This document shows, piece after piece, positions 1-64,000 of a stretch of DNA of 64,000 bases. How positions within the stretch are numbered: position 1 is the first letter of the stretch; each line of letters starts with the position of its first letter. A program made the translations under genes and the position numbers. Origin of the DNA: Candidatus Sumerlaeales bacterium (GTDB taxonomy: Bacteria > Sumerlaeota > Sumerlaeia > Sumerlaeales > Sumerlaeaceae); contig JBBSQY010000006.1 of assembly GCA_038243585.1 (NCBI GenBank), positions 12,840 through 76,839 on the forward strand, read 5' to 3'. Under the pieces are notes generated by a model. The model worked only from the letters and a program-made list of their open reading frames with translations. It did no database searches and was not told the DNA's origin.

Positions 1-290
1 CTAGCTTTCCAGGTGCTGTCATACCTGCGCGCCCGGTTGGGATGTTGCGGATGGAGGATGATAAGGGTCAGGATTTTAAAATACTCGCAGTTCCTGTAGG
101 AGATCCTCGTTTTAAAGAAGTGCAAAACCTGGCTGATCTGGGAGAACATATCCCGAAGGAAATCCAGCATTTCTTTGAAATATATAAAACCTTGGAAAAA
201 AAGATGGTTAATGTAATTGGTTGGAGCGATAGGGAAGATGCAAACGCCGAAGTTTTGCGTTGTATTGAAAAGTTTAAAAAAATTAGTTGA
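1..290 (+). CDS. ppa: Inorganic pyrophosphatase, C-terminal fragment (5' end lies outside the window)
   Basis: The frame is open from the window edge. The translation ...PARPVGMLRMEDDKGQDFKILAVPVGDPRF...EIQHFFEIYK matches the conserved C-terminal half of family I soluble PPases. Confidence 0.8.
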   Translation, partial: SFPGAVIPARPVGMLRMEDDKGQDFKILAVPVGDPRFKEVQNLADLGEHIPKEIQHFFEIYKTLEKKMVNVIGWSDREDANAEVLRCIEKFKKIS

Positions 291-345
291 GATAGCCACA
301 CTAGGAAATATGATATTGGTCGCTGATTAAAGAGGAGATCGCTGA

Positions 346-1293
346 ATGTTAAAACAAGTTTTCGCTGCAATTGCCATTTGTAGCGTCTTTGCAAGCGCTG
401 CATATGCACAGTCTAATGTTGTGACGTTCACACAGCAGGATCTTGCCGGCCTGATGGCGTCGGCATGTGGACCACAGGGCGTGCCGGCGAAAGATGTACA
501 CTTGCATCGGAATGCAGCTGGAAATATGCTTTATATTGTAGCGGAGGGTCTGTTTGAAGCCCTGATTTATCCTCAACAGCAAATGTGTAATCCATTGGCT
601 AAAGAGACACTGAATTTGTGGCGGAATGCCAGTGACGGAGCGGTTATTTCTCAATTAGTTAAGCGTTACGATGGAGAGCGGCTACTGATGCAGGGCAGCA
701 CGGATGGGATTAACGGACAACACTTTGATATATCGTCTGGTGGCCAGTATTTTGTAGTATCCCACGGTGACGTCAGCAGCGTTAGTCCGGTGGATCGTCC
801 TTATATGAGAACGGTGGAACTGCAAATGGATGCCCGCAGAATCTTTCAGCGGGAGGGTGGCCTGCTGGTAGTAGGCAGCAACAAGACTAGCAATAAACTT
901 GAAGCAGTCCCAGTATCACTGGAATCCGGTACAGCAGTTGCCGGAACTCCTATTGCCGTGCCGGGTGTGCCGGCTGGGGTTATGGTTCTCGACTATAACG
1001 CTAAATCGGATGAACTGTTATTAGGAGGGTTAGGGGCCGGGGGAGTGACTTCTTTTGCGGTGGCGAATTTATCCACAGGGCAGGCCAATCTGGTGGCCGA
1101 TGCAAAGCCGGGTGCGGAAACCGCATTGTTTATTGCTGATGCTTTCCTTTACACTAAACTATCCGGCAAGCCGGCACCAGCAGGCATGGGTACTGCGCCG
1201 GTTACTCCTGGTGCTCCTGCACCTTCAGCTACTCCCGCGCCGGCAAAAAAACGCATGGGACTCAATCCTCTAGGCTGGTTTGGACGCAACTGA
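346..1293 (+). CDS. Hypothetical secreted protein with a Pro/Ala-rich C-terminus
   Basis: Long ORF with an N-terminal signal peptide (MLKQVFAAIAICSVFASAAYA/Q). I recognised no family. Confidence 0.55.
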   Translation: MLKQVFAAIAICSVFASAAYAQSNVVTFTQQDLAGLMASACGPQGVPAKDVHLHRNAAGNMLYIVAEGLFEALIYPQQQMCNPLAKETLNLWRNASDGAVISQLVKRYDGERLLMQGSTDGINGQHFDISSGGQYFVVSHGDVSSVSPVDRPYMRTVELQMDARRIFQREGGLLVVGSNKTSNKLEAVPVSLESGTAVAGTPIAVPGVPAGVMVLDYNAKSDELLLGGLGAGGVTSFAVANLSTGQANLVADAKPGAETALFIADAFLYTKLSGKPAPAGMGTAPVTPGAPAPSATPAPAKKRMGLNPLGWFGRN

Positions 1294-1323
1294 TCCAAAC
1301 ACTAGGCTGAGTCGTATTTTAAA

Positions 1324-1941
1324 ATGTCACGTCGGATGATTGTTCTATTAATTGCGGTAGCCATTTTGGCTATTGGATTGTCCCTACGCTCCCGCTTCTG
1401 GTACCCCATCAAAAACGAAATGGCCGCAGGGGGTGTGGTAGTTGCTTTGGGAGACAGCCTGACGTATGGCACTGGAGCTCAGCTGGGAGAGGACTGGCCG
1501 TCAGTCGTTAGCCGGCGGTGTAGTTGTACGATCATTAACAAAGGGGTTCCGGGAGACACGACTGCGGACGCCTATGCGCGCTTAGAGGCGGACGTATTGG
1601 CATTAAACCCCAATATGGTTATCGTCGGTTTGGGCGGCAATGATATCCTGCAGCAGCATCCTCGGGAACAGATGTTTAAGAATCTTCGACAGGTTGTTGA
1701 TGAGGTCCAGAAATCTGGAGCCATGGTCGTCATTCTTGGACTTAATGGATTTCCGCTTGGTGGAAATCTTACCTCTGGGTACTCAGACCTCGCTAAGCAA
1801 ACCGGCAGCGTATACGTTCCAAATATCTTAGGTGGCATTTTTACGGATTCTCGATTGAAATCAGATCAGTTTCATCCGAATGCCGCCGGATATGAACTAA
1901 TGGCGGAAAAGATTTACGGCGAAATTGAATCTTACTTGTGA
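1324..1941 (+). CDS. SGNH/GDSL-family hydrolase (arylesterase/lipase-like)
   Basis: N-terminal TM/signal segment, GDSLTYG block I, GGNDI block III, and DQFHPN block V with the catalytic His. Confidence 0.8.
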   Translation: MSRRMIVLLIAVAILAIGLSLRSRFWYPIKNEMAAGGVVVALGDSLTYGTGAQLGEDWPSVVSRRCSCTIINKGVPGDTTADAYARLEADVLALNPNMVIVGLGGNDILQQHPREQMFKNLRQVVDEVQKSGAMVVILGLNGFPLGGNLTSGYSDLAKQTGSVYVPNILGGIFTDSRLKSDQFHPNAAGYELMAEKIYGEIESYL

Positions 1942-3236
1942 GGCGTCAGGTTTCGGTCGATGATCGGGTTACTAATAAACGCATTCCTATACTAAATATC
2001 TGTCTTATCACGCGCGCTTTGCCAGTGCATCGACTTGGTGGCCTAGAAAATCATGTGAGAGATCTGTGCGTTGCCCTCGCTCAACGAGGACACATGGTTC
2101 ATCTTATTACAACGCAGGGTGGCAATAACGACTTGTTAAGCGACCATTCTGGCGTAACCATCTACGAAATTCCAAACAGTACGCCTGGAAACTATTCTAT
2201 AGCGTTTTTTCTTAAGCTCAATGAAATCGTCAGAACCATTGCGCTCGATAAAAATGTTGACGTCATCTGTCCGGTCGATTTGGCCGGACTTTTTATTCCA
2301 CCCTCCGCCTTTCAAGGAGTAGTAGTACCCATTATCCACGGGACAATGACTAGCGAAGTAGAGTTGGACTGGCGCTTTTGGCAGCATATACGAATGATGG
2401 ATAAGATTAGGGCATGCTGGAGCCATAAAAAACGCTTCTTGCTACTCGCGCCATTTCAAATGATGTTAAATCGCATGGAGGCCGTAATTGTCGATAGCCA
2501 TTTTACCAGGCGCGAACTAATGCTGTCTAACCTTGCACTAAAACAGGAAGAATCTCGTGGCGTAAAGACCGGTGTTTGGGCACAAGGATTAAAAGCTCTT
2601 GTCATGTCGCAAAAGATTTATGTAGTTCCACTTGGTATTGACTCGAATCGATATCCAGCCCCATTAAGCCTCGCGGCAGCTGAGTCTAAGTCTAATCCGT
2701 TTAAACTCTGTATGCTTGGTCGTCTGCAAAAGTTAAAGGGTGTTGAACAAGCTATCAAAACGGCTTTTGCACTAGAAAGGCGCGGCGTTCATTTTATCTT
2801 AACAATAGGTGGCACCGGAAGTTACGCTAATGAGGCAAAGGGACTTGTTAGCCGTCTAGGACTCAAAGCTCAGGTGGTCTTTTCGGGAAAGATTGAGCCT
2901 GCTGAGCTGGGTGATTTTTTTTCAGGTCAGCACGTATTTCTTTTTCCTGATCTGAGCCAGCCAGCCTTCGGTTTGGTTGCTGTGGAGGCTATGCAATATT
3001 GCCTGCCGGTAATCGCGGCAAAAGTTGGGGCAGTCTCTGAAGTAGTAGAAGATTGCGGATGGTATTACAACGGATGGGACACGGACGAGCTGGTGGAATT
3101 AATTGCTTACCTATCTGACAATCCGAAGGAAGTCGCGGATAAATCAGTCAGGGCGAGTGCACGATGTGCGATATTTACAGCAGCTAAAATGGCTGAGCGC
3201 ACTGAAAATGTACTCTTGCAAATACTGAACCGATAA
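1938..3236 (+). CDS. Glycosyltransferase, GT4 family
   Basis: N-terminal GGLENHVRDL motif and the C-terminal E-x7-E-like region FGLVAVEAMQYCLPVIAAKVGAVSEVVED. GTGA start/stop overlap with the upstream hydrolase. Confidence 0.75.
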   Translation: MRRQVSVDDRVTNKRIPILNICLITRALPVHRLGGLENHVRDLCVALAQRGHMVHLITTQGGNNDLLSDHSGVTIYEIPNSTPGNYSIAFFLKLNEIVRTIALDKNVDVICPVDLAGLFIPPSAFQGVVVPIIHGTMTSEVELDWRFWQHIRMMDKIRACWSHKKRFLLLAPFQMMLNRMEAVIVDSHFTRRELMLSNLALKQEESRGVKTGVWAQGLKALVMSQKIYVVPLGIDSNRYPAPLSLAAAESKSNPFKLCMLGRLQKLKGVEQAIKTAFALERRGVHFILTIGGTGSYANEAKGLVSRLGLKAQVVFSGKIEPAELGDFFSGQHVFLFPDLSQPAFGLVAVEAMQYCLPVIAAKVGAVSEVVEDCGWYYNGWDTDELVELIAYLSDNPKEVADKSVRASARCAIFTAAKMAERTENVLLQILNR

Positions 3237-3243
3237 CAAAAAA

Positions 3244-3320
<77 letters not shown>

Positions 3321-3438
3321 GCTCGGGTCGGAAACATATATGATCTGCTTCCCGATACATTCTCAGAAGTTGTTTTTTTTCAGTGTTTTTTTGAGAAAAA
3401 AAAACACATTTAAAAAGACTTAACCAAGAACAAAAAAA

Positions 3439-3514
3439 TGGTGGGTGAAGAGGGGATCGAACCCCCGACATCCAGCTTGTAAGGCTGGCGCTCTCCCAGC
3501 TGAGCTATTCACCC
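3439..3514 (-). tRNA. tRNA-Val (anticodon TAC), CCA encoded
   Basis: The reverse complement is GGGUGAAUAGCUCAGCUGGGAGAGC...; anticodon stem CCAGC/GCUGG with loop CUUACAA, T-loop GGUUCGAUCC, 3' CCA. Confidence 0.9.
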
Positions 3515-3552
3515 ATCCGTTATTGCGAACTACTATTGCAACAGTTGGCTTA

Positions 3553-3594
3553 CAAAAATTCAATGGGCTTTGCTGAAAAAAATCAGCAAAGCCC
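3553..3594 (-). terminator. Rho-independent terminator of the rpsF-ssb-rpsR operon
   Basis: Perfect 12-bp stem GGGCTTTGCTGA/TCAGCAAAGCCC (3565-3576/3583-3594) with a 6-nt loop. On the minus strand it is followed by ATTGAATTTTTG, about 30 nt after the rpsR stop. Confidence 0.7.
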
Positions 3595-3625
3595 ACCGGC
3601 CATTTTAAAAAGTTAAAAGGAGTGC

Positions 3626-4033
3626 TTAATCGGTCTTAAATGGAACAAGAGCAACGACGCGGGCGCGCTTAATTGCGTTGGTAAGCATACGCTGGTGAGT
3701 CGCACAGTTTCCAGTAATACGACGAGGAAGTATTTTACCACGATCGGTCATGAACTTGCGGATTCGCTTTGTATCCTTGTAGTCGATGAAGTCCATTTTG
3801 TCCGCGCAAAATTGACATACTTTTCTGCGAGTGAAGCGACGCCCACCGGCACCACCAGGCGGACGGCGTGACTGACCTTCATAGGCAGGCCGAACATATG
3901 GTGCGGGTGCTGCTGGAACGTATGGAGCAGGTGCGTCCGGCGCCGATGCAACAGGGCTATCCGAAGTTGCCGGGGTAGGTTCGGCCATGGCTGGAGAATT
4001 ATTTTGTTCCGGCTGGTCGTTTGTTTCGCTCAT
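3626..4033 (-). CDS. rpsR: 30S ribosomal protein S18 with a ~65-aa Pro/Ala-rich N-terminal extension
   Basis: The C-terminal 70 aa ([68 protein letters not shown]) are canonical S18. A GAGGAG SD lies about 12 nt upstream of the ATG at 4033. Confidence 0.9.
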
Positions 4034-4152
4034 TGGCTTATTAATCTCCTCAATGGACCAGTCTGGTAGTAATTATTACTAGACTGGGGGACGCTGTTTT
4101 CCGGAAATTCTAATTTTTTCCGACAGTGTCCCTGGGTATCGATGTTAAACTA

Positions 4153-4659
4153 TTAAAAAGGTACGTCATCACTTACGTTGGAATTGCCCTCAAAGTGAAG
4201 CGCATCCGACGGTGATGATTGTCGCTGTTGCTGCGCAGGAGCGGAGAATGACTGTGGAGTCGACGGTTGCGAAGCCTGGTAAGAATCGGAATCATCATGT
4301 TCCGCACTACCTGAACCTTGTCCGCGCTGCGGTACATCAAAGGATTTGACAAGATCGGCAGTCACGCGAATTTTAGAATGCTTTACTCCATCGCGTTCCC
4401 ATGATTCCTGTTTAAGGCGACCTTCAACGTAGACCGGCTGCCCTTTACGGCCTGTTTCCGCTAGCCGTTCGGCGACTTTACCCCAAGCTTCAACATCGAT
4501 ATATGAGACCTCCTCGCGCCACTCGCCACTGTTCTTATCTTTATACGGTCGGTTAACCGCAACTGAGATATTCGTGACAGCCATGCCGCTTTGGAGATAT
4601 TTCGTTTCCGGATCACGAGTAAGTCGACCTGTAATCATAACCCGATTGATGTTTAACAT
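4153..4659 (-). CDS. ssb: Single-stranded DNA-binding protein
   Basis: OB-fold N-terminus (MLNINRVMITGRLTRDPE...), a Gln/Ser/Pro-rich linker and an acidic C-terminal tip DDVPF. Confidence 0.92.
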   Translation of the reverse strand: MLNINRVMITGRLTRDPETKYLQSGMAVTNISVAVNRPYKDKNSGEWREEVSYIDVEAWGKVAERLAETGRKGQPVYVEGRLKQESWERDGVKHSKIRVTADLVKSFDVPQRGQGSGSAEHDDSDSYQASQPSTPQSFSAPAQQQRQSSPSDALHFEGNSNVSDDVPF

Positions 4660-4682
4660 GAAGGTAATTTCCCTTTCGTTAC

Positions 4683-5090
4683 TTATCGCTGCGTTGTTGG
4701 AGGCTGCTGCCCAGCCTGGCCTGCTGAAATGGTTTCAGCTTGTTGACGCCCTGCTTCTGCGTCAACGGGCTTAGGCTTTCTGCGCTTAATGAACTTCGGC
4801 GCAGGAATACGGGTTACCATAATACGCATGACCTTTTCGTCAAGACGTAAAACGCGCTCCATTTCAGCAATAGCGGGACCCTCAGGGGTTCCGTCAAAAC
4901 TGATAAGGGCGTAATAACCTTCCAGCTTTTTGTAGATGGGGTAAGCAAGTCGACGTTTGCCCCAAGGATCAACCTTGGTAATGTTGCCACCTGCTTTTTT
5001 GATCTGCTCCTGTGCATTATCTACCAGGGATTGATGTTCAGTATCCTCTAAAAAAGGATCAACTATCATCATCATTTCGTACTCTGCCAT
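4683..5090 (-). CDS. rpsF: 30S ribosomal protein S6
   Basis: YEMMMIVDP...WGKRRLAYPI...GYYALISF is the conserved S6 core. An AAGGAGG SD is upstream, and the rpsF-ssb-rpsR order is classic. Confidence 0.92.
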   Translation of the reverse strand: MAEYEMMMIVDPFLEDTEHQSLVDNAQEQIKKAGGNITKVDPWGKRRLAYPIYKKLEGYYALISFDGTPEGPAIAEMERVLRLDEKVMRIMVTRIPAPKFIKRRKPKPVDAEAGRQQAETISAGQAGQQPPTTQR

Positions 5091-5242
5091 CTTTGTTTCA
5101 CCTCCTTTTGGTCAATGGCCGATGAAAGTCTGATAAATCAGATTCACCGGCAAGGGCGGGTCACCCATTTGGATGCCCGCAAATTAATCGGTATCAGTAC
5201 CGGACTAAGGCCGTCACTATTCGCATTCTAATAGCTAGAGTA

Positions 5243-6667
5243 CTAATAGATCCCCCGGATCAGGAAGTAGAGCATGTCCGGGAATATGGAAAAAATAACG
5301 ACTGCTGCAGCTGAAGCGATTAGGACAGCATTCTGAAAGCTAGAAGTCTGCTCTGTTTCGGAACGTGGGTTCATTTCCGGAGAAACCATATAGAGATGAA
5401 CTATTATCCGCACATAGTAGAAGAGTCCTATGGCACTTCCAATTAGTCCGATAATCGCCAACTTTAGAAATCCAGCTTTAAAAGCCGTTGAAAACAAGTA
5501 GAGCTTGCCCCAGAATCCAATGCTGAGAGGGAGACCTGCCAGACTGATTACAAAAAGCAGCAGACAGGCCGCAGGGATTGGTCGGGTTCTGCCCAGACCG
5601 TGCAAGTCGTTTAGCGAAACCACCGTTTGCGAGCGCATTGCGCCAAGGGCAGTAAAGGCTCCCAAAGCGGAAATCCCATATACAAAAATGTAAAAAACGA
5701 TAGCGCCTTCAGCAGTCATAGTAGCCGGTAGGGAAGCAGGCAGTTCCGTTTTAATAGTCAGGAATCCAAGAAGGAGGTATCCAACATGAGCTATGGAGGA
5801 ATAGGCCAAAATGCGTTTGACACGGGTTTCTCGCAACCCCAGCAGATTTCCGACGATCATGCTTCCGGCGCATAGGGCGGCAATAATAAGGAAGTGTGAA
5901 TTAAGCAAAAATGAAAAGGGCAAAAGAGCAGCTATGGCGGCACCTTTTGACGCGGAAGCTATCAGGCCGGCTGCGGAAGACGGCGCGGCTTCGTAAACGT
6001 CTGGAGCCCACATATGAAAGGGAACAGCGGCAAGCTTAAAACCGACGCCAACTAGGAACATTCCGTAACCAAACAGCGCGATTAACGGCATTGTTACGCC
6101 TTCTGTAGAGGCTCTCAGTTCGGCAATTGATAAGGTTCCGTAAACCGCGTAGACTAATGCCATGCCGTATGCCAGAAATGCACTGCCCACGCCGGCTAAT
6201 ACAAGATACATGACTCCACCGCGCAGACTGAGGCGACTGGTGTATTTGAAACCTACCATTATGTACAGAGTTAAAGATAGAACTTCAATTCCTAGAAAGA
6301 GAGCGGCAAGGTTTCCCACACGGGCAAGTACGACGGAACCCAATGCGGCAAACAAGAGTAATGCAAACCACTCTCCAGCAGAAGTATCGGGGATAGGGCT
6401 TGTAAGGACAGCCCACGCAACAAGGCTCAGGAGCACCAGAGAAACCGACGTAGTAAATGGCGTAGCCAAAGTCCAGCCGTCTACGGAAAGCCCGAACTTG
6501 CCGGACGTGTAGATAAGAGCAGCAGAGGCAGCCGCAATTGCAAAAATAGAAATCCAGCGGAGCAAATCGCGCATTGGCCCGGACTGCGCCAATGTAGATA
6601 CTATAAGGAGAACAACCGCTGAGACAGAAAGGATGGCTTCAGGGAGCACATTTAGCCAGGATATCAT
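5243..6667 (-). CDS. nuoN: NADH-quinone oxidoreductase subunit N
   Basis: 474-aa polytopic Mrp-antiporter-like protein in the last position of the nuo operon. It overlaps the nuoM stop by 4 nt. Confidence 0.9.
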   Translation of the reverse strand: MISWLNVLPEAILSVSAVVLLIVSTLAQSGPMRDLLRWISIFAIAAASAALIYTSGKFGLSVDGWTLATPFTTSVSLVLLSLVAWAVLTSPIPDTSAGEWFALLLFAALGSVVLARVGNLAALFLGIEVLSLTLYIMVGFKYTSRLSLRGGVMYLVLAGVGSAFLAYGMALVYAVYGTLSIAELRASTEGVTMPLIALFGYGMFLVGVGFKLAAVPFHMWAPDVYEAAPSSAAGLIASASKGAAIAALLPFSFLLNSHFLIIAALCAGSMIVGNLLGLRETRVKRILAYSSIAHVGYLLLGFLTIKTELPASLPATMTAEGAIVFYIFVYGISALGAFTALGAMRSQTVVSLNDLHGLGRTRPIPAACLLLFVISLAGLPLSIGFWGKLYLFSTAFKAGFLKLAIIGLIGSAIGLFYYVRIIVHLYMVSPEMNPRSETEQTSSFQNAVLIASAAAVVIFSIFPDMLYFLIRGIY

Positions 6668-8226
6668 TGTTCGGCCTCCTGAAGTAAGGCTGCATCAGCA
6701 ACTGTAATAGGCAAAGTAGAATGATGGCTTAACATAATATGATTAGAAGAATAATTCGTTTCAGACAGATTTCGCATTCGGGTTTCGATGCCGGTAGGTA
6801 GTGTTCCTGTGTTTATTGGGGCAGTGATCACAGAAGGGAAAAGGCCCAGTATAATCAGCATAATTGCTAATACTGATAAAAGTAGATTTTCTCGACTATT
6901 CGTGTCCGGGAAATTTGGTAAAGCTGCTGGTTCTGGTCCGTGCATAGCCGCAGTAAAAAGTCTTAAGGAATAGAACGCTGCGAAAAGAACGGCCACCGCC
7001 GTTAGTCCCCCAATAACCCAATGATATTCCAAGGCAGCTGCAGTGATATATAATTCTCCTACGAAGTTGCCCGTTCCAGGGAGCCCAAGCGATGCGAAAG
7101 CAAAGAACAAGAAAAACGCTCCCATGGCAGGCGCGATTCGCCAGAGTCCGCCCAACGAATCAAATTCGCGATCACTGATGCGATGCTGTATAGCACCTGC
7201 AATAAGAAACAGTGCTGCGGTGGAAATGCCGTGGCATAGCATCTGTAGAATCGCGCCTTTAAATCCCTCGTCAGATGCTATAAATATTCCCAGTAGAATG
7301 AAGTTGACGTGGCTAAGGCTGGCATATGCGATAAGGCGTTTTATATCTCTTTGGCTGAAGGCGATCCAGGCGCCATAGAATATACCAGCTAGTGCAAGCC
7401 AGATTAGCAATGGCCTGAAATCTGAAAATCCCACCGGTGCAAAACTTTCTCCAATTCGGAAAAGCCCATAGATTCCCGTTTTAGATAAAACTCCAGAAAG
7501 CATCAGACTTCCAGCTGTGGGTGCATTCGGATAGGCATCAATTAGCCAAGTATGAAGGGGGAGCAGGGGTGCCTTTACCCCAAAACCGATAAGAAAACCA
7601 AGAAATACCCACCATTGTTCGCCTTGTGATAGCTGAACCTGGAGCAAGTCATCCATGTGAAAAGAGGCTACACCGGTGTCAACGATATGGCGATAGTAAA
7701 GGTAGAGCATAGAGGAGAGCATAAAAATACTCCCCGTGAAAGTAAAAAGCACGAACTTGAATGCCGAGTACTCTTTTCGGCCAGTGCCCCATGATCCGAT
7801 AAGAAACAACATCGGAATAAGCATAAGTTCCCAGCCCAGGTAAAATAACATTAGATCCCGGGCAAGAAAAACTATGGTAACTCCCAGTTGAAGAATTAAA
7901 AGCCATACGTGGAAACTGGTGACTCGTTCTGTAATTTCTCGCCATGAAACAGCCACAGCAAAAACGCTCAGAAACGACGTAAGTAAAACCATTAGAGCGG
8001 CAATCCAGTCGGCTTGAAGCGCAAAATGCACTCCGAAGCTTGGGATCCACAAGTTGTCCACTTCGATTACTGCAAAGCGCGCCTGGGCCGCCAACAGGTA
8101 TGCTACCTGAAGACTTAGCACCGTACTTATTAACGCGACTACTCTTGCGCCAGTTGCATTGACTCTCCCGGCCAGAAGAACAAATAGCGCTCCGGCCAGC
8201 GGAATTATTAAAGTTAACATCAACAT
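6664..8226 (-). CDS. nuoM: NADH-quinone oxidoreductase subunit M
   Basis: 520-aa antiporter-like subunit with conserved blocks (GWELMLIPM, KAPLLPLHTWLIDAYPNAPTAGS) and the expected operon position. Confidence 0.9.
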   Translation of the reverse strand: MLMLTLIIPLAGALFVLLAGRVNATGARVVALISTVLSLQVAYLLAAQARFAVIEVDNLWIPSFGVHFALQADWIAALMVLLTSFLSVFAVAVSWREITERVTSFHVWLLILQLGVTIVFLARDLMLFYLGWELMLIPMLFLIGSWGTGRKEYSAFKFVLFTFTGSIFMLSSMLYLYYRHIVDTGVASFHMDDLLQVQLSQGEQWWVFLGFLIGFGVKAPLLPLHTWLIDAYPNAPTAGSLMLSGVLSKTGIYGLFRIGESFAPVGFSDFRPLLIWLALAGIFYGAWIAFSQRDIKRLIAYASLSHVNFILLGIFIASDEGFKGAILQMLCHGISTAALFLIAGAIQHRISDREFDSLGGLWRIAPAMGAFFLFFAFASLGLPGTGNFVGELYITAAALEYHWVIGGLTAVAVLFAAFYSLRLFTAAMHGPEPAALPNFPDTNSRENLLLSVLAIMLIILGLFPSVITAPINTGTLPTGIETRMRNLSETNYSSNHIMLSHHSTLPITVADAALLQEAEQ

Positions 8227-8231
8227 AGTTC

Positions 8232-10223
8232 TTATAAATTCCCCGAGCCAAAAAAGGTTAAAAGTAAGGCAATCAACGCCGCACCAAAAAGCATTACAGC
8301 AGCATAACGGCCTACGCGCCCATTTTGCAGGGTAACAAAGAAGCCGTGAAACAGCTGCAGTATTACTGAGCCTGCTTCATAAATACCATCGACTAAATAT
8401 TCGTCAGTCCAGGACAGCACTTTAGAAATTTTCCTGTAGGGCCGTGTAACAAGGGTGGCGTACAAATGGTCAAAATCCCATGCACGGTATAAAAAGTTGG
8501 CAACGCCAAATCTGTAGGGCGAGGCCGTTTCGATCCTAATCGCCATAGGATCCATAGCAGGTTCAGGAATTATGCGACCTTCAACCATTCGCTTTGGACT
8601 GAAGAGAACGCTACCTACGAACCATCCGGCAACGGCCAACACAGCACTGACGGCTGCTGCAATTATCTCGCCGGTTAAATTATGTGACGGCTCAGAAGCC
8701 CAACCTTTGAAGTGAGGCTGGAAATAGTGTTCCCAGTGAAGAAGACCCGGCACGTTTAGAAAACCGGCAAACAAAGCAAAGACTGCCAGAATATATAGAG
8801 GCCATGTTTGGCGGGGTGAAGGCGCGTGCAAGTGATAGTCTGCGCGAGGAGCTCCAAGAAATACGACATAAATTAGCCGAGCTGAATAGATTGCAGTAAG
8901 GACAGCTGTGGTCAAACCTACCCCGTACAGTAATATATTACCGCGATCTGAGGTAAGTGCTGACCATAATATAGCATCCTTGCTGAAAAAGCCTGAGGTT
9001 AAAGGAATGCCGGCAAGCGCAATGGTGCCCGCGACGGTTGCCAGAAAAACTCCAGGGAGCTCTTTACGCAGGCCACCCATTTTGAAGATATTCTGTTCGC
9101 CATGTAGCGCATGGATTACGCTCCCAGCCGCAAGGAAAAGAAGCGCTTTAAAGAACGCATGGGTAAAAAAATGAAAAAGCCCGATTGAAAAGGCCCCAAC
9201 TCCGAGAGCAAGCATCATGAACCCAATTTGGCTTATAGTAGAAAATGCCAGGATCCGTTTGATGTCGGTTTGCACGATGGCGCAGGTTGCACCGTAGAAC
9301 GCAGTCAGGACGCCGATTACAGCGACCACCATCATTAGCTCAGGCGACAGCGCGAACACGATGTGAAAGCGGGCAATTAAATAAACTCCGGCGGTTACCA
9401 TCGTTGCGGCATGTATGAGCGCACTAACAGGGGTTGGGCCAGCCATGGCGTCTGGAAGCCATGTTTGTAATGGAAGCTGTGCGCTTTTTCCCGCCGCTCC
9501 GCCTAGTAACAATAGACCCGCAATCACCAACAGTTGTCCAAAAGTCAAATTGAACACGGGATGTACGATATTAAGATCTGCTAAACCAAACGTTTCGAGC
9601 CGCGTAAAATCCACTGTTCCGATCATGGCAAGGAGAAGCACACCGAGGATCAAAAATACGTCACCGAAGCGTGTGACGAAGAACGCCTTTAACGCTGCAG
9701 CGACATTCTCACGTTTCTCGTAATGATGACCAATCAGGGCAAAGGAACAAGCACCAACTCCCTCCCAGCCGATTAACATAAAGAAGGCATTATCTGCCAA
9801 CACCAGAATGAGCATCGAGGCAACAAAGAGAGAAAGAAAGCCGAAGTAGCGTCTCTGGCCTTCTTCGTTTTCCATGTAGGACGTAGAAAACAGGTGGATC
9901 AAAAAGCCGACTCCAGTAATTACGAGGGCGAATATACCGCTAACTCGGTCAAGCAATAGCCCGGCATTAGCCTGCACGAATCCAGCATCCAGCCATTTCC
10001 AGCCAATCTGGTGAAAAAAAACTGCTCCCTTACTTGTTGCATTATTGTAAACAATAAATGAGAATATTGCCCACAAAAAACTCATGGCAACGCCAGTTGT
10101 GGCTATCCACCCTGCAGAACGTGGTCTGATGGAACCGGAGAAGATAAAAATTAATAGAGCAGCAAGAGCGGGTAATCCGGGAATTAACCAAAGCGACGGG
10201 TAAATGGAAGTCATCGTGTCCAT
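8232..10223 (-). CDS. nuoL: NADH-quinone oxidoreductase subunit L
   Basis: 663-aa antiporter-like subunit (GWEGVGACSF, KSAQLPLQTWLPDAMAGPTPVSALIHAATMVTAGVY) with the C-terminal lateral-helix region. Confidence 0.92.
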   Translation of the reverse strand: MDTMTSIYPSLWLIPGLPALAALLIFIFSGSIRPRSAGWIATTGVAMSFLWAIFSFIVYNNATSKGAVFFHQIGWKWLDAGFVQANAGLLLDRVSGIFALVITGVGFLIHLFSTSYMENEEGQRRYFGFLSLFVASMLILVLADNAFFMLIGWEGVGACSFALIGHHYEKRENVAAALKAFFVTRFGDVFLILGVLLLAMIGTVDFTRLETFGLADLNIVHPVFNLTFGQLLVIAGLLLLGGAAGKSAQLPLQTWLPDAMAGPTPVSALIHAATMVTAGVYLIARFHIVFALSPELMMVVAVIGVLTAFYGATCAIVQTDIKRILAFSTISQIGFMMLALGVGAFSIGLFHFFTHAFFKALLFLAAGSVIHALHGEQNIFKMGGLRKELPGVFLATVAGTIALAGIPLTSGFFSKDAILWSALTSDRGNILLYGVGLTTAVLTAIYSARLIYVVFLGAPRADYHLHAPSPRQTWPLYILAVFALFAGFLNVPGLLHWEHYFQPHFKGWASEPSHNLTGEIIAAAVSAVLAVAGWFVGSVLFSPKRMVEGRIIPEPAMDPMAIRIETASPYRFGVANFLYRAWDFDHLYATLVTRPYRKISKVLSWTDEYLVDGIYEAGSVILQLFHGFFVTLQNGRVGRYAAVMLFGAALIALLLTFFGSGNL

Positions 10224-10226
10224 GGG

Positions 10227-10532
10227 TTATTCTCCGGCTGCATCAGCAATGGACCAGAGATCCAGCGTTTGAAATTTGCGATAGATTAGGACGGCCAGGG
10301 CCAGGCCGATAGCGACTTCTGCCGCCGCAACGGGCAGGATAAACAAGAAAAATATTTGTCCGTCAGGTTCTCCGTGAAGTGCTGAACCTGCAACAAATGC
10401 AAGCCCTGCCGCATTGAGCATTACTTCCATGCTCATGAGAACAAACAGGAGGTTGCGGCGCACGATCACGCCTGTAACACCGATGAAAAATAATATAGTG
10501 GCAACAACGAGGGCAGGTTCAGCGAAGGGCAA
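10227..10532 (-). CDS. nuoK: NADH-quinone oxidoreductase subunit K
   Basis: 101-aa three-TM protein with the conserved MSMEVMLNAAGLAFV segment. Confidence 0.9.
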   Translation of the reverse strand: MPFAEPALVVATILFFIGVTGVIVRRNLLFVLMSMEVMLNAAGLAFVAGSALHGEPDGQIFFLFILPVAAAEVAIGLALAVLIYRKFQTLDLWSIADAAGE

Positions 10533-11067
10533 CTTTCACCTCCGTCTCGTCCTGAATTCCGGCTGCGCGTCCAAGATGCATACCACCGACAATTCCAATC
10601 AAGAGTATTAGCGATGCAAGCTCTACACCAAGATAATGGTGTGTAAACAAGGCGATTCCCAGTTCTCGCGCAGAAACCACGTTGGTGGCTTCAGTTCCAA
10701 CCATGCTGCCGGAACGGAGTAGTGCCAGCACAACCACAATTACCAGAATCGTGGAAAGCAGAGCTGGAAAAATAAGCTGAATCAAAGACGGCCTCTGAAT
10801 ATCCGGCATAGTGGCGGGGGATCCCGCTGGGCTAAGCATCTGAACCACAAAAAGAAACAGCACCATAATTGCCCCGGCATAGACAATCACCTCCAGGGCA
10901 GCCAGAAACGGCGCGCCCAGAGTGTAGAAAATCATGGAAACTCCAAACAGGGACAAAATTAGGTAAAGTACTGCGTAAAAAGGGTTTCGGCTAATAATAA
11001 CAATTAGTGTAGCTGCTATCGCAACAAAAGAGGATGCCCAGAATATGGATGCGTCTAGAAAGGTCAC
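10519..11067 (-). CDS. nuoJ: NADH-quinone oxidoreductase subunit J
   Basis: 182-aa hydrophobic protein between nuoI and nuoK, with a typical YAGAIMVLFLFVVQML block. Confidence 0.88.
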   Translation of the reverse strand: MTFLDASIFWASSFVAIAATLIVIISRNPFYAVLYLILSLFGVSMIFYTLGAPFLAALEVIVYAGAIMVLFLFVVQMLSPAGSPATMPDIQRPSLIQLIFPALLSTILVIVVVLALLRSGSMVGTEATNVVSARELGIALFTHHYLGVELASLILLIGIVGGMHLGRAAGIQDETEVKVALR

Positions 11068-11591
11068 GGCAGGTTGCTCCGATAGTTCGACGGGGGATTT
11101 TCTTCAATTCCTTCCCCTTTGCCTTTTCCTGCAATGGCTACACCAGCAACCTTCCAATAATTATAATCCGGATGTTTTCCAGTGCCGCTGATCTGCAGGT
11201 CCTCTTTGTGATAAAGAAGGTTGCTGCGCGTCGTCGTAGACATCTCAAAATCCGGTGTAAGTTGTATGGCGTATGTAGGACAAGCCTCTTCGCAAAACCC
11301 ACAAAAGATGCAACGGGCGAAATTAATATCAAACTTCTTAGCCACACGACGCCCGTCCGGTCGGTATTCTGACTGCAAATCAATGCAGTTTACCGGGCAC
11401 ACGGCTTGGCACAGGTAACACCCTACGCAACGTTCGTCACCGCTGGGGTCGCTTGTCAGCACAATACGACCACGCCACCGGGGCGGGATGATCGGCTTCT
11501 CTTCCGGGTAATTAATAGTAATCGGCTTCTTAAACAGATACTTCGCTGTCAGGGCAAGCCCGGCGAGCATTTCTTTCAAATCGTTAAGCAT
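11064..11591 (-). CDS. nuoI: NADH-quinone oxidoreductase subunit I (2x[4Fe-4S] ferredoxin)
   Basis: Two CxxCxxCxxxCP motifs (CVGCYLCQAVCP and CIFCGFCEEACP). Confidence 0.93.
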   Translation of the reverse strand: MLNDLKEMLAGLALTAKYLFKKPITINYPEEKPIIPPRWRGRIVLTSDPSGDERCVGCYLCQAVCPVNCIDLQSEYRPDGRRVAKKFDINFARCIFCGFCEEACPTYAIQLTPDFEMSTTTRSNLLYHKEDLQISGTGKHPDYNYWKVAGVAIAGKGKGEGIEENPPSNYRSNLP

Positions 11592-11600
11592 AATATTTAA

Positions 11601-12671
11601 TCATCTTCCTGCCATGCCGCCAATATCCGGAGCTACCAACACAATAATAATAGTGATAACTAGGTTTAATATCGAGAGGGGGATGAGGACTTTCCATCCA
11701 AGTTCCATAAGGTGATCAAATCGAAACCTGGGATAGGTTGCCCTGATCCAGATAAAAAAGAACAATAGCGCCACGACCTTTAGTACTAGCCATAGAGGTC
11801 CTAGCCAATCTGGACCGATTCCCTGCCAGCCACCAAGGTACAGAATTGCTATGATCGCACTTAGAAGTAAAACCCCAATGTATTCTCCCAGGAAGAAAAG
11901 CGCGAACTTCATACTGCTATACTCAGTGTGAAAGCCAGCTACGATTTCATTTTCCGCTTCCGGAAGATCAAATGGGGTGCGGCGTGATTCCGCAACAGCA
12001 GATATGAGGAAAATTAAAAACCCCAGTGGCTGCAACGCCAAAAACCAAAGCGGCTGTTGCGCTTTAACAATGTCATTGAGATTTAGAGAGCCAGCCAGTA
12101 TAACGACAGCTAAAAGGCTCATACTCAGGCTGAGCTCATAGCTGATCATCTGAGCAGTAGCCCTCAAACCGCCCAATAACGCGTACTTACTATTAGACGC
12201 CCAGCCAGCTAAAACGATACTATATACTGCAATTGAACTGAGCGCCAAAAACAAAAGGACCCCTATATTACTATTGGACAAAGAAAACCAATGGCTAATT
12301 TCAGGATTCCCAAAGGGGATAATCCCAAGCCCAAGCAAGCCCGTAATGGTAATAATCATGGGGGCTATAACAAACAGGACCTTATTTGCAAAAGGAGGCA
12401 TTGAGTCCTCTTTTGTAAGCAATTTCAAAACGTCTGCAATCGGATGCAGGTTAAGAAAAGGAACCTTGAACTTCCCGATATAAAGGCGAGCACGGTTCGG
12501 ACCGACTCTATGTTGTAGTCTTGCGATTACTCGGCGTTCAAACAGGACGATGTACCCGGTAATACCGAAGATAAACATCATGATAAACACGCCCTTTACA
12601 ACCGCTACAAGGGCTTGTTGCCACGTTTCCAATTGAATAAGGGATGTGTAGGTGAGCCATTCTAGGTTCAT
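11601..12671 (-). CDS. nuoH: NADH-quinone oxidoreductase subunit H
   Basis: 356-aa membrane subunit with the conserved ERRVIARLQHRVGPNR and AESRRTPFDLPEAENEIVAGFHTEYS blocks. Confidence 0.93.
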   Translation of the reverse strand: MNLEWLTYTSLIQLETWQQALVAVVKGVFIMMFIFGITGYIVLFERRVIARLQHRVGPNRARLYIGKFKVPFLNLHPIADVLKLLTKEDSMPPFANKVLFVIAPMIITITGLLGLGIIPFGNPEISHWFSLSNSNIGVLLFLALSSIAVYSIVLAGWASNSKYALLGGLRATAQMISYELSLSMSLLAVVILAGSLNLNDIVKAQQPLWFLALQPLGFLIFLISAVAESRRTPFDLPEAENEIVAGFHTEYSSMKFALFFLGEYIGVLLLSAIIAILYLGGWQGIGPDWLGPLWLVLKVVALLFFFIWIRATYPRFRFDHLMELGWKVLIPLSILNLVITIIIVLVAPDIGGMAGR

Positions 12672-15004
12672 AGAAGCGCCTCAGCGTCTGCCGTCCGCTT
12701 AAGATTAATAAAAACTGGCACGGCAACTGTCCCTTTTGCCAGTTTATCATTGATTCGCAGGGGAGCCGCAATTCCACACTGATTAGTCAAATCATAATGG
12801 GCACCGTCGCTAAGACCTTTTGCCTCTGCGTCTTCGGGATTCATTTCAATGACAAACTCAGGAGCGCGTTCTTTCATAGCCGTGCTAAGCGAACTGAGTT
12901 CCTCGCTACCAAAGGTGTGGTATACATGCCACAGGCGAAGGTCTAAATCGGCGTCGTTGTCTTTTTGATTCTTACGCGACGGAGGGGGGAGCTTTGGTGA
13001 AGTACGAATAACGCAGCCGTTATCTCCGACTCGCAGGCGATCCATATGCAGGTTGCTTTCACGCGTCACATCGTAAATATCCTGAAAATCAGTCCCGCCG
13101 ATCATGTCTTCAATCTCAGCGTGTTGGATAAGCGCAGTCAACACTTCGCTAGCCGCCAGATTAACATGACTTGGAAGATGCATGCCATCATAAGCCTGCG
13201 CACGGCACTCGTAATTTACGAGGGTTCCGAAACTCTGATAATGAGAGACGCATGGCAGAACTGCGTGGGAGGCTTGGACCGTTTGGGTTTCAATGGAATC
13301 GATGGTAACCACAAATTCAAGCTGAGACAGCCACGGCGGAAGATTCCCTTGAGTAGTAGCGGCGAGATCTCTTTCACAAATGACAAGTGCTTTGACTCGT
13401 CCGCCTTCGATATCAGCCATGACGGAATCAGGATTTTCATCATTTCTGACAAGTGCAACGCCAGCCGAGTTCACCGCAGGGAAAAAGTAGGCCAAGCTAC
13501 ACGTGCGGCTTCCATAAGCCGTTGTAGCCTTTGCCAGAGAAAAAGCTGCTTCTATCAGGCTAGGGTCGTCATGTAGAACACTACAAATTATAAGGGGTTT
13601 TTTTGCTTTTTGAAGAGCTGCGGCTACAGTGTGAACAAAATTGTCTTCGGTCGCTTCTGTTCCGGCGGGTACACTTCCAATAAAGGAGGCAATTGTTGCT
13701 TCTTCACCAGGTACGCAACGCCAGGAAGCACGGGCAAACTGATCAAGCTCGCCGGCTCTTGGAGAGCAAATAAACAACGGATTACCCTTTGCGATAGATT
13801 GACGCACCGCGAGATCCATCATTGGCGCTTCAGCTGTAAGATCGCCTCCGAGTACCATAATAAAATCCGCTTGCTCAATTTCTGTAAGAGTTGGTACTGA
13901 GACTTCGCCGCTGGCCGTTATAGAGGCTGCCCGCCGAACAGCAGCACGTCTGTCCTGATTATCAAAATAGCAAACTCTGTTACTCCCAAGGCCTTTCATG
14001 AGGAGCTGTAGTGCGGCATTAGCTTCCAGACTTGACCGTTCGCTCCCAAAGCCAACAATCGATGCAGGGCCGTGCTGTCGGGCGATTTCCTTTAATCTAT
14101 CAGCCACGGATTTTAATGCCACATCTAATTCTGTGACCGAACCTTCTACTCGTGCTTCAGTAAGCCGAGTCTCATGGTTAACAAATTCGCCGCCGTAGCG
14201 CCCACGATCACACATAAAGAACCGGTTAACCGCCGGCTGCTCTGCTGGTTTGATACGGCGGAGTGTATCGTTTCTGTAGCCTGGCAAAACATTACATCCC
14301 ACGCTGCAGCTTGGACATACACTTCTGGTAGTTTGCAAGTCCCATGGCCGAGAATAGTGCGTTCTAAACTGCTTATCTGTGAAAACCCCGGTAGGGCATA
14401 TGTCTACAAGATTTCCGGAAAATTCGCTTTGCAATGTTCCATCTTCAACACGACCAAAATAAAGCCTGTCGCGGCTGCCAAACACTCCGAAATCATCGCC
14501 TAGCGCGTAATCCCTGTAATAGCGGACGCAGCGATAGCACTGGATACATCGGTTCATCTCATGATAAACAAAGGGTCCAAGGTCCTGATTTACCCACGTG
14601 CGCTTCGGAAACCGGTCGCGGCGATGTTGCTGCTCAGTCAGGACGATCATATCTTGCAACATGCACTCACCGCCCTCGTCGCACACTGGGCAATCATGAG
14701 GATGGTGTAACATCAGATCTTCACTAACTTGCTTGCGAAACTTGAGGGCATAGTCGTCATTTACGCTGACTATCATTCCCTCGGAAGCACGAACCATACA
14801 ACTCATCTCAAGGCGGGCCGGCTTATCCGGTCCCGGGGCAATCATGCATGCACACATTCGACATGCTCCGGCCGGTCCCAGAGCCTCATGGTAACAGAAG
14901 TGCGGTATGATCTGTCCTTCATCAAGGACTGCCTGCAAAATATTTGTGCCGGCGTCGACCTCACGCACAACACCATCAATCGTAATTTTAACTTTATCTG
15001 CCAT
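12668..15004 (-). CDS. nuoG: NADH-quinone oxidoreductase subunit G
   Basis: N-terminal 2Fe-2S (CYHEALGPAGACRMC) and HPHDCPVCDEGGEC/4Fe-4S motifs, followed by a molybdopterin-oxidoreductase-like domain. Confidence 0.93.
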   Translation of the reverse strand: MADKVKITIDGVVREVDAGTNILQAVLDEGQIIPHFCYHEALGPAGACRMCACMIAPGPDKPARLEMSCMVRASEGMIVSVNDDYALKFRKQVSEDLMLHHPHDCPVCDEGGECMLQDMIVLTEQQHRRDRFPKRTWVNQDLGPFVYHEMNRCIQCYRCVRYYRDYALGDDFGVFGSRDRLYFGRVEDGTLQSEFSGNLVDICPTGVFTDKQFRTHYSRPWDLQTTRSVCPSCSVGCNVLPGYRNDTLRRIKPAEQPAVNRFFMCDRGRYGGEFVNHETRLTEARVEGSVTELDVALKSVADRLKEIARQHGPASIVGFGSERSSLEANAALQLLMKGLGSNRVCYFDNQDRRAAVRRAASITASGEVSVPTLTEIEQADFIMVLGGDLTAEAPMMDLAVRQSIAKGNPLFICSPRAGELDQFARASWRCVPGEEATIASFIGSVPAGTEATEDNFVHTVAAALQKAKKPLIICSVLHDDPSLIEAAFSLAKATTAYGSRTCSLAYFFPAVNSAGVALVRNDENPDSVMADIEGGRVKALVICERDLAATTQGNLPPWLSQLEFVVTIDSIETQTVQASHAVLPCVSHYQSFGTLVNYECRAQAYDGMHLPSHVNLAASEVLTALIQHAEIEDMIGGTDFQDIYDVTRESNLHMDRLRVGDNGCVIRTSPKLPPPSRKNQKDNDADLDLRLWHVYHTFGSEELSSLSTAMKERAPEFVIEMNPEDAEAKGLSDGAHYDLTNQCGIAAPLRINDKLAKGTVAVPVFINLKRTADAEALL

Positions 15005-15016
15005 AATAATTAGTAA

Positions 15017-16333
15017 TTATACCCCCGCCTTCTGGAATTGGGGCGATTTTTCTTCTTGGGGAGATGCGGAGCCATAAAGTTTGTTTGAGTCTATTTTAGC
15101 ATCAAATTCATGACGATATATGGTAATAGCACTTAGCAAGGGACCCTGTGCCCCAGGCGCAAAAGCGCAGAAAGTATGCAAAATGTGTTTGGACATATCA
15201 TCGAGCACCTCCATGTCAGTTGGCATGCCGCGCCCCTCCGCGATAGCCTTCACAATTTGGTAAATCCAGGGAATACCTTCCCGACACGGCGTACAGAAGC
15301 CACAGCTCTCTCGAGCATAAAACTTCATGATGTTTGCCGTGGCAGCCACCATACAGTCCTGTTCGTCAAATGCTATAATGCCGGCAGTCCCCATGCGGGA
15401 CCCAACTTTGGCCACAGTATCGTAATCCATTGGTGTGTCAAACTGATCAGGAACAAGCAGGGGAGTAGAGAGACCACCGGGGATAATACATTTCCAGGCA
15501 ACGCGGCTGGGTCCACCTGCATACTCTTCCATTATTTCGCGGGTGCTCGTACCAAGAGGAAGCTCCCAGAGACCTGGTCGCTTAAACCGGCCGCTGGCAC
15601 CCATGATTTTTGTTCCGGCATTTCCCGTGAGACCAAGACCATTAAACCACTCAGCGCCATTGGCGAAGATGTGAGGCATATTGCTAAACGTCTCGACGTT
15701 GTTTACAATTGTAGGCTGACCGAGAAAACCACGAACTTGTGGAAACGGAGGCTTACTGCGCGGATTAGCGCGCTTTCCTTCCAACGCATTTAAAAGGGCC
15801 GTTTCTTCTCCACAAATGTAACGACCTGCGCTGAGGTGAGTTTCCAGATGAAAGTCAAAACCGCTGCCCAGAATGTTTTTCCCGAGAAGGTTTTTGGCTT
15901 CGGCCTCAGCAATAGCTTTATCAAGAATTGCAGATCCGCTGCGATACTCAAGACGGACAAATATAAATCCCTTTGTCATTTGCATGGCGTACGCAGATAT
16001 AAGCATGCCTTCGATCAACTGATGCGGATCGTTTTGAATCAGGGCCCGATCTTTAAATGTGCCCGGTTCCATTTCATCGCAATTACAGACAAGGTACTTT
16101 TGTCCCTCAAAATCCATGGGAACAAAAGACCACTTCATACCGGTCGGAAAGCCTGCACCGCCTCGGCCGCGCAGATTGCTGTCCTTAACTAACTGCTGAG
16201 CTTCCGCAGGAGTCATTTTGAGGGCTTTGCGGAAACCTTCATAACCGCCGTTGCTCGCATATTTCTCAAGAAAAACCGGTTCGCCCGGATTCTGCAGATC
16301 AAAATTCTTTGTCAGAACCTTAACTTCAGCCAT
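15017..16333 (-). CDS. nuoF: NADH-quinone oxidoreductase subunit F (NADH/FMN site)
   Basis: GRGGAGFPTGMKW FMN/NADH motif and the ESCGFCTPCREG 4Fe-4S motif. Confidence 0.95.
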   Translation of the reverse strand: MAEVKVLTKNFDLQNPGEPVFLEKYASNGGYEGFRKALKMTPAEAQQLVKDSNLRGRGGAGFPTGMKWSFVPMDFEGQKYLVCNCDEMEPGTFKDRALIQNDPHQLIEGMLISAYAMQMTKGFIFVRLEYRSGSAILDKAIAEAEAKNLLGKNILGSGFDFHLETHLSAGRYICGEETALLNALEGKRANPRSKPPFPQVRGFLGQPTIVNNVETFSNMPHIFANGAEWFNGLGLTGNAGTKIMGASGRFKRPGLWELPLGTSTREIMEEYAGGPSRVAWKCIIPGGLSTPLLVPDQFDTPMDYDTVAKVGSRMGTAGIIAFDEQDCMVAATANIMKFYARESCGFCTPCREGIPWIYQIVKAIAEGRGMPTDMEVLDDMSKHILHTFCAFAPGAQGPLLSAITIYRHEFDAKIDSNKLYGSASPQEEKSPQFQKAGV

Positions 16334-16863
16334 TAGTCAGTGCCTCCCGCTAAGACGTTTTGCACAGGAGAATTATTATATTTTTCGAAAAGACTATCAA
16401 GCATTTCTGGCGTAACATTGCTGTGAAGGTCATCACCGACCATCATGCAGGGTGCCTTGTCGCAGTTGCCCAGACAAACAATAGGAAGCAGAGTGTACTC
16501 GCCATCCGGAGTTGTTTCGCCGAGGCGGATACCCAGTTTGTTTTCCAGGTGTTCCAGATTGTTGTCGCAGCCGCCAAGGTAGCAAGATATGGAATCGCAG
16601 GTGACGATAATCTTTTTCCCAACAGGTTGACGGAAAAACCAGTTGAAAAAAGTCGCAACACCTTCGACTTCAGGTGCGGACACTCCAACGATATCTGCCG
16701 CTTCGTATATGGCGTGGTCCGGCAACCAACCGTCGTAGTGGGCCTGAAGCTGCTGCATAACCCAGATAAGGCCAACGCGTCGGTTAGCGTAGTGAGTGCA
16801 GTGGTCAGATAATTCTTGTCGAAGTTCGTCAGGTAACATTTTAGTAATAATTTTATCGCTCAT
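16333..16863 (-). CDS. nuoE: NADH-quinone oxidoreductase subunit E (2Fe-2S)
   Basis: Thioredoxin-like ferredoxin with CDSISC...CLGNCDKAPC cysteines. Overlapping start/stop with nuoF. Confidence 0.92.
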   Translation of the reverse strand: MSDKIITKMLPDELRQELSDHCTHYANRRVGLIWVMQQLQAHYDGWLPDHAIYEAADIVGVSAPEVEGVATFFNWFFRQPVGKKIIVTCDSISCYLGGCDNNLEHLENKLGIRLGETTPDGEYTLLPIVCLGNCDKAPCMMVGDDLHSNVTPEMLDSLFEKYNNSPVQNVLAGGTD

Positions 16864-18623
16864 CGGTCAATATCCGCCAACACAAAGTCCATGGCACCAA
16901 GTGCCGCCAATAGATCACTCAATAGCGCGCCCTCACATAGTGCCGGCAGTGTTTGCATATGAGCAAAGCTTGGTGCTCTTATTCTCAATCGATAAGGAGA
17001 TGTACGACCGTCACTTATTACATGATACGCCCCTGCCCCTTTTGGTTGTTCAACCATCATGAAGCTTTCACCCGCGGGCAAATCCAAGCCCCAACCCACT
17101 GCTAGGAAGTGGTTTATCAAAGTCTCGATATCCATCATGGTCTCAGCCTTGCGCGGCGGAAAAGCGTACCGATTATCACGGCTTATGTATTCGCCCTCGG
17201 GCATCAAGTTGACGCACTGCTTTATTATGCGAGCGCTCTGTTCCATTTCTGCATGGCGAACAGCCCCCCTGGCCCAGCAATCGCCATCGGTAGATGTTGG
17301 CACATCAAACTCAAAAGCCTCGTAGCCTCCGTAAGGCATAGCCTTGCGGACATCCCATCTGGCTCCGCTTGCGCGTAAATTAGCCCCGGAAACGCCCCAT
17401 TCCCAACATTCCGCTTCGTTCATGACACCCACGCCGACAGTACGGCTCTTAAAGACTGGGTTTTTAAACATAAGATTGTAATATTCGCTGAGGTGCTTGT
17501 CGAAGTCTTTGAGAAATTCAAGAATCGGCTGCCTCCATCCAGGTGGCAGATCCATGCTACAGCCGCCGATGCGCAGAAAATTAGGGTGCATGCGGCCACC
17601 AGTTATCATCTCGATAATTTTAAACAGATTTTCGCGTTCGCGGAAAGTATAAAAAACCGGGGTCATGGCGCCAACGTCATGGCCGAACGTTCCCAGCCAG
17701 ACCAGGTGATTACAGATCCGATAAATTTCGCCAATCATGATACGCATGACTTGTGCGCGCTCTGGGACGTTGATTCCTGCAAGTTGCTCGCACGCCATCA
17801 CATATGGAATTTCGTTGTAGATGCCGCCCAGATAATCAACCCGGTCAGTGTACGGGATAAACGTATGAAACGTCTGACGCTCTGCAATTTTCTCATTGCC
17901 GCGATGATGGTATCCAATAACTGGATAAACTTTTTCGAGATGCTCCCCATTTAACGTGAGCACTATACGAAGCACGCCGTGAGTGCCCGGGTGATTTGGG
18001 CCCACGTTAAGGATCATTAGATCTTCGCCACTTGGACCCTTTGTGCGTATTGCAGAGTCGCCGCTCGAGAAGGTTTCGTAGCCTTCGTATTCTTCTAAGT
18101 CTTCCGGGCGGATAACCAACGGCTCCATTTCGGTTGCCCGATTGGGATGCTCCTTCCGAAGCGGATACCCCTGCCACCAATCTGGCATAAGCATGCGGCG
18201 CATATTTGGATGTCCCTGAAATCGGATACCAAACATATCGTAGGCTTCGCGTTCATACCAGTTAGCGTTTTTATAAATACCGGTAATGGATGGGACGTCG
18301 GGCACATCGGCAGTTCCCTCAACTGGCACCTTTAGCAGAAGTGTTTCTGCGCGCTCAGGGCTGAGCAACACATACTGCATAGTGAAACGGTGCTTGTCGC
18401 CTGATGGACGCCCTTGTCTCTCGGATTCGTCCACGGCAGTTAGGTCGTATAATACCTTGTAGGGCTTAGCCACGTCAGTTTTCAGCCGATTAAGCGTGCT
18501 TACAATCTCGTCTGAACGGACAGTCCGTACTTCAGTGTAGCCAAGGATCCCTTTACTCTCTTTGAGTAAATCATCCTCGTTAGTTTCCCAGATTGGTTTT
18601 TCTACGTTTCGCGAAAACTTCAT
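16860..18623 (-). CDS. nuoCD: NADH-quinone oxidoreductase fused subunit C/D
   Basis: Single 587-aa ORF. The N-terminal 30-kDa subunit block is [26 protein letters not shown]. The 49-kDa subunit follows ([15 protein letters not shown] ... DFVLADIDR). Confidence 0.93.
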
Positions 18624-19174
18624 GCCCGAAAATCACCCGCCGCAATCAACGTTGATGATCCAGGAACCTTGGGTTTATCGTCCAAAACTAGACCCATAGG
18701 ACGCTGGCGACTTTGCTGAATCTGTTCTTGCAGTAGAATCAAGCCTTCAAGAAAAGCCTCAGGCCGTGGGGGACAACCGGGAATATATACATCCACCGGC
18801 AGGATAGTATCAACTCCCTGAACCACACTGTATACGTCGTACATACCCCCGGAGTTAGCGCAGGAACCCATGGAAATCACCCATTTGGGTTCCATAAGCT
18901 GCTCGTAAAGCCTCACGATACTAGGGGCCATTTTCTTAAAAACGGTGCCTGCAATAACCATAAGATCGGCTTCACGAGGGGTGCCACGCAGCACTTCCGC
19001 ACCAAAACGACTTACATCATATTTTGATGTAAAGGAAGTCATCATTTCTACATAGCAGCAGCTAAGTCCAAAATTAAACGGCCAGATGGAGTACTTGCGA
19101 CCCCAGTTAACCATATCAGTTAGTCGCGCAAAGACAAACGGCTGTTGTGTACTTTTTTCGTATGATGGCGCCAT
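18620..19174 (-). CDS. nuoB: NADH-quinone oxidoreductase subunit B
   Basis: Contains [19 protein letters not shown] and GCPPRPE motifs. I chose the start at the ATG at 19174 (MAPSYEK...), which is preceded by GGGGAGG 6 nt upstream. The longer ORF from 19258 would run deep into nuoA. Confidence 0.9.
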
Positions 19175-19524
19175 TCGAGACCTCCCCTCAGCCAGATGTA
19201 GGCTAATCCTCCGGATAAAAACCCGATAAATATCATTACTTTTACGAAGCCGTCCCACCCAAGATCTCGCACTGCAGTTCCATACGCATACAGGAAGGCG
19301 ACTTCTACATCAAACAGGAGAAAAAATATGGCGACGAGATAATAGGGGATAGATGTGCGCACATGCGCGCCCCCTGTGGGTGCAATACCGGACTCATATG
19401 GTGTGTCTTTGACTTTTGTATGGGTCGCTTTGCCTAAAAGGCGGCTTAGGCCAATAATAATAAAGGCCATCCCAATTATCAGAAACGTATATATTAGAAG
19501 TTCAAACACCTGGTTCCAATTCAA
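19120..19524 (-). CDS. nuoA: NADH-quinone oxidoreductase subunit A
   Basis: 134-aa three-TM protein ([19 protein letters not shown]) as the first gene of the operon. Its 3' end overlaps nuoB by 55 nt. Confidence 0.9.
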
Positions 19525-19678
19525 CTATAAGTGGTCGTAGCGCCTTGTTCTACTAGGCATTCCGAACGCAATGCAATGAGGTGCTATGCAGCCGAGCAAG
19601 AGAAAAATTTCACAAACTTTTTATGAGATGGCTAATTTTTAACCTGTCACCATCTCCAGAGACGTATAGGCGGTAAAC

Positions 19679-21739
19679 TTAGTTTTTGCGGGAAATTTCG
19701 TATACCATATCATTAAGAGACCCCACCAGAACCTTATCTTTCCAAAGCGTCGGCCCAGTAAAAATAAAGCCCGGTTGCAGTGCCACACTCCACTCAACCG
19801 CCTTTTCGGCAACGTTTAAGCAATACAGGTTACCGCCTACAGATCCTACATAGATGCGCCCGTCTTTAAACGCAGGAATCGAATCAAACAGATCATCTTT
19901 TTTTTCTGGTCTCACGTTTACATCAAACACTTTTAGTCCAGTTTCAACATGATGGCCGACCACGTGACCATTTATGCTCCCCATATAGGCCACGTCGCCG
20001 TCGATAACAGCGGTGCTATAGCTGGGGCCAAGCTCAGCCTTATCTGGCTTGTAGGTCCAGACCGTTCCGCCTGTCTGCTGACTGATGCAGCGCACGGTGT
20101 AGTCGTGGGAACAAAAAATAACGTTTTCACCAGAGATTACGGGATTTGACGTTGCGGCGGAAAAATGTCCGTTGGCCCTGTGCGCTACAGGAGCTTTCCA
20201 GATAAGCTCCCCAGTACTAGCGTCGACGGCGTAGTAAAAGTTGTCCCACGCCCCGAAAAAAAGTTTCCCATCCGCAAGAGCCGGAGTGCATTTAATTAGC
20301 TTTTCTGCCGCAAAACTCCATTTCTTATCTCCAGTTTTTAAATCTAAAGCGTACATGTTTTTGTCGCCACTACCGATATAAACCGTGTCGTCCGTCACAA
20401 GTGGGCTGGCCAGCACGGCTTGGTTAGTCTTATATTTCCACTCCACCCTGCCGTCTGTCCGGGCAAGACTGTAAACGTGGGAGTCCATGCTGCCTACGAT
20501 GACCGACCCAGTAGTGACAGCGGGGGTTGACAAAATTTCGCTATTAAGATTCGTCTTCCACAGGAGCGCCCCCTGTGGATCAGCCAGATTAATGGCGCGC
20601 ATGAAACCGTCGTTTGCTCCGACATATAAGATGTCGTCTTTCACCACCGGGTGCGATTGATTACCGCTGTCTAATTTAAACCGGCGACTTATCGTAGTGC
20701 GATTATCGGTTGCAGTTTCAAAGTTAAGAGTGCTGATAACAGACGTGCCGGAGTCAGGCACTTCAACAGTCAATTGATGGATACCGTTATTAAAGGTGGT
20801 ACCCGCCAGATCAAGGACGCCATCGCTGATGGTCAGGCCGTAGCTGGACATTTGATCCATCACCATGCCGGCGGACCCGGAATAAGGTTTTCCCGCTAGG
20901 GTTACGGCCACCGTTTCTGATTGCGTCATTGTCGTAGTCAAATCGTTCCGCTTTAAGCTGTTGGTAGGCACCGGATCCTGGGTTTCTGTGATGTTCCGGT
21001 CATAGATGCGGGTTATCGATACCATCTTGTCCGGTTCAACGCGATAAACTCTGTAGCTCCGGTTGGGGGCTCCTCCATTGCTCACGCTTCCGCCCATAGC
21101 GTACGTGGTTCCGTTGCGGGAATATCGTTGAAAGGCGTGGCCGTGGCCGTCGCAGACGAGGGGAACGTTATAGCGGGAAATCAAGTCGGCGAATTGATAC
21201 TCATTATCAATAAAGTGGCCGGGCGATAGCGGCGGATGGTGCATGGCAAGCACAGCACACATTCCATCATTCATAGAAGCCAAATCGGCTTCAAGCTTCT
21301 TTAGCTGCTGCCCGTCGAAGTGACCATAATGTTCGATAAGCATGGAACTGTCCATCAGAACGAACCGAACGCCGTTATAGTCTACGGTTTTATAAGCTTC
21401 CCCAAACGCGTGGCGATAATTCTCTTTTCCACTATTCGACCAGCGAACGTCATGATTTCCCATTGCTGGGTAGACCGGTCTCTTACTGGATTTTAGTAAT
21501 TCTGTTAAAGAGGTAAACTCCTCTTCGAACCCAAATTCCGTAACATCACCGGTTACAATAATAAGTGCGGCTTCCGGAAAGTTTTTGTCCACGTCCTCAA
21601 GCGCTAGTTTGAGCTGTTCGGTGTTGCCTGGCGTCCCGATATGAGGATCAGAAAAGTGCACGAACGTGAATGGCTTTATCTCGGCCGACGCAACAGTGGC
21701 ATACGACAAAGTAAGAAACATAACAAGAGAACGGAGCAT
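19679..21739 (-). CDS. Secreted calcineurin-like metallophosphoesterase fused to a PQQ-like beta-propeller repeat domain
   Basis: Signal peptide MLRSLVMFLTLSYATVASA. Phosphoesterase motifs FSDPHIG, GDVTEFG, GNHD, HHPP and GHGH. The C-terminal half has repeats of the type D(G/K)x(V/M)YALDxxTGxxxW. The start is set at ATG 21739 (GAGGA SD 8 nt upstream), because the longer ORF runs through the gcv terminator. Confidence 0.75.
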   Translation of the reverse strand: MLRSLVMFLTLSYATVASAEIKPFTFVHFSDPHIGTPGNTEQLKLALEDVDKNFPEAALIIVTGDVTEFGFEEEFTSLTELLKSSKRPVYPAMGNHDVRWSNSGKENYRHAFGEAYKTVDYNGVRFVLMDSSMLIEHYGHFDGQQLKKLEADLASMNDGMCAVLAMHHPPLSPGHFIDNEYQFADLISRYNVPLVCDGHGHAFQRYSRNGTTYAMGGSVSNGGAPNRSYRVYRVEPDKMVSITRIYDRNITETQDPVPTNSLKRNDLTTTMTQSETVAVTLAGKPYSGSAGMVMDQMSSYGLTISDGVLDLAGTTFNNGIHQLTVEVPDSGTSVISTLNFETATDNRTTISRRFKLDSGNQSHPVVKDDILYVGANDGFMRAINLADPQGALLWKTNLNSEILSTPAVTTGSVIVGSMDSHVYSLARTDGRVEWKYKTNQAVLASPLVTDDTVYIGSGDKNMYALDLKTGDKKWSFAAEKLIKCTPALADGKLFFGAWDNFYYAVDASTGELIWKAPVAHRANGHFSAATSNPVISGENVIFCSHDYTVRCISQQTGGTVWTYKPDKAELGPSYSTAVIDGDVAYMGSINGHVVGHHVETGLKVFDVNVRPEKKDDLFDSIPAFKDGRIYVGSVGGNLYCLNVAEKAVEWSVALQPGFIFTGPTLWKDKVLVGSLNDMVYEISRKN

Positions 21740-21769
21740 CAAAAAAATCCTCAGATTGATTAATTGGAA

Positions 21770-21813
21770 ATAAAAAAATCGGTGGTTAAGAGCGTGCTCG
21801 TCAACCACCGATT
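21770..21813 (-). terminator. Rho-independent terminator after gcvPB
   Basis: 11-bp inverted repeat AATCGGTGGTT/AACCACCGATT (21777-21787/21803-21813). It is followed by a run of 7 T on the minus strand, about 30 nt after the gcvPB stop. Confidence 0.7.
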
Positions 21814-21843
21814 CAATAAAGCGCCATAATTTAAAAAAAACTG

Positions 21844-23352
21844 TTACAAGGCTTCTACCACGATTGGATTCCTGGCGGCGCCTAGTTCGTCGAGACGACG
21901 TACCGGCGTAGACAGGGGAGAGTCCACTACGTCAGCAGCATCAACTGAGCCTCTATTTGAAATGTCAATCATAGCCGCTGCAAAAAGTTCAAGCATTTCC
22001 TTATTTTCAGTTTCGGTCGGCTCAATCATTATAGCTTCGGGCACAATGAGTGGGAAATAAGTTGTCGGAGGATGAAAGCCGTAGTCGATTAGCTTCTTTG
22101 CAATATCAACGGCCTTAACACCCATCTTCTTTTGGCGGGTTGCGTCTATTACGAATTCATGCATACAACGCTTACCGTAGGGAATATCGTACTTATCGAC
22201 AAGCAATGATAAGAGATAATTGGCATTTAACACCGCGTAGTCACTGACGTCGCGAAGGCCTTGTTCTCCTAATTGCCGAAGATATACATAAGCGCGAACC
22301 ACATGGGCAACGTTGCCAAAATAACTGCGAACCTTCCCAATGCTTCGCGGGTCGAAGTTAAAGTCATAATTGCCATCATTACTCTTAACTACTGTAGGAG
22401 CAGGCAGATACGGAGCGAGAAAATCTCGTACAACTATAGGGCCAGCACCAGGGCCTCCGCCTCCATGAGGAATACTGAAGGTTTTATGAAGATTAATATG
22501 CATCATGTCGCCGCCGAAATCGCCAGGGCGTACCCGCCCGACTATGGCATTAAAATTTGCACCATCAATATATACGAGTCCTCCAGCCTGGTGCACTATT
22601 TCGGCTGCCTCAGCGAGACGGTCCTCGAACAGCCCGCAAGTATTGGGATTCGTTACCATAAGGCACGCGGTCCGGGGTCCAACTACTTTTTTTAAAGCTT
22701 CAATATCAATGCGGCCTGTGGAGTCAGATTTAATCTCGACCGGCTCCAGCCCTACACGAAAAGCCGATGCGGGATTTGTGCCATGGGCCGTGTCGGGAAT
22801 GATGACTTGGGTGCGCTCCGTTTCGCCTTTGTCATCGAAGTAAGCCTTTGCCATCAACAGGCATGTGAATTCGCCATGGGCACCGGCTGCGGGCTGCAGA
22901 GAGACTCCGGGAAGGTTTGTCAGCTTGCCTAGAATCTCCTGCACTTGGTAATATGCTTCCAATAAACCCTGCATGGTAGATGCCGGCTGATCCGGATGCA
23001 GATTCGAAAAACCAGGCAGGCCCGCCCCGAACTCATTGATTTTGGGATTATATTTCATTGTGCAGGAGCCCAATGGGTAGAAGGTCGTTTCTACTCCCAT
23101 TGTCCTACCCGACAAGTGCGTGAAATGGCGCATAGTAGTCAGTTCGCTGACCTCCGGCAGTGCCGGCGGGGTTTCGCGCAAAAATCTTTCTGGTATCACG
23201 TCAGCGCAGACCCCTTTGGTTTCGGGAGGCTCCGGGGGCAATGAAAAGCCGGTCCGACCAGGGACGCTAAGCTCAAAGATCGTCTGCGTGTCCAGGCGTT
23301 CTTTTACGCTTAGATTGTTTTCTTCGACGGTGATCTGAATTCGCCTGCTCAT
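21844..23352 (-). CDS. gcvPB: Glycine dehydrogenase (decarboxylating) subunit 2
   Basis: 502-aa PLP enzyme with NLHKTFSIPHGGGGPG (PLP lysine region) and the expected operon position. Confidence 0.93.
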   Translation of the reverse strand: MSRRIQITVEENNLSVKERLDTQTIFELSVPGRTGFSLPPEPPETKGVCADVIPERFLRETPPALPEVSELTTMRHFTHLSGRTMGVETTFYPLGSCTMKYNPKINEFGAGLPGFSNLHPDQPASTMQGLLEAYYQVQEILGKLTNLPGVSLQPAAGAHGEFTCLLMAKAYFDDKGETERTQVIIPDTAHGTNPASAFRVGLEPVEIKSDSTGRIDIEALKKVVGPRTACLMVTNPNTCGLFEDRLAEAAEIVHQAGGLVYIDGANFNAIVGRVRPGDFGGDMMHINLHKTFSIPHGGGGPGAGPIVVRDFLAPYLPAPTVVKSNDGNYDFNFDPRSIGKVRSYFGNVAHVVRAYVYLRQLGEQGLRDVSDYAVLNANYLLSLLVDKYDIPYGKRCMHEFVIDATRQKKMGVKAVDIAKKLIDYGFHPPTTYFPLIVPEAIMIEPTETENKEMLELFAAAMIDISNRGSVDAADVVDSPLSTPVRRLDELGAARNPIVVEAL

Positions 23353-24704
23353 AAGAACTCTCCCAAAGCTTCCGCGAAGCCATCAATTTCCGCGTCTGTA
23401 CGCTTTTCCGTAGTCGCAACCAACAGAAGATTTTCATATCCGCTGCCGCAGGTTTCAAAAAGCGGGGTGCCTGCAAGATAGCCTTTTAGCAGAAGAGCGT
23501 CGCGCACCTGCTGTGCAGGTCGGTTCGTTCGAATTACAAATTCCTTGAACACAGGTGCCGTAAACGCAATGGCATCAGTATGTTTTTTTAAAATGGCAGA
23601 TTTTAACCGGTTCGTATTTCGCACACAGGCACGGGCAACTTCACCCATACCTTGCGGACCCATCAGGCACATATAAATAGAGGCGCGCAAGGCGTTATGC
23701 GCGTGATTTGTACAGATATTTGAAGTCGCTTTTGCGCGGCGGATATGTTGCTCGCGGGTTTGCAGGGTAAGAACAAATCCACGCCGGTCTTCGCGGTCCT
23801 TTGTCTGGCCTACTAAACGCCCCGGCACTTTGCGCATAAACTCGGATTTACAAGTGAAAATACCAACGCTTTCGCCGCCGGCATATTGATTCAGCCCTAG
23901 CGGCTGTCCTTCGCCTACAGCAATATCAGCACCATAAGTCCCTGGTGGCGCCAGAACTCCCAAACTAATGGGGTCGGCAACAACAATAAATAACGCTCCA
24001 GATTCACGCACACGCTTTTCAATTCCATGCACATCCTCCAGACATCCGAAATAATTGGGATGTTGAACAACAACGGCGGCTACGTCGTCGCCCAGACTTT
24101 CGCCCAGTGCTTGTACATCGGTAAGTCCATTTCCGGCTTTTACAATATCGACTTTTGTATTAAAATGAGCCATATAGGTCGCAACTAAAGCGCGGGAATC
24201 GGGATGAACAGATTCCGACATAACAATTCGGTTTCGGTCCGGATGAACAGCAAGCGCCATGAACACTGCTTCGCCGACAGCCGAGGCGCCGTCGTAAAGT
24301 GACGCGTTGGAAACCGGCATATCGTATAATCGACTGAGTAACGTCTGGTACTCAAAAAACGCCTGGAGCAGTCCTTGGCTTGCCTCGGGCTGATAAGGGG
24401 TGTAACCGGTAACGAACTCGCTGCGATTAGCCACGTGCATAATGGCAGTGGGAACAAAATGGTCGTAAATTCCGCCACCCATAAATGAGGTAAGGCTGTC
24501 AGCCGCCTGATTCCGGGCAGCCATGCGGGTTAGATGTCCTTGCAGTTCCAGTTCACTGAGAGCAGTCGGAATATCGAAAGTATCTTTGTGCTGAAGGTCG
24601 GAAGGTATCTGATCGTTAAAAATTTCATCAATGGACGTGGCATCAACTGCTGCCAACATCTCAATTATCTGGTCAGGGGTAGCCTGAATATAGGGGTTAC
24701 TCAA
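23349..24704 (-). CDS. gcvPA: Glycine dehydrogenase (decarboxylating) subunit 1
   Basis: 451 aa with the conserved TPYQPEASQGLLQAFFEYQT block. 4-nt overlaps with gcvH and gcvPB. Confidence 0.93.
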   Translation of the reverse strand: MSNPYIQATPDQIIEMLAAVDATSIDEIFNDQIPSDLQHKDTFDIPTALSELELQGHLTRMAARNQAADSLTSFMGGGIYDHFVPTAIMHVANRSEFVTGYTPYQPEASQGLLQAFFEYQTLLSRLYDMPVSNASLYDGASAVGEAVFMALAVHPDRNRIVMSESVHPDSRALVATYMAHFNTKVDIVKAGNGLTDVQALGESLGDDVAAVVVQHPNYFGCLEDVHGIEKRVRESGALFIVVADPISLGVLAPPGTYGADIAVGEGQPLGLNQYAGGESVGIFTCKSEFMRKVPGRLVGQTKDREDRRGFVLTLQTREQHIRRAKATSNICTNHAHNALRASIYMCLMGPQGMGEVARACVRNTNRLKSAILKKHTDAIAFTAPVFKEFVIRTNRPAQQVRDALLLKGYLAGTPLFETCGSGYENLLLVATTEKRTDAEIDGFAEALGEFL

Positions 24705-25093
24705 TGGGATTCCTCAGCCACCTGCTTCTCATAATCGTCCGGAGAAATAAGTCGTTCAACATCTGCCGGATCATCGGGTGTAATTTTAATCATCCATCCG
24801 GTTCCGTAAGGCTCTTCTGAAACCTGATTTGGGTCGGCGACTACGGCATCATTGATGGCGCTTACTATTCCAGACACTGGCGCATAGAGATCACTGGCGG
24901 CCTTAACCGACTCAATAACTCCAAAACTGTCTCCAGCCTTTAGTTTACGGCCAGGCGTGGGAAGATCGACGAAAACAATTTCCTTATTGAGCTGCTCCAC
25001 GGCAAAATCGGAAATACCGACGACGACTGAACCGTCCTCGAGCCGCGCCCACTCATGGGATTTCTGATATCGTACGTTGTTGGGCCTGGACAT
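24701..25093 (-). CDS. gcvH: Glycine cleavage system H protein (lipoyl carrier)
   Basis: 130 aa with the lipoyl-lysine motif GVIESVKAASDLYAPVSG. Confidence 0.95.
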   Translation of the reverse strand: MSRPNNVRYQKSHEWARLEDGSVVVGISDFAVEQLNKEIVFVDLPTPGRKLKAGDSFGVIESVKAASDLYAPVSGIVSAINDAVVADPNQVSEEPYGTGWMIKITPDDPADVERLISPDDYEKQVAEESH

Positions 25094-26202
25094 TAGCCGG
25101 CGTTCCTCCTGTAGAAGGGTCGTTTTATAATTTGAGCGGGTAGGGCCCGCCCGCGAATATCAATGCTGATACTACCGCCCACCGCGCTATGTTCTTTTTT
25201 AACGTAAGCAAGGCCTACGGTTTTTTGGAGAGTCGGAGAAAATATGCCGCTTGTAACCGTGCCAATACCGTTACCCGAAGCATTTAGTACAGAAAAGCCC
25301 TGACGCGCCACCGGCCCTCGCTGAAGCATTTCGAATCCAACCAGCCTGGTATCAGGTCCACCGGAATTTTTTAAAGATTCCAGAGCAATGCGGCCTATAA
25401 AATCCTCCTTTTCCATTTCAATAAAGCGACCAAATCCGGCATGAAGCGGAGTGAGAGAGTCATCCAGTTCGTGTCCATAAAGCGGCATCGCTGCCTCCAG
25501 ACGAAGACTGTCCCGCGCCCCAAGTCCTATTGGCCTAACATTTCCTTCCGGCGCAGCGGCAATCAGGCTGTCCCAAAGCGAAACAACGTTTTCAGATGGC
25601 AGATAAATTTCAAAACCATCCTCGCCGGTATAGCCGGTACGGGAAATTATCATTCGTCCGGGATATTTGGGATTGTCTAAACTGGCAAATTGATAGTAGT
25701 TTAAAGTGGATACGTCTGTTCCGAAGAGGTTTGACATTACCTCCGCGCTTAAGGGCCCCTGGAGGGCAATCATTCCCCAGGATTCACCGCGGTCGTCTAG
25801 CTCAACATTGCCATCAAAAGCGTTGGCCTGTTTCCGAATCCAATCTAAATCACGCTCGCGGTTGCCGGCATTAATCACCAGGAAAATTTCTTCAACATCG
25901 TAATACACAGTTATATCATCAATGACCGTCCCATCCTCCCGAAGCAAAAAGGAGTACTGCACTTCACCCGGTTTCGCCGAGCTGACCTTTGCAGGGGTAA
26001 GATGATTTACGAAAGCGAATGCGTCGGAACCCCGAAGAAATAAGCGACCCATATGGCCAAGATCAAATAGGCCGGCTTCGGCACGAGTGTGCTGATGTTC
26101 CTGCGTAATACCTTCGTAATAGAGGGGCATATGCCAGCCATTAAAATCAGTCATAGTTGCGCCGTGGGCGATATGCCACTCATTCAAAGCTGTTTTTTTC
26201 AT
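25093..26202 (-). CDS. gcvT: Aminomethyltransferase (glycine cleavage T protein)
   Basis: Full-length GcvT similarity (HGATMTDFNGWHMPLYY, ISRTGYTGEDGFEI). ATG 26202 is preferred over the TTG at 26211, with a GGAG 11 nt upstream. TAATG overlap with gcvH. Confidence 0.92.
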   Translation of the reverse strand: MKKTALNEWHIAHGATMTDFNGWHMPLYYEGITQEHQHTRAEAGLFDLGHMGRLFLRGSDAFAFVNHLTPAKVSSAKPGEVQYSFLLREDGTVIDDITVYYDVEEIFLVINAGNRERDLDWIRKQANAFDGNVELDDRGESWGMIALQGPLSAEVMSNLFGTDVSTLNYYQFASLDNPKYPGRMIISRTGYTGEDGFEIYLPSENVVSLWDSLIAAAPEGNVRPIGLGARDSLRLEAAMPLYGHELDDSLTPLHAGFGRFIEMEKEDFIGRIALESLKNSGGPDTRLVGFEMLQRGPVARQGFSVLNASGNGIGTVTSGIFSPTLQKTVGLAYVKKEHSAVGGSISIDIRGRALPAQIIKRPFYRRNAG

Positions 26203-26449
26203 AGGCGGCAAGACTCCATCTTGTAATGCGTTATAAATATTATGTTATCAGTAAATCGAAGATAAATGGGACAGCCCGTTGGAACGACTTTTCCCATCGG
26301 AAATTCGGACGCAACAACAATGGGAATTCGACGATATTTTTACTACACATTCTACTCGTTGTTTTTTAATAACCCACGACATTCGGTATGAGAAAAGTTA
26401 ATCCGGGATTTTGGACTTCCGCCAAACTAGCGCTGCTGTATAATATCGA

Positions 26450-27550
26450 TTATGGAGTTTGAGAACGAAGTGCCGGCTCCGCAATTAAGCTACAGCCTCT
26501 CGGCAACGATTCCTGGATGCGACCAATAACGCGAAAGGATCCATCTGGAGAGGCAATCCCAACATCATCTGTTTGAATTGCGATCACGCTGCCTACGTTG
26601 GCCAGATCAATTATTCTGATAAGCCCCGGCTCGCCTGGAGTCATCTCGTCTCCTGTCTCCGGGTCAACACACATAACTCTGCACCAGCTAGGACCCATCT
26701 TCCAATCGCTGCTGTTCTGATCGCGCAAGCTGCAGTCATAAAATTGCGATGAAAGTTCGGTCATGCCGTATTCGTTAACGATGTTGAATGCAGGAATACC
26801 GAACAGTTCGGACAAAACCGGGTAAAACTCATTTCTTTGTATCTCGCGGACCCGGCCCTTAAATCCGCCGGTTTCCATTATACGACTGCCGAACGGAAGG
26901 TTAAATCGTAGATTCCGCTGTGTCATCGCTTCCAAAACGTAAACAAACCCGAATGCCGTGCCCAGCAAAAAAACAGGTTGCTGACGCTCAGAAGCTTCGT
27001 AAAGAGCGCAAGATAAACTGTCGATATTAACCACGGATCCTGTTCCGTGGAATTGGGATTCCGGTGTTCCAAATTTTAACCGGACGGTATCCATCATATG
27101 GACTAAAGAACTATGAGGAGTCTCAAAAGGGGGAGGCGTTAAAAACTCCATTCGCATATGTTCTGCATCGGGCAGAAGGAAGCTTTTGAATGGAGGGCAG
27201 ATGGCCTTTTCATAAATTTCTAACGTTTCAAAGTAATGGTATCCTGTATCGCCTTCCGTTGTACCACTGGTTTCGAACCATGCTTTTATGGCGTCAAAGG
27301 GGAACGAACACACGCTTGCTCGTTTAAATGCGGCTGCGGGAAGAGCGGGAAGCTTCTTCCAATGATCTGGGGCGCTGAGGCGGGCTGCGTCAAAATATCC
27401 CCTGTACACAGGGTTTGCTGATAGCTGATATCGAAACAGTTGTAAAGCGAAGCTGCTGAACTCTACGTCCGACAGAATCTGCCCTGTCGAAATTATCTGA
27501 AGGATTTCGCGATGTAGCAACGCCCGAAGGCCATTAGCTGTTTGTGACAT
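26450..27550 (-). CDS. LuxE-family acyl-protein synthetase-like adenylate-forming enzyme
   Basis: By-eye collinearity with Vibrio LuxE: LPALPAAAFK...WFETSGTT, METGGFKG, PSWCRVMCVDPETGDEMTPGEPGLIRIIDLANVGSVIAIQTDDVGI, PRGCSL. Confidence 0.6.
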   Translation of the reverse strand: MSQTANGLRALLHREILQIISTGQILSDVEFSSFALQLFRYQLSANPVYRGYFDAARLSAPDHWKKLPALPAAAFKRASVCSFPFDAIKAWFETSGTTEGDTGYHYFETLEIYEKAICPPFKSFLLPDAEHMRMEFLTPPPFETPHSSLVHMMDTVRLKFGTPESQFHGTGSVVNIDSLSCALYEASERQQPVFLLGTAFGFVYVLEAMTQRNLRFNLPFGSRIMETGGFKGRVREIQRNEFYPVLSELFGIPAFNIVNEYGMTELSSQFYDCSLRDQNSSDWKMGPSWCRVMCVDPETGDEMTPGEPGLIRIIDLANVGSVIAIQTDDVGIASPDGSFRVIGRIQESLPRGCSLIAEPALRSQTP

Positions 27551-27600
27551 CTTTTTGTTTGCCCTTGGGAAGTGAACGGGTCGTAACGAGATTTAATAAT

Positions 27601-28902
27601 ATGCGATTATCTAATTTTTCATACATGGTTGCGACCAACCTTACAGAAAAGAAATGGCGCACGCTGTTTGCCGTGCTTGTAATTGCGTTTGCCACAGCTG
27701 TCGCACTGGCTGTGACGGCGGTTAGTAGCGGTATGCTGCGCGGGCTGCAGGCCCGAGCGGCAGATATGTTCCCCCCAACGGTAATTATGGTCAAGCCTAA
27801 GACAGTGGCGCTGGCAATGCTTTCGTTTAATTCTGCCGTCATTGATGAACCAGCTGTTGCTAAAATCCGGGCTTTGCCCGGAGTTAGCCATGTTGAACCA
27901 CAGTTAAGCCTGAGGGTTCCGCTGCGAATGGAAGTAGAAATTGCAGGCCAGTACGCAGTGACAGACGCCGTGGTGATTGGCGTGGACCCGTCTACATTAA
28001 AGAATAGTGTTGCCAAAGGCATGACCTTCGAGTATGACGATTCAAGCAGTCAACCCATACCCTGCGTTGTTCCAAAGCTGTTGCTGGATATGTATAATCT
28101 GGCGTATGCCGACAGCATCGGATTTCCTAAAATCAATGAGGATTTTCTGATAGGAAAACGCTTCACCATGGTGCTGGGGCAGACTTACTTGGCCGGCGGC
28201 GGCGCCAACGGCAAGCAGGACAAAATATTGTGCAGGGTAGTTGGCCTGGTCTCAGACGCTTCTTTAGTACCCGGAGTCTATATACCGATTGAGTATGCCC
28301 GGCGTTTGAACTTCTGGTACACTGGAAATATTGATCAGCCTTATACGGCACTTCGAGTGATAATTAAGCGGCCCGATCAGGTTGACACCGTAAGCAAGAG
28401 CCTTTCAGATATGGGGCTTATGGCAGAAGGAAACCGTTGGGCCTACGATTCTATTACTTTTGCGACTAAAGCGGGGGCAGTGGTTCTCTATGCTTTTGCA
28501 TTTCTAATTCTATTAGTTACGTCGTTTAGTATATTAAATCTTTTCAGCCTCATCATGGCGCACCGAACCGGCGAAATACGCTTGCTGACGGCTGTTGGCG
28601 GAACGAAAGCGACCCTGCGATGGTTGTATTTTGCTGAGGCAGTGGCCATCGCGTTGGGCGGACTGATCATCGGTGGGAGCGTAGTCTTTTTTGGCTTAAA
28701 TCAGATTGAATTGCAAATTCGCAGGCGTCTGGAAGCCTTGAATATGGCAAATCTCAGCGTATTGCCAGAGCACATTTTTGCCTTTGATTTTCTGCCTGTC
28801 ACAGTTGTTGTAGTTGTAGTGATGATAATGTCTGTTGCCGCTCCGCTGGTAATTACCTGGAGAACTACTGGAAAACAAGTGGCTGGTTCAGGGCAGGCCT
28901 AG
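27601..28902 (+). CDS. FtsX/MacB-type ABC transporter permease (no ATPase gene nearby)
   Basis: N-terminal TM, a ~250-aa extracytoplasmic domain, then three C-terminal TMs with an FtsX-like core (ILNLFSLIMAHRTGEIRLLTAVGGTKATL). ATG at 27601 is preferred over the ORF-track start. Confidence 0.7.
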   Translation: MRLSNFSYMVATNLTEKKWRTLFAVLVIAFATAVALAVTAVSSGMLRGLQARAADMFPPTVIMVKPKTVALAMLSFNSAVIDEPAVAKIRALPGVSHVEPQLSLRVPLRMEVEIAGQYAVTDAVVIGVDPSTLKNSVAKGMTFEYDDSSSQPIPCVVPKLLLDMYNLAYADSIGFPKINEDFLIGKRFTMVLGQTYLAGGGANGKQDKILCRVVGLVSDASLVPGVYIPIEYARRLNFWYTGNIDQPYTALRVIIKRPDQVDTVSKSLSDMGLMAEGNRWAYDSITFATKAGAVVLYAFAFLILLVTSFSILNLFSLIMAHRTGEIRLLTAVGGTKATLRWLYFAEAVAIALGGLIIGGSVVFFGLNQIELQIRRRLEALNMANLSVLPEHIFAFDFLPVTVVVVVVMIMSVAAPLVITWRTTGKQVAGSGQA

Positions 28903-28922
28903 GCTACTGGGAAGGTAATTTA

Positions 28923-29312
28923 GTGATGCAAACTACTAAAAACACGTCGGGAACGGCAGGTAGCCTTTATTTAGGTCGTGTAAATAATGCTTTTGCCATT
29001 GTTGAACTATTGCTTGTGGTAATCGTAATTGCCCTTCTTTCCGGCTGGTATTTCAGAGACGGAAACAATCCACACCAGGAAGCCGCAAGCCAGTACAAGC
29101 AGAGCATGGATCGAAGCAAATCCACGGCGTGTATCGCCGGGCGATCCGCTATGCGATCTGTGGTGCTGACTCACACAATGCAAAATCCAGGACAACCAGT
29201 CACCACAGAGGCCTTAAAAGCAGCGGGTGTAAATATGAACATCTGTCCCGAGGGCGGCGTTATAACTGTGACAGCGGACGGAAGTCTTCTTTGCTCAATT
29301 CACCAGCCATGA
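28923..29312 (+). CDS. Pseudopilin-like protein (prepilin-type N-terminal cleavage/methylation-like signal)
   Basis: Charged leader, then FAIVELLLVVIVIALL with Glu at +5. The -1 residue is Ala rather than Gly. Small C-terminal domain with a Cys pair (CPEGG...C). Confidence 0.5.
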   Translation: MMQTTKNTSGTAGSLYLGRVNNAFAIVELLLVVIVIALLSGWYFRDGNNPHQEAASQYKQSMDRSKSTACIAGRSAMRSVVLTHTMQNPGQPVTTEALKAAGVNMNICPEGGVITVTADGSLLCSIHQP

Positions 29313-29360
29313 GTGCTTTTTTTATTGCCCAAGATTGCGAAAAGGATAAGACTTTGTGTC

Positions 29361-29912
29361 ATGTTAAATAAATTAAGCCCTTTTTTGAGAAAACCTGTCG
29401 GAGTCATTGCCGTTTCATTCGGGTTATTTCCGTTCTCCGCTCCCAAGCAGCAACCTGTAGTATTTAACTTCGATCAAACTATTAATTTATTTCAACCGGG
29501 TCCGAAGTGGCCGGTTGAAAAGCTTTTGAAACCAGCCGAGAAGCAGGTATACGAACAGTACGGGAAACCGGATTACTTCCGAATTTTGTGGAACAGCACA
29601 GGGGAAATCAAAGTCAGATCCATACTCGAGCAGGAGTGGAAGAGTACGGGTCCCAAAAACCTTCCGCCTTCCTCCTGGGTTTACCTACAGCGTAATGAAG
29701 AGATCATCTTTGTAAATGATAGCTTCCGTACGCAGCCACTAACTGCCGCAGTGCAACTTATTGTTAAGATGGGTGACCCTGAACTGGTAAAAGATATGGG
29801 TTCCGGCATGGCGCAATGGACGTATTACAGCACAGGGAAAATGTATACTGTTTCTGAAGGCAAAGTAGCAGAAACAAGAAGCTTTCCGCCAATGGGCAGC
29901 TATCATAAGTAA
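29361..29912 (+). CDS. Hypothetical protein (N-terminal hydrophobic segment)
   Basis: ORF with an ATG at 29361; the ORF-track GTG at 29313 is also possible. I recognised no family. Confidence 0.45.
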   Translation: MLNKLSPFLRKPVGVIAVSFGLFPFSAPKQQPVVFNFDQTINLFQPGPKWPVEKLLKPAEKQVYEQYGKPDYFRILWNSTGEIKVRSILEQEWKSTGPKNLPPSSWVYLQRNEEIIFVNDSFRTQPLTAAVQLIVKMGDPELVKDMGSGMAQWTYYSTGKMYTVSEGKVAETRSFPPMGSYHK

Positions 29913-29982
29913 TTATGAAATAGAGCATTTAGGTCAAGAGCAGCCAGATAATAGCAATCGGCCTCTGTTTTTCGCCTTAAAA

Positions 29983-30555
29983 TTGCCCTCAGAGGTGAAG
30001 ATGCAGCTCGCCGATCTTCAGGCTCGCCTTAAAATCGGTTGTCGTTTTGTGGATGCTCATCCGAAGTGGGTTGAAACAGACAACCTGCATTTGACTTTGT
30101 TGTTTATCGGAAATATAAATAAAACTAGAATAGCCGAATTAGCCGAAATTGCTGACGGGGTTGCCGCAGAAATGGACCCGTTTGACGTGGTGGTCGCCAG
30201 GCTAGGTTTGTTTCCTGCCGATAGCAAGGAACCGAAGGTTTTGTCGATAGACGTTAGAGGTATGGACAAGAGTTTGCAGCGGCTGCATGCTCGGCTGCAC
30301 GATGCACTTTCTCAGCGTGAATTTGACTTGGAAAGACGGCCTTATAAGCCCCATCTAACCCTCGCCAGAATCACCAGTATCAAAACCGGCTCCCGCCTTG
30401 CCCCGCTAGCGGCTTCACACGCCAACAAGCTCCAGACGAAATTTACAGCTAGCGAAGTGGTTCTCTTTGAAAGCCAGTTGCAAGCCGAAGGGTCTACCTA
30501 TAACGACTTGCACACATCAAAATTTACTAGTAGCTCCGCAACACACGCGGGTTGA
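29983..30555 (+). CDS. thpR: RNA 2',3'-cyclic phosphodiesterase (2H superfamily, ThpR/LigT-like); 5' boundary uncertain
   Basis: Two H-x-T-x motifs (HLTLLFIG and HLTLARI). The conserved N-terminal strand LFFAL is encoded upstream of the first canonical start codon (see findings). Confidence 0.75.
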   Translation: MPSEVKMQLADLQARLKIGCRFVDAHPKWVETDNLHLTLLFIGNINKTRIAELAEIADGVAAEMDPFDVVVARLGLFPADSKEPKVLSIDVRGMDKSLQRLHARLHDALSQREFDLERRPYKPHLTLARITSIKTGSRLAPLAASHANKLQTKFTASEVVLFESQLQAEGSTYNDLHTSKFTSSSATHAG

Positions 30556-30590
30556 TTTAAAGTCTGCAGAGAATTGTAAGTAGGATTTTT

Positions 30591-31346
30591 ATGAAACAAT
30601 TTATTTATCTTTTTACCGCTATCATTTTAAATGGAAGTTGTTTTGCACAAGATACTCCACCTTCGATGAGCGCTGCGGAAGTTGCTAGAGATGTGGTGCA
30701 AAAAATTAACCGCATTTCAAGTTTCAGCGCCACTGTAGAGACTGGGGAAACGGAAGCAGCAAGCCCGGCCTTTAAAACCTCATCAGACTTGGTAGTGTCT
30801 CGTCTGTATGGCTGGAAACTGATTGCTGATGACGGGCCGGAACCCTATACGTTAATTACAGATTTCCAGTCGTTTTACCAGTATTTTCCCAAAGAGAAAA
30901 AGGTAATGAAAACGACAGCGGACGTTCCTGAGCTAAAGGCCATGCTAACAAAACCTGTTACGGATATGAACCCATTAAACCTTCTTGATCCCAAATCACT
31001 AGTATATAAAGGTAATGAAAAAGTGAACGGAGAGACTGTCTACCACATCGAAGGTACAACACAGTCCCAGCTGATGCCGGGCGGGCCGGAAATTAAAAGA
31101 TCATTGATAGCTTGGATTAGTGTCGAAGATGGTCTGCCGCGTAAGACTGTTGAGTCAGTCGGCACCTCTACCGGCACTACCGTGTACCAAAATGTAAAAG
31201 TTAACCCGCCGGTCTCACCGGCCGATTTTACGTTTACTCCTCCGCCGGGAACAGCGGTTATTGATACGAACGAGCAGATGCGTAAAATGCAACAAGAAGA
31301 TCGGCGCCCTTCAGCAGCCGAACCGTCGATTACACCTACCCCTTAA
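30591..31346 (+). CDS. LolA-like / outer-membrane lipoprotein-sorting-like secreted protein
   Basis: Signal peptide (LNGSCFAQ), with length and sequence pattern (NGETVYHIEGT, ...FTFTPPPGTAVID) typical of the LolA-fold family. Confidence 0.45.
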   Translation: MKQFIYLFTAIILNGSCFAQDTPPSMSAAEVARDVVQKINRISSFSATVETGETEAASPAFKTSSDLVVSRLYGWKLIADDGPEPYTLITDFQSFYQYFPKEKKVMKTTADVPELKAMLTKPVTDMNPLNLLDPKSLVYKGNEKVNGETVYHIEGTTQSQLMPGGPEIKRSLIAWISVEDGLPRKTVESVGTSTGTTVYQNVKVNPPVSPADFTFTPPPGTAVIDTNEQMRKMQQEDRRPSAAEPSITPTP

Positions 31347-31387
31347 GTTTTAAAACCTACTCTCTAACCTTTCCGTGGAGGAACGTT

Positions 31388-32350
31388 ATGCGTCTCGGAG
31401 TTTTTCTAGCGCTGTTTGGCAATCAGGATCTTGAAACTACATTGGATTTTGTTCAGAAAATCGGTCTTGATACTGTCGAGGTCGGGACGGGAAATTACCC
31501 GCCTGACACCCATTGCAAGCCGGCGGATCTTCTTGGAAACAAAGAAGCGCAGAAGCAGTTTCTTAGTAAATTCAAAAAACGCGGAATCATGATATCCGCC
31601 CTGTCTTGCCACGCCAATGCCATTCATCCCGATGAGGCGGTTGCGTCCGCCCATGCAAAAGTCCAGCGAGATACAATACAGCTTGCTGGTGAGCTTGGCA
31701 TCGAACGCGTTAACACCTTCAGCGGCTGTCCCGGCGGTGGTCCCGGCGATAAAACTCCGAACTGGGTAACTTGCCCATGGCCGGACGATTTTCTAAACAT
31801 TCTGGATTGGCAGTGGAACGAAGTCATTATTCCATTTTGGAAAAAGGAATCCACTTTCGCAAAAGAGCATGGCGTTAAAGTCGGACTGGAGATGCATCCT
31901 GGCTTTTCAGTTTATAATCCTGAAACCATGCTGCGCCTTCGCGCTGCTGCTGGCGATAATATTGGCTGCAACTTTGACCCATCGCACTTATTCTGGCAGG
32001 GGATGGATCCCATTGCTGCGCTTCGAGAACTTAAGGGTGCAATTTTCCATGTTCATGCCAAGGACGTTAACATTGATCCTATAAATACATCACGAAATGG
32101 CGTACTGGACACAAAACATTACGCGGACGAACTGAACCGGTCATGGATTTTCCGGACGGTCGGTTATGGTCACGATGAGTTGTTCTGGCGTAATTTCGTC
32201 AGCACCCTGAGGTTGATCGGTTATGACCACGCCATCAGCATCGAACATGAAGACAGCCTGATGAGTGTAAACGAGGGCCTGAGCAAAGCTGTAGAATTGT
32301 TGCGGCGGGTTTTGCTAACTGAAGAAACCGGCGAAATGTGGTGGGCTTAG
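31388..32350 (+). CDS. Sugar phosphate isomerase/epimerase (xylose-isomerase-like TIM barrel)
   Basis: Typical family blocks (VEVGTGNYP, GLEMHPG, FDPSHLFWQGMDP, HVHAKD, ISIEHED). Confidence 0.8.
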   Translation: MRLGVFLALFGNQDLETTLDFVQKIGLDTVEVGTGNYPPDTHCKPADLLGNKEAQKQFLSKFKKRGIMISALSCHANAIHPDEAVASAHAKVQRDTIQLAGELGIERVNTFSGCPGGGPGDKTPNWVTCPWPDDFLNILDWQWNEVIIPFWKKESTFAKEHGVKVGLEMHPGFSVYNPETMLRLRAAAGDNIGCNFDPSHLFWQGMDPIAALRELKGAIFHVHAKDVNIDPINTSRNGVLDTKHYADELNRSWIFRTVGYGHDELFWRNFVSTLRLIGYDHAISIEHEDSLMSVNEGLSKAVELLRRVLLTEETGEMWWA

Positions 32351-32772
32351 CCCAATGCCTTCAATTTTTAGTGATACTTACAACCTTGGCACTTTCTTTC
32401 GCCGGGTGCAAAGGGAAAGACTGGCGCCACCATAATGGGTATGTTATTGTCGCCGATTATGGTGACAGGCATGCCGTCATTCACGACGATCCAACTGGTT
32501 ATCGGGGAGATTTTATAGTCGGGCCAAGGATTACCCACTGGAATACCTATGATGAGTATCTTCTTGTTTATAAAGTGCCAAATCCAAAAAATGATTTAAA
32601 CGTGCCTTGGGCAGCGGAGACAGGCTACGCTATAATTAACACATTCGACGGCAGCACAACTTTCTCGGAAATGCGCGAGAATTATAAATACATGGCCGTG
32701 ATTCAATTAGGAATTCCGGAAGCTGAAACGGTGTTACATTCCATTTATCCCAGCATTAAAACCAAAAGATAA
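32338..32772 (+). CDS. Hypothetical lipoprotein
   Basis: Signal peptide ending in the lipobox-like LSFAGC. I recognised no family. Confidence 0.45.
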   Translation: MVGLAQCLQFLVILTTLALSFAGCKGKDWRHHNGYVIVADYGDRHAVIHDDPTGYRGDFIVGPRITHWNTYDEYLLVYKVPNPKNDLNVPWAAETGYAIINTFDGSTTFSEMRENYKYMAVIQLGIPEAETVLHSIYPSIKTKR

Positions 32773-32840
32773 ATTGTTTCTAACGGCATTTGGCCCTGTC
32801 GCGGGGCTTTGGTATTTTATAGCAAAACGATGAACGGAAA

Positions 32841-33854
32841 CTACAACAAATCCGTCTGTCGCGGCGGCTCGGCTACATTCAGATGCTCATAGCAAGCTGA
32901 AGTTGCCAGTCGGCCCCGCGGGGTTCGCTGCACAAAGCCTATCTGAATTAGAAAAGGCTCGATCATATCCTCGATGGTGTCCTGATCCTCGCCGATGGCG
33001 ACCGCTACGTTGTTCAGTCCCACCGGCCCGCCATTAAACTTTCTGATAATTGTCGTCAGGTAAAACTTATCCATCATGTCCAAGCCCAAGTGGTCAATGT
33101 CCAGCAGGTCCATGGCTGCCCCAGCTGTTTCAAGGGTTATGCTGCCATTAGAACGCACCTGTGCATAATCCCGCGCCCGCCGTAGGATTCGGTTGGCAAT
33201 ACGAGGCGTGCCGCGGGAACGCTTCGCGATTTCCACACAGCCTTCGTTGTCGATGGGCACCTTGAGAATTCCCGACGACCGGCGGACAATGGTTTCCATT
33301 TCTTCCTGCGAGTAAAAGTGGAGACGTTCAGAAATCCCAAACCTGCTGCGCAAAGGGGCCGTTACCATACCAGCTCTCGTTGTCGCGCCCACAAGCGTGA
33401 ATGCGGGCAAATCCAACTTAATGGATTTGGCGTGGGGCCCTTCGCCTATGAGGATATCAATTTTGAAGTCTTCCATGGCCTGGTAGAGGCACTCTTCCAC
33501 AATTCGGTTCAACCTGTGTATTTCATCGATAAAAAGAACGTCACCGGCCTTTAAATCCGTAAGCAGGGCGGCAAGATCATCCTTTCTTTCTATGATCGGG
33601 CCGCTTGTGCTTTTCAGCTCACCACCCATTTCATTGGCGATAATAACCGAAAGCGTCGTTTTCCCAAGTCCAGGTGGACCATAAAGCAGACAATGATCCA
33701 GCGGCTCGCTGCGCTGCCTGGCAGCCTGAATGAAAAGGCGCAGTTTTTCTATGACCCGCGATTGTCCGACAAACTCGGATGTCGTCTGCGGCCGCAGAGT
33801 TGTTTCTTCGCGCTCTTCATGTTCATCGCGCAACGGAGAAATAATGTTGTTCAC
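32841..33854 (-). CDS. ruvB: Holliday junction branch migration helicase RuvB
   Basis: Walker [10 protein letters not shown], Walker [10 protein letters not shown], sensor and winged-helix C-terminus. Full-length RuvB pattern. Confidence 0.95.
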
Positions 33855-34011
33855 TCTGAATTGTTAGCCATTTAACGAAGCACATATGCTAGAACAAAAT
33901 AACTAGTTCTGCAAAAATTTCCTTTTTTTTGACCAATTGCTCCATAAAGTGCGTAACCAGTTTTTCTTCGCGGTAGTATGCGTCATTGATTTCGCAGGAG
34001 GTAAATCCATC

Positions 34012-35229
34012 GTGTCGTTGAAAACCGACTTATGTAAAGAGACCGCATCCGAGTGCGTATTTCCCAATTATGGGATACGAAATATTGTGCTTACCGGAGG
34101 TAAAGGCACACGCGTATGGGACTCAGACGGGCGCGAATACCTGGATTTCCTTGCCGGAATTAGTGTGAACAACCTTGGACACTGCCCAGACAGAGTAATC
34201 GAGGCAATTCGTGCTCAAGTGGGGGAGCTTATGCATTGCTCCAACCTTTACTTGGTGCCGCAACAGGTTGAACTGGCGCAGCGCTTATGCGAACTATGTT
34301 TTGCTGATAAAGCGTTTTTTGCTAACAGCGGTGCAGAAGTGAATGAGGGAGCAATCAAGCTAGCTCGGCTTTACTCTAAGGCGAAATTCGGGGAAAACCG
34401 TTACGAAATCATCACTTTGCGAAATTCGTTTCATGGTCGCACATTGGCTACGCTGACCGCCACCGGACAGGATAAAATTCAAAAAGGCTTCGAGCCGCTT
34501 CCGGTTGGCTTCAGATATGGAATTTTTAACGATTTGGAATCTGTACGGGCCTTAGTGACTGACCTTACTTGTGCCGTAATGATTGAGCCAGTGCAGGGTG
34601 AAGGGGGAGTGACAGCCGCCTCTCCTGAATTTATTAACGGCCTCCGAGAGCTTTGTGATACTCATAATCTACTGTTGATATTTGACGAAATCCAATGCGG
34701 CATGGCTCGATCCGGAAAAATGTTCGCGCATCAGGTATACGGCGTCGAGCCAGACATCATGACGTTGGCGAAAGCTCTTGGCAACGGTTTGCCCATTGGC
34801 GCAATGCTGGCGCGCAGGGAGGTTGCCGACGTAATGCAGCCCGGCACTCACGGCTCCACTTTTGGCGGCGGGCCTGTGGCCTGTGCGGCGGCGCTGGCGG
34901 TTCTTGATGAAATGCGAGACTCTGCAATTCCTGAACGAGCAGCAAAAATGGGCGATTATCTGCGTTCAGGCATTGAAAACGCTCTACGCGGGCTTCCCGT
35001 CTTCAAGGGATTGCGCGGACTGGGTCTGATGGTAGGTATTGAATTGGCCTGCGAAGGTGCCGAGATAGTAAAAAAATGCCAGGAACATGGCGTTCTCATT
35101 AACTGCACTATGGGAAATGTTTTAAGATTACTTCCCCCACTAACAGTTACAGAAGAAGAATGCGACCAGGTGAGCGATCTCCTCGCCTTGATTATCGCGG
35201 ACCATGCCTTCAGTGCGCACCCTGTTTAG
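34012..35229 (+). CDS. argD: Acetylornithine aminotransferase (class III PLP)
   Basis: Blocks GKGTRVWDSDGREYLDF, NSGAEVNEGAIKLAR, FDEIQCGMARSGK and TLAKALGNGLPIG. A GTG at 34012 lies 10 nt after AGGAGG and is preferred over the longer ORF-track start at 33937. Confidence 0.9.
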   Translation: MSLKTDLCKETASECVFPNYGIRNIVLTGGKGTRVWDSDGREYLDFLAGISVNNLGHCPDRVIEAIRAQVGELMHCSNLYLVPQQVELAQRLCELCFADKAFFANSGAEVNEGAIKLARLYSKAKFGENRYEIITLRNSFHGRTLATLTATGQDKIQKGFEPLPVGFRYGIFNDLESVRALVTDLTCAVMIEPVQGEGGVTAASPEFINGLRELCDTHNLLLIFDEIQCGMARSGKMFAHQVYGVEPDIMTLAKALGNGLPIGAMLARREVADVMQPGTHGSTFGGGPVACAAALAVLDEMRDSAIPERAAKMGDYLRSGIENALRGLPVFKGLRGLGLMVGIELACEGAEIVKKCQEHGVLINCTMGNVLRLLPPLTVTEEECDQVSDLLALIIADHAFSAHPV

Positions 35230-35244
35230 AAAAGGACAAGCCGT

Positions 35245-36177
35245 ATGAAAGATCTTATAAGGACGTCAGATTTTGATCGGGACACAGTTGAGCGTGTAAT
35301 GAACGTGGCTGTCCGGGTGAAGGAGCGAACGCATCGGCGAGAGATTTGTGACGTACTGCAAGGTTATTCCGCCGCACTCATATTTCAAAAGCCCTCGCTG
35401 CGCACTCGAGTTACTTTTGACGTGGGAATAAAGCAACTGGGCGGGCACAGCGTCTATCTCGGGCCGTCTGAAATCAGCATGGGTGTGCGCGAAACAGTCT
35501 ATGATGTAGCCAGAAATCTCGAGCGCTGGGTCGATCTGATTGTAGCGCGAGTGTTTTCGCAGGATCATGTGGCGGAGTTGGCGCAGGTTGCTAAGCCCCC
35601 CGTCATAAATGCGCTGAGTAACACTGAACACCCTTGCCAGATCTTTGCCGACTTTCTTACCTTGAAGGAAAAAGGGCTGCGCTGGGATGAAATTCGCCTG
35701 GCCTACCTTGGAGACGGAAATAATGTGTGTGTCTCATTAATGCTGCTTAGTGCAGTTTTGGGTGCGGAAATACGTGTTGGAAGTCCCAAAAGATATTGGC
35801 CACAGAAGCACATTATAGACGAATTCAACGCTTTAGCAGCCAAATCCGGCGCGAAGCTTATTCTGACGGACGATCCCATAGAAGCTGCACGTGGAGCCAA
35901 TGCGGTCTATACAGATATATGGGCAAGCATGGGATGGGAAAACGAAGCGGCTGAACGAAGCGCTATTCTCCGTCCGTACCAGCTTAACGCCACCGTAATG
36001 AAAGAGGCTGAAACTGGAGCTTTCGTAATGCATGATCTGCCAGCTCACCGTGGGGAAGAAATTACGGACGACGTAATGGATGGCCCTAATTCCATCGTAT
36101 TTGATCAGGCAGAAAACCGGCTTCATGCGCAAAAAGCAATAATCCTCGAGTGTCTTGGTCTGTCCGATAAAGTATAA
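35245..36177 (+). CDS. argF: Ornithine carbamoyltransferase-family enzyme (variant CP/ornithine motifs)
   Basis: HPCQ and DIWASMG motifs and overall OTCase length. SLRTR stands in place of STRTR and HDLP in place of HCLP. Adjacent to argD. Confidence 0.8.
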   Translation: MKDLIRTSDFDRDTVERVMNVAVRVKERTHRREICDVLQGYSAALIFQKPSLRTRVTFDVGIKQLGGHSVYLGPSEISMGVRETVYDVARNLERWVDLIVARVFSQDHVAELAQVAKPPVINALSNTEHPCQIFADFLTLKEKGLRWDEIRLAYLGDGNNVCVSLMLLSAVLGAEIRVGSPKRYWPQKHIIDEFNALAAKSGAKLILTDDPIEAARGANAVYTDIWASMGWENEAAERSAILRPYQLNATVMKEAETGAFVMHDLPAHRGEEITDDVMDGPNSIVFDQAENRLHAQKAIILECLGLSDKV

Positions 36178-36226
36178 TAGCCTTCAAATTAACAATTGTG
36201 ATCCGAAACCATTGGAAGGAATCTAA

Positions 36227-38434
36227 ATGGAAGCAGCTGATGTTTCAAACCAGGCCCTTTTGACTCTGGTGACCGCTGTTTCCGCAGGAACTTTTCTTAT
36301 GGCGGTGGCTCAACGGGTTGGCATTCCGGCCATAGTTTTGCTATTAGGCGGTGGGATACTTCTCGGACCCGAGGTCTTTAATATCATACAGCCGGCATCG
36401 TTAGGTCCAGTTTTAATGCCGCTTGTATCTTTAGCCGTAGGTCTCATATTATTTGAGGCGGGAATGACGCTGGACTTCGCCGGCTATAAAACTGCCTCAA
36501 AAGTAATACAGCGGCTTTTAACCATTGGGACTTTGATTACCTGGGTTGGAACCACCGCTGCGATCTACTATATAATTGGGACCCAAATAGAAACAGCCCT
36601 TCTTTCGGCCAGTCTTGTGATTGTAACAGGGCCCACCGTAATCCTACCGCTGTTAAAACGGATCAAAGTCATTCCACGAGTCCATCATATTCTCCAGTGG
36701 GAAGGGGTTTTGATAGACCCAGTTGGGGTATTTGTCGCGATTTTATGTTTTGAGTTCTTAACCAGCGGTAGCGGTATGGCCGCCGCCACTGATTTTGGAC
36801 TAAGAGTCGTCGTAGGGGTCGGTGTAGGCTTATTCGGGGGTTTTGTTACCTATTACATCTTAAAAAAGCGCTGGGCACCGGAACATTTGGTAGGCGTGGC
36901 AACCCTTGGTTGTGCGGCATTTACCTTTGGACTTTCAGAAATGCTGATAGGCGAAGCCGGCCTTTTATCAGCAGTTATTGCAGGCTTCGTACCTGCGATT
37001 CTCAAACCTATTGATCTAAAACGAGTCAAAGATTTTAAAGCAGAAGTCGCTGATCTACTTATCGCCGTGCTTTTTATGGTGCTGGCGAGCCGCCTGGAGT
37101 TAGTCCAGTTTTTAGAATTCGGGTGGCGTGGGTGGCTGGTGGTCGCAGTGGTTATGGTTGTCGTTCGCCCGGTAAACATTCTTGTCTGTACCGCTGGGCA
37201 AGGGCTGCCATGGCGTGAAAAGGCGTTTTTGAGCTGGCTTGCTCCCCGGGGGATTGTAGCCGCGTCTATGGCTTCTCTTTTCAGAATCATGCTCGAAGAT
37301 AATCCGATGTTTAAAGATCCAGCATTTGTAGAAACTTTTACGTATTCGGTTATCATTACCACAATCGTCATCGAGGGGCTACTGGCGAACCGGGTAGCAA
37401 TTCTCTTGGGTCTGAAACGTCCGGAGGCGACTGGCTGGCTCATTGTTGGTGCGCATGATTTCTCAAGACGTCTGGCGACTTTTCTTATGAAATCCGGCTT
37501 GCCCGTTGTTGTGATCGATTCCAACATGAGAGCAGTTAAAGCTTTAACATCTAGATCAAACATACAGGCATATCAACGGGACGCCCGGGATCCGGCAATC
37601 TTTGAAGATGAAAAAATTATGGGCTTGGGAAACGTTATTGCTTTAACCGACAATGAAGACTTGAACCTCGTAATTTGCAACCGGCTGTCTGAGGTTACGG
37701 GGAGAGACAATGTCTATGCTTGGGTATCCGGCGCAAGCGGCAATCCATTGGAATCGGAAAACGCCAATATCGTCTGGTCTAATCTGCCTAAACCCTCAAT
37801 GCTAAGCGCAGAAATACGACAATACGAGAGTCGCTTTTTCCAACTGGACGGTAATGCAGAACTTCCGTTCGACAGCCTTGTTCTCGGTGCAGTTAGTGAA
37901 AATAAAGTGGAAATTTACCCTGAAAATCCAGACACTCTCCCCGGAGAGGGTGCTACACAAATGGTTGTGGTACGAAGCAGCAATCATTTAAAACGCGGCT
38001 TATCTATGGGTTTAGCTATCGACGTATCAGGCAATAACCTGTCTTCTGCCTTGAACTCCGCACTTGATCTTGTGCTGCTCAAATACCCGAATCTTCCGAA
38101 GGAACAGTTAATTACGGAAATTACTGCAAGAGAGCGAGAGTTTCCCACGGTTCTAGGACATGGAGTAGCTGTTCCTCATGTGTTTACCCGGCACATTAGC
38201 AACCGCATCTGTTGCATCATACGCAGCCCGGATGGGATCACGTTTGGTAATGGCGATTCTTCCGAACAGGTGCATCTGATGTTCCTCGTGATTAGCCCAT
38301 CTGGAGATCCCGTCGGACATCTTGCAATGATGGCGGAAATAGCTAACCTCATAAGCCATGTAGAGATGAGAGCGCGTTTGCTTGGGGCGGAAGACGCCGC
38401 GGAAATTACTCAAGTAATTGGTGAAGAGCAATAA
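36227..38434 (+). CDS. Cation/H+ antiporter (CPA1/NhaP-like) fused to TrkA-N/RCK-like and PTS EIIA (type 2/Ntr-like) domains
   Basis: About 400 aa of polytopic Na_H-exchanger-like membrane domain. A Rossmann-like segment follows (GWLIVGAHDFSRRLATFLMKSGLPVVVIDSN). The C-terminal EIIA-2 signature is GHGVAVPHV with a His. Confidence 0.75.
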   Translation: MEAADVSNQALLTLVTAVSAGTFLMAVAQRVGIPAIVLLLGGGILLGPEVFNIIQPASLGPVLMPLVSLAVGLILFEAGMTLDFAGYKTASKVIQRLLTIGTLITWVGTTAAIYYIIGTQIETALLSASLVIVTGPTVILPLLKRIKVIPRVHHILQWEGVLIDPVGVFVAILCFEFLTSGSGMAAATDFGLRVVVGVGVGLFGGFVTYYILKKRWAPEHLVGVATLGCAAFTFGLSEMLIGEAGLLSAVIAGFVPAILKPIDLKRVKDFKAEVADLLIAVLFMVLASRLELVQFLEFGWRGWLVVAVVMVVVRPVNILVCTAGQGLPWREKAFLSWLAPRGIVAASMASLFRIMLEDNPMFKDPAFVETFTYSVIITTIVIEGLLANRVAILLGLKRPEATGWLIVGAHDFSRRLATFLMKSGLPVVVIDSNMRAVKALTSRSNIQAYQRDARDPAIFEDEKIMGLGNVIALTDNEDLNLVICNRLSEVTGRDNVYAWVSGASGNPLESENANIVWSNLPKPSMLSAEIRQYESRFFQLDGNAELPFDSLVLGAVSENKVEIYPENPDTLPGEGATQMVVVRSSNHLKRGLSMGLAIDVSGNNLSSALNSALDLVLLKYPNLPKEQLITEITAREREFPTVLGHGVAVPHVFTRHISNRICCIIRSPDGITFGNGDSSEQVHLMFLVISPSGDPVGHLAMMAEIANLISHVEMRARLLGAEDAAEITQVIGEEQ

Positions 38435-38522
38435 TGTGTCCTTTCAATGGCTACATCTTAAACGAATGTAATTCTGGAGAGACTCACATGAAACCCAGCG
38501 ATCCGCATCCGATGTTAATAGT

Positions 38523-39305
38523 GTGACAAATCCGTTTGTTTTAATGCAGATGATAGGGTGGGCCGATGTCCTGGATGTCGCCATCATCGGTACTCTTTTT
38601 TACGTCCTGCTCTATCTTCTTAAACAAACCAGGTCCAGTTCTGCAACGCGGGGCGTTGTAGGGGTCATAGTATTTAGCTTTCTATTATACGCCATGGCTC
38701 GGTGGATGCGTCTTACGGCCACCAGCACGCTTTTCGAAAGATTTTGGCTTGTTATCGCTCTCGCAGTTCTGATTATTTTCCAGAACGAATTTAGAAAAGC
38801 AATTTTAGACATTAGCAGACGTTCGCTGGTACGACGCTTTTCCCGTAACGCCATGCCCATGGATGAAGTCGTAAAGGCTGTAAAGCAGCTAAGCCGGCTT
38901 AAAGAGGGCGCGATAATTTGTATAGAGCGTCTGGACGCGCTCAAAAGTCATGCAGAAACCGGTACGCCCTTAGACTCGTTGATTAGCAAAGAGTTAATAA
39001 CCTGCATTTTTAAAAACTACAGTCCGCTTCACGACGGTGCAGTCCTCATCCGGGGCGATCGCATATCCGCAGCTGGCTGTATGTTGCCACTGTCTGACAG
39101 CCCCATGCTCGAAAGCGAATTAGGCATGCGTCACAGGGCAGCAATTGGCCTTAGCCAGCAAACTGATGCTGTAGTCATTGTGGTGAGTGAGGAAACAGGT
39201 ACAATTTCACTGGCTGTTGACTCTAATTTTGAGCGGCATCATACACCGGAATCCCTAAAAGAAGCAATTCAAGAGCTGATGAATGTTGAAGAAGAAGATA
39301 AATAA
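38523..39305 (+). CDS. cdaA: Diadenylate cyclase CdaA (membrane-anchored DAC domain)
   Basis: Three N-terminal TMs, then DAC motifs (GAIICIER, PLHDGAVLIRGDRISAAGCMLPLS, GMRHRAAIGLSQQTDAVVIVVSEETGTIS). Confidence 0.92.
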   Translation: MTNPFVLMQMIGWADVLDVAIIGTLFYVLLYLLKQTRSSSATRGVVGVIVFSFLLYAMARWMRLTATSTLFERFWLVIALAVLIIFQNEFRKAILDISRRSLVRRFSRNAMPMDEVVKAVKQLSRLKEGAIICIERLDALKSHAETGTPLDSLISKELITCIFKNYSPLHDGAVLIRGDRISAAGCMLPLSDSPMLESELGMRHRAAIGLSQQTDAVVIVVSEETGTISLAVDSNFERHHTPESLKEAIQELMNVEEEDK

Positions 39306-40368
39306 ACAGCGCGTAAAAGAGCAGCTACGGCTTGTGGGAATGGCACTCGGCCTGGCAATCATCGTGTGGATGATAGCCAAGTCCGGCGAAACCCGTGAAG
39401 CGAAACTGACCATACCTATCGAAGTGGTCTCTGCCGGACCGCAGGTCGAAGTCCAGGTCATCCCGGAGGAGATGCCGGTAATTATACGGTATGGCCGGGA
39501 AGCGAGCCCGTACATCAGCAGCGAAAACTTTACGTTCGTTATTGATGCCAGCACGATGCAGGAAAATCTGGGTGTGAGCTGGAAGTCCATGACAATGAGT
39601 TTAAGCGACAAAAACTGGGTCGCAAACATACCCTCGGCCCGCGTCGATCTTGCAAATATTGGTTTGCAGGGGAGCACAGTGGAAGTGCGTATGCGATACA
39701 ACGCTGTGCCCGCAGTCATTAAGCCGGAAATTGTGGGACTTGATCGATTACCTGATGGATATCAACTTGTGCAGCCGGTAAAGGTTACACCTCGAGAAGT
39801 TTATTTAATCGGAGATCTGGACAAACTAGCCGGCCATACCGGTGATGACTTGACAAGCCGGATACAGCTGAAAACCGTCCCGGTTTCCGTAGCGGGTCTT
39901 ACCGAAAGCAGCCTCGAAAGCGTGGAGATACTGTTGCCAGCGGGCATTTCTATGGTGCAGCGAAGCAGCAATCTGGCCGAGGTAAACCTGGAAATTCAGG
40001 AAGTGCAAACGGTGCGAACTATTTCTGATATCGCTTTAAATTTTCAGGCTGTTGCTCCTGATACTGTGACCATGAAATATGGGATTAGGTCTGCATCTGT
40101 GCGCGTTTTTGGTCCTCAGAGTCTGCTGCGCCAGCTATCGCCTGAATCCTTCCGCGTGGGACTTGTTCGGCCGCAAGAAGAGGTTCCTGGTCAGGTTCGT
40201 GATGTGCCATTGGAGGTTCATTTTGCGACATCCATATCTGAGGAGATTCGCTCCCGGGTTCTGATACAAGCCATTGAACCGAACTCAATCCGCGTTGAGT
40301 ATGTTGCCAGACAGTCAACCCCAGTAACCGCCACGGCTTCAACAACGGCCACCCAGGAAACGAGGTAA
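39283..40368 (+). CDS. cdaR: CdaA regulatory protein CdaR (YbbR-like repeats)
   Basis: N-terminal TM followed by repeated YbbR-type beta domains. It overlaps the cdaA 3' end by 23 nt, the classic cdaA-cdaR arrangement. Confidence 0.75.
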   Translation: MLKKKINKQRVKEQLRLVGMALGLAIIVWMIAKSGETREAKLTIPIEVVSAGPQVEVQVIPEEMPVIIRYGREASPYISSENFTFVIDASTMQENLGVSWKSMTMSLSDKNWVANIPSARVDLANIGLQGSTVEVRMRYNAVPAVIKPEIVGLDRLPDGYQLVQPVKVTPREVYLIGDLDKLAGHTGDDLTSRIQLKTVPVSVAGLTESSLESVEILLPAGISMVQRSSNLAEVNLEIQEVQTVRTISDIALNFQAVAPDTVTMKYGIRSASVRVFGPQSLLRQLSPESFRVGLVRPQEEVPGQVRDVPLEVHFATSISEEIRSRVLIQAIEPNSIRVEYVARQSTPVTATASTTATQETR

Positions 40369-40376
40369 TTTGAAAA

Positions 40377-41150
40377 TTGCCAAAACTTTGCGTTAATATT
40401 GATCATGTGGCAACCGTCAGACAGGCGCGTCGCATAAAGGAGCCGGATCCTGTTTTCGCGGCGTTGCTTGCTGAGTTGGCCGGCGCCGCCGGAATTACCT
40501 GCCATTTGCGCGAAGATCGTCGTCACATCCAGGATGAAGATGTGGTCAGATTAAAAGCGATGGTAAAAACCCGGCTTAACCTGGAAATGGCCGTCACGGA
40601 GGAAATGCTGAAAATCGCAGAAGATATTAGCCCGCACATGGTGATGTTTGTGCCCGAAAATCGGCAGGAGGTTACGACAGAGGGCGGTCTTGACATAAAA
40701 CGAAACCTTAAGCGGGTAAAAGCTGCAACTGAACGAATGAAGGCTGCCGGACTCAAAGTAAGCCATTTTATTGATCCAGAGATTGTGCAGATTGACGCCG
40801 CGCGCGAATGTGGAGCTAATGTAATCGAGCTTCATACCGGTGCCTACGCTGAAGCCCTGACGGAAAACGATCGCTTGCAGGAACTGCAGCGTCTGGAGGC
40901 AGGCGTTCTACACGCCTCTCTTAACGATCAACGTATTAATGCAGGACATGGACTAAACCTGCGCAATGTCGGCCCCATAGCGGCCATACAAGGTATATCC
41001 GAACTTCATATCGGCCACAGCATAGTTTCTCACTCAGTACTTGTGGGATTTGAACGAGCGACCCGGGAGATGCTGGATGCCATTATTAGAGGTGAGCTCC
41101 TCGGAGCGAGGTATACACCCGCACAGGTTCTGACTCTTTTTTCTCCGTGA
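40377..41150 (+). CDS. pdxJ: Pyridoxine 5'-phosphate synthase
   Basis: [21 protein letters not shown] and [18 protein letters not shown] are hallmark PdxJ blocks. Confidence 0.93.
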
Positions 41151-41839
41151 AAAAATCTAGAAAAAAACGCAGAATGTGGACTTTTGTTATTCTCATGCTG
41201 GCCGCAATCATGTTGTGTCTTGTAGCGGCTGTTTTCGTCATCCACCACAATGTCGCCGCGGCTGGTCGAGAGAACATCTATTCGGCTAACGATGATATTC
41301 CCAAAATGCAAGTCGGACTTGTGCTTGGCGCACGTGTATTCAGTAGCGGCAGGCTCTCCAGAATGCTGGCTGACAGAGTCGACGCGAGCATCATCCTATA
41401 CAATCGCGGTGTTATCCAGAAAATATTGATGAGTGGGGACAACAGGTCCGCCAATTACAATGAAGTCACTGCTATGCGAAATTACGCCATAGAACATGGC
41501 GTGCCGCCTAACGATGTCGTTCGAGATTTCGCGGGTTTTCGAACTTACGATAGTATTTACCGGGCCAAAGAGCTATGGGAGTTTAAAGAAATGATAATCA
41601 TCAGCCAAAAATTTCATCTCCCCAGAGCGTTGTACATTGCCGAGAACCTGGACATAGAAGCCGTAGGGGTATATGCTGTCGATAACAGGTATCGGGCTCT
41701 TGTTAAGTCCGAACTACGGGAAACGGCGGCAAGGGTGGCAGCATGGTTAGATGTTTTGGTTGGGCGCGATCCATACTTCCTGGGACCAAAAGAATCTCTT
41801 GATGGATCAAGCCAGGAAACAAGGGTTCCTGAGAAATAA
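41147..41839 (+). CDS. sanA: SanA/YdcF (DUF218) family envelope protein
   Basis: N-terminal TM, then [38 protein letters not shown]...[14 protein letters not shown], typical of SanA. Confidence 0.8.
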
Positions 41840-41867
41840 CCCGACAAATCGCCTTGACCAGCAGCCT

Positions 41868-42974
41868 CTATTCAGAATCTCCAGATGCTGCCTGCGCCTT
41901 TGCGTACTCCTGGCGCAGTCGGTCCATGAGTGCATCCCGCTGATCATAAAGCCGCTTTTGGGGACGTGGTTCACATTTGGTCAAAGCATAAGCTGTAAGC
42001 AGCGGTAAAACGATAGTTGTGTCGGCATAACATACTACCGTTCCAGGTAATTTGTCGGGATCCACTTTCCCCCAACTTACCGCTTCACTTGGGGTTGCTC
42101 CACTTAAGCCTCCGGTGTCAGGGCGCGCATCCGTCACCTGCAAAAAGTAGTCATGCCCTTTCTCCTCGATTCCAAGTACTTCCTGAATCTGCGGTTCGGT
42201 TTGAAGTGCAAAATTTTTGGGAGATCCGCCCCCAAAAATACAGATCGCGCTTTCTCCGCCACTGCGTTTTGCTCCAAGCACTATAGCCGCCGTCTCGTTG
42301 ACGTCAATTAATGGATCAATAGTTAGCTTGCTGCCGCTCAATTGACGAGCGGCCATGTTCATTCCAATCGAGCTGTCACCGGGTGAAGACGTGTAAATAG
42401 GAATTCCCAATTCATACGCGACAGACAGCATGGAACGTTTTTCCTGCCCAAGAACTTTTTCGCGTTCAGCGACATATTTACCGCACAAGTAATGAAATTC
42501 AGCCGAACCCATTGGTCTCTGAAATTCCGGACCCTCAAAAATCTTCCTAAAGAACTCGTCAGTTTTAAGGAGCACATCGTAATCGAAAAAGATATCGTAA
42601 ATCCGCACCACGTTTTCTTCCCGCAGTACGACATCGCTGATGGTATGGTTACCCTGTCTAAGATCCAGCCCAATTCCGAAATGCGTATCATGATACAGGT
42701 TAGCGCCGGTGCTGATAATCCAGTCAATAAAGCCTGCTCTCATAAGCGGAATGATCGCGGAAATGCCTAATCCAGCCGGAGTAAGAGCACCGGTAAACGT
42801 CATCCCCACAGTCACCTGCGGCTTCAAGCATTTCTGAGTTAACAGCATTGCGGCTTCCCGGAGCCTGGCGCCGTTATAAGCCTGCATATTGTTGTCAATC
42901 AGGTCAACGACACTAATCCCGGCCTTAATCGGTTCTGGGTTAATCTTGCGACCGTGCAGAAATTTCGAAGCCAT
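41868..42974 (-). CDS. Deoxyhypusine synthase-like protein
   Basis: DHS-family blocks ([36 protein letters not shown]) over the full length. Confidence 0.8.
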
Positions 42975-42976
42975 AC

Positions 42977-44434
42977 TTATTTATTATCCTTAACTAATTT
43001 AGGCGAGCCAATGCAACTACCGGAAAATGCGGCCATGGCTTCATATAGGCGTCTGTCTGCTGCAAAATAAGTTCCGATAAGGATCCATGCGAGTGTCGCA
43101 CGAGCGGGCATATGCAACGGAAAGCTTGTTAGGGCATTAACCAGGATTGTAGTTACAGCGGCTAGAAGCGTAACATTTAATGCCGCTGGCGCGGCAAATT
43201 TGCCGGCGTTATGTCCGAGCCTGCGAACACTCAGCCGGGTATTAACAAACCGAACTCCACCGTGGGTAATCAGAAGAAGAAAAAGGCCAAAACCAAGGGT
43301 GCCTTGTTCGAACCAAATCTCAAGGTAATCATTGTGCGTATGTTCCGCAAGACGCCTGTTCATAGCCTTTAGCAACACCACAGTTCCGGCCCGTTCATCT
43401 TTTTCAGCAAGCAGTTTTACGTTATTTATAAATTCAAGTCGATAGCTGCCCGGCCCGTATCCCAGGATTGGGTTTATTGGGATAGCAAACGCTGTGGAAG
43501 TGTAAAAAATCAACCGCTCACGAACCGATTCTGATTGCGGATTAGCAATATTTTTAAACCTCTGTAAAAGTCGCATATCTCGAGGATTTAGGGGGTTCGG
43601 AGTCGAGAGCACAAAAAGTCCTACAATTACAGCAGCAAAGGCCACAACTGCTGAAACCCAGCATGCACGTTGCATGCGTTTAGATAAAAATCCTGTTTGG
43701 CCAACGAACACGACGCATCCGCCTATGGCAAATCCAAGTAACGCGCCGCGACTTCCGCTCAATGCTAAAACGCCAGCAAGAAACGCAGCAGCTCCAATTA
43801 AAAGCACACGGGAAATCCTTCGCAGCTTTGGCTGAAACCCTAAGCCTAATAATAGTATGCTAGTGGGGGCTGCGAAGCCGCCGAAATACTCGGGATTGCC
43901 AAAAAAGGAATGGATTAAATTCCTTCCACCCTCATCCTTGGCAATGGCAAAAGGATATAGAGGACGAAGTACATCCAGGCCAACGAATGCGAGAAACCCG
44001 TAAATACCAGCCAGTAGCCCCAAAAAACCTCCTAACCATGCCACGGTTGCGCATTCCTTAAAAGAAGGTTCGAGTCGGTAAACGACCCACGCGAGACAAA
44101 AGAACGCGCCGTAATGCCATGCTTCAACCAGGGAATAGACGATACGTCCGCTGGCCAGAGCGGAAATTATAAACGACATCAAAAGTCCGGCAAATATTAG
44201 ATCGACAAGACGCCAGGTGGTCCGAGTAAGTGTTTTTAGGCCGGCAACAGATACGATAAAAATGACGGCAAGCAAGGTTCGAAGCGCCAGCATTTTAGAC
44301 TCTATAGCAGGGCTTACCGTTTCAACCTTTGGAATTATAATGATTGACGCCGAGATCAGACAAGTCAGCAAGAGCAGCCAGATCAGCTTTCGAAGCACCC
44401 ATGGCTGAGATAAGATTTTGGGCATTAAAGTCAT
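42977..44434 (-). CDS. O-antigen ligase/polymerase-like (Wzy_C) membrane protein
   Basis: About 11 TM segments, with [10 protein letters not shown] and the periplasmic-loop [16 protein letters not shown] motif typical of the family. Confidence 0.6.
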
Positions 44435-44501
44435 AAGAACTTACTAAAATACCGTCCCGAAATCAGTCAACTACTGAATGGTGAAAAGTTTAAGTTAAAG
44501 G

Positions 44502-44711
44502 CTATCGCCGATGGACTTGGAACTTATCGTAAACTAATGTCCACTCTTCAGACGGTTCGTTAAAAGATCCTAACAGATCTTCTTCGTCCAATCCCGTAAG
44601 ACGAACGCTCTCTTCAATAAAATGCTCGATGCGCGCTTGTCTGTCTGCTTCAGGATCCATCGGAACCAAATTAAACTGTGCTAATGACCCACGGAGGTCG
44701 CGAAAGCCCAT
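44502..44711 (-). CDS. Small acidic hypothetical protein (69 aa)
   Basis: ORF preceded by an AGGAG SD about 7 nt upstream. I recognised no family. Confidence 0.4.
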   Translation of the reverse strand: MGFRDLRGSLAQFNLVPMDPEADRQARIEHFIEESVRLTGLDEEDLLGSFNEPSEEWTLVYDKFQVHRR

Positions 44712-44851
44712 TGAAATCTCCTGACTTATTCTACATTTTACATGAAGAAGCGGGGCCTGCGCCAGATAGCGTAATCGCTTTTCGTTCCTATTGATAACAA
44801 CACGGCGCCTGAAATCTGCACAAACAAGCGTAATTACTGTCCAAAGATCGA

Positions 44852-47473
44852 CTACATTTGCTTGAGCACAGCTTTCATCAGGTTCGTACGCTGAAAGCTG
44901 TCTGGTATTAATGATAATGGAAACCCAAGCAAGATGACTTCACCCTCCGAGGATGTTGGTCGGGTCAGCGTTGCAGCGCTTCCGGCACTTACCCCACTGC
45001 TATATTTCATCAATTCAATGCTTCTGCCCTGTCGCAACTCTAACCGCGAAGGTGTCGTATCTGCCTTTTGCCAGAAATTGGGCCTCACTGCCAGTGAAAG
45101 TGATACACTTGTAGGAAAGAACCGGTCGTCCGTGCTGGCAATGGCCGAATTTGCGACGCCTGAATCAGCTTTCGAAACTCCCAGAACGTCTGACAGAAAG
45201 CTGCGATTACGGCCGCCCTCTTGATAGAGATTTGCGGCAAGTCCACTGCCAGATAAATACAGTTTTCCGCTTCTATTTAAAAAGCTGCGAAGCTGGTTTT
45301 GTATTTTCTCAGATAGAATTGGCTTTTCGGGATTCTGCGTTTCTGAGGTGACAAATAGTTGTTTATACGATTTCCAGTCAACGAGTCCGTCTTCGAAAGC
45401 CGCGCTGTCGGCACCGTCAAAAGCCTGTCCCGCAGCAACGAGGGCAAACGCTTCCGCTGCACCGGATGGTTCCTCCATTGCATACAGCGCCCGTACCCGC
45501 TCCGTCTGGGCCGTAGCCTTATAAGGTCCACCGGGCTGGATTCCCAAATTGTAAGGTATATTAGTAGACTTATCCAGCGAAGTGTGCACTGGCACAATTA
45601 TGCTTTTCTTTGATGAACCTTTTTTGCCCGGTAAACCAACGGCAATGGTTTGAGATGGAAATGACTCGCCACCTGCGTTTAGTGCGGTTACTCTAATAAA
45701 AGTAACTCCTCCGCTGGTGAGGGGGTCAACAGTCAAACCTTCCACCGTCGCACCTGCGGCAACTCCGCCGTCAAATCCATAACCGTCCGGAGACCTGTAC
45801 ACCCTGAATTCCCTCGCCGGATCACCACTAAATTCGCTTTCAGTGCCACCCCGCCATTTTACATTAATTTTGCCATCATCAATTAGCGCGGCGATTGCAA
45901 CTGGCCGTGCAGGCGGCATTGTCACCGCGCTGCCTGGGGATGCAACTTCTGAATACCATTTAAGAACCCCACGCAGAGTAGCCTGCGCCATATGAATGCG
46001 CGATATTGGATTCAACAGGAATTCCACATCTTCGGCGTTATCGTGAAAAGCAGTTTCCACAATAGTTGCGTTCATTTCATTCTGTATATAGTCCCGACGC
46101 AGTTCTCCGAAATTGATTCCGCTGTAAGTATTTCTTTCCCGATCAGACCATTTTGCATCACCTGGCGTCTGCTCGGCTTTCATCTGTATGTTGATTTCCT
46201 GCCCAATAATTTCAGCGAGAGATTCCTGGTATGTGGGACGCTGTCCGGCACTGGCGTTAAATAATGCAATTGCTCCGCGAGCTTTCCCTGTGCTCGCATT
46301 GGAATGAAAGCTTATGAGTATTCTATCGAAAAATGAACCCTCTGTCTCACGATTAACGTGCGCCGCCGCTTTAGGAGGGGATGAGATGGTCGAATTTCCG
46401 TCTTTACCGGTATCAAATATCCGCCTGTCTGTGTTTGCACCGAGAGCTCTTTCGATCCAGTAACTGTCGCCTTCATCTTCACGGAGAAATCCAGAAATAC
46501 CGCCCGGACGGGGCACGTCGCCTTTCCCATTGCCAAAACGGACCGCATCGGCCACGACCACGTTTCCATTATAGGCTTCGTACGGATCTAATACTTTATT
46601 GGTGGTTTCTACGTATCCGGTGTCACCTTTGTTAAAATAATAGGTACCTAACCAAACCCATGTTTTTCCCACTTGCCGCCAGTTCACACGAATTTCTGCG
46701 TGTCCACCAGAGTGAACAATCCGGTATAACTGTTTTGAGCGGTCATCCCCATCTCGTGCCCAGACGTAAACCGGATAATAACCGGATTCAGGTATATAGG
46801 GCCGATAGCGAGCTATAGCTGTCTCCGAAAGGGTGGCTTTCGCAACGGCATAAGGGACAGCATCCGTTCGTGCGCCGTAGAAACGGTCGGAGTCTCCTTT
46901 TCGCCAGTCTCCAAATAGTTCCACCTGGGGCATGGAATTATCCAGAATACGTTCATTCGGCTGGTAATCTATAGGTCGAAACGGAACAATGGTCGCGCCG
47001 GCGTTAAATGCCATATGGGCAAAAATGTGCATTTGGTCCGCATTGCCCATATCTTCCACCATACCGTGAGACAGGCCGCGTTGGGTGTAGTAGTACATTT
47101 CCTCTGAATTATAGGTCCACCCGTGGCCCGCCATGGCAAACATCACTTTACCTGTCAAAGCTCCAGATGGCTGTTGATAAGCGGGACCGGAAAGCAATAA
47201 CTGATCTGCTACGGCTTTAGAATAGGGCCTGGATGGTACCGGTGCGGATTCTATTGGCTCGCGGAAGTCATCAGCCTCAGCCATCTCAACTATCCAATCA
47301 GGCGAACCGGCAGCGGCTTCCTGAATTGTAAGCGATTCGGTTGTTTGTGCATAGCCGGCATTAGGAATCAGAGATGAGCAGAGCGCAATTGCAAACGTGC
47401 TGGTTTGAAAAACGCCTGCAAAAAGGCGAAAAACTTCGCCAGATAAGTTAAAGGTTATCAAGAAGCGGTTCAT
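44852..47473 (-). CDS. Secreted multidomain protein: golvesin-C-like domain + N-acetylmuramoyl-L-alanine amidase (Amidase_3)-like + FN3-like
   Basis: Signal peptide (...PNAGYAQ). A golvesin-like segment follows (GYYPVYVWARDG...WVWLGTYYFNKGDTGYVE). Amidase_3-like blocks are ILISFHSNAS..ARG and IVETAFHDNAEDVEFL, and an FN3-like segment is KWRGG...FRVYRSPDGYGF. Confidence 0.6.
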   Translation of the reverse strand: MNRFLITFNLSGEVFRLFAGVFQTSTFAIALCSSLIPNAGYAQTTESLTIQEAAAGSPDWIVEMAEADDFREPIESAPVPSRPYSKAVADQLLLSGPAYQQPSGALTGKVMFAMAGHGWTYNSEEMYYYTQRGLSHGMVEDMGNADQMHIFAHMAFNAGATIVPFRPIDYQPNERILDNSMPQVELFGDWRKGDSDRFYGARTDAVPYAVAKATLSETAIARYRPYIPESGYYPVYVWARDGDDRSKQLYRIVHSGGHAEIRVNWRQVGKTWVWLGTYYFNKGDTGYVETTNKVLDPYEAYNGNVVVADAVRFGNGKGDVPRPGGISGFLREDEGDSYWIERALGANTDRRIFDTGKDGNSTISSPPKAAAHVNRETEGSFFDRILISFHSNASTGKARGAIALFNASAGQRPTYQESLAEIIGQEINIQMKAEQTPGDAKWSDRERNTYSGINFGELRRDYIQNEMNATIVETAFHDNAEDVEFLLNPISRIHMAQATLRGVLKWYSEVASPGSAVTMPPARPVAIAALIDDGKINVKWRGGTESEFSGDPAREFRVYRSPDGYGFDGGVAAGATVEGLTVDPLTSGGVTFIRVTALNAGGESFPSQTIAVGLPGKKGSSKKSIIVPVHTSLDKSTNIPYNLGIQPGGPYKATAQTERVRALYAMEEPSGAAEAFALVAAGQAFDGADSAAFEDGLVDWKSYKQLFVTSETQNPEKPILSEKIQNQLRSFLNRSGKLYLSGSGLAANLYQEGGRNRSFLSDVLGVSKADSGVANSAIASTDDRFFPTSVSLSLAVRPNFWQKADTTPSRLELRQGRSIELMKYSSGVSAGSAATLTRPTSSEGEVILLGFPLSLIPDSFQRTNLMKAVLKQM

Positions 47474-47567
47474 TTAAAAAGGGTCTTAAACAGATTTGCC
47501 AGTGACAATGAAAATCGGCAATAAGAGTCCTCTCTGCAAACGAGAAACAAAACAGGCTAAATTTATA

Positions 47568-50126
47568 ATGACTTATTTTTACCGTAGAACAGGCTTCATC
47601 CCAATGCTCGCACATCTGATCTTTAATATCTACTTGTCCTATTTCGGCGCCGCGCCAATCACATGCGCAGAACCCTTTAAATTAGACGCGCCCATTATCG
47701 CGGTACCCGTTGGGCTTACGACCACCCGTCAGCCCCGTATTGAGTGGCGGTCTGTCGCCAGTGACAGTTATCAGGTTCTCGTCACAGCAGAAGAGACGAC
47801 TGCCAGTCAAATCTTATGGGATTCCGGCATCGTCGAAAGCGATGACAAATGGACAACGGCCGTACCGCAACTGCCGGTCAATTCGACACTATACACCCAT
47901 GTTCGAGTAAAGACCAAACAGCGATGGACAAACTGGAGCCCCCGTAGCGTCCCGTTTCGTATTCAGCCAGTTCCCCAAGCAGCAGGGGATATAATTACCT
48001 ATGATCTAAGCTATTCCAGAAAGTTACCCGCACCCGAAGCCTTTGGCCATGCACATTTGGTTAGCGTTCTTCAGGGTATTGTCAATCGCGACCAGCCACA
48101 GCTATTTGTCAATTTCGTGAGAGCGAAACGCTTACCTGACGGGGTAGATAATTACTGGCTGAATCGTTTGCAAGAGCCTGAAGGATGGCTTGCAAAGAAA
48201 TCATTGGTACCGGAGGATGAAATTCTGGCGTTGGTGAACCGATTTCGATCTTCAATAGATGGAGTTGTGATTTGGGATCCCGAGGTTAACGCGACGTCCA
48301 ATATAGCTTCTACGGTAGCCGGCGCAGACAACTTGCTTCCAGTCAGATACGATCCCTCCCCAGGATCTTTTTATACTAGGCTTGTCACCAGCGGCCCACA
48401 ACTCCCTGTACGGCTTAATCTTGTGGGAAAGTTCACCGGCACAGGAACAATACCAGACACAGCCAGAGCCTCCAGTGGAAGCAGGAAATGCGACGCCTAC
48501 ATTTGGGCTGTTGAAAATTATCTGAAAACAAAACGCTCAAACCCGCAAAAACTGGGTTATTATCTCGATGCCTATTGGATAAGCGAGCCCGGTGGCGACG
48601 CTCAGCTTCATACGTTGACGAATCACGACTATTTTGTGGCTAACAAAGGGTTCTTCTGGGACTTGTCACCTTGGTCCGATGAGACCCCCGTGGACGATCC
48701 CGATCAGCCCCTTGGAGCCGACTTAAATACTTTAAAAGAAATATACGTTTCGTCTTACGAAGCAATGGCGGGTGCCAAATTTAGTCATACGGGTGGATTT
48801 ACGCCTTGGCATCTAAAATATACAAACTCTCACGGGGCGGGAGGCACCCATGGTGCTGTGGAAACCGAATGGGAAACCGCTCGGATATTATCCGCTTATA
48901 ACTCGTACCTCGATGCCGACGCCATCGGGATTTGCGCAATGGCCAATGCTTCCCTGTATCAGCACATGCCATTGCCCGAGCGATACTCCCAGCCTGTGCC
49001 ACCTATGCCAGAAGAGCTCCAGCGACAGGGGCTGTTAAGCCAGCGAAATTTGGTGACAACTGCGACATACATCCTGCATTATGTGGGAGACTATGACTCG
49101 GCGGCTTGGGCTACAAGCATGCTCCCAGGTTTTTGGGACGCTGGCGACAGAGGATCTGTAAATATGGGCTGGGCGATTAATCCTAATCTGAGCGAACGCG
49201 CTCCCATGTTTTTTGAATATGCCTACAGAACACGGACGGCACACGACCACTTCATGGCAGGGGATTCAGGAGCAGGGTACGTTAATCCCACTCAGTTGCT
49301 ATCGCCTCGCCGACCATCTGGTTTGCCTTCCGCCGTAGAGGCATGGCAGCATCATTGCCGGCAATTTTACCAGGCGTTCGGAATGAACTTTACCGGGTTT
49401 GTCATTAATGGCCTTTCTGGAGTCATTGGGCCGGAGGCGGAACGCATTCATACGGCTTTCTCTCCAAACGGCATTGTTATTCAGGAGGCGGTAAACCAGG
49501 GCGACGTTCACCTGGAAGGTACAATGCCGGTGTTTGTTCACAATTCTGATCTTAGTGTCAATGCGCCGGAGGCCGCGGATACGGTTCACTCTCTCGCGCA
49601 ACCAGACACCCTGCAATTCCTCATGTTCCGAAGCATCCTACGGCCTGTTTCGTATTATGCTACCCTGAACAACTTGCTGCGCAGTAGTCGTCCCGATTTG
49701 AATTATGTCTTCTGTAGCCCAGACGTTTTTTCATATTTAGCACGGGTACATTTAGGTTCAGACAATAACCAAATGGCCAGCTACCTTTTCGACACTATTC
49801 CCCAGGACATGCAGGCAGGAAACTCCTACCCGGTCCAGATAGCGATCCGGAACGATGGGTGGGACACATGGAAGGGCGGAAAAGGCGGAACTCACGGACT
49901 CCTGGTCGAAATTTCCGTAAACGATAAGTCTACATCACCCACCTTTTATCCCATGCCCCGCGACGTTCCACCCGGTGACTCGATCGTCATAAAAGTCGAA
50001 ATTACGGCATGCGACAGGGGTGGCTCGCAAACGATTAATTATGAAATGGCCAGTAACAACGGCGCGAATAAGTTTTCCAGCAGTGGTGACCCCGCTTTTG
50101 TGCAAAAGCTAAAGGTCGAAATATAA
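47568..50126 (+). CDS. Secreted GxGYxYP-family putative glycoside hydrolase with a C-terminal Ig/NBR1-like domain
   Basis: N-terminal hydrophobic signal and the family-naming motif region DSGAGYVNP. The C-terminal beta-sandwich-like segment is YPVQIAIRNDGWDTW. ATG 47568 is preferred over the ORF-track start at 47496. Confidence 0.5.
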   Translation: MTYFYRRTGFIPMLAHLIFNIYLSYFGAAPITCAEPFKLDAPIIAVPVGLTTTRQPRIEWRSVASDSYQVLVTAEETTASQILWDSGIVESDDKWTTAVPQLPVNSTLYTHVRVKTKQRWTNWSPRSVPFRIQPVPQAAGDIITYDLSYSRKLPAPEAFGHAHLVSVLQGIVNRDQPQLFVNFVRAKRLPDGVDNYWLNRLQEPEGWLAKKSLVPEDEILALVNRFRSSIDGVVIWDPEVNATSNIASTVAGADNLLPVRYDPSPGSFYTRLVTSGPQLPVRLNLVGKFTGTGTIPDTARASSGSRKCDAYIWAVENYLKTKRSNPQKLGYYLDAYWISEPGGDAQLHTLTNHDYFVANKGFFWDLSPWSDETPVDDPDQPLGADLNTLKEIYVSSYEAMAGAKFSHTGGFTPWHLKYTNSHGAGGTHGAVETEWETARILSAYNSYLDADAIGICAMANASLYQHMPLPERYSQPVPPMPEELQRQGLLSQRNLVTTATYILHYVGDYDSAAWATSMLPGFWDAGDRGSVNMGWAINPNLSERAPMFFEYAYRTRTAHDHFMAGDSGAGYVNPTQLLSPRRPSGLPSAVEAWQHHCRQFYQAFGMNFTGFVINGLSGVIGPEAERIHTAFSPNGIVIQEAVNQGDVHLEGTMPVFVHNSDLSVNAPEAADTVHSLAQPDTLQFLMFRSILRPVSYYATLNNLLRSSRPDLNYVFCSPDVFSYLARVHLGSDNNQMASYLFDTIPQDMQAGNSYPVQIAIRNDGWDTWKGGKGGTHGLLVEISVNDKSTSPTFYPMPRDVPPGDSIVIKVEITACDRGGSQTINYEMASNNGANKFSSSGDPAFVQKLKVEI

Positions 50127-50199
50127 TGATATAATTCTGTAAACCTCAGCCTATAATCGCACTGTCATCTAACACAGAAACATAAGCCAGCCTACAGCT

Positions 50200-51552
50200 C
50201 TAATTGGTGGAAGGTCCCGGGGGAGCGGTGCGTAATATGGTCCAACCTGCAATACCCGCAATGAGCGACCCTGCTAATATTCCAATTTTCGAAATCTCAA
50301 GCAGCTGAGATTCCCCGAAAGCCAGATTCGCGACAAAAAGACTCATTGTGAACCCGATTCCGCCTAGAAACGCAACGCCAATCACATGGCGCCAGGTTAC
50401 TCCTACAGGCATAGACGCAAGGTTTAACCTGATAGCCAACCATGAAAATAGGCTAACACCAATAAGTTTACCCACCACCAAACCGACTATAATTCCAAGA
50501 CTCACCGAACTTCCAAGCGCGGCAACTCCGCCGCCCGCCAGACTAACTCCCGCGTTTGCAAAAGCAAAAATAGGCAGAACCGTAAAAGTAACCCACGGAT
50601 GGAGCTCATCTTCTAGCCGACTCAGCGGTGTCTGCACACCTTCTGTAAGATCCTGCAAGGAATTTAACACACCATGACGGTCACTGTTAAGCCCCCGCTC
50701 TATATCCAGTGGTCCTGCTTCCTCAAACCCGTTAAGTAGCTGGCGCCCATTTTCCAGAAACTGCGCCTCGGCGATTCGCGTGCGAGCCGGAATTGCCATA
50801 GCCAGTAAGACCCCCGCAACAGTGGCGTGAACTCCTGACTTAAGGATGGCTATCCACAGAACCGCGCCGACCAAGCCATAAACGACCGGCCTGCGTACTC
50901 CCATGGTATTTAACGCAATGGCCGCCGCAAGCATGATACCAGACACCAGAAGAGCCCCAAGGGACACTTTCGCAGTGTAAAAAATCGCAATTACCAGTAC
51001 GGCCCCGATATCGTCGACAATGGCAAACGCCGTAAGAAATATTTTTAACGACAACGGCGCACGCTTTCCAAGCAGTTGCAAAACACCAAGGGAAAAGGCT
51101 ATATCCGTAGCCATGGGAATTCCCCAACCGTGGCTTCCGTCTCCACCGACGTTAAACACAGCATATAACCCCGCCGGCACCACCATGCCTCCAATCGCAG
51201 CTGCAATGGGAAGTGTGGCCTTTCGCACGGAGGTAAGCTCACCGATCAAAATTTCCCGCTTAATTTCAAGGCCCACAACGAAAAAGAAAATTGCCATAAG
51301 CCCGTCATTGATCCACAGTAACAACGGTTTGGATAGCTCATAGGGTCCAATACCTATTGTTAATTTGGACTGCCAGGTATTAAAATAAACTGAGGACCAG
51401 GGGGAGTTCGCCCATAGTAGGGCCAGAACTGTACAACCAAAGAGAATTATACCGCCTGAAGTCTGGCGATGTAGGAACTCCTGAAACGGGCTTAAAATAC
51501 GGTCAATTGGAGCCCTTGGTCCAATTTTGACATGAGATTTCTTACTGGCCAC
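50200..51552 (-). CDS. nhaA: Na+/H+ antiporter NhaA
   Basis: Hallmark blocks FFFVVGLEIKRE, GIPMATDIAFSLGV and FLTAFAIVDDIGAVLVIA. Confidence 0.93.
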   Translation of the reverse strand: MASKKSHVKIGPRAPIDRILSPFQEFLHRQTSGGIILFGCTVLALLWANSPWSSVYFNTWQSKLTIGIGPYELSKPLLLWINDGLMAIFFFVVGLEIKREILIGELTSVRKATLPIAAAIGGMVVPAGLYAVFNVGGDGSHGWGIPMATDIAFSLGVLQLLGKRAPLSLKIFLTAFAIVDDIGAVLVIAIFYTAKVSLGALLVSGIMLAAAIALNTMGVRRPVVYGLVGAVLWIAILKSGVHATVAGVLLAMAIPARTRIAEAQFLENGRQLLNGFEEAGPLDIERGLNSDRHGVLNSLQDLTEGVQTPLSRLEDELHPWVTFTVLPIFAFANAGVSLAGGGVAALGSSVSLGIIVGLVVGKLIGVSLFSWLAIRLNLASMPVGVTWRHVIGVAFLGGIGFTMSLFVANLAFGESQLLEISKIGILAGSLIAGIAGWTILRTAPPGPSTN

Positions 51553-51663
51553 GAGTAACCTTTCAGTAATACCTTAATAAGAGATCTCTTCGGATTAAGA
51601 CGCGGAACAAAATACCGTTACACCGCCAAATGCCGGAGACACCTAACTGCCAAAACCATATAA

Positions 51664-51740
<77 letters not shown>

Positions 51741-51828
51741 ATGCAGTCTAAGTTTTGATGCCTACATTAGCTGGTTTTAGGTGTTCAATAAAAACTGGCG
51801 ACCTTGGATTCCCGTTAGCAGCATGAAC

Positions 51829-52413
51829 CTATTTTATGTCCACCAACTCTATTTCAAACACAAGATCGGAGTTCGGAGGCACATTTCCCTGACCTTTATC
51901 ACCATACCCCAGATTCGACGGCACATATAGTTTTCTGACTTCGCCAACATTCATGTCGTTTGTGCCGACCTCCATGCCTTTGATTGCTTGGGATTCACCA
52001 GGCTTGAACGAAAACGGAATCGGAAATTCCGCTTCACGTGAGCTCTCCAGCTTTTGACCATCGGTCAAATACAGCGTGTAATGGATTTGACGGGTGCCTG
52101 TGGTAGTTGCTAAGGGCCCGGCTCCAGCTTTAATTATCTGGTAGTAGATTCCGCCTGGTAATGTTAAAGAAGTAGGACTATCGGCGGAAGATGTCGCAGA
52201 TGCAGTAATAATGCTATGGCTGCTTATACTCACAGTGCTCTGCGTCGTGTGGGTATCGACCTCTTGGGATGCGGTCGTCTCTTCCCCGGCTACTAGCGTT
52301 GTTGTAAGCGCATCACTCGAAGATGTCACGAAGTCTTGTGCCCACGAGACCGTAGAGCAGCAGATGTGAACCAGTACTGCAACGATTACGAGAGTGGCGT
52401 TATTGTGCGACAT
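51829..52413 (-). CDS. Secreted FKBP-type peptidyl-prolyl cis-trans isomerase
   Basis: Signal peptide, a Ser/Thr-rich linker and a C-terminal FKBP domain (HYTLYLTDGQKLESS...PGESQAIKGMEVG...LVFEIELVDI). Confidence 0.85.
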   Translation of the reverse strand: MSHNNATLVIVAVLVHICCSTVSWAQDFVTSSSDALTTTLVAGEETTASQEVDTHTTQSTVSISSHSIITASATSSADSPTSLTLPGGIYYQIIKAGAGPLATTTGTRQIHYTLYLTDGQKLESSREAEFPIPFSFKPGESQAIKGMEVGTNDMNVGEVRKLYVPSNLGYGDKGQGNVPPNSDLVFEIELVDIK

Positions 52414-52433
52414 TGATTAAATCCTTTCGAATA

Positions 52434-53294
52434 TCAGACGATAGCCTTGCCTTGGAATTTGCGTATGGCAAAGATTACAATAAAAAGTAGGAACTGGGTC
52501 AACACGATAGTCGATCCCGTGGGCCAGTCAGTTCCGTTAGAGATAAGAAGTCCAATGGCCGTAGTGCTAAACCCAATCGCAAGAGATACCACTATCATGT
52601 TTCTAAACCGTTGTGTCAGGACTTGCGCCGTTGCACCGGGCAGAATGAGAAATGCGCTTACCAAAAGCACTCCGATGATTCGTGAGCTGATAATGATTGT
52701 GACAGACATCAGTCCCAGCAGAAGGAGATGGAGAATGGTAACCGGAAGTCCTGAAACCCGTGCCATGTCTTCATCAAATGTAAAGTAGAGTAGTTCTTTA
52801 TGGAAAAGTATTAACGGAACAATGACAAGCAGTCCCAGTCCTGCAATTGCCGCGACCTGTTCGCTGCTAACCGCTAAAACACTACCGAAAAGATAGGAAT
52901 ATACATCCTGATTATACCCGGGAGCCATTCGAAAAAAAATGGCTCCTAGCGCCATACTCGCTACAAAAAAGATGCCGATAGCGCTGTCTTCGCTGATTTT
53001 AGTATGATTGCTGGTGAAAGCAATCAGTGCGGCAACTCCAAGACAAAAGAGAAGAGCAACCGAGTCCACATGAAGAGCCGTGGCGGCGCCGCCACCGAAC
53101 AACAGAATTCCCAGGGCAAACCCGCCCAGCGCGCTGTGGCTAATGCCCTGACCAATGAATGCCATCCGCCGCAACACAACATAGACAGAAAGCCACGAGC
53201 AGACAAGGCTAATTATCATGCCGCCTATTACGGCATTTCTCCAGAACTCATATTCCACGAGGTCTTGCCAAAAGGTTTGTAGTTGAGTAATCAT
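52434..53294 (-). CDS. Metal (Zn/Mn-type) ABC transporter permease, ABC-3 family
   Basis: 286-aa polytopic protein with ABC-3 family blocks (RMAFIGQGISHSALGG, FDEDMARVSGLPV). Confidence 0.8.
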   Translation of the reverse strand: MITQLQTFWQDLVEYEFWRNAVIGGMIISLVCSWLSVYVVLRRMAFIGQGISHSALGGFALGILLFGGGAATALHVDSVALLFCLGVAALIAFTSNHTKISEDSAIGIFFVASMALGAIFFRMAPGYNQDVYSYLFGSVLAVSSEQVAAIAGLGLLVIVPLILFHKELLYFTFDEDMARVSGLPVTILHLLLLGLMSVTIIISSRIIGVLLVSAFLILPGATAQVLTQRFRNMIVVSLAIGFSTTAIGLLISNGTDWPTGSTIVLTQFLLFIVIFAIRKFQGKAIV

Positions 53295-53452
53295 ACGTGC
53301 CGTTTATTTTTCGGAGCGATGAGAGCCGTCGCGGCGAAGAGTGGAATTCCGATCCATGAGTATTTTGCTAAGCACAAACGATTAATATTGCCGTGGCGCG
53401 GTCATAATCCCTTGCTCCGCTGATCATAAGATTTTTTTCCAGATAGATTAGA

Positions 53453-54331
53453 ATGCCATTGGACCCTTCGTTGACAGATCCGACCCTGCAAGAGCAGGAT
53501 TCAACATTACCTAACAAAACTGCTGCTCCGGTGAGAGAAACCACATTTCTCGGTTACCTGAGAGAGTGGGCCGATGCCCTGATCATTGCTTTCGTAGTGG
53601 CCATGTTTATCCGTACATTTGTGGTTGAACTGTTTAAAATACCCAGCGGATCTATGAGTCCAACATTGCTCGGTGACTTTGTTGCAGAGGGCCTTGCGAC
53701 AGATCGTAAAGGGGAAGGGCATGAGTACCTGCTTATAAGCGACCCGATGGGGGACATTGTTCAGGTTTTCGAAAAGCAGCCTGATAGCCACTATATTTAC
53801 AGGGGAAAGCAGTCGAAGTTCGCCTTAACGTCAAGTCAGCAGGTGCTGCTTGAGTCCAAGGTACACCGTGAGGAACATAGAATCCTGGTTAACAAGTTTT
53901 CCTACTGGTTTAAAAAGCCTGAAAGAGGCGACGTCGTTATTTTCAGGGTTCCTTTTGGATCAGACCCGGTATTAGACGAAGCTCAAAATGTCTCCGTTCC
54001 TGCTTACCACAGGGACCAAAGCGTGTATGTGAAACGAGCTGTGGCATTCGGCGGCGAGCAACTGATGATCGGTGACGACAACCATTTGTACGTAAACGGA
54101 GAACTGGTTAGCGATCCTGAGATTATTTCAAAATTACAATATTTCCCGCCCGCAGGGGCGTCTGAATACCAGCTTGATATTCCTGAAAATCACCTTATGG
54201 CGCTAGGCGACAACTCTGGCAACAGCCTTGATAGCCGGTACTGGGGCCCGCTTCCTTTTGACAACCTTCGGGGCAAGGCTGTGCTTAGATACTGGCCATT
54301 TAAGGACAAATGGTTTTTAAGTCCCAAGTAA
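53453..54331 (+). CDS. lepB: Signal peptidase I
   Basis: Catalytic Ser box IPSGSMSPTL, Lys box YVKRAVAFGGE and GDNSGNSLDSRYWGPLP. Confidence 0.92.
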   Translation: MPLDPSLTDPTLQEQDSTLPNKTAAPVRETTFLGYLREWADALIIAFVVAMFIRTFVVELFKIPSGSMSPTLLGDFVAEGLATDRKGEGHEYLLISDPMGDIVQVFEKQPDSHYIYRGKQSKFALTSSQQVLLESKVHREEHRILVNKFSYWFKKPERGDVVIFRVPFGSDPVLDEAQNVSVPAYHRDQSVYVKRAVAFGGEQLMIGDDNHLYVNGELVSDPEIISKLQYFPPAGASEYQLDIPENHLMALGDNSGNSLDSRYWGPLPFDNLRGKAVLRYWPFKDKWFLSPK

Positions 54332-54448
54332 ACATGAGACGAATTTAAAAACTGATTTAATTGATAACAGGACCTTTTTTGTTGTTTGCAACTCGGGGCC
54401 TCATGAGCGGTATTGGCCCGAATTTATAATCTATGGGATATCGTAATA

Positions 54449-55645
54449 ATGTCTATTTTCGCAGCGCCCACTGACGCACCTCGGCGCGACCTCTCGTCCA
54501 AGCTTAATTCTAAAGTGTTAGCGATGCCGCCAAGCGGTATTCGGCGCTTCTTCGAGCTCGTTATTGGCATGGATGATGTCATCAGCCTTGGGGTGGGGGA
54601 GCCGGATTTTGCGACGCCACGGTGTATTCGCGATAAGGCAATTAAAGATATTGAAGCCGGACGGACCACATATACCAGCAACTACGGACTTATGGAATTG
54701 CGTGAGGGCCTTTCAGATTGGCTGCAACGGACCTATGACATAAGTTATGACCCGGCATCCGAGATTCTGATCACGGTAGGCGCCAGTGAAGGTCTGGACG
54801 TCGCACTACGTGCCATTGTTAACCCAGGCGACGAGGTAATTGTCCTTCAGCCATGCTATGTCTCTTATGGTCCGGCGGTTGAACTCGCTGGCGGAGTGCC
54901 CGTTTTGTTCCCAACGTTCCAGAAGGATGGGTTCCGGGCTAACCTTGAAGAGCTGCAAAAAGCTGTGACGCCGCGAACTAAGGCAATCATGGTAAATTAT
55001 CCGAACAACCCGGCCGGCAATACTTTTGACAGGGAAGACTTGGAACAATTAGCAGAGTTTGTTAAAAAAAATGACCTGCTGATAATCAGTGATGAAATCT
55101 ACGCTGAACTGACGTATGATAAAAAACACGTGGCATTGTCTTCTCTGCCGGGGATGAAGGATTACGTTATTCTTGTAAGCGGCTTCAGTAAGAGTCATGC
55201 TATGACAGGCTGGCGGCTCGGTTATACCTGTGCGCCCCCGGAAATTACTGCAGCAATGGTTAAAATACATCAATATACAATCCTGTGCGCTCCTACGCTA
55301 AGCCAGTATGCGGCAATAGAAGCCTTAAAGCATTGCGACGACGCAGTTTCCGGTATGCGTGAAGAGTATCAGAAGCGTCGTGACCTGATAGTGCAAGGTT
55401 TTAATAACCTGGGCCTAAAGACATTGGTGCCAGAGGGCGCGTTTTATGCGTTCGCAGATATATCCGGAACCGGGATGTCGAGCGAAGATTTCTGCATGCG
55501 TCTGCTCGCCGAACATAAGGTCGCGGTAGTGCCCGGCACCGCTTTTGGGGCATGCGGTGAGGGGTTCATACGCGCAAGCTACGCATCAAGTTTGGAGCGG
55601 ATCGAGCTGGCTCTTGACAAGATGGAAATTTATTTAGCGACATAA
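54449..55645 (+). CDS. Class I/II PLP-dependent aminotransferase (aspartate aminotransferase-like)
   Basis: GEPDFATP, NYPNNPAGNTF and SGFSKSHAMTGWRLGY (PLP lysine). ATG 54449 is preferred over the TTG at 54413. Confidence 0.88.
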   Translation: MSIFAAPTDAPRRDLSSKLNSKVLAMPPSGIRRFFELVIGMDDVISLGVGEPDFATPRCIRDKAIKDIEAGRTTYTSNYGLMELREGLSDWLQRTYDISYDPASEILITVGASEGLDVALRAIVNPGDEVIVLQPCYVSYGPAVELAGGVPVLFPTFQKDGFRANLEELQKAVTPRTKAIMVNYPNNPAGNTFDREDLEQLAEFVKKNDLLIISDEIYAELTYDKKHVALSSLPGMKDYVILVSGFSKSHAMTGWRLGYTCAPPEITAAMVKIHQYTILCAPTLSQYAAIEALKHCDDAVSGMREEYQKRRDLIVQGFNNLGLKTLVPEGAFYAFADISGTGMSSEDFCMRLLAEHKVAVVPGTAFGACGEGFIRASYASSLERIELALDKMEIYLAT

Positions 55646-55750
55646 ATCGAAAAGTAGCATAGGCCTCCCGCCTGTGTATTTCCTGAGCGGCACGTTATCC
55701 AACCAGGAAACAATGATAGGAATTACCCAGCCAGTGCTTCTGCCACTTGA

Positions 55751-56038
55751 TTACCAGTAGTAGTAACTTCCGTACTGTCCACCGCCGTTATAGCTATAGC
55801 CCAGGCCATAATACGATCCGTCTCCATGGTACGTTTCAGGAAAATAGCTGCTATTGTATGACCAATAGGGGTCATAGCGAACCCCTGTCGAATAATGGTA
55901 CGGATAACCATAATAATGGCGTACCCCGTAGGCTTGGCGAAGCTGTTCATACTGAGGGCTGAAGTATTGAGCGGACGCGGCCCCGGCAAAGCTGGACAGA
56001 ACTAACAGTACGACGATGCGGCAAGAAGTTGTGGCCAT
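55751..56038 (-). CDS. Small secreted Tyr/Gly-rich low-complexity protein
   Basis: Signal peptide MATTSCRIVVLLVLSSFAGAASA/Q, then a ~72-aa mature region with about 21 Tyr (YYGYPYHY, GSYYGLGYSYNGGGQYGSYYYW). I chose it over the overlapping same-strand ORF 55723-55989, which lacks a signal peptide. Confidence 0.5.
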   Translation of the reverse strand: MATTSCRIVVLLVLSSFAGAASAQYFSPQYEQLRQAYGVRHYYGYPYHYSTGVRYDPYWSYNSSYFPETYHGDGSYYGLGYSYNGGGQYGSYYYW

Positions 56039-56082
56039 TATAGATCCTTTAAGGTGGTAATGTGGCTAATTGAACTTCGGAA

Positions 56083-57639
56083 CTACTTCTGGCTACGCAT
56101 TCTTCGGGCCAGATTACTCACAAACGGATTGTATTGGTCATTAGCGGCCTGCGTTTCTTGACTTGCGACCGCCTGACCTGCCACCCGAACCGAAGTGCCA
56201 ATAAGAGGTCGTGCCTCAGCGTTAACTTCAGTTTCCAGAAGCGATTCTCCAAGAAAGCTAACAGCGGTAGTTGGTGATAGTCCTTTCGCGTTTTGAACAA
56301 GAACCAGTTCAGCCCTTGATATTTCTTCAATCGCCTTAAGGCTGACGGTGGCCAGTTTGCCAGATCCGCGGACTTGCGAATTGGAAGCGGAGACTTCATA
56401 AACAATAATACCTTTAGTATTATCCGCGAAATTAAAGCGGTAATAGTCAAAAGTAAAATTGTTCCTCGCCATCGCATCGCGGATATTTATACCGCGGGTT
56501 ACAACGTTTCCTGCATCGCTGTCCACAACCTGCAGAATAGTAGGATCAAACTGCAAATAAAGGCGGACGCGATCAAGGCGTTTTTCACCCGGGTTTTTTA
56601 GAAAAATATCCACATCAAATGATTCTCCAGCTCGTACCGAAGTCGAAGACGGACGCAGATCAAAAGTCACATCAAGTCCAGGCCGATCGTCGCCAGCCGA
56701 CGCAGTCGGAGACCCGATCAGTACGCCATCATCCAGTCGAGTTAAAGTAGGTTTAGTTCGCGGTCCTATGACTTGGACCATAGATTTTATTACCCCATCA
56801 GATGACCCGGGCATGGTGCCCAGCAAGTTGACGTCGTTTAAAAAAAGGCCTGTGGTATGACGATTTTCGCCAAATTCATAAGAAATTACTGCTCCGTCCG
56901 TCTGCTCCAACGCTTCCCAAACTATCGAGATCAGTTCCTTTTGAGCGAATTGTCGCGGCTCTTTCAGGGCCGCACGGACATAAATTGTTCCTTCATCCGG
57001 GTTGAACTCATAATCAATTTTGTTTTTAACATAAGGGTCGAGGGCTGAGTGATCCAACGCCAGGGGATTCAGAATATGACGAGGGTACTTAATAAGCAGA
57101 GAAACCTCATCGATTTCCCCCTCTTTTGTTTCCGCATGAATTTCCGTATTAAATCGCTCCCCAACCGATACAATGCTGTCCATTGGATGGAACAACAAGA
57201 TCGTCCGTGATTCGCTGCGGGCAGATTGTGGCGACTGAGCCGCGGGCGTTGCATCTGCCGCCTGAATGGGTGGAGTCATACGCGCGTTTTGGACAGGCCC
57301 TGTCGGAAGAGGCTGGCCGGGAACTCCCGCGACCGGAGCTGCTCCTTGTGGGTTGACGGCACCCGGCGCTCCGGGTGGCGCGCCGGGAACTACAGCCGCG
57401 GGTGCGCCTGGAGCCGCCGGTGGCTCGGTTCCCTGTTTCGCCTGCAACGCCTTCTGCTGCTCGTCCCGTCTGGCTTTACTCTCTTCGAGTATTTTTTTAA
57501 TTCGTTCCTGATGTTCCCTAATCCGTTCTTGCCGTGTTTGCTCACCACCAGGTTGTTGCGCCATAGCGCTAATCGGCTGAAAAACAAACACTAAGCTGGC
57601 AAGCATACCCCATATCACTCGCGTCGAGAACATAATCAT
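56083..57639 (-). CDS. Secreted protein: charged coiled-coil + Pro/Ala-rich linker + two cohesin-like beta domains (tentative)
   Basis: The start is set at ATG 57639 (MIMFSTRVIWGMLASLVFVFQPISAMAQ signal peptide). The longer ORF from 57807 would overlap the upstream methyltransferase gene. The domain assignment is by pattern only. Confidence 0.5.
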   Translation of the reverse strand: MIMFSTRVIWGMLASLVFVFQPISAMAQQPGGEQTRQERIREHQERIKKILEESKARRDEQQKALQAKQGTEPPAAPGAPAAVVPGAPPGAPGAVNPQGAAPVAGVPGQPLPTGPVQNARMTPPIQAADATPAAQSPQSARSESRTILLFHPMDSIVSVGERFNTEIHAETKEGEIDEVSLLIKYPRHILNPLALDHSALDPYVKNKIDYEFNPDEGTIYVRAALKEPRQFAQKELISIVWEALEQTDGAVISYEFGENRHTTGLFLNDVNLLGTMPGSSDGVIKSMVQVIGPRTKPTLTRLDDGVLIGSPTASAGDDRPGLDVTFDLRPSSTSVRAGESFDVDIFLKNPGEKRLDRVRLYLQFDPTILQVVDSDAGNVVTRGINIRDAMARNNFTFDYYRFNFADNTKGIIVYEVSASNSQVRGSGKLATVSLKAIEEISRAELVLVQNAKGLSPTTAVSFLGESLLETEVNAEARPLIGTSVRVAGQAVASQETQAANDQYNPFVSNLARRMRSQK

Positions 57640-57694
57640 TGTCCTTCCCCATCCAATACAATGCCCAATCCTGATATTAATAATATGACTGATC

Positions 57695-58294
57695 TCAACG
57701 ATTGTTTGCCAGTAAGCGATCAAAAATAATCGCGGCGGCTGCTCTGACGGATAAATGGTTAAAATCACCAGTCCCAGTAATTGGCTCCAGCACGAAATCC
57801 GCCTCAAGCATCATCTCGGGGTGAAGACCCCACCCTGTGCCAAAAAGGAGCACTATTGGCCCACCTTCATCGGCCATTATTTCTCTTAATTGTTTAAAAG
57901 TGACAGTATTGGCGTATGTGCGGGCCGATGTCACAATAAACTGGGGCTCCTGATCGCATTCGGCCAATACGTGGTCACTCATTTTCCCAACGTCGGTAAA
58001 ACATTGCGTGATACTGAGGGCATCTTTGCGATTAGAATTATACTTGGATCCCCAACCGCTTTCCCAATGCTCCAGAATTTTGGATACGAGCCAATGTTGG
58101 GCCTCCACCGGCGTAATAAGAAAATATCCATCCAGACCGTAGGTGCGGGCACTCCTGCTTATATCGTGAATGTCCAGGTTGGTAACCGATGTCGATACCA
58201 GCATGCCCTGTTTGTCAATCACAGGGTAATGAAGAAGTGCTGCGTAAATTTTGCGTGGCATGGGAGGAATTGAAATCATGCATTTTTGCACCAT
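57695..58294 (-). CDS. Predicted SAM-dependent RNA methyltransferase (SPOUT-like, Methyltrn_RNA_4-type)
   Basis: The block LLHYPVIDKQGMLVSTSVTNLDIHDISRSARTYGLDGYFLITP and the C-terminal LLFGTGWGL match my recollection of this family. Alternative ATG at 58279. Confidence 0.5.
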   Translation of the reverse strand: MVQKCMISIPPMPRKIYAALLHYPVIDKQGMLVSTSVTNLDIHDISRSARTYGLDGYFLITPVEAQHWLVSKILEHWESGWGSKYNSNRKDALSITQCFTDVGKMSDHVLAECDQEPQFIVTSARTYANTVTFKQLREIMADEGGPIVLLFGTGWGLHPEMMLEADFVLEPITGTGDFNHLSVRAAAAIIFDRLLANNR

Positions 58295-58310
58295 CAAGAT
58301 GAAAATGCAT
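58278..58310. promoter_or_regulatory. 9-bp perfect inverted repeat ATGCATTTT-N15-AAAATGCAT at the methyltransferase/XPB divergent region
   Basis: Read directly from the sequence. It spans the candidate start codons of the methyltransferase gene and lies about 165-190 nt upstream of the XPB start. Confidence 0.25.
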
Positions 58311-58471
58311 TTTTATAAGAGTTCTTAAAACGTGTGATTTTCTTCTGGACTCTTGGAAAACCCATCGTTAAATTCCCATGCTGAGTAACCGTTCAGGGTG
58401 GATAGAAACTGCATAACCTGTTATCTCTGATTCGGTGCAGGAAATATATGAGAGGTTGTTCTTAGCTAGGT

Positions 58472-60262
58472 ATGGGTTATAACCCGGAAAACCCTCTGAT
58501 TGTACAATCAGATATGTCGGTTCTATTGGAAACAATGGGCCCACATTACGAAGATGCACGCGCATTCATCAACCAGTTTGCGGAGTTGACGAAAAGTCCC
58601 GAGTATCTGCACACCTATACGATCACGCCGCTCTCCATTTGGAATGCCGCGTCTGCGGGAATTACATTGGAGGTGATTTCGGCTGGACTTGAAAAGTTCG
58701 CGAAGTACGATTTGCCGGGCAATGTTTTTACCGAGATTCGTGAGCTGCTGGGCCGTTTCGGCAGCATTCAGCTTTTAAAAAATTCAGAAACCGGGCAGCT
58801 CTACCTTAAATGCCGAGATTTGCCGGTAGCCGAAGAAGTCCTTGCCGCGCCCGCCGTCCGGGAGCATTTGGAGAAGCGTGTATCGGACTTGGAAATTCTG
58901 GTTAGTCCCGATGCCCGCGGCCGTCTTAAACATGCCCTTATTAAGCAGGGCTATCCAGTTGAAGACCTTGCTGGGTTTATTGAAGGAGATGCTCTGGAAG
59001 TTGATTTCAGAGATGTTACACTTAAAGGTCGAAAGCTTAAGATTCGGGGCTATCAACAGGAAGCCGCAGAGATGTTCTATTGCGGCGGGCGCGCCACCGG
59101 CGGCAGCGGTGTGTTAGTGCTGCCATGCGGCGCAGGGAAAACCGTCATTGGCATTGCCGCAATGACCCTGGTGAAGCAAAAAACCCTCATCCTGACAACA
59201 AACGTAACAGCCCTCCGCCAATGGATGAACGAAATCATAGACAAAACGACAATCGAAGCTAAGAACGTCGGGGAATATAGTGGCGAAAATAAAAACATCC
59301 GGGACGTCACAGTCTCTACCTATCAGATTCTAACTTATAGAGACCGTAAAACAGATCGTTTTCCTCACATGGACCTTTTTGGAGCGCACAACTGGGGCCT
59401 AATTGTCTATGACGAAGTGCATATGTTGCCTGCTCCCGTATTTCGTGCAGTCGCGGATATACAGGCGAAAAGACGACTTGGCCTAACTGCCACCTTGGTG
59501 CGCGAAGATGGCAAAGAAGACGAAGTTTTTTCCCTGATCGGCCCCAAGCGCTACGACAAGCCCTGGAAAGAACTAGAGAGCCAGGGCTGGATTGCGGAAG
59601 CTATATGTACGGAAATTCGGGTCCCCATGGATAACGATTTGAAATTGCAATACGCGGTTGCGGACCTTCGGGCAAAATATCGCCTAAGCATGGAAAACCC
59701 TGCAAAACTTACCGTAGTCCAGCAACTCCTGGATCGGCACAAAGGTGATCGCGTGCTTGTAATTGGGCAATATCTGGGGCAATTGGCCGCGATACAGGAA
59801 ATGATTAAAGCGCCAATAATCACAGGTCAGACACCGAACAATGAGCGGGACGAGATCTACGGCAAGTTTAAAACCGGAGAAATCCAAGTTCTGATTGTCT
59901 CAAAAGTAGCCAATTTCGCCATTGATTTGCCCGATGCTAACGTAGCGATCCAGGTATCCGGCACATATCGTTCAAGGCAGGAAGAGACACAGCGGCTGGG
60001 ACGGGTGCTACGCCCAAAAGCCGATGGCAGCAGCGCATGGTTCTATTCTGTGGTAACAAAAGACAGCAAAGATCAGGAGTGTGCGAAAAAACGATCCATG
60101 TTTCTCACAGAGCAGGGGTATAGGTACTGTATTCAGGTACTTAACGATGAAGACATTAACATCACTCCTGTTATTGACGTTGATCTTGATTCAAAGGAAG
60201 CTCTGCATCGAGCAGCTGAAACAACAACTGAGTCGACTCTAGTAACAATAACCGAAACGTAA
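58472..60262 (+). CDS. xpb: XPB/Ssl2/ERCC3-type SF2 DNA helicase/translocase
   Basis: N-terminal XPB-type domain (PLIVQSDMSVLLE...), Walker A LPCGAGKT, DEVH box, and motif III followed by the RED motif (TATLVREDGKE). Helicase C lobe with QRLGRVLR. Confidence 0.9.
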   Translation: MGYNPENPLIVQSDMSVLLETMGPHYEDARAFINQFAELTKSPEYLHTYTITPLSIWNAASAGITLEVISAGLEKFAKYDLPGNVFTEIRELLGRFGSIQLLKNSETGQLYLKCRDLPVAEEVLAAPAVREHLEKRVSDLEILVSPDARGRLKHALIKQGYPVEDLAGFIEGDALEVDFRDVTLKGRKLKIRGYQQEAAEMFYCGGRATGGSGVLVLPCGAGKTVIGIAAMTLVKQKTLILTTNVTALRQWMNEIIDKTTIEAKNVGEYSGENKNIRDVTVSTYQILTYRDRKTDRFPHMDLFGAHNWGLIVYDEVHMLPAPVFRAVADIQAKRRLGLTATLVREDGKEDEVFSLIGPKRYDKPWKELESQGWIAEAICTEIRVPMDNDLKLQYAVADLRAKYRLSMENPAKLTVVQQLLDRHKGDRVLVIGQYLGQLAAIQEMIKAPIITGQTPNNERDEIYGKFKTGEIQVLIVSKVANFAIDLPDANVAIQVSGTYRSRQEETQRLGRVLRPKADGSSAWFYSVVTKDSKDQECAKKRSMFLTEQGYRYCIQVLNDEDINITPVIDVDLDSKEALHRAAETTTESTLVTITET

Positions 60263-60268
60263 AGACGA

Positions 60269-63052
60269 ATGCAGACAGACAGATACGCCCTTTCCGAATC
60301 CTTAAAGCTTCGCGCCTTGCTTCGCCAGCTGCCAGACGAACAACTATCCCGTATAAGCAGAAACTGGGGATTCCGGGAAAGTGACAAAAGTGGTAGCGCG
60401 GAAAAGATTTCCGGGGAGCATTTGGCCGATTTCCTGTATCCCCGCATGAACTCCGAAACTTACTTTCAGCAGATATGGGAACGGTTAAGTGAAGAAGAGC
60501 GAGACGCACTTAAGTTTTTAGGGATTCATGGCGGAGTATTGGCCAGAGAAGAACTGAACCAGCGCGTATTTAAAGGGGCGGTGCGAACTTTTCGCAAAGC
60601 TTCAGACAGTCTCATAGACAAAGGCCTCGTTTATGAAGCTACCGAGCTTCCAGGGATGAGTCGCTCTAGCGAACAGTGGTTTTTTGTTCCAGAAGTTTTT
60701 CTTACATTTTTACAGCTGCCAATACATTGTCAGGGGTTTTTAGGCAATTTGCTGCGTCTGCTAGGGACGGAGGAACTGTCAGCACTTGCGAAGCGGGTGT
60801 TGAAGCTGGAAGATCACCAGTTGCCCTCGCCATTAGAGCTACGGTACAACGTCAGAAAGTTTCTGATAGAGCCAGATAATTTAAGAAACACTGTTGAAGA
60901 GCTGCCCGAAACGGAAAGAGAAGTTTTCGAAGCGTTGCTCGGCCGAAAAGGCCAATGTCTTTACCGGGAGCTGCTTGACGCGACAGGCGCTAGAAAAGTG
61001 GACCATAGCAAAGCCGAGTTCATCAACCAGTTGGCTCAAACAACGGGACTAGTGTTTACTGTCTCTGAAGGCCATAACAAATACATGAACTCGCTAATGG
61101 TTCCGCGGGATCTATATTACGTTATTACCCGACGCTATCAGCCAGACACTCGGTCCCTCCAACGCATCGAATCCATGGCAGGCATCCGGCGGGAGGCTCC
61201 GAAGCTGCCACCCTCGGACAACTCCGCAGACATACTCCGAGACATGGCTGTTTTTGCTGCTACAATGGATATGTTTCAGCCAAAAAAACTTACAACCGGC
61301 GGTATCAACAAGGCTGATTTAAAAAAGATGGCCACGATCTTTCCTTTAAGTAAGCAGGCGAGATATTCTACTTTTTTGTCCACATATCTAATCAACTCTG
61401 ATAGCTTTGTAGATATTCAAGGGGCCTGGCGGGCATCGGAAAAGCTGCCGGCTCAACTTAGTAGTCCCGAGCAGACGTTCCTTTTTCTTTTTCAGTGGTG
61501 GTTGAAAACAACCACTTGGAATGAGTTTTTTATCGATGGGGTTGCGCCAGCAGGTGATCGGCCTCCGCAGCTATGGACAAACGTTGTTGAACTGCGCCAG
61601 GTAATTCTGAGCGCTTTGCATCAAGTTCAAAAAGACAGATGGGTCAGCTACTCCAATTTTTGGGAAACAGTTGTCCCTCTTCTGGATTCGCGACTTCCCA
61701 AAGGCAGCGGCGGCGGTGGCTACGGTGGAATTCTCTCCGTAAAAGACGCGGTCGGCGTTATTATACGGGAATCCCTGTTTTTTCTGGGAGTCACAGTCAT
61801 CGCCAATACGAACCCTGACGATGATGCGGCTGCCAAATCACGCTCCGTTGTAAAGGCAAAGGGTAAAGAGCCGGTAAACGAGCCGCCCGCGGATTTTCAA
61901 TTCAAGCTTTCCCCTATGGGTCGCAAGCTTGCTGGGTCTGATGCAATTAATCTCACTTTCAATATCGAAAGTGAAGACAATCCCGTAGTCGGAAGTTTTC
62001 AGCAAGGAGCACAATGGATCATCGTACAACCAAACCTCGAAATTGTGGCGCCGCGTGATCTGGGTTTAGACTCGGTTTTCCAACTCGCGCGTTTATGTAA
62101 GGTAAAGAACATCGATGTAATGACCACCCTAGAACTGAGTCGGGAAAGCTTGCGACCTGTTCTCGATCGCGGCGCTGATACTGAAAGCATTTTGCAATTT
62201 CTGACCGGCTTGAGCAGAATGGAAATGCCTCCAGGCATCGCACAATTAATAGAAGATTGCAGCAACAAGCACGGAGAAATCAGACTCGGCAGCAGCAGTG
62301 GGTATATTATTGCGGAAAACAATACCGTTCTGGAATCGATATGGCGACATCCCAAGCTTACGCCGTTTATTAAAGAAAGATATGGCGACAATGTCCTGTT
62401 GCTGGCAAGCGAAACAGACCTCAACAAAGTGGCAAAGGAGCTCCGCAGCCATGGTCACAGTCCGCAAATGGAAACCGGCGCAGTTCACGCAAACCATGAC
62501 AATCGCTTCCATCTGGCTCTAACGGAAATAGAAATGCAGGACGTCATAGCTGCCGTTCGCTTTCTATCCTACGTGGAAAAAGTTCTTGAGGCAGATCTTA
62601 CAGACGGGCGTGCCGCAACCATGGCCCACCGGCTACAGCCTGATTCAACCGGCTTTCTAGTAAGTGGGACTGGAGTTGAAACTCGGTCCCGTCAGTTATT
62701 CCGGCGTTTCGAAGCGGCATTTAACAAACACGACGAGGACATTGTCGAAAAATATAAAACTCAGGTTTCTAAACTCGTATCCCGATCTACAACATCCCGG
62801 GGGCCTAGTAAATATCAGTATAAGGGATCAAATCCCGCGGTTGATAAGGAAGACATTGAGCAGCTTATCGTTTTTGCGCAAGAGTATGAGCTGGAAGTTG
62901 AACTGCTCTATCTGAAGCAAAGCGAACAGGAAACTCGCGTAGTAGTCTTGCCCCGGGGTGTCGAAGGGGAGCGCATCTACGCCCATAACAGCGTGACCGA
63001 CACTGATGCGGTTTACTCCCTTAACAGGATTTTGCGCGCCAGGCTCCTGTAA
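60269..63052 (+). CDS. XPB-associated 927-aa protein: repeated winged-helix-like modules + XPB-N-terminal-like domain + small C-terminal beta-rich domain; function unknown
   Basis: It starts 6 nt after the xpb stop. Internal repeat: LSEEERDALKFLGIHGGVLAREEL versus LPETEREVFEALLGRKGQCLYRELL. Residues ~583-732 align by eye with XPB residues ~8-163. I recognised no catalytic motif. Confidence 0.7.
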   Translation: MQTDRYALSESLKLRALLRQLPDEQLSRISRNWGFRESDKSGSAEKISGEHLADFLYPRMNSETYFQQIWERLSEEERDALKFLGIHGGVLAREELNQRVFKGAVRTFRKASDSLIDKGLVYEATELPGMSRSSEQWFFVPEVFLTFLQLPIHCQGFLGNLLRLLGTEELSALAKRVLKLEDHQLPSPLELRYNVRKFLIEPDNLRNTVEELPETEREVFEALLGRKGQCLYRELLDATGARKVDHSKAEFINQLAQTTGLVFTVSEGHNKYMNSLMVPRDLYYVITRRYQPDTRSLQRIESMAGIRREAPKLPPSDNSADILRDMAVFAATMDMFQPKKLTTGGINKADLKKMATIFPLSKQARYSTFLSTYLINSDSFVDIQGAWRASEKLPAQLSSPEQTFLFLFQWWLKTTTWNEFFIDGVAPAGDRPPQLWTNVVELRQVILSALHQVQKDRWVSYSNFWETVVPLLDSRLPKGSGGGGYGGILSVKDAVGVIIRESLFFLGVTVIANTNPDDDAAAKSRSVVKAKGKEPVNEPPADFQFKLSPMGRKLAGSDAINLTFNIESEDNPVVGSFQQGAQWIIVQPNLEIVAPRDLGLDSVFQLARLCKVKNIDVMTTLELSRESLRPVLDRGADTESILQFLTGLSRMEMPPGIAQLIEDCSNKHGEIRLGSSSGYIIAENNTVLESIWRHPKLTPFIKERYGDNVLLLASETDLNKVAKELRSHGHSPQMETGAVHANHDNRFHLALTEIEMQDVIAAVRFLSYVEKVLEADLTDGRAATMAHRLQPDSTGFLVSGTGVETRSRQLFRRFEAAFNKHDEDIVEKYKTQVSKLVSRSTTSRGPSKYQYKGSNPAVDKEDIEQLIVFAQEYELEVELLYLKQSEQETRVVVLPRGVEGERIYAHNSVTDTDAVYSLNRILRARLL

Positions 63053-63066
63053 GGAGGAGGTGACAA

Positions 63067-64000
63067 GTGAAGTCGTATGGCAATAAATTCGTCGAACTGC
63101 TGGACCGTACCTCGCTTATAAAGACAGTCTCTAAAGGGTCGGGTGTTCTAGTAGGTGTATCCGGCGGAGCAGATTCTGTCGCATTGCTTATGGGAATGTG
63201 TGCGATCAAGCCCGCCATCGGTATCACCCTGACCGCAGTCCATATAAACCACGGGCTACGATCGGAGGCAGCAGCAGAAGAATTCTTTGTTCAGTCCCTT
63301 TGCGATCGGTTGTGTGTGGACTGCCGCATTGTGAAACTGACCGGAAAAGAAAAGCCCGGAAAGTGCAGTCCCGAACAATTCTGGAGGCAGTCCCGCTATT
63401 CTGAATTTGAGGAAATTCTTGCCGATACAGAAAGCGATTTTCTAGCCCTTGGCCATACCATCGATGACCTTGCCGAAACATTTTTATATCACCTGACTAG
63501 AGGAACAGGAGTTGATGGTCTTGTCTTCCATTTTTTTAAAATGGCAGGCGCTCTTCCAATCATTCGACCTCTCTGGCAAACCAGCAGGAGTCGCATAGAG
63601 ACAGCCTTAACCGGCGCCGGTGAGCAATGGACCACAGACACTTCAAATCAAGACGTGAGATATAGTCGGAATCTCATCAGGCACAATGTTATCTCAGAAT
63701 TAAAAAAGATAAATCCCTCAGTCGTGGATGCAATTGCACGATTATCAGCGAATTTGCACGATTCGATTTCGAACCTCCCAGATCAGGACAGTCCCGATGA
63801 TTCCCTCACTGAAAATCCTCGATACTTCTCAGCCTTAAATGACGATAAAGTTTTGAAACTAACCGGCACTGCTTCAAACGGCGCTAATATCTCAGCACTA
63901 ATTCGCAATTTCGTATTTGCCGCGGCTACAACAATAATGGACAGTCGCCAGACGGCCCAGGCCACAAGAATTATCGCCTCTCGGGGAACAGGTTTAGTTG
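63067..64000 (+). CDS. tilS: tRNA(Ile)-lysidine synthase, N-terminal part (3' end lies outside the window)
   Basis: A GTG at 63067 follows AGGAGGAGG, and the frame is open to the window end. PP-loop GVSGGADS, HINHGLR, GHTIDDLAET and D.SN.D..Y.RN.IR blocks. It is absent from the ORF track because there is no stop in the window. Confidence 0.88.
   Translation, partial: MKSYGNKFVELLDRTSLIKTVSKGSGVLVGVSGGADSVALLMGMCAIKPAIGITLTAVHINHGLRSEAAAEEFFVQSLCDRLCVDCRIVKLTGKEKPGKCSPEQFWRQSRYSEFEEILADTESDFLALGHTIDDLAETFLYHLTRGTGVDGLVFHFFKMAGALPIIRPLWQTSRSRIETALTGAGEQWTTDTSNQDVRYSRNLIRHNVISELKKINPSVVDAIARLSANLHDSISNLPDQDSPDDSLTENPRYFSALNDDKVLKLTGTASNGANISALIRNFVFAAATTIMDSRQTAQATRIIASRGTGLV

Follow-up and report, generated by a model that had tools for sequence, protein, structure and literature searches.

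Can one bacterial transporter be subordinated to two signalling systems, PTS-Ntr and c-di-AMP, at the same time? This question is raised by a locus in which a cation/proton antiporter, an RCK module and an EIIA domain are joined in one protein and are followed by cdaA, the gene of a c-di-AMP synthase. The original prediction proposed the coupling of both inputs on the antiporter, which was regarded as a possible direct target of c-di-AMP or as possibly co-regulated with the synthase. The window, i.e., the whole analysed stretch of 64,000 nucleotides, was studied together with homologous loci. The PTS half of this interpretation is well supported at the sequence level by a profile match and a conserved catalytic trio, whereas the c-di-AMP half is not supported.

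Domains, homologues and ion site of the antiporter

The features of the locus are collected in Table 1. Three Pfam domains scored above their cut-offs in the long ORF, in agreement with the predicted combination of antiporter, Rossmann and EIIA parts; the fourth domain expected, TrkA_C, was not matched in any of the 25 family members checked, all of which (25/25) matched both TrkA_N and PTS_EIIA_2. The AlphaFold model of the 735-aa ORF had a mean pLDDT of 91.8 and a pTM of 0.79.

Table 1. Features of the antiporter–cdaA locus (positions in the window)
Feature	Position	Strand	Evidence
Whole ORF, 735 aa: CPA1-type antiporter, RCK and EIIA in one protein	36227..38434	+	ORF list
Membrane domain, residues 22-384, NhaP/CPA1 fold, atypical ion site	36290..37378	+	Na_H_Exchanger (PF00999), 128.4 bits, cut-off 26.2, E 3.9e-37; Foldseek; phmmer
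RCK N-lobe (TrkA_N), residues 405-500, degenerate glycine loop	37439..37726	+	PF02254, 45.1 bits, cut-off 23.8
Middle domain, residues about 511-586, divergent RCK_C-like fold	37757..37984	+	Isolated-domain model, Foldseek
PtsN-like EIIA type-2 domain, residues 599-731	38021..38419	+	PTS_EIIA_2 (PF00359), 76.1 bits, cut-off 27; PDB relatives
His651 codon, predicted phosphorylation site	38177..38179	+	Aligns with E. coli PtsN His73; 119/119; motif at 38156
Intergenic spacer, 88 nt, no recognisable element	38435..38522	+	Terminator/promoter scan, Rfam
cdaA, membrane-anchored diadenylate cyclase, GTG start	38523..39305	+	TIGR00159, 210.4 bits, cut-off 188.8; Pfam DAC, CdaA_N (PF02457, 138.1 bits; PF19293, 27.7 bits)
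cdaR-like ORF, 361 aa, divergent YbbR repeats	39283..40368	+	Orthologue YbbR scores, position

The antiporter-RCK-EIIA family, which is uncharacterised, is widespread and has members among Sumerlaeota, Planctomycetota, Verrucomicrobiota and further phyla. The same architecture was found in 120 of the 120 best homologues from several phyla and recurred, in an exhaustive search, among 56 representatives at E ≤ 1e-30; conservation of residues was counted in 119 homologues. Sister proteins without EIIA share both the membrane core and the RCK part, and the EIIA domain is therefore an added regulatory module.

PRK05326 models of K+/H+ antiporters were the top NCBIfam matches of the ORF, PaNhaP and MjNhaP1 were the top PDB matches in phmmer alignments, and the same two proteins were found with the predicted model by Foldseek (target TM-scores of 0.78–0.83). 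Because these three kinds of matches agree, the membrane part, which combines the Na_H_Exchanger profile with the 13-helix NhaP fold, is assigned to the NhaP/CPA1 type. The ORF is probably an NhaP-type CPA1 cation/proton antiporter; its tail consists of an RCK module and then a PtsN-like EIIA domain.

In NhaP antiporters, the Asp of the TD motif, the Asn of the ND motif and residues of the Ser155 type bind the ion or are essential. By phmmer residue mapping, the CPA1 TD motif in the unwound TM5 is replaced by T134-G135 and the ND motif in TM6 by I163-D164, and the position of PaNhaP Ser155 is taken by Gly160. The canonical TD/ND site is thus absent, and its TG/ID variant extends over the whole family (G135 in 118/119, I163 in 116/119, D164 in 118/119 and E159 in 119/119 homologues). 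Such a family-wide replacement was unexpected. Since the sister proteins without EIIA carry TG/ID as well, the variant defines the whole subclade. Of the CPA1 core, the family keeps the central Asp164, Glu159, Glu77 and the conserved arginines.

In the RCK N-lobe, the glycine loop reads GWLIVGAHDFSRR (G408-A-H-D-F-S413-R), so the degenerate Rossmann motif noticed in the original prediction is real and is also a property of the family. The GxGxxG dinucleotide-binding motif gives way to G408-A-H-x-x-[GAS]-R, with G408 in 113, A409 in 108 and His at the second Gly position (H410) in 104 of the 119 homologues. The degenerate loop is common to the sister proteins without EIIA, and the acidic D431 after strand 2 is invariant in the family. 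The middle domain, modelled alone with a pLDDT of 82.5, had no PDB profile match; nearly all of its top 50 Foldseek matches were RCK_C domains, at low significance (E 0.026–0.25, TM 0.35–0.48), and an RCK C-lobe is at most weakly recognisable in the predicted fold.

The PtsN-like EIIA domain

The closest solved relatives of the EIIA domain are the PtsN structures 4gqx, 3urr, 2a0j and 1a6j. Its residues R635, H651 and H698 align with R57, H73 and H120 of E. coli PtsN and are retained in 105, 119 and 119 of the 119 homologues, respectively, providing, at the level of sequence, a phosphorylatable His together with an Arg and a second His. The motifs G-x-G-[VI]-A-x-P-H and G-D-P-E-G-H-L show little or no variation among these 119 sequences, the overall identity of which is only ~44%. 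Conservation of the three residues points to phosphotransfer chemistry being under selection, because such a pattern is expected only in that case. The predicted context of the phosphorylatable His (LGHGVAVPHV) is present, and the check that could have gone against it, by profile threshold and by alignment of the catalytic His, came out in its favour.

The domain is not a PtsN equivalog. It scored below the corresponding cut-offs (30.7 versus 138.7 bits for TIGR01419 and 29.8 versus 221 bits for PRK10896), and it is fused, whereas PtsN is a free-standing protein of ~160 aa. It is also far under the cut-off for the FruA equivalog.

Known systems and the proposed mechanism

PtsN of E. coli inhibits YcgO, a CPA1 K+/H+ antiporter, by binding to it, depending on the phosphorylation state (PMC11808508) and, when unphosphorylated, directly binds the RCK protein TrkA, acting on K+ homeostasis (PMC13104625). 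This direct action on the tail of a CPA1 antiporter and on TrkA is a precedent for a mechanism with a fused EIIA.

The antiporter resembles YcgO (CvrA) in having a CPA1/NhaP membrane domain of ~385 residues followed by a cytoplasmic tail with an RCK-type domain, and, as we propose by analogy, in being controlled by an EIIA(Ntr)-type protein (PMC11808508). Unlike free PtsN in E. coli, the EIIA domain is here a covalent part of the antiporter. The tail of YcgO contains RCK_C and CorC instead of TrkA_N, the RCK_C-like domain and EIIA, and no CorC_HlyC domain was matched in the antiporter by Pfam; since YcgO binds PtsN via CorC, the EIIA contact must involve another surface here. Moreover, the antiporter scored 113.1, 110.5 and 57.7 bits against PRK05326 equivalog cut-offs of 355, 309 and 471, and the TD aspartate (D133), kept in YcgO, is Gly in the antiporter family.

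TrkA, likewise an RCK module partnered with an EIIA(Ntr) domain (PMC13104625), is the best RCK relative of the antiporter by both sequence and fold. It is, however, a soluble tandem-RCK ring gating the channel-like K+ importer TrkH, whereas a single RCK with a degenerate nucleotide-binding glycine loop lies here within the antiporter polypeptide. KefC, a K+/H+ exchanger of the CPA2 class whose nucleotide-binding loop is canonical, shows a similar layout, its membrane exchanger being directly followed by a Rossmann-type KTN/RCK N-lobe. Foldseek aligned ~505 columns of KefC with the antiporter model, beyond the ~400-residue membrane domain, with poor superposition (rmsd about 9 Å); the matched structures of 546–548 residues are too short to contain an EIIA domain after this layout. 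The gating of KefC is by glutathione and its adducts (PMC11808508).

By analogy with the E. coli proteins, the fusion most likely does within one polypeptide the job that PtsN does on YcgO and TrkA. A regulatory PTS chain, from Enzyme I to HPr/NPr, would phosphorylate the predicted site His651, and in its two phosphorylation states the tethered EIIA would contact the RCK module differently, switching transport on or off. We infer the direction of this regulation from PtsN and YcgO: the unphosphorylated form may keep the exchanger closed, and phosphorylation may release it. The flux would most likely be that of K+, or another monovalent cation, outwards against H+ inwards.

The neighbouring cdaA gene and other explanations

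cdaA begins on the same strand at the predicted distance behind the antiporter stop codon. Its TIGR00159 score, DAC domain and N-terminal membrane domain identify it as CdaA, the DGA and RHR motifs are readable in its translation, and the GTG start is kept in four relatives. The first gene of the predicted cdaA–cdaR module is confirmed; for the second, the window copy had no Pfam or NCBIfam match, YbbR included. This ORF, with an N-terminal hydrophobic membrane helix, directly follows cdaA with a 23-nt overlap, all of which is in keeping with a CdaR, and two of its three orthologues, which are 69–86% identical, pass the YbbR cut-off of 22.3 (L082, 25.9; L085, 22.8; these two are 86% and 69% identical), the third being below it (L083, 15.7).

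The antiporter and cdaA adjoin only in close relatives (66–82% identity) that form a narrow clade, where the block ruvB/argD-argF-antiporter-cdaA-ORF-pdxJ-DUF218, made up of unrelated housekeeping genes, is wholly collinear over 10 kb. At 82 of 82 further loci, among them those of two more Sumerlaeota, cdaA was not in the flanks; 42 of these loci were full-length, and 33 of the 42 had at least 2 kb downstream. The confinement of the adjacency to the collinear clade and its absence at 82 loci indicate lineage-specific gene order, and the neighbourhood looks like the gene order of one Sumerlaeales clade rather than a conserved functional link. The spacer is not conserved (44–59 nt in four syntenic relatives versus 88 nt here), and no terminator-like or promoter-like site and no Rfam match was found in it; a c-di-AMP (ydaO-type) riboswitch was not found either. 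Since the gap is short and there is no terminator, co-transcription of the antiporter with cdaA is possible, but by this argument argF and pdxJ would be tied to the antiporter just as well.

The control of CPA antiporters by c-di-AMP via RCK_C domains is known (PMC7132281), and S. aureus CpaA, B. subtilis KhtTU and Streptomyces CpeAB are c-di-AMP-regulated cation/proton antiporters under control of the RCK_C type. It might be supposed that the RCK of the antiporter binds c-di-AMP from the neighbouring CdaA while EIIA reads the PTS, both osmotic/K+ signals converging on one transporter. The nearest folds of the middle domain are indeed RCK_C, among them c-di-AMP complexes of KhtT, KtrA and CpaA, and in four related genomes the antiporter gene and cdaA are co-directional and 44–88 nt apart, with no terminator between them. 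However, the RCK_C signature for c-di-AMP, (I/L)(I/L)x2DxRx5N(I/L)(I/L) (PMC7132281), which is present in those systems, was found, strict or relaxed, in 0 of 119 tails, and the aligned positions in the window antiporter read V-S-E...Y. The resemblance in fold is weak (best E 0.026), a TrkA_C signal is missing, and the adjacency of cdaA comes with a housekeeping block; the known c-di-AMP-regulated antiporters, for their part, have no EIIA domain. Dual control is thus very unlikely. The missing signature, the 82 loci and the missing riboswitch leave the c-di-AMP half of the original prediction unsupported.

Two other explanations concern the parts of the protein itself. As the ion site lacks the Asp of TD and the Asn of ND, canonical Na+/K+:H+ antiport is not assured, and the TG/ID site, with Gly160 in place of Ser155 and distributed throughout the subclade, could belong to an unconventional exchanger with another substrate or transport mode, still controlled by RCK and EIIA; the acidic and Arg core residues, the overall NhaP fold and the K+/H+ antiporters among the top-scoring curated models make this improbable. 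It is also conceivable that EIIA is no longer a phosphoacceptor but a fixed module for autoinhibition or ligand binding in an organism that may have no PTS chain. Neither Enzyme I nor HPr nor HprK was found encoded within the window, HPr was nearby at only 1 of 87 related loci, and the scores far under the equivalog cut-offs point the same way; the result for the window and the low PtsN score also speak against the mechanism proposed above. In favour of that mechanism, one relative (L019) encodes an HPr (93 bits) on the same contig. Yet the near-invariance of both His residues and their flanking motifs is hard to explain without catalysis, and Planctomycetes and related phyla carrying the antiporter family are reported to possess a regulatory PTS chain but no PTS permeases (PMC2405797), so that we regard a loss of the phosphoacceptor function as unlikely.

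The regulation of the exchanger by its own tethered EIIA remains the preferred reading, and the antiporter would unite in a single polypeptide the control for which E. coli uses separate proteins. A more far-reaching and rather doubtful idea is that of a self-contained sensor-transporter, in which the metabolic state sensed by a regulatory PTS would be written directly on the tethered EIIA, gating a TG/ID exchanger of unusual ion selectivity or stoichiometry, and which would be co-transcribed with cdaA-cdaR in the Sumerlaeales clade. If this co-transcription takes place, cation efflux and c-di-AMP synthesis would be expressed together, even without direct binding of c-di-AMP to the antiporter.

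Domain architecture and distribution of the fused antiporter

The 735-aa antiporter of the window unites in one chain three Pfam domains, all of them above the curated cut-offs: Na_H_Exchanger (residues 22–384, 128.4 bits), TrkA_N (405–500, 45.1 bits) and PTS_EIIA_2 (599–731, 76.1 bits). The original prediction had described this combination together with a degenerate glycine motif, IVGAHDFS, a phosphorylatable-histidine context, GHGVAVPHV, and a cdaA gene that begins 88 nt further downstream in the same orientation. Both motifs were found in the protein and the neighbouring gene was identified as that of a CdaA-type diadenylate cyclase, so that the observation is confirmed. The AlphaFold model, obtained with 119 homologues as input, has a mean pLDDT of 91.8 and a pTM of 0.79.

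Among 5.8 billion proteins searched, 3298 matched at E ≤ 1e-10, and the three-domain architecture was found in all of the best 120 of them (42–82% identity). Named members among these 120 belong to Planctomycetota, Verrucomicrobiota, Sumerlaeota, Handelsmanbacteria and Bradymonadia, and their database labels are generic, such as 'cation:proton antiporter' or 'PTS transporter subunit EIIA'. An exhaustive search of 1.84 billion cluster representatives with the cytoplasmic tail only returned 56 matches at E ≤ 1e-30, most of which are 720–770 aa in length with a tail beginning near residue 395. Among named genomes, a Candidatus Sumerlaeales MAG is the nearest; the truncated locus L001, the single one returned by a scan of the genome collection, has a Sumerlaeales affiliation and shows synteny on its upstream side only. 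No paper on a CPA1-RCK-EIIA fusion turned up in a literature search for the fused architecture. The domain combination is already recorded by annotation pipelines, and there is nothing categorically new in the fused antiporter.

Sister proteins of 597–672 aa without EIIA were found in nine related loci (L058, L059, L061, L063, L064, L072, L076, L077 and L080). They have the VTGPT membrane core, Na_H_Exchanger and TrkA_N and end past an RCK_C-like segment, which suggests that EIIA is a control module added to an underlying CPA1-RCK architecture.

Features of the window and of related loci (L019 and L033, related loci; L082, L083 and L085, syntenic relatives)
Feature	Coordinates	Strand	Basis or remark
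nuo and glycine-cleavage regions	5243–19258, 21844–26211	−	Translations read
Three tRNA genes	3247–3320, 3442–3514, 51668–51740	−	Rfam
Fused antiporter ORF	36227–38434	+	Three Pfam domains
Altered ion motifs (residues 133–135, 158–165)	36623–36631, 36698–36721		Inside invariant VTGPT/WEGVLID blocks
cdaA, GTG start	38523	+	TIGR00159, 210.4 bits, cut-off 188.8
'cdaR-like' ORF	39283–40368	+	23-nt overlap with cdaA
Deoxyhypusine synthase family protein	41868–42974	−	PF01916, 234 bits
69-aa ORF	44502–44711	−	No Pfam match
NhaA-type cation/proton antiporter	50200–51552	−	PF06965, 513 bits
GTG start of cdaA in L082, L083, L085	10266, 10274, 3011		
HPr gene of L019	681–986	+	PF00381, 93 bits
Serine acetyltransferase gene of L019	3057–3860		
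Fused antiporter of L019	3930–6167		
Serine acetyltransferase gene of L033	7122–7910		

Gene neighbourhood and the c-di-AMP question

It had also been proposed that the antiporter is a target of c-di-AMP or is coupled to its synthase, and this part of the original prediction was not borne out. The RCK_C signature of c-di-AMP binding, (I/L)(I/L)x2DxRx5N(I/L)(I/L) (PMC7132281), occurs in none of the 119 tails in its strict or relaxed form. Neither a ydaO-type riboswitch nor any other Rfam match was detected in the interval 33700–41900; across the whole window, the three tRNAs are the sole Rfam matches at the gathering threshold. No terminator or promoter match was found in the 88-nt spacer between the antiporter and cdaA, and a conserved element was sought there among the syntenic relatives with no result. 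In four syntenic genomes (the window, L082, L083 and L085), this spacer is unconserved, with lengths of 44–88 nt, and the GTG start of cdaA is kept in all four.

The linkage itself is of limited distribution. The wider context set comprised 80 metagenomic loci, including 42 with the full three-domain match, 33 of which have at least 2 kb downstream; a cdaA homologue was present in none of the 80, and in the positive control cdaA was recovered solely from the window and the four relatives syntenic with it. In relatives of 66–82% identity, the genes form a collinear block of divergently oriented ruvB and argD-argF-antiporter-cdaA-ORF-pdxJ-DUF218, and the antiporter of two more remote Sumerlaeota adjoins the tuf/ribosomal operon or brkB instead. 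As cdaA is linked only where the whole block is collinear, the adjacency represents ordinary local synteny and gives by itself no ground to count this locus among c-di-AMP targets. Co-transcription of the antiporter with cdaA is possible and would tie the antiporter equally to the arginine and pyridoxal genes. With the c-di-AMP-regulated systems CpaA, KhtTU and CpeAB, the window protein shares only the CPA domain and an RCK_C-like fold.

No recurrent PTS, K+ or c-di-AMP neighbour gene was found among the 42 full-length loci. Their sole recurrent neighbour is a serine acetyltransferase gene (SATase_N and Hexapep), located directly upstream on the same strand in 11 of them, for example in L033 and L019, and probably marking one clade.

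The ORF downstream of cdaA gave no Pfam or NCBIfam match itself; two of its three orthologues (69–86% identical) pass the YbbR threshold, so the name 'cdaR-like' seems reasonable, if weakly based. Elsewhere, the window also encodes an NhaA-type cation/proton antiporter that is unrelated to the fused one. The gene of the deoxyhypusine synthase family protein, here in a bacterial genome, is kept in L082 and L085, and none stands at the same position in L083. The 69-aa ORF has the same length and position in L082, L083 and L085, between the Wzy_C and Golvesin_C/Amidase_3 genes. The translations suggest a complete nuo (NADH dehydrogenase) operon, after which come glycine-cleavage genes (gcvP subunits, gcvH and gcvT).

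Membrane domain and RCK region

By fold, the protein comes nearest to the CPA1 antiporters PaNhaP and MjNhaP1 (target TM-score 0.78–0.83), whose structures are also its best PDB sequence matches; KefC follows with approximately 505 aligned columns, extending beyond the membrane domain of roughly 400 residues. The best curated models are those of the K+/H+ antiporter PRK05326 (CvrA/YcgO), with scores far below the cut-offs. Unexpectedly, when the protein is mapped on PaNhaP, the 'TD' motif corresponds to T134-G135 and the 'ND' motif to I163-D164, and Ser155 is replaced by Gly160, with Glu159, Asp164, Glu77 and the conserved arginines unchanged. Gly135 is present in 118 and Ile163 in 116 of the 119 family members; the change of the ion motifs is kept in 116–119 of 119 homologues and also in the EIIA-less sisters. 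Since the TG/ID ion site is family-wide, the substrate is not readable from homology alone. This replacement marks a CPA1 subclade that deserves attention for its ion specificity.

In the tail, the TrkA_N glycine loop is degenerate (G-A-H-x-x-[GAS]-R) throughout the family and in the sisters, and there is little or no variation in the acidic D431 after strand 2 and in the T-D-N-x-D-L-N motif. A loss of GxGxxG confined to the EIIA fusions would suggest that EIIA had replaced nucleotide sensing; this idea was rejected because the sisters share the degenerate loop.

The segment between TrkA_N and EIIA (residues ~511–586) showed no TrkA_C match in any of the 25 members scanned with Pfam. Folded alone, it reached a pLDDT of 82.5, and RCK_C domains (TrkA, KtrA, KhtT, CpaA, BusR and MthK) account for almost all of its 50 best fold matches, at weak scores (best E 0.026, TM ~0.35–0.48). 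On the basis of this model, we read the segment as a putative, divergent RCK C-lobe. The only match of its profile among PDB sequences, carcinoembryonic antigen, was discarded as spurious.

EIIA domain and a putative PTS switch

The nearest solved structures of the EIIA domain are those of PtsN. R635, H651 and H698 align exactly with R57, H73 and H120 of E. coli PtsN and are conserved in 105, 119 and 119 of the 119 homologues, respectively; His73, the counterpart of H651, is the phosphorylation site of PtsN. The protein lies outside the CvrA and PtsN equivalog families because its scores are below their cut-offs, it has no CorC domain and it is a fusion, not a free-standing protein.

Unphosphorylated PtsN of E. 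coli acts as an inhibitor of the CPA1 K+/H+ antiporter YcgO, to whose cytoplasmic tail it binds (PMC11808508); PtsN partners also include the RCK protein TrkA and KdpD (PMC13104625). Planctomycetes and related phyla are reported to have a regulatory PTS chain but no PTS permeases (PMC2405797). In the window protein, all three partner types are joined: a CPA1 exchanger carries an RCK module and a PtsN-like domain in one chain. By analogy with the PtsN-YcgO and PtsN-TrkA pairs, the simplest reading is that EIIA most likely regulates transport within the same polypeptide: His651 would be phosphorylated by HPr/NPr~P, and the state of the tethered EIIA would act on transport by modulating the RCK module. 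Within this scheme, we infer the phosphorylation of His651, the sign of the regulation and the transported ion.

Genes of Enzyme I, HPr and HprK were not found within the 64-kb window, the search for HPr, with E. coli and B. subtilis HPr sequences as queries plus signature regular expressions, being a weak test. The sole HPr among 87 loci is that of L019, encoded 3 kb upstream of the fused antiporter and after an ABC-ATPase fragment; it has His15-type and Ser46-type motifs.

To our knowledge, PtsN control of K+ transport has been described almost only in Proteobacteria, where it proceeds via interactions of separate proteins, and its mechanism is disputed. The fusion offers a convenient single-chain object for structural studies of how a phospho-histidine switch talks to an RCK module. 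Its conservation across several phyla provides independent evolutionary ('Rosetta stone') support for the regulation of transporters by EIIA(Ntr) being direct, ancient and extended beyond Proteobacteria.

Follow-up and report, generated by a model that had tools for sequence, protein, structure and literature searches.

A conserved tyrosine-rich small protein of Sumerlaeota, predicted to be exported and encoded beside a cohesin-dyad protein

The tyrosine-rich small protein described here (YRP) is encoded on the minus strand of the window, i.e., of the whole 64,000-nucleotide stretch of DNA that was analysed, by a complete coding sequence at positions 55751..56038 (ATG to TAA, 95 codons plus stop, as read from the ORF list and its translation). 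Judged from the comparison of homologues, it is a genuine protein-coding gene under strong purifying selection, and profile searches mark its product as a new family, without a named family or known relatives, which is restricted to the Sumerlaeota (candidate phylum BRC1) as far as the named records, three MAGs, show. Directly upstream lies the gene for COH, a predicted secreted protein with two cohesin modules, and it is tentatively proposed, with some hesitation, that YRP may be a small aromatic subunit folding or assembling on this cohesin-dyad envelope protein. A formerly unnamed hypothetical ORF is thereby defined as a protein family that can serve as a lineage marker and whose partner gene is recognisable.

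The YRP gene, its product and its family

The translation product (95 aa, MATTSCRIVVLLVLSSFAGAASAQYFSPQYEQLRQAYGVRHYYGYPYHYSTGVRYDPYWSYNSSYFPETYHGDGSYYGLGYSYNGGGQYGSYYYW) starts with a predicted Sec/signal peptidase I signal peptide (aa 1–23, MATTSCRIVVLLVLSSFAGAASA, 55970..56038, minus strand), with the cut placed before QYF. Inspected by eye according to the −3/−1 rule, the segment shows the n, h and c regions of a type I signal: R7 makes the n-region positive, a hydrophobic core follows, and A-S-A precedes the predicted cut (…AGAASA↓QYF); this agrees with the canonical signal peptide claimed in an earlier, sequence-only reading of the gene. Throughout the family alignment this segment is variable in sequence, with its hydrophobicity kept and its end following the pattern [ST]A[SG]A-Q. 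Because the N-terminus reads as a Sec/signal peptidase I signal, export from the cytoplasm is predicted for mature YRP (55754..55969, minus strand; alignments A1 and A2), a polypeptide of 72 residues and 8.8 kDa with 29% Tyr. All 21 Tyr of the 95 residues reside in this mature part (29%), together with 11 Gly (15%), 8 Ser (11%), 4 Pro and 2 Trp, and with neither Lys nor Cys; the C-terminal residue is W. The earlier counts of about 21 Tyr in about 72 residues, ending in W, thus proved exact, and the three motifs singled out at that time, YYGYPYHY, SYYGLGYSY and GGGQYGSYYYW, are all present. Calculated properties of the mature protein are a mass of 8.76 kDa, a pI of 6.3, a GRAVY value of −1.19, an aromaticity of 0.35 and a content of four aliphatic residues. 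The Tyr background of the window is 2.9% (ORFs of at least 150 aa); under a binomial model with this rate, 72 residues would hold 21 or more Tyr with a probability of ~1e-15. Among the window's ORFs of 60 aa or longer, YRP alone exceeds 11% Tyr. A Shine–Dalgarno-like AAGGA (56045..56049, minus strand) is located 6 nt 5′ of the ATG.

Nucleotide identities at codon positions 1, 2 and 3 of YRP amount to 0.81, 0.79 and 0.40, respectively, and a comparison of nine lineages gives an amino acid identity of 0.74 for the YRP frame, against 0.34 and 0.41 for the remaining two sense frames. Values of pN range from 0.05 to 0.29 in the mature core, compared with pS of 0.6–1.0, and reach 0.5–0.75 in the signal peptide; pS and pN are reported here, dS being inestimable for most pairs because synonymous sites are saturated. 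Missing expression or translation had been named as a refuting condition; here the signature of purifying selection takes the place of expression evidence. At least 90% identity is seen at 36 of the 72 mature positions (22 invariant plus 14 more, alignments A1 and A2), compared with an identity of 12% expected from composition alone, and the near-invariant positions include Pro, Asp, Arg and Gly, across genomes with saturated synonymous sites. The conserved core reads R-x-Y-x-x-YPY-x-x-S-x-G-x-RYDPYWSY-x-SSYFP-x-x-Y-x-GDGSYYG[LI]GYS…YG-x-Y-x-YW. Tyr-codon-rich DNA leaves several frames open, here 55723-55989 on the minus strand and 55747-55962 on the plus strand, and one might therefore regard YRP as a chance or antisense artefact, or an overlapping alternative frame as the true product. 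The frame 55723-55989, whose conservation instead of that of YRP had been named as a refuting outcome, is indeed open in most homologues, but it is 34% identical vs 74% for the Tyr-rich frame and owes its existence to the composition of Tyr codons. In the codon-aligned antisense frame there are 9–21 stops, and Rfam returned zero matches on positions 55000-58500, such that the segment is not a known RNA. Given also the frame identities and the third-position wobble, the probability of an artefact is practically negligible; the alternative-frame ORFs, open yet not conserved, are refuted as the real product.

About 45 clusters of YRP homologues were collected, every one 88–120 aa in length. The homologue search contributed 35 clusters of 92–115 aa (E 3.5e-42 to 2.6e-10), and an exhaustive HMM search of 1.84e9 representative proteins returned 10 clusters of the family, all with E < 1e-10, and no weaker match outside it. 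All three of the family records that bear an organism name are MAGs of Sumerlaeota/BRC1. Mature YRP and three relatives matched no family in Pfam (E up to 0.01, and up to 10), and nothing was found for YRP in NCBIfam (E up to 1) or in a sequence-profile search of the PDB (E up to 10), in agreement with the earlier statement that there is no named bacterial family for it. A literature search for secreted bacterial proteins rich in Tyr or containing dityrosine produced no relevant paper, and a search for Sumerlaeota by name gave a genomics paper without mention of cohesin, tyrosine or outer membrane.

AlphaFold2, supplied with a 36-sequence alignment, gave no confident fold for YRP (mean pLDDT 56.8); values fall below 50 at residues 55–64 and 72–95 and in the conserved core. 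This low confidence may reflect the shallow alignment (Neff ~2, hhalign) rather than real disorder. With no confident monomer fold yet very high conservation, YRP looks like a sequence that would fold on assembly, as far as the model goes. The two halves of the family alignment, when compared by hhalign, revealed no internal repeat (E 0.48), which rules out a dockerin-like or hairpin duplication within YRP. Likewise, the counts of Ar-x-Ar and Ar-Ar (Ar, aromatic) in YRP are 7 and 8 vs shuffle means of 8.2 and 8.3; this lack of enrichment disposes of an aromatic periodicity of the OMP or SurA type.

The cohesin-dyad gene upstream and its linkage to YRP

The gene upstream of YRP had been described as co-oriented with it and as coding for a secreted coiled-coil/cohesin-like protein, a description that is supported by a Pfam Cohesin match, a signal peptide and a helix. 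COH (518 aa, 56083..57639, minus strand) ends 44 nt before the YRP start in the window. Its mechanical ORF (574 aa) reaches back to TTG 57807 and overlaps the methyltransferase gene; judged from the local sequence, ATG 57639 rather than TTG 57807 is most likely the start, with GGGGAAGGA preceding this ATG and the signal-peptide-like MIMFSTRVIWGMLASLVFVFQPISAMA↓QQ coming after it. COH, like YRP, is taken to be restricted to this lineage; its homologues form 26 clusters, all of 470–530 aa, and PF00963 is precomputed for 25 of these 26; for COH itself the Pfam Cohesin match scores 29.3 bits vs a cut-off of 24.1 (E 1.1e-6). A conserved charged helix (aa 36–69, …REERIREHQERIKKILEES…, 57433..57534, minus strand; AlphaFold2 pLDDT about 85) is a putative coiled coil, with R36, R39, I40, H43, R46, I47, I50 and E53 near-invariant in alignment A3. 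It is followed by a Pro/Ala/Gly-rich linker (aa 70–142, 57214..57432, minus strand), which is predicted to be disordered from its sequence and from a pLDDT below 50 for residues 69–142, by a first cohesin-like β-sandwich (aa 146–309, 56713..57204, minus strand), and by a second, Pfam-recognised cohesin module (aa 324–487, 56179..56670, minus strand), both modelled with pLDDT 85–94. The Pfam match covers aa 388–498 of the 574-aa ORF, corresponding to aa 332–442 of the 518-aa COH. When the whole COH model was submitted to Foldseek, the top PDB match was the type II cohesin dyad 3l8q (E 1.1e-14), and single type II cohesins aligned with target-normalised TM scores of 0.58–0.72 (5k39, 1qzn, 3fnk, 4fl4). 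By its modelled fold, with two cohesin modules, COH is a protein-docking scaffold; no dockerin was found among the scanned ORFs of the window.

COH is located directly upstream of YRP in the window (locus L014) and in L001, L005, L009, L011, L013, L017 and L019; the two genes are separated in L003 by another small secreted ORF rich in Tyr, and in L022 by a gap of 800 nt. With L003 and L022 included, COH is found upstream of YRP in 10 of the 12 independent loci with enough upstream DNA, and the gene pair, whose conservation in relatives had been proposed as a check, is conserved. YRP does not adjoin COH in L007, where it comes after AP_endonuc_2, and in L008, where it comes after α-amylases; in L015 and L016, which hold the two most divergent homologues of COH, YRP is absent from the downstream side. 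Co-location is suggested for five further YRP/COH pairs by the equal lengths of the longest contigs recorded for the two genes (140899, 24874, 17465, 25964 and 9103 bp). The COH–YRP intergenic gaps measure 27–55 nt, and in L001 the YRP ATG even overlaps the COH stop (ATGA), and there AAGGA, with a 6-nt spacer as in the window, is located inside the end of the COH gene. The downstream flank of YRP varies by lineage (aminotransferase, LuxC, AP_endonuc_2, MgtC or radical SAM); the pairing of YRP with COH therefore outlasts rearrangements.

YRP is usually the last gene of a co-oriented run, MT–COH–YRP, the first gene of which encodes MT, a SAM-dependent RNA methyltransferase (Methyltrn_RNA_4, 57695..58297, minus strand; Pfam E 1.2e-72). 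MT is kept upstream of COH in L001, L003, L005, L011, L013, L017, L019 and L016, and is probably not functionally linked to COH–YRP. The block helicase–helicase–MT–COH–YRP is syntenic in these genomes, and the adjacency of YRP and COH may in part reflect shared ancestry within a narrow lineage and not a functional link. A scan for promoters and terminators gave no signal above shuffle background that would define an operon. One sub-clade carries YRP2, a small Tyr-rich secreted protein, in the same slot after COH, with a G-x-Y-Y-aromatic C-terminus (…HG-x-YY[FY]) resembling the end of YRP. YRP2, the intervening Tyr-rich ORF of L003, was rejected as a homologue of YRP (hhalign probability 0.3%); its presence suggests that COH works with small aromatic-rich secreted partners.

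Possible roles of YRP

In the assembly tentatively favoured here, YRP and COH would both be exported; the coiled coil would oligomerise COH, and the spacer would keep the cohesin dyad off the envelope anchoring point. YRP, presumably without a stable fold of its own, would fold or assemble onto the cohesin modules of COH, or be displayed by them, as a non-dockerin cohesin ligand or a co-polymerising subunit, a role for which genetic linkage provides the basis. It can be rationalized that the invariant Pro, Gly, Asp, Arg and aromatic residues of YRP would then serve as the contacts and turns of a specific assembly rather than confer generic stickiness, and the outcome would be a lineage-specific envelope or surface structure with many exposed Tyr and Trp. 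A more far-reaching version, in which YRP is the first free-standing, non-dockerin Tyr-rich cohesin ligand and forms with COH a two-gene system for envelope or surface assembly that is specific to the Sumerlaeota, extended by YRP2 in some lineages and with a Tyr-dense surface that could be oxidatively cross-linked or adhesive, is doubtful. Should COH truly bind YRP, cohesins, the classic docking modules of the cellulosome, would use a partner wholly unlike dockerin, and a first look would be gained at the envelope or surface architecture of a phylum without cultured representatives. The family itself, extremely aromatic, with almost no aliphatic residues and under strict positional constraint, is of interest for folding and for Tyr-based biomaterials.

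Exported YRP might instead polymerise alone, in amyloid-like, kinked-β or coacervate form, or become cross-linked through dityrosine by oxidases, the product being a matrix, a coat or an adhesive for which COH is at most an anchor and not required. The composition invites such a view (29% Tyr, 15% Gly, 11% Ser, no Lys or Cys, GRAVY −1.19, aromaticity 0.35). Low-complexity domains of the FUS-like kind contain aromatic-Gly-Ser stretches similar to segments of the GYSGY or SYYG type, and plant extensins are cross-linked at their Tyr-x-Tyr motifs. The modelled YRP monomer is without a confident fold, COH does not adjoin YRP in L007 and L008, and assembly into high-mass forms is described for CotC and CotU, two spore-coat proteins rich in Tyr (PMC7944565). 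On the other hand, conservation is position-specific, with 36 of 72 positions at least 90% identical vs 12% from composition, internal repeats are absent and the spacing of Ar-x-Ar and Ar-Ar is like that of shuffles; furthermore, YRP is short and, as far as seen, single-copy per locus, and none of the loci compared has conserved oxidase, peroxidase, tyrosinase, laccase or amyloid-export genes near YRP. In low-complexity materials composition is kept and the sequence drifts. The strict conservation of Pro, Gly, Asp and Arg at specific positions, as seen in the alignments, argues against a purely compositional, "sticky" low-complexity YRP, and self-assembly of this kind is considered unlikely; dityrosine, amyloid or adhesive behaviour as such is neither supported nor excluded. 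The earlier view of YRP as a Tyr/Gly-rich structural protein holds with regard to a small, secreted, Tyr/Gly-rich product, and as a compositional material it fits the conservation pattern poorly.

Binding of an insoluble polysaccharide, e.g., chitin, by a Tyr/Trp surface akin to the aromatic faces of CBMs, with COH presenting YRP at the surface in a minimal cellulosome-like adhesion device, would suit the cohesin fold of the partner and the very high content of exposed aromatic residues. A member of the Sumerlaeota has reportedly been described as a chitin degrader, and glycan-related genes occur both in the window (GxGYxYP plus Golvesin/amidase) and in L005, L007 and L008 (α-amylase, GH57, GH116, PMT). 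These neighbours are, however, not conserved across loci, several look like intracellular glycogen enzymes, and Pfam lists no CBM even at E up to 10, which makes this function improbable. The C-terminus deserves separate consideration, since its last eight residues follow x-Y-G-x-Ar-Ar-Y-Ar in 34 of 36 YRP members and the unrelated YRP2 ends alike. The bacterial β-signal has the form G-x-x-aromatic-x-aromatic-COOH, which the YRP end (…G-x-Y-x-Y-W-COOH) fits, and by mimicking such an OMP β-signal or Y-x-F end YRP could address BAM, a periplasmic PDZ protease or a chaperone, and signal or modulate envelope biogenesis. The composition easily produces a motif of this type, as at 27% Tyr and 15% Gly a few percent of random arrangements should contain it; Ar-x-Ar is not enriched, the whole 55-residue core is conserved and not the tail alone, mature YRP is too short and too hydrophilic for a membrane barrel, and BAM or Deg genes are not linked. 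A role as C-terminal tag is accordingly rated as quite improbable. Finally, the small size of YRP and a radical-SAM gene adjoining it in L009 and L013 bring to mind the precursor of a modified peptide (RiPP, e.g., of the darobactin type), or of a secreted peptide with a signalling or antimicrobial function. Instead of a RiPP leader, however, YRP starts with a classical Sec signal. The radical-SAM gene is in convergent orientation and confined to one clade, genes for a modifying enzyme, a transporter or immunity are not conserved, and it is the entire 72-aa mature part that is conserved; a precursor of this type is thus highly improbable.

Comparison with known systems

Compared with OMP β-barrels, mature YRP differs in its length of 72 aa, its four aliphatic residues and the lack of a barrel in AlphaFold2. 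The functional amyloids (curli CsgA/CsgB, Fap, TasA/TapA, chaplins) offer a closer parallel, in that a small secreted subunit is encoded beside a secreted accessory or anchor protein and extracellular assembly is inferred. YRP has, however, neither imperfect repeats nor Gln/Asn ladders nor a Pfam match, and its conserved block holds no secretion or nucleator genes, the neighbours being an RNA methyltransferase and helicases. The mussel foot proteins mfp-3 and mfp-5 are, like YRP, small and secreted, with 20–30% Tyr plus Gly, Asn, Arg and Trp, and the Tyr-x-Tyr and Tyr-Tyr motifs of these proteins and of the extensins are oxidisable or cross-linkable. Both groups are eukaryotic, depend on DOPA or peroxidase chemistry, and are polymorphic or repetitive, with composition but not positions conserved, in contrast to the non-repetitive YRP, half of whose positions are near-invariant.

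Among bacterial proteins, CotC and CotU from Bacillus subtilis are likewise tiny and very Tyr-rich. They are very rich in Lys and Asp, whereas YRP has no Lys, is Gly/Ser/Pro-rich and shows no sequence similarity or family match to them; they carry no signal peptide and reach the coat from the mother cell, in contrast to the Sec signal of YRP, and sporulation genes are missing from the genome context here. In this connection, three types of cross-link have been proposed for the spore coat, dityrosine among them, and the proteins in which dityrosine was detected are coat proteins other than CotC and CotU (PMC7944565).

The cohesin–dockerin pair of the cellulosome differs from COH–YRP on the side of the small protein. 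YRP is free-standing and not an enzyme module, it has 29% Tyr, and it gives no Dockerin_1 match in Pfam (E up to 10); the duplicated segments of ~22 residues are absent (hhalign of the halves, E 0.48), and so are D-x-N-x-D-G or D/N-rich EF-hand-like calcium loops, with one GDGS and one RYDP present. Peer et al. reportedly catalogued non-cellulosomal cohesin-like modules in 2009. What COH and YRP share with the cellulosomal system is a protein with two cohesin modules, for which a type II dyad is the best PDB match, and, encoded beside it, a dockerin-sized partner of ~70 aa, both of them predicted to be exported.

Tyrosine-rich protein YRP: sequence and conservation

The small protein YRP is encoded by a 95-codon ORF on the minus strand (55751..56038), with AAGGA 6 nt 5' of its ATG. 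Its N-terminus, MATTSCRIVVLLVLSSFAGAASA, read by eye, shows the succession of positive charge, hydrophobic stretch and A-x-A that predicts a Sec/signal-peptidase-I signal, and all 21 tyrosines (29%) lie within the 72-residue mature part, QYFSPQYEQLRQAYGVRHYYGYPYHYSTGVRYDPYWSYNSSYFPETYHGDGSYYGLGYSYNGGGQYGSYYYW, together with 11 Gly, 8 Ser, 4 Pro and 2 Trp, and neither Lys nor Cys (calculated: 8.76 kDa, pI 6.3, GRAVY -1.19). Tyrosine accounts for 2.9% of the long ORFs of the window, a background at which 21 Tyr in 72 residues have a chance of ≈ 1e-15, and among the other ORFs there of 60 aa or more none goes above 11% Tyr. The sequence-only reading of this ORF as a tiny Tyr-rich secreted protein is thereby borne out.

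Searched against 5.8 billion proteins, YRP hit 35 clusters (92-115 aa, E 3.5e-42 to 2.6e-10), none of them with a Pfam domain and one named as a Candidatus Sumerlaeaceae MAG. In their alignment the signal-peptide segment is variable and the mature part conserved, with 22 invariant columns, 14 more at 90% or above, and the consensus …YGLRHYYGYPYxYSxGxRYDPYWSYNSSYFPETYxGDGSYYGLGYSGYxGxGWYGSYYYW. Composition alone predicts 12% identity; observed were 36 of 72 mature positions at least 90% identical, including R17, P23, S27, G29, R31, D33, P34, P44 and G49-D50-G51-S52 (mature numbering). On the sequence evidence this conservation is not compositional, and its combination with the extreme Tyr content is unusual.

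At the codon level, compared across nine lineages, the mature core has a saturated pS of 0.6-1.0 and a pN of 0.05-0.29, and the signal peptide a pN of 0.5-0.75; nucleotide identity at codon positions 1/2/3 is 0.81/0.79/0.40. Amino-acid identity amounts to 0.74 in the Tyr-rich frame versus 0.34 and 0.41 in the remaining two sense frames, and the codon-aligned antisense frame contains 9-21 stops. The alternative ORF 55723-55989, which had been considered as possibly the conserved one, was rejected as a real product on these frame identities, conservation residing in the Tyr-rich frame; the codon-position, frame-identity and antisense-stop comparison explains it as a by-product of Tyr codon composition. 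Rfam has no match in 55000-58500. Judged by this coding signature the YRP ORF is a real gene, and it is next to inconceivable that it is an artefact.

YRP finds nothing in NCBIfam, in PDB sequences or in Pfam, there with E allowed up to 10, and 1.84 billion representatives searched by HMM without a word index gave 10 clusters, all at E <1e-10, with no match between 1e-10 and 1e-3, in agreement with the earlier remark that it has no named bacterial family. A set of 185,579 species-representative genomes yielded three confirmed loci, each in a Sumerlaeota/BRC1 MAG, and a metagenome scan added seven further contigs. The YRP family had not been characterised before; in practice it amounts to two linked genes, and to three in one clade. 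The comparisons establish YRP as a real, phylum-restricted and by prediction exported protein that is extremely rich in Tyr and strictly constrained in sequence. One contig (L001, 58 kb, ENA ERZ4567617) that holds the full block of helicase, methyltransferase, COH and YRP genes was assembled from a sample labelled Hadza/Nepal stool fibre; Sumerlaeota-type block contigs thus occur in human-gut-labelled metagenomes too, where they may be resident, derived from diet or soil, or contaminants.

A nuo operon, glycine-cleavage genes, RuvB, PdxJ, an O-antigen-ligase-like gene and others of this sort make the window look like normal chromosomal DNA from a Sumerlaeota-type organism. The complete-looking nuo operon (5243-19258) includes a fused NuoC-NuoD, with 30-kDa and 49-kDa domains in a single 587-aa ORF (16860-18623, -), and directly downstream lies a 709-aa fusion of a calcineurin-like metallophosphoesterase with a PQQ_2/BamB-like beta-propeller (19679-21808, -). 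A 735-aa fusion of Na+/H+ exchanger, TrkA_N and PTS EIIA-2 (36227-38434, +) has a regulatory architecture unusual for a cation antiporter. Large envelope- or glycan-related proteins are encoded by a divergent pair (44852-47473, -; 47496-50126, +), one being Golvesin_C plus Amidase_3 (N-acetylmuramoyl-L-alanine amidase), the other a GxGYxYP-family putative glycoside hydrolase.

The cohesin-dyad neighbour and its linkage to YRP

The mechanical ORF of COH, the partner gene upstream of YRP, spans 56083-57807 (-), giving 574 aa from a TTG start and a 113-nt overlap with the 3' end of the RNA methyltransferase gene MT; the start is likely the ATG at 57639, behind GGGGAAGGA, which gives 518 aa, and homologues measure 470-530 aa. 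A predicted signal peptide (1-27, ending …ISAMA before Q28) is followed in the AlphaFold2 model (26-sequence alignment, mean pLDDT 71) by a conserved charged helix (36-69), a disordered Pro/Ala-rich stretch (69-142) and two beta-sandwiches (146-309, pLDDT 85-94; 324-487, mostly 80-90); a nearly invariant motif, YNPFxSxLAxRMR, lies in the C-terminal tail. The second sandwich passes the Pfam Cohesin cut-off. Searched as a whole against the PDB with Foldseek, the model best matches the A. cellulolyticus ScaA type II cohesin dyad (3l8q, E 1.1e-14), and single cohesins reach target-normalised TM-scores of 0.58-0.72. The neighbour had correctly been described as a secreted coiled-coil/cohesin-like protein; more precisely, the model presents it as a cohesin dyad on a flexible stalk.

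The order MT-COH-YRP recurs in the window and L014, in L001/L002, L003/L004 and L005/L006, and in L011, L013, L017 and L019; COH and YRP are also present on the truncated contigs L009 and L022. The co-oriented pair noticed in the window is thus conserved in relatives, with linkage at 10 of 12 independent loci that have sufficient upstream sequence, and identical lengths of the longest contigs in the two homologue lists point to five more pairs. Intergenic gaps measure 27-55 nt; in L001 the COH stop and YRP ATG overlap (ATGA), with the same AAGGA and 6-nt spacer. The exceptions to adjacency are L007, with YRP behind AP_endonuc_2, and L008, behind alpha-amylase genes; no YRP lies downstream of the two remotest COH homologues (27-37% identity). 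Downstream of YRP follows, by lineage, an aminotransferase, LuxC, AP_endonuc_2, MgtC or radical SAM gene, which makes YRP the outermost gene of a conserved block, remaining with COH. Since two helicase genes and MT are also syntenic, this synteny is partly plain shared ancestry. Gene order establishes YRP as genetically coupled to a predicted secreted cohesin-dyad protein.

The helicase pair consists of an XPB/ERCC3-type gene (58472-60262, +) and the gene of a 927-aa protein likewise bearing a Helicase_C_3 domain (60269-63052, +); it is oriented divergently to MT-COH-YRP, with synteny between the two maintained in every related Sumerlaeota locus. A B12-less radical-SAM-domain protein, convergent and immediately after YRP (L009:1371-2792, -; L013:6215-7672, -), is restricted to the most divergent YRP clade (HGW-BRC1-1 type) and missing there in other clades. 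LuxC-like acyl-CoA reductase and lumazine-binding-domain genes directly follow YRP in L001 (6332-8274), and the window holds a LuxE-like acyl-protein synthetase gene (26450-27550, -), the lux-like genes being scattered.

In the L003 clade a 100-aa predicted secreted protein, YRP2, is encoded between COH and YRP (L003:5601-5903, +); a relative with 38% identity precedes YRP in L018 (419-727, +). Its family (…FPYYYTGYYQYGSSPYVVVPN…SPYYY…TRRPWS…DGYHGAYYF; 7 clusters, 78% mean column identity) is separate from YRP and equally tight, with no Pfam match and no detectable homology to YRP. The two resemble each other in having a signal peptide, runs of Tyr and a C-terminus of the form G-x-Y-Y-aromatic.

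Possible roles of YRP

AlphaFold2 (36 sequences) gave no confident fold for mature YRP (pLDDT <50 at residues 55-64 and 72-95) and predicted a short N-terminal helix alone, though with so shallow an alignment (hhalign Neff ≈ 2) low pLDDT is weak evidence for disorder. YRP has no internal repeat, and its Ar-x-Ar and Ar-Ar spacings equal shuffle expectation. The most economical mechanism, which we infer tentatively and hold at somewhat below even chances, is that YRP would be a small partner of COH, folding or assembling on its cohesin modules, either as a ligand other than a dockerin or as a co-polymerising subunit, and that the joint product may be an envelope or surface structure specific to the lineage.

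The earlier interpretation stands as to a real Tyr-rich secreted protein; its idea that YRP self-assembles autonomously or is oxidatively cross-linked is compatible with the composition but finds no favour in the conservation pattern, and appears rather unlikely. An aromatic glycan-binding peptide displayed by COH is improbable, and a C-terminal beta-signal or PDZ-ligand mimic slightly more so: x-Y-G-x-Ar-Ar-Y-Ar-COOH occurs in 34 of 36 members, but such a motif is cheap given the composition. A RiPP or signalling peptide is very improbable. Not all of these readings are mutually exclusive; COH could, for instance, anchor a YRP polymer.

Comparison with known systems

Mechanistically, COH-YRP comes nearest to the cohesin-dockerin pair: COH groups with the cohesins in membership tests, and YRP as a dockerin was rejected, showing none of the testable dockerin features. 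Mussel foot proteins mfp-3 and mfp-5 and the Tyr-x-Tyr motifs of extensins are compositionally close to YRP. In composition YRP is nearest to CotC and CotU, Tyr-rich proteins of the spore coat (PMC7944565). None of these is homologous to YRP, and they differ from it in export route or charge composition or are without positional conservation. Functional-amyloid systems share solely the layout of a small secreted subunit plus accessory protein. Provisionally, COH-YRP may be described as an envelope assembly that is built on cohesins and includes a small Tyr-rich protein.

Follow-up and report, generated by a model that had tools for sequence, protein, structure and literature searches.

A predicted non-catalytic, p52-like partner of XPB encoded in a conserved bacterial operon

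A Sumerlaeota genome carries, within the window (the whole 64-kb stretch of DNA analysed here), an XPB helicase gene followed closely by the gene of a 927-aa protein that, judged from its sequence and predicted fold, appears to be p52-like, non-catalytic and XPB-associated, in the sense of likeness rather than orthology. We think it fairly probable that the products of the two genes form a two-subunit DNA translocase in which XPB is the motor and the second protein, hereafter the partner, is a non-catalytic adaptor or regulator built like the p52 subunit of TFIIH. The domain identities of both proteins, their operon arrangement and the conservation of the pair across phyla are matters of observation. 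Bacterial XPB has been studied solely as an isolated, inefficient helicase (PMC3353954, PMC13024598); a 2012 study stated that bacteria had yielded no p52 homologue (PMC3353954) and a 2026 review regards bacterial XPB function as still elusive (PMC13024598). No paper describing such a bacterial XPB partner was found, which agrees with the original prediction that it is largely undescribed, and the XPB-partner gene pair, which is present in many bacterial phyla, appears to be unstudied.

The XPB gene and its operon

Among the ORFs of the window, XPB and the partner occupy the positions originally assigned to them, and the following features frame the gene pair.

58343..58376, plus strand: possible promoter (TGGACT, 17 nt, TAAATT), a block kept upstream of XPB in L001-L003
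58472..60262, plus strand: XPB/ERCC3-type SF2 helicase-translocase, 596 aa (NF045503, Pfam, motifs)
58496..58879, plus strand: XPB N-terminal domain, aa 9-136 (PF13625, E 8e-29)
60269..63052, plus strand: partner gene, 927 aa, non-catalytic, with predicted p52-like architecture (ORF, full-length homologues, AlphaFold2 model, Foldseek)
63067..64000, plus strand: TilS-like PP-loop gene, GTG start 14 nt past the partner stop (PF01171, E 5e-43)

The first gene is an XPB/ERCC3/Rad25 helicase. Its product exceeds the cutoffs of the NCBIfam XPB equivalog NF045503 (824.3 bits, cutoff 610) and of TIGR00603 (344.8 bits, cutoff 328.7), and contains the Pfam domains PF13625 (aa 9-136), ResIII, ERCC3_RAD25_C and Helicase_C. 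The Walker A motif LPCGAGKT (aa 217), DEVH (aa 314) and the RED motif (aa 344, inside TATLVRED at aa 339-346) were all located, which bears out the earlier reading of this gene as a full XPB-type helicase. The XPB N-terminal domain is proposed to be the docking site of the partner.

At the first junction, the XPB stop codon TAA is followed by AGACGA and the partner ATG, with a spacing of 6 nt and the reading frame unchanged; at the second, the partner TAA is followed by GGAGGAGGTGACAA and the GTG of a TilS-like PP-loop ORF (PF01171). These letters agree with the tight spacing of 6 and 14 nt that had been claimed. Plus-strand terminator-like sites are absent from both junctions and occur only within the partner ORF (61765) and the tilS-like ORF (63162), with counts of such sites at the level of shuffled sequence. 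The TilS-like gene lies 3' of the partner only in the three closest relatives and is a mere neighbour outside the conserved module. XPB, the partner and the TilS-like gene follow one another with no ORF in between, which leaves no p8 gene in the operon. A promoter upstream of XPB is possible from the sequence: the candidate block lies in the 174-nt gap between a divergent SPOUT methyltransferase gene and XPB and is kept in the three closest relatives used for the upstream-region comparison (L001-L003), with matches at 8 of 12 consensus positions and no flag in the consensus scan. Inspection by eye revealed no apparent LexA-type operator upstream of XPB.

Architecture of the partner protein

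Five regions follow one another along the partner: about four winged-helix (WH) modules, a disordered linker, a clutch-like domain, a helical stalk and a probable, diverged WYL domain at the C-terminus.

60269..61807, plus strand: N-terminal WH array, about four modules with helical inserts, aa 1-513 (AlphaFold2 secondary structure)
61808..61888, plus strand: low-confidence variable linker, aa 514-540 (pLDDT 29-45; alignment A1)
62018..62518, plus strand: clutch-like domain, aa 584-750 (PF13625, E 2.6e-18; NCBIfam XPB model; profile and Foldseek matches)
62525..62785, plus strand: predicted helical stalk between clutch and WYL, aa 753-839 (AlphaFold2 model)
62846..63052, plus strand: probable diverged WYL domain, aa 860-927, with the stop codon 63050-63052 included (orthologue Pfam, profile, Foldseek)

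The sole significant Pfam match in the partner is PF13625 (aa 584-701). Enzyme families were absent from its Pfam and NCBIfam matches, and PDB sequence searches with the protein and with family profiles gave no significant enzyme match; the earlier view that the partner has no catalytic domain therefore holds. The single-chain AlphaFold2 model (pLDDT 77.5) contains about four helix-helix-helix-wing modules (aa 49-547), long stalk helices (aa 753-773, 781-788 and 802-839) and a beta-rich C-terminal module (aa 860-927), so that the repeated wHTH-like modules expected at the N-terminus are recovered. The stretch GSGGGGYGG had been taken for a linker beside the XPB-like domain. It is instead a lineage-specific loop (aa 479-487; 61703-61729) that belongs to the fourth WH module, lies some 100 aa before that domain and is kept only in close relatives; the true linker is aa 514-540, which varies in both length and sequence in alignment A1.

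When the full-length model was searched with Foldseek, the 12 best PDB matches were all p52/Tfb2 chains (E 7e-8 to 1e-5), in alignments of some 590 columns. A separate model of the N-terminal 560 aa gave no PDB fold match at E<=1e-3; the best chain was a weak match to 7d58_O of human RNA polymerase III (E 3.9e-3), which we take to be RPC3/C82, and p52 chains scored only E 0.05-0.5. Without the clutch the p52 likeness is thus at a level that leaves homology of the WH array to p52 unproven, and as modelled the array alone is no closer to p52 than to Pol III chain O. The 7d58_O match probably reflects generic tandem-WH geometry. Other weak fold matches of the N-terminal part are MarR-type regulators; 9gm7_C, a kleisin-interacting tandem-WH protein of MukBEF, is also found among them.

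The clutch-like domain

In TFIIH, XPB is recruited through a pseudo-symmetric dimer of its N-terminal domain with the p52 clutch (PMC6422496). A copy of the XPB N-terminal domain had been noted in the partner, and its homology to that domain and to the p52 clutch is now supported by the PF13625 match and by profile matches to p52 and Tfb2. The partner clutch also matches positions 33-164 of the NCBIfam XPB model, and in Foldseek XPB N-terminal domains align on it with an rmsd of 3.9 A over 164 columns. Profile searches reached human p52 residues 303-373 at E 2e-6 and yeast Tfb2 at E 3.5e-6, and a profile of the clutch region alone gave E 2.7e-7 for residues 302-447 of human p52 and E 1.2e-7 for human XPB. 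The latter p52 match extends to residue 447, in the p52 C-terminal domain, while its partner side is confined to positions 23-160 of the 186 in the clutch-region profile. In the N-terminal half of the clutch domain, p52 and Tfb2 rank above XPB.

Two HMMs, one of partner clutches and one of bacterial XPB N-terminal domains, were compared with the segments of eukaryotic p52, Tfb2 and XPB that appear in the PDB search alignments. Clutch segments of p52/Tfb2 score 22-27 bits on the former against 10-12 on the latter, and human XPB is reversed (35 bits against 57, the latter over residues 100-191), an asymmetry that may partly mirror tight conservation of the XPB HMM because in pairwise alignments human p52 is no nearer to partner clutches than to bacterial XPB N-terminal domains. 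Yeast Tfb2 alone is nearer to the partner clutches in such alignments. A conserved T/S-R-x-S-L...G motif is common to the partner clutch and Tfb2 (ITRESIRRALTNG). Pfam Tfb2 (PF03849) itself does not match the window partner. Sub-threshold matches occur in relatives (6/19 and 17/35 members; best 21.9 bits, cutoff 34.5), and the best score overall, 25.0 bits for an operon partner, is also below the gathering cutoff of 34.5; most of these matches span model positions 327-356 and a few 229-355.

PF13625 is the only domain found in all 35 partner-family members sampled. Some XPB operons encode two further proteins, one with a single copy of PF13625 and the other with two, which suggests that this domain is an XPB-centred assembly module. 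Bacterial partners also include SWIM/SAP and double-clutch forms.

The probable C-terminal WYL domain

The predicted C-terminal beta-rich module of about 65 aa is present in the model (aa 860-927). It is not of the p52 type that the original prediction had implied; a p8-binding Tfb2_C-type domain is ruled out by WYL matches from three sources. Pfam WYL (PF13280) gives no direct match to the window partner, in which the motif has diverged to IYA in place of WYL, and matches five of 19 full-length co-linear orthologues (best E 1.7e-5) and, in the wider family, 11 of 35 members alignable over their whole length. The A2 family profile matches the WYL region of PafBC (E 5.4e-5), and Foldseek aligns the C-terminal module with DriD, BrxR, PafBC and CapW (probability 1.0, E 4e-3 to 1e-2). 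On the strength of the orthologues and the predicted fold, the module probably represents a diverged WYL domain.

WH modules joined with a WYL domain raise the question of whether the partner serves chiefly as a transcription factor of the WYL type (PafBC/DriD/BrxR/CapW-like) for a damage or stress regulon, with a clutch that recruits XPB to promoters or senses its state, rather than a constitutive XPB subunit. Matches to these four regulators by Foldseek and profile searches are in keeping with this, as are the MarR-type regulators among the weak N-terminal fold matches and the role of eukaryotic XPB in promoter opening. We nevertheless consider it unlikely: many XPB-adjacent family members lack the WYL region, with HMM coverage that stops near profile position 650-700, whereas PF13625, and no other domain, is present in 35 of 35 sampled members. 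The partner, with 927 aa and four WH modules, is also unlike the 300-aa HTH-WYL-WCX regulators, and none of the regulators is among its best full-length fold matches, which are p52.

Conservation of the gene pair

Co-occurrence of the two genes beyond this genome had been set beforehand as a test, and it was found in Sumerlaeota, in several other phyla and in metagenomes. Of 44 informative loci in Sumerlaeota, about 40 have an XPB gene upstream of the partner, on the same strand and within some 400 nt. In all, 46 loci of this phylum yielded the pair (XPB identity 54-84%), with identity as low as about 29% for the partner and about 54-58% for XPB, a median predicted gap of 66 nt and several overlaps of 4 nt. 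Flanking genes are common only to the three or four closest relatives; outer neighbours otherwise change. Pairing extends to Actinomycetota, KSB1, Chloroflexota, Bacillota and Bacteroidota, with adjacent genes in Cytophagia, Chloroflexota, Sporolactobacillus and Bacillota loci, a 4-nt overlap with the XPB stop in KSB1-type partners, and the order partner, then XPB on an Arthrobacter replicon. Altogether, roughly 70 pairs with the two genes side by side were assembled. A metagenome scan with an XPB alignment as query found a partner-family ORF within 6 kb at 45 of 80 XPB loci; about 13 others had adequate flanks but no partner, which places the partner in about three quarters of informative loci. 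A homologue search with alignment A3 added almost no new members. XPB is not nearby at three Sumerlaeota partner loci or at two others of unassigned origin, P0090 and P0113, and about a quarter of informative XPB loci have no partner nearby. The pair is conserved, not obligate.

This distribution bears on two further explanations. Family members encoded apart from XPB, together with MukBEF 9gm7_C among the weak fold matches, could indicate that the partner acts without XPB, perhaps as a scaffold that organises the chromosome or binds DNA, and that adjacency stems from shared regulation or from ancestry in a duplication of the XPB N-terminal domain. This is improbable in our view, given that adjacency and co-orientation are kept in at least six phyla despite changing flanks, that stop and start codons frequently overlap, and that the shared domain mediates XPB recruitment in TFIIH. 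Less probable still, and very unlikely overall, is an anti-phage or anti-plasmid defence module composed of a helicase motor and a WYL-bearing sensor. Defence regulators, BrxR and CapW among them, often carry WYL domains, and in PADLOC XPB matches PbeA and further helicase models; these PADLOC matches are only partial and of a generic helicase kind, however, and the partner has no PADLOC match. The pair includes no nuclease or other effector, it is surrounded by housekeeping genes here, and its recurrence at the 46 Sumerlaeota loci also argues against defence. In tblastn searches, the partner matched none of 50,697 phage records and one of 72,556 plasmid records, a 1.35-Mb Arthrobacter replicon.

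A proposed two-subunit translocase

We infer that XPB and its partner pair physically, that the complex senses single-stranded DNA (ssDNA) and that it has a role in repair. In the two-subunit translocase that we favour, the partner clutch, a paralogue of the XPB N-terminal domain, would form a pseudo-symmetric heterodimer with that domain, in the manner of p52 in TFIIH. The tandem WH array, with SAP-like elements in relatives, may bind DNA or other factors and so position the XPB motor. The WYL domain would replace the p52 C-terminal domain and p8 module and would sense a nucleic-acid ligand, most likely ssDNA by likeness to PafBC and DriD. PafBC responds to ssDNA as a damage signal, and the DriD crystal structure is ssDNA-bound according to its PDB title. 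Through such sensing, XPB could be recruited or its activity adjusted in response to DNA damage or stalled DNA transactions.

A conserved, operon-encoded partner with the XPB-recruiting domain of p52 points to a natural holoenzyme that is now open to reconstitution, with the mycobacterial or Arthrobacter pair as one option. The WYL domain suggests a testable regulatory input for XPB, and the partner bears on the origin of the XPB-p52 core of TFIIH.

Comparison with known systems

RNA polymerase III chain O (7d58_O and yeast equivalents) has a tandem WH array, as does the partner N-terminus, but unlike the partner it lacks a clutch domain and any link to XPB. PafBC, DriD, BrxR and CapW resemble the partner in their N-terminal winged-helix DNA-binding modules and in a C-terminal WYL-type fold with a preceding helical element. 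They differ in size (about 270-330 aa per chain, or 664 aa for fused PafBC, against 927 aa) and in domain content: each WYL unit comes with a single HTH and a clutch is missing, where the partner has about four WH modules and a clutch.

In the archaeal XPB-Bax1 system, as here, the XPB gene adjoins that of a dedicated partner that modulates XPB, although modulation by the Sumerlaeota protein is a proposal. Bax1, which binds the HD2/thumb region of XPB (PMC13024598), is a nuclease; the Sumerlaeota partner has neither a nuclease domain nor a Bax1 match. Neither was found in Pfam, NCBIfam, PDB sequence and profile searches or among the best 50 PDB fold matches, and a Bax1-type nuclease partner is thus ruled out by both sequence and fold. 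The original prediction of a p52-type rather than Bax1-type regulator stands in part: the lack of Bax1 likeness, the clutch and the full-length fold agree with it, PF03849 and the C-terminal domain do not, and the WH array by itself shows no specific likeness to p52.

The XPB-p52(Tfb2)-p8 module of TFIIH is the closest parallel to the proposed pair. In both, the XPB motor bears a PF13625 N-terminal domain, and p52, like the partner, is non-catalytic with tandem WH modules, then an XPB-NTD-type clutch that the partner clutch resembles at the sequence-profile level, and lastly a small C-terminal domain. The partner has twice the length of p52 and ends in a probable WYL domain in place of the p8-binding Tfb2_C fold, and the bacterial genes form an operon in which a p8 gene is absent. 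It is possible, though we hold the idea only tentatively, that the XPB-partner operon of bacteria gave rise to, or is sister to, the XPB-p52 translocase module of eukaryotic TFIIH, with p52 descending from the bacterial family. On such an origin, the WYL sensor would have disappeared from p52 and p8 binding would have arisen in it, and XPB and p52 would have been paired before eukaryotes existed. This fits the apparent absence from A. fulgidus XPB of the N-terminal domain common to bacterial and eukaryotic XPB (PMC3353954). If true, bacterial XPB would gain a defined, ssDNA-sensing holoenzyme.

XPB gene and operon structure

Both open reading frames (ORFs) of the pair lie exactly where the original prediction had placed them:

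58472-60262, + strand: XPB helicase, 596 aa (ORF; NCBIfam, Pfam)
60269-63052, + strand: partner, 927 aa (ORF)

As judged from its sequence, the first of the two is a genuine XPB, as had been proposed: it reaches 824 bits on the NCBIfam XPB equivalog, whose cutoff is 610, likewise passes the NCBIfam rad25 subfamily model, has the Pfam domains PF13625 (aa 9-136), ResIII and ERCC3_RAD25_C, and carries the motifs LPCGAGKT (aa 217), DEVH (aa 314) and TATLVRED, which includes RED (aa 339). Six nucleotides separate its stop codon from the partner ATG in a shared frame, in agreement with the predicted spacing, and GGAGGAGG follows the partner stop; after a short spacer comes the GTG start of a PP-loop (TilS-like) ORF. 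No terminator-like site occurs on the + strand at either junction (XPB/partner or partner/TilS-like); counts of promoter-like and terminator-like sites are at shuffle level. XPB ends in a Thr-, Glu- and Asp-rich tail (…ETTTESTLVTITET) of ~40 aa (window 60134-60259) that the NCBIfam XPB model, matching aa 8-554, no longer covers. Upstream of XPB (window 58337-58400), the three closest relatives retain a block (ATTTTCTTCTGGACT ... GTTAAATTCCCATGCTGAGTAACCG) that contains a weak -35/-10-like pair; a LexA-type palindrome is not evident in it. Two other ORFs were noted in the window:

55751-56038, - strand: putative gene for 95 aa, with a signal-peptide-like N-terminus and an otherwise extremely Tyr/Gly-rich sequence (YYGYPYHY...GSYYYW)
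56083-57807, - strand: 574-aa ORF whose product combines a low-complexity, Pro/Ala-rich stretch with a cohesin domain (PF00963, E 1e-6); GC content is locally higher here (0.52)

Architecture of the partner

The sole significant Pfam match of the partner is PF13625, the XPB N-terminal domain (aa 584-701, E 2.6e-18), and NCBIfam XPB model positions 33-164 correspond to partner aa 612-740. No enzyme family (Pfam, NCBIfam) or PADLOC defence component matches the protein, which bears out the earlier reading that it lacks a recognisable catalytic motif; a nuclease resembling Bax1, the partner of archaeal XPB, is rejected as its identity, with no match in these searches, in PDB sequence and profile searches or among the 50 PDB fold matches listed. 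An AlphaFold2 model built with 19 homologues (pLDDT 77.5) resolves the following segments:

aa 49-547: approximately four helix-helix-helix-wing modules with interspersed helical segments
aa 514-540: low-confidence linker
aa 584-750: alpha/beta domain, here called the clutch after its p52/Tfb2 counterpart
aa 753-839: long helices
aa 860-927: helix and five-stranded beta module

The predicted winged-helix (WH)-like modules and XPB N-terminal-domain copy are retained in this layout, but GSGGGGYGG (aa 479-487; window 61703-61729) is rejected as an interdomain linker and forms a loop within the fourth WH module. It is kept only in homologues above ~45% identity, strictly so at ~66% or more; in Sumerlaeota orthologues further removed it has decayed or given way to other sequence.

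Relationship to p52 and Tfb2

When the full-length model is compared with the PDB by fold, each of its 12 best matches is a chain of p52 (human) or Tfb2 (yeast), the TFIIH subunit that holds XPB (E 7e-8 to 1e-5; ~590 alignment columns, targets of 421-452 residues). Below them rank XPB N-terminal domains (E ~4e-5), which align across 164 columns at an rmsd of 3.9 A, and Pol III chain 7d58_O (E 2e-3). Family profiles match yeast Tfb2 residues 337-404 (E 3.5e-6), human p52 residues 302-447 (E 2.7e-7) and, comparably, human XPB (E 1.2e-7); for the N-terminal half of the clutch-like domain, p52 and Tfb2 rank above XPB. Two HMMs were derived from 51 paired bacterial sequences: human XPB scores 57 bits on the XPB N-terminal-domain model versus 35 on the partner-clutch model, whereas Tfb2 and p52 score 27 and 22 bits on the clutch model and 10 and 12 on the other, and these preferences are unchanged with Sumerlaeota-only and non-Sumerlaeota training sets. 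Plain pairwise alignments give a partner-clutch preference for Tfb2 alone (p 5e-5), with none for human p52 over the bacterial XPB N-terminal domain, and the Pfam Tfb2 gathering score is never reached in the partner family. The N-terminal 560 aa modelled separately (pLDDT 78.6) have no PDB fold match at E<=1e-3; the top match is 7d58_O (E 3.9e-3), followed by p52 chains (E 0.05-0.5). Taken together, the profile, HMM and fold results make clutch homology and overall domain order solid, while WH-array homology to p52 is unproven. The predicted p52-type identity stands for the former two and does not extend to the C-terminal domain.

The C-terminal WYL-like domain

The C-terminal module is most probably a WYL domain in diverged form. 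Pfam WYL matches 5/19 co-linear orthologues and, in the wider family, 11 of 35 members; the family profile finds the PafBC WYL region in the PDB (E 5e-5). Its weaker matches are to WYL proteins including BrxR and two entries, 7tb5 (titled P. aeruginosa CapW) and 7qfz (titled BrxR), that were deposited as 'WYL domain-containing protein'. Foldseek returns DriD, BrxR, PafBC and CapW, each at probability 1.0. The partner sequence EVELLYLK...RVVVLPRGVEGERIYAHN...YSLNRILRARLL agrees with the WYL pattern, with IYA replacing WYL. These results overturn the suggestion that this beta module is the counterpart of the p8-binding domain of p52. The partner could instead be a WYL-type transcription factor that uses XPB, but many XPB-linked members do without WYL, and the clutch is present in 35/35 sampled.

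Linkage to XPB

The pair extends well beyond this Candidatus Sumerlaeota (BRC1) genome, as the proposed co-occurrence check revealed. All 46 close homologues (full-length or partial) in the species-representative genome set come from MAGs classified as Sumerlaeota or from unclassified ones of the same kind. By tblastn, XPB lies <= ~400 nt upstream on the same strand in ~40/44 informative Sumerlaeota loci, 3 kb away in one and not within reach in three (L007, L030, L042); the median predicted gap is 66 nt, with a 4-nt overlap in several pairs. The flanking tilS-like and SPOUT methyltransferase genes are common only to the three or four closest relatives, so selection keeps the pair, not the neighbourhood.

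Adjacent pairs also occur in Cytophagia, Chloroflexota, Sporolactobacillus and another Bacillota genome. Among the WYL-bearing partners with a 4-nt overlap with the XPB stop is one from KSB1, whose close relative P0161 also carries a KSB1 name at NCBI, and on an Arthrobacter replicon the partner precedes XPB. The neighbour Rv0862c of the M. tuberculosis XPB gene Rv0861c is presumably of the partner type. Among metagenomic bacterial XPB loci, 45/80 have a partner-family ORF within 6 kb, mostly directly downstream and at times directly upstream; ~13 with adequate flanks have none within 6 kb, the remainder being too short to judge, and solo XPB genes have unrelated neighbours. At E<=1e-30 an exhaustive profile search gives 138 cluster representatives, a number that rises to 1093 at E<=1e-10; XPB itself is probably included in the looser counts via its N-terminal domain. 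Two partner-family proteins, P0090 and P0113 (L053:5001-7514, 837 aa; L055:2008-4233, 741 aa), lack XPB within 5 kb and a Pfam WYL match; one of the two genes is near PadR regulator and sigma-70 factor genes.

A defence system is an unlikely reading of a pair whose partner has no PADLOC match: no effector is present, the pair recurs among housekeeping genes throughout the sampled Sumerlaeota loci, phage records have no copy of it, and plasmid records have essentially none.

In one metagenomic locus without a nearby p52-like partner (L063:7683-10820), a 1045-aa AddB-like PD-(D/E)XK nuclease directly follows XPB on the same strand and could represent an alternative helicase-nuclease pairing. Six XPB loci (L099:5995-12424, L071:5983-12165, L129:502-6910, L084:3109-9390, L120:1732-8162, L064:1171-7612) have two more tightly coupled ORFs downstream. 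Pfam, run on a subset, places a C-terminal PF13625 in the middle protein (730-790 aa) in 4/4 scanned (L099, L071, L129, L084), with a SWIM zinc finger near the N-terminus in two and a SAP match in two, and two PF13625 copies in the last protein (754-790 aa) in 2/2 (L099, L129). These extra proteins fit PF13625 as an XPB-centred assembly domain.

Proposed function and comparison with TFIIH

The literature searched, which covers subscription journals thinly, does not describe any p52-like partner of bacterial XPB, in line with the expectation that the pairing is largely undescribed. A 2012 study of M. tuberculosis XPB states that no bacterial p52 homologue had been identified (PMC3353954), and a March 2026 review calls bacterial XPB function 'elusive' (PMC13024598). 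Database labels for the family are only 'helicase-associated' or 'helicase C-terminal domain-containing protein'.

The domain identities, the operon and the conservation are observed; binding, sensing and a role in repair are inferred. We rate the pair as a bacterial XPB-p52-type module with a predicted WYL sensor. In TFIIH, XPB is recruited by a pseudo-symmetric dimer in which its N-terminal domain pairs with the p52 clutch, a homologue of that domain, and these two, jointly with the p52 C-terminal domain and p8, contact XPB RecA2 (PMC6422496). Because the partner keeps the clutch and shares an operon with an XPB that keeps its N-terminal domain, the most economical reading is that the two would dock as the same heterodimer, with the WH array serving as a DNA-binding or scaffold element. 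DriD was crystallised with ssDNA (PDB title); by analogy with DriD and PafBC, the WYL domain probably senses ssDNA or another nucleic-acid signal, and such sensing would gate or target the XPB motor. The C-terminal domain clearly sets the two systems apart: that of p52 binds p8, whereas that of the bacterial partner is WYL-like.

Follow-up and report, generated by a model that had tools for sequence, protein, structure and literature searches.

A conserved neighbor of a bacterial XPB helicase gene carries a homolog of the XPB N-terminal and p52 clutch domains

Results

Gene organization at the XPB locus

The window, which is the whole 64,000-nucleotide stretch of DNA that was analyzed, contains an XPB helicase gene on the forward strand at positions 58472..60262. 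Its 596-aa product is matched by NCBIfam NF045503 (repair_heli_XPB) and by the Pfam models Helicase_C_3, ResIII and ERCC3_RAD25_C. NF045503 is the NCBI equivalog model for XPB, and the protein scored 824.3 bits over model positions 1-547, above the curated cut-off of 610 bits. The helicase motifs read from the translation, Walker A (GAGKT), DEVH and RED, are intact. The XPB N-terminal domain occupies residues ~3-161 (58478..58954, forward strand), with a match to PF13625 at residues 9-136.

The downstream gene, referred to here as the partner, lies on the same strand at 60269..63052 and encodes a protein of 927 aa. Because its open reading frame begins just 6 nt past the XPB stop codon, the arrangement suggests a two-gene operon. 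Around the pair, no Rfam matches were found, promoter- and terminator-like sites were no commoner than in shuffled sequence, and the neighborhood codes for no further TFIIH subunits. Scans of the partner with Pfam and NCBIfam returned only PF13625 and XPB-model matches.

A domain shared by XPB and its partner

The original prediction was that the partner carries its own copy of the XPB N-terminal domain, collinear with that of XPB. A check of the coordinates and peptides quoted for the two segments found them to be right, with partner residues 583-732 translated from nt 62015-62464 and XPB residues 8-163 from nt 58493-58960. Pfam PF13625 (Helicase_C_3) matches XPB residues 9-136 with 100.6 bits and partner residues 584-701 with 66.7 bits (E 2.6e-18); both exceed the gathering score of 34.2 bits, and both alignments start from profile position 1. 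Positions 33-164 of the NCBIfam XPB model likewise align with partner residues 612-740. The two segments share only 18% pairwise identity, and a direct BLASTP comparison gave a non-significant E of 0.61 with an alignment that is not the collinear one, so the pair of sequences by itself does not suffice to establish the similarity and profiles are required.

Profile-profile comparison resolved the matter. Given one profile of 38 XPB sequences and one of 37 partner sequences, hhalign aligned XPB 30-162 with partner 603-731 at a probability of 98.6%, an E of 8e-16 and a score of 99.6. The column-shuffled controls (n=100) had a mean score of 13.8 with a standard deviation of 2.6 and a maximum of 21.2, and the reversed control scored 12.6, which places the observed score about 30 standard deviations over the shuffled controls. 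When the partner profile was widened to 98 cross-phylum sequences, the alignment extended to 150 columns, pairing XPB 3-161 with partner 578-730 and including the IVQ strand (probability 99.6%, E 9.4e-25), which bears out collinearity over the predicted range. Among the landmarks that had been proposed as shared, IVQ, G.I.L and L...G align exactly, whereas the T of G..TE and the K of K..L...G fall one column off. A sliding-window hhalign scan found no second domain copy in the partner, which thus has a single copy only.

The predicted fold leads to the same assignment. In Foldseek searches, the AlphaFold model of the partner aligned with human XPB chains over 161-165 columns at an rmsd of 3.9-4.7 Å. 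The alignment with 8ebu_A covered 164 columns at 3.9 Å, with 17% identity and an E of 4e-5. The modeled domain thus has the fold of the solved human XPB N-terminal domain, and the XPB matches vanished once residues 576-927 were removed and the model of residues 1-575 was searched. The bacterial XPB N-terminal domain profile itself matched residues 72-196 of human XPB (E 1.8e-20) and 129-251 of yeast Rad25 (E 1e-19). Taken from profiles and predicted structure together, these comparisons identify partner residues 583-732 as an ancient paralog of the XPB N-terminal domain.

Relationship to p52/Tfb2 of TFIIH

In TFIIH, the clutch of p52 has the same fold as the N-terminal domain of XPB, and the two form a pseudo-symmetric heterodimer (Greber et al. 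2019); the original prediction drew an analogy between this arrangement and the bacterial pair. The database matches fit the analogy more closely than could be foreseen from the sequence alone. The best Foldseek matches of the partner model were p52/Tfb2 chains (8ebu_D, 7e-8; 6nmi_D, 1.7e-6; 6trs, p52/p8, 5e-5), which outscored the human XPB N-terminal domains. The top PDB sequence match of the cross-phylum partner profile was Tfb2 of C. thermophilum (E 7.1e-9), with yeast Tfb2 (1e-7) and human p52 (4e-4) as the next Tfb2/p52 matches. Aligned by hhalign against the C-terminal part of fungal Tfb2, the partner clutch region gave a probability of 96.2% and an E of 2.7e-9; against the fungal Tfb2 alignment, partner residues 372-650 were paired with Tfb2 79-296 (95.9%, E 5e-9). 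Precomputed PF13625 matches are present on many eukaryotic p52 proteins themselves. By these profile and fold criteria, the partner domain is a homolog of the p52/Tfb2 clutch domain.

The two bacterial profiles behaved differently toward the eukaryotic proteins. The bacterial XPB N-terminal profile found no p52 match at E<=10, as compared with about 1e-20 for eukaryotic XPB, and therefore the partner family would be the lineage nearer to p52. This asymmetry, in which the partner leads to Tfb2 and the XPB N-terminal domain to eukaryotic XPB, is a crude hint of lineage.

How far the resemblance extends beyond the clutch domain is another matter. Full-length p52 homology was considered and rejected: the whole-protein Foldseek alignment spans ~590 columns at an E of 7e-8, but its TM-score is 0.25 and its rmsd 24 Å. 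After removal of residues 576-927, p52 fell to an E of 4.5e-2, behind other multi-winged-helix proteins, and homology is therefore claimed for the clutch domain only, the remainder being marginal. Compared alone by hhalign, the N-terminal regions of partner and Tfb2 reached a score of 26.0 at an E of 0.0086 and a probability of 4.7%; the shuffled controls scored 13.5±2.1 and at most 21.8. Several family members had a collinear second match to positions ~63-130 of a local fungal Tfb2 HMM, with a best domain E of 0.0029 in a small local database. Membership in Pfam Tfb2 (PF03849) was also rejected. The 927-aa partner had no match to this model at E<=1, and its relatives reached at most 21.4 bits against a gathering score of 34.5, with all of these sub-threshold matches falling in the last part of the model, between positions 280-358 and for the most part within 322-357. 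Tfb2_C (PF18307), the p8-like dimerization domain, had no match in the partner or in the scanned relatives.

Other regions of the partner protein

Residues 1-575 (60269..61993, forward strand) are predicted to form an array of winged-helix-like helical domains. The AlphaFold models had pLDDT values of 77.5 and 79.7. Searched alone with Foldseek, this N-terminal region gave weak matches to multi-winged-helix proteins, in which p52 ranked below Pol III C82/RPC3 (1.5e-2) and TFIIIC, and the partner profile also had weak MarR-type matches there. The clutch-like domain is followed by a helical linker at residues ~750-840 (62516..62788, forward strand), where the secondary structure of the AlphaFold model shows long predicted helices at 753-773 and 802-839. 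The linker is missing from the shorter partners (~620-726 aa) of other phyla.

The C-terminal residues, ~860-927 (62846..63049, forward strand), are predicted to form a WYL-like beta domain, based on Pfam matches in relatives, Foldseek and profile comparison. Pfam WYL (PF13280) did not match the 927-aa partner itself at E<=1. Among orthologs sharing 29-33% identity with the partner, P0020 scored 25.1 bits, over the gathering score of 21.8 bits, and the remaining ones 15.9-21.2 bits, with E values for P0017-P0021 spanning 1.7e-5 to 0.013. The Foldseek matches of the domain were DriD, BrxR, PafBC and CapW, and the partner family profile matched the PafBC WYL domain with an E of 3e-7. Across phyla, 16 of 62 members matched Pfam WYL.

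Distribution and gene neighborhood

XPB lies directly upstream of the partner in ~38 Sumerlaeota loci. The pair is kept across Candidatus Sumerlaeota, and the two genes are neighbors in Cytophagia, Chloroflexota and Bacillota too, making them a conserved, closely spaced pair. The neighbors of the pair are housekeeping genes, such as those for an RNA methyltransferase and an aminotransferase; at one metagenomic locus a UvrA-like gene precedes XPB and the partner, and the gene ends overlap. Universal synteny was rejected, as no XPB was found within about 6 kb of the partner at L007, L042, L047 and L052 (Pseudonocardiaceae), and two genes intervene between XPB and the partner at L023.

PF13625 was found in all 21 close homologs of the partner, in 19 of 19 relatives and in 62 of 62 cross-phylum members scanned with Pfam. 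At E<=1e-3, a representative search for the family returned 3,399 clusters, and at the stricter E<=1e-10 it returned 1,093. The proteins of ~650-860 aa known by PF13625 or by the NCBI name 'helicase-associated domain-containing protein', a name borne by P0022, belong to the same family; compared with typical PF13625 proteins, the Sumerlaeota partners are at the long end, with a C-terminal region of ~190 extra residues. Rv0862c of M. tuberculosis, next to ercc3/Rv0861c, is presumably a member as well. Papers that name Rv0862c do not discuss it as an XPB partner.

Discussion

The domain match was already visible in Pfam and NCBI annotation; it is the interpretation, not the detection, that is new. 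In the searchable literature we found no functional description of the partner family and no link to p52; most subscription journals lie outside that coverage, and a prior description is possible.

Known systems offer several points of comparison. As in TFIIH XPB-p52 (Ssl2-Tfb2), the same alpha/beta domain is present in a helicase and in its non-catalytic partner, a strand motif is shared (IVQ.. in bacterial XPB and partner, IVETN.. in Tfb2), and a winged-helix array, predicted in the case of the partner, is N-terminal to the clutch domain. The differences are that the partner is twice as large (927 aa versus about 460) and that, where p52 ends in a Tfb2_C/p8-like domain, the partner of this lineage has a helical linker followed by a WYL-like domain. 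In archaeal XPB-Bax1, a prokaryotic XPB likewise has a partner of its own (PMC13024598). Bax1, however, is an XPG-related nuclease that contacts the ThM and HD2 regions of XPB (PMC13024598), whereas the 927-aa partner has no nuclease or Bax1 family match in Pfam or NCBIfam and, judging from its homologous domain, would instead dock on the N-terminal domain of XPB. An N-terminal domain of this kind is absent from most archaeal XPBs (PMC3353954). The WYL sensors PafBC, DriD, BrxR and CapW resemble the C-terminal beta domain of the partner by fold and profile, and the structure of the DriD WYL domain has been solved with ssDNA bound (PDB entry 8tp8). Whereas these sensors are wHTH-WYL-WCX transcription factors of ~300 aa, the partner appears to be a p52-like scaffold that bears a WYL-like domain, and most members of its family have no WYL match in Pfam.

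Then, what does the partner do? The original prediction treated paralogous domains in adjacent genes as the signature of a heterodimer. The paralogy held up, and the adjacency was found across the phylum and beyond. The conclusion drawn from them is less secure: paralogous domains in adjacent genes, taken alone, are not evidence of dimerization, and some relatives are located away from XPB loci. With the relationship to the p52 clutch domain added, we infer an XPB-partner heterodimer, and we consider that the partner is probably a dedicated p52-like accessory subunit that binds bacterial XPB at its N-terminal domain.

Other explanations were weighed against this one. The partner might be a DNA-damage-responsive transcription regulator with winged-helix and WYL domains, of the PafBC, DriD, BrxR or CapW type, that controls xpb or other genes, in which case the shared domain would be a separate nucleic-acid- or ligand-binding module and not a dimerization surface. 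The resemblance of the C-terminal region to WYL regulators by fold and profile, the weak MarR-type and winged-helix matches in the N-terminal region and the family members without an adjacent XPB would all fit such a regulator. Yet the minority of cross-phylum members with a WYL match stands against a clutch-like domain in every one of them, the top structural and sequence matches are p52/Tfb2 and not regulators, and the length of the protein with its array collinear with p52 departs from the compact regulator architecture; the 6-nt spacing and fixed gene order, moreover, suggest matched output of two subunits. We regard the regulator as unlikely. A different reading accepts the domain as an interaction surface and has it self-associate in each protein, or makes the partner a decoy on the XPB N-terminal domain that inhibits the helicase, with no activating p52-like heterodimer. 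A domain able to form a pseudo-symmetric heterodimer could also homodimerize, and in TFIIH the speed of XPB is limited by p52/p8. The two domain lineages, however, are old and distinct, as judged from their low identity and the failure of the XPB N-terminal profile to find p52, and a specialized hetero-pair fits better; self-association or a decoy is in our view distinctly improbable.

WYL domains are frequent in regulators of defense systems, BrxR and CapW among them, and the helicase core of XPB gave generic PbeA matches in PADLOC, so that the pair could be thought of as an anti-phage module made of a helicase and a WYL-bearing sensor. The XPB matches were restricted to the helicase core, however, and XPB satisfies the NCBI equivalog model; the pair is conserved vertically across the phylum among housekeeping genes, and a UvrA-like gene is linked to it at one locus. 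The partner had no PADLOC match, and a defense role for it was rejected; for the pair as a whole we hold such a role to be very improbable. That the two segments resemble each other by chance or composition, as the BLASTP result alone might suggest, has a negligible likelihood and is refuted by the Pfam model that both exceed, by the profile score relative to shuffles and by the match to the fold of the solved XPB N-terminal domain.

If the partner is a p52-like accessory subunit, a working mechanism can be outlined. The homologous domains of XPB and partner would pair sheet-to-sheet in a pseudo-symmetric heterodimer that tethers XPB, as in TFIIH. The partner might then control the ATPase and translocase of XPB in the manner of p52/p8, which is described as the master regulator of the XPB ATPase and also restrains XPB speed in TFIIH (PMC7708078). 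The N-terminal winged-helix array would provide DNA or protein contacts, and the C-terminal WYL-like domain of this lineage may act as a sensor of single-stranded nucleic acid, a role played by the WYL domains of DriD and PafBC. Jointly, these parts could direct XPB to damaged or unwound DNA or activate it there. As to origin, we tentatively suggest that the bacterial pair could be the prokaryotic counterpart of TFIIH XPB-p52, in which case the duplication behind the XPB N-terminal and clutch domains, and the pairing of the two proteins, would predate eukaryotes, and helicase and clutch partner would later have been inherited or acquired together as a two-gene cassette.

It is not understood what XPB does in bacteria, and a published statement holds that a p52 homolog is absent from bacteria. 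Contrary to that work, a p52-like partner of XPB does seem to exist in bacteria. If the cassette reading is true, the statement would be overturned, and bacterial XPB would gain a subunit that regulates it and that carries a nucleic-acid sensor of the WYL type. A widespread, gene-linked partner of the clutch type would amount to a two-protein system for tethering and regulating the XPB motor without the other eight TFIIH subunits. The WYL-like domain and the one UvrA-linked locus suggest that single-stranded DNA or DNA damage may control the helicase, and a clutch-type partner in bacteria points to a source for the XPB-p52 core of TFIIH.

The XPB-partner gene unit

The XPB gene (58472-60262, + strand) encodes a 596-aa protein that scores 824 bits against the NCBIfam XPB equivalog model (cut-off 610), matches Helicase_C_3, ResIII and ERCC3_RAD25_C in Pfam and has readable Walker A, DEVH and RED motifs. 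By its sequence, the first gene of the pair is a bona fide XPB helicase. The partner gene, an open reading frame at 60269-63052 on the same strand, encodes 927 aa, and its first codon lies 6 nt past the XPB stop codon. The 5' neighbors of XPB, a SAM-dependent RNA methyltransferase and a cohesin-domain protein, are unrelated and lie on the opposite strand. A 574-aa protein (56083-57807, - strand) has one cohesin domain and an extended low-complexity region rich in Pro, Ala and Gly, and a 95-aa ORF (55751-56038, - strand) has a hydrophobic N-terminus, a Tyr/Gly-rich body (…YYGYPYHYSTG…GGGQYGSYYYW) and no Pfam match. The ~950 nt 3' of the partner (63053-64000) contain no ORF of at least 90 aa, a count that a gene crossing the window end would escape, and gave no Rfam match at the gathering score. 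The AT skew is strongly positive (+0.15 to +0.22) at 6001-12000 and 50001-52000 as compared with the remainder of the window.

The domain shared by XPB and its partner

The original prediction placed a copy of the XPB N-terminal domain in the partner, with residues 583-732 (62015-62464) collinear with XPB residues 8-163; these coordinates and the peptides quoted for them are exact. Both proteins match PF13625 (Helicase_C_3) above the gathering score and from profile position 1, XPB at residues 9-136 with 100.6 bits and the partner at residues 584-701 with 66.7 bits. Pairwise BLASTP of the two segments gave only a non-collinear alignment with E of 0.61 and left the relationship undetected; the similarity (18% identity) therefore lies beneath the reach of two single sequences. 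When profiles of 38 XPB and 37 partner sequences, drawn from related loci, were compared by hhalign, XPB 30-162 aligned with partner 603-731 at 98.6% probability and E of 8e-16. The score of 99.6 compares with a mean of 13.8 (sd 2.6, maximum 21.2) for 100 column shuffles and with 12.6 for a reversed control, so that the predicted copy withstood its shuffled controls. With A3, a cross-phylum profile of 98 partner sequences, the alignment extended over 150 columns (XPB 3-161, partner 578-730; 99.6%, E 9.4e-25) and covered the whole collinear span, IVQ strand included. Partner residues ~618-671 align in the partner profile with human XPB 117-170, within the p52-binding N-terminal domain, and a sliding-window scan of the partner found a single copy of the domain only. 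On this sequence evidence, the XPB N-terminus and the partner domain are homologous. The detection itself is not new, as Pfam and NCBI annotation already list this domain match.

In a Foldseek search of the PDB, an AlphaFold2 model of the full-length partner (19-sequence alignment, mean pLDDT 77.5) matched XPB chains of human and yeast over 161-165 columns, with an rmsd of 3.9-4.7 Å, 16-17% identity and E of 4e-5 to 3e-4, in agreement with the same fold expected of the two segments. A separate model of partner residues 1-575 (pLDDT 79.7) had no XPB match at all, and the XPB matches must therefore stem from the domain-bearing C-terminal part.

Relation to TFIIH p52/Tfb2

The top Foldseek matches of the full partner model were not XPB but p52/Tfb2 chains (8ebu_D, E 7e-8; yeast 7zs9_2, 5e-7; 6nmi_D, 1.7e-6), and the p52/p8 crystal structure 6trs matched at 5e-5. 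Searched against all PDB sequences, A3 likewise ranked C. thermophilum Tfb2 first (E 7.1e-9), followed by yeast Tfb2 (1e-7), human XPB (3.6e-7) and human p52 (4e-4). An hhalign comparison of A3 with 59 aligned fungal Tfb2 proteins paired partner 372-650 with Tfb2 79-296 (95.9%, E 5e-9), and the partner clutch region alone gave 96.2% and E of 2.7e-9. Residues 306-399 of p52, the clutch, share their fold with the XPB N-terminal domain, with which they form a pseudo-symmetric dimer via β-sheets that recruits XPB into TFIIH (Greber et al. 2019). Precomputed PF13625 matches are present on many eukaryotic p52 proteins. The bacterial XPB N-terminal domain profile matched human XPB 72-196 (E 1.8e-20) and gave no p52 match at E≤10; two old lineages of the domain can thus be told apart, with the bacterial partner either on the p52 side of the split or equidistant from both.

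The partner resembles p52/Tfb2 in its homologous clutch domain and in a similar overall layout. Beyond the clutch, the evidence for p52 is marginal. Partner 1-575 against pre-clutch Tfb2 gave a weak hhalign score of 26.0 (E 0.0086, probability 4.7%), above all 60 shuffles (13.5±2.1, maximum 21.8) yet not convincing. The signal comes from a single winged-helix segment that shares a '...WL...' helix; in several family members this segment shows up again as a weak second match in collinear position. Foldseek with the 1-575 model returned nothing at E≤1e-3; p52 appeared at 4.5e-2, ranked under the multi-winged-helix Pol III C82/RPC3 and TFIIIC subunits. The Pfam Tfb2 model was never above threshold, its matches all falling in the final ~80 positions of the profile (280-358, mostly 322-357), and the p8-like Tfb2_C domain is absent. 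The partner was therefore kept out of the Tfb2 family.

Partner regions outside the clutch-like domain

Past the clutch-like domain, the AlphaFold2 model predicts long helices at residues 753-773 and 802-839 and a small β domain at ~860-927. Pfam WYL is matched by orthologs at 29-33% identity, one of which (P0020) is above threshold with 25.1 bits. The full partner model matches DriD, BrxR, PafBC and CapW in Foldseek, and A3 matches the PafBC WYL domain (E 3e-7). Among cross-phylum members, PF13625 is found in 62 of 62 and WYL in only 16, and the Cytophagia, Chloroflexota and Bacillota partners (~620-726 aa) terminate shortly past the clutch-like domain, which makes the WYL-like module an optional addition. 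The C-termini of PDB entries 8bnv and 8bns ('AAA family ATPase') match the WYL-like region of two partner profiles (E 0.018 for A1, 4e-6 for A3), and a WYL-type domain is presumably present in these ATPases as well. Partner 508-540 (61790-61888), within the final winged-helix-like domain ahead of the clutch, consists of a GSGGGGYGG loop, kept in close relatives, and a charged stretch; residues 514-540 are predicted to be disordered (pLDDT <50).

Distribution and gene linkage

Candidatus Sumerlaeota was formerly known as BRC1. In this phylum XPB lies directly upstream of the partner in ~38 loci with sufficient flanking sequence, the intergenic distance ranging between -4 nt and a few hundred nt, and the gene linkage is conserved. 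The pair is also adjacent in one Cytophagia, one Chloroflexota (reversed order) and two Bacillota genomes. On a JGI metagenome contig (L053:1-7175), a UvrA-like gene, XPB and the partner follow one another on one strand with overlapping ends, an order that links the pair to excision repair; the UvrA-like gene is very large and internally duplicated (encoding at least 1,983 aa). Two unrelated genes sit between XPB and partner at L023:2900-6001, and no XPB was found within ~6 kb of the partner at four other loci (L007, L042, L047 and the actinobacterial contig L052). An exhaustive profile search recovered 3,399 cluster representatives of the partner family at E≤1e-3, the weakest of which may include XPB proteins themselves, and 1,093 at E≤1e-10. 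One actinobacterial member bears the NCBI name 'helicase-associated domain-containing protein'. A 'hypothetical protein' labelled as from a Candidatus Bathyarchaeota archaeon MAG (P0187) bears Tfb2 and Tfb2_C domains and shares 67% identity with the C. thermophilum Tfb2 query fragment; fungal contamination of the bin is its probable source.

Proposed role of the partner

We favor, with some reserve, a partner that acts as a clutch-like tether and scaffold for XPB. The two homologous domains would pair as a heterodimer, as XPB and the p52 clutch do, and so tether XPB to the large partner scaffold. The scaffold may modulate the XPB ATPase, as p52/p8 does in TFIIH (PMC7708078), and contacts with DNA or other proteins would be made by the winged-helix array. 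In those members that have it, the WYL-like domain may sense single-stranded nucleic acid; the structure of DriD, a PDB match of the partner model, was solved with ssDNA.

That the partner is itself a WYL-type transcription regulator is improbable in our judgment, given a module carried by a minority of members. Slightly less probable still is that the shared domain serves self-association or that the partner is an inhibitory decoy. A defence module is very unlikely, the partner having no PADLOC match, and a chance resemblance of the two segments can practically be dismissed.

Our literature search for the bacterial partner or its relation to p52 found no description; subscription journals were mostly outside its scope, and an earlier description is possible. 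XPB and p52 may also have been inherited together as a prokaryotic cassette, a reading that we consider slightly less likely than not.
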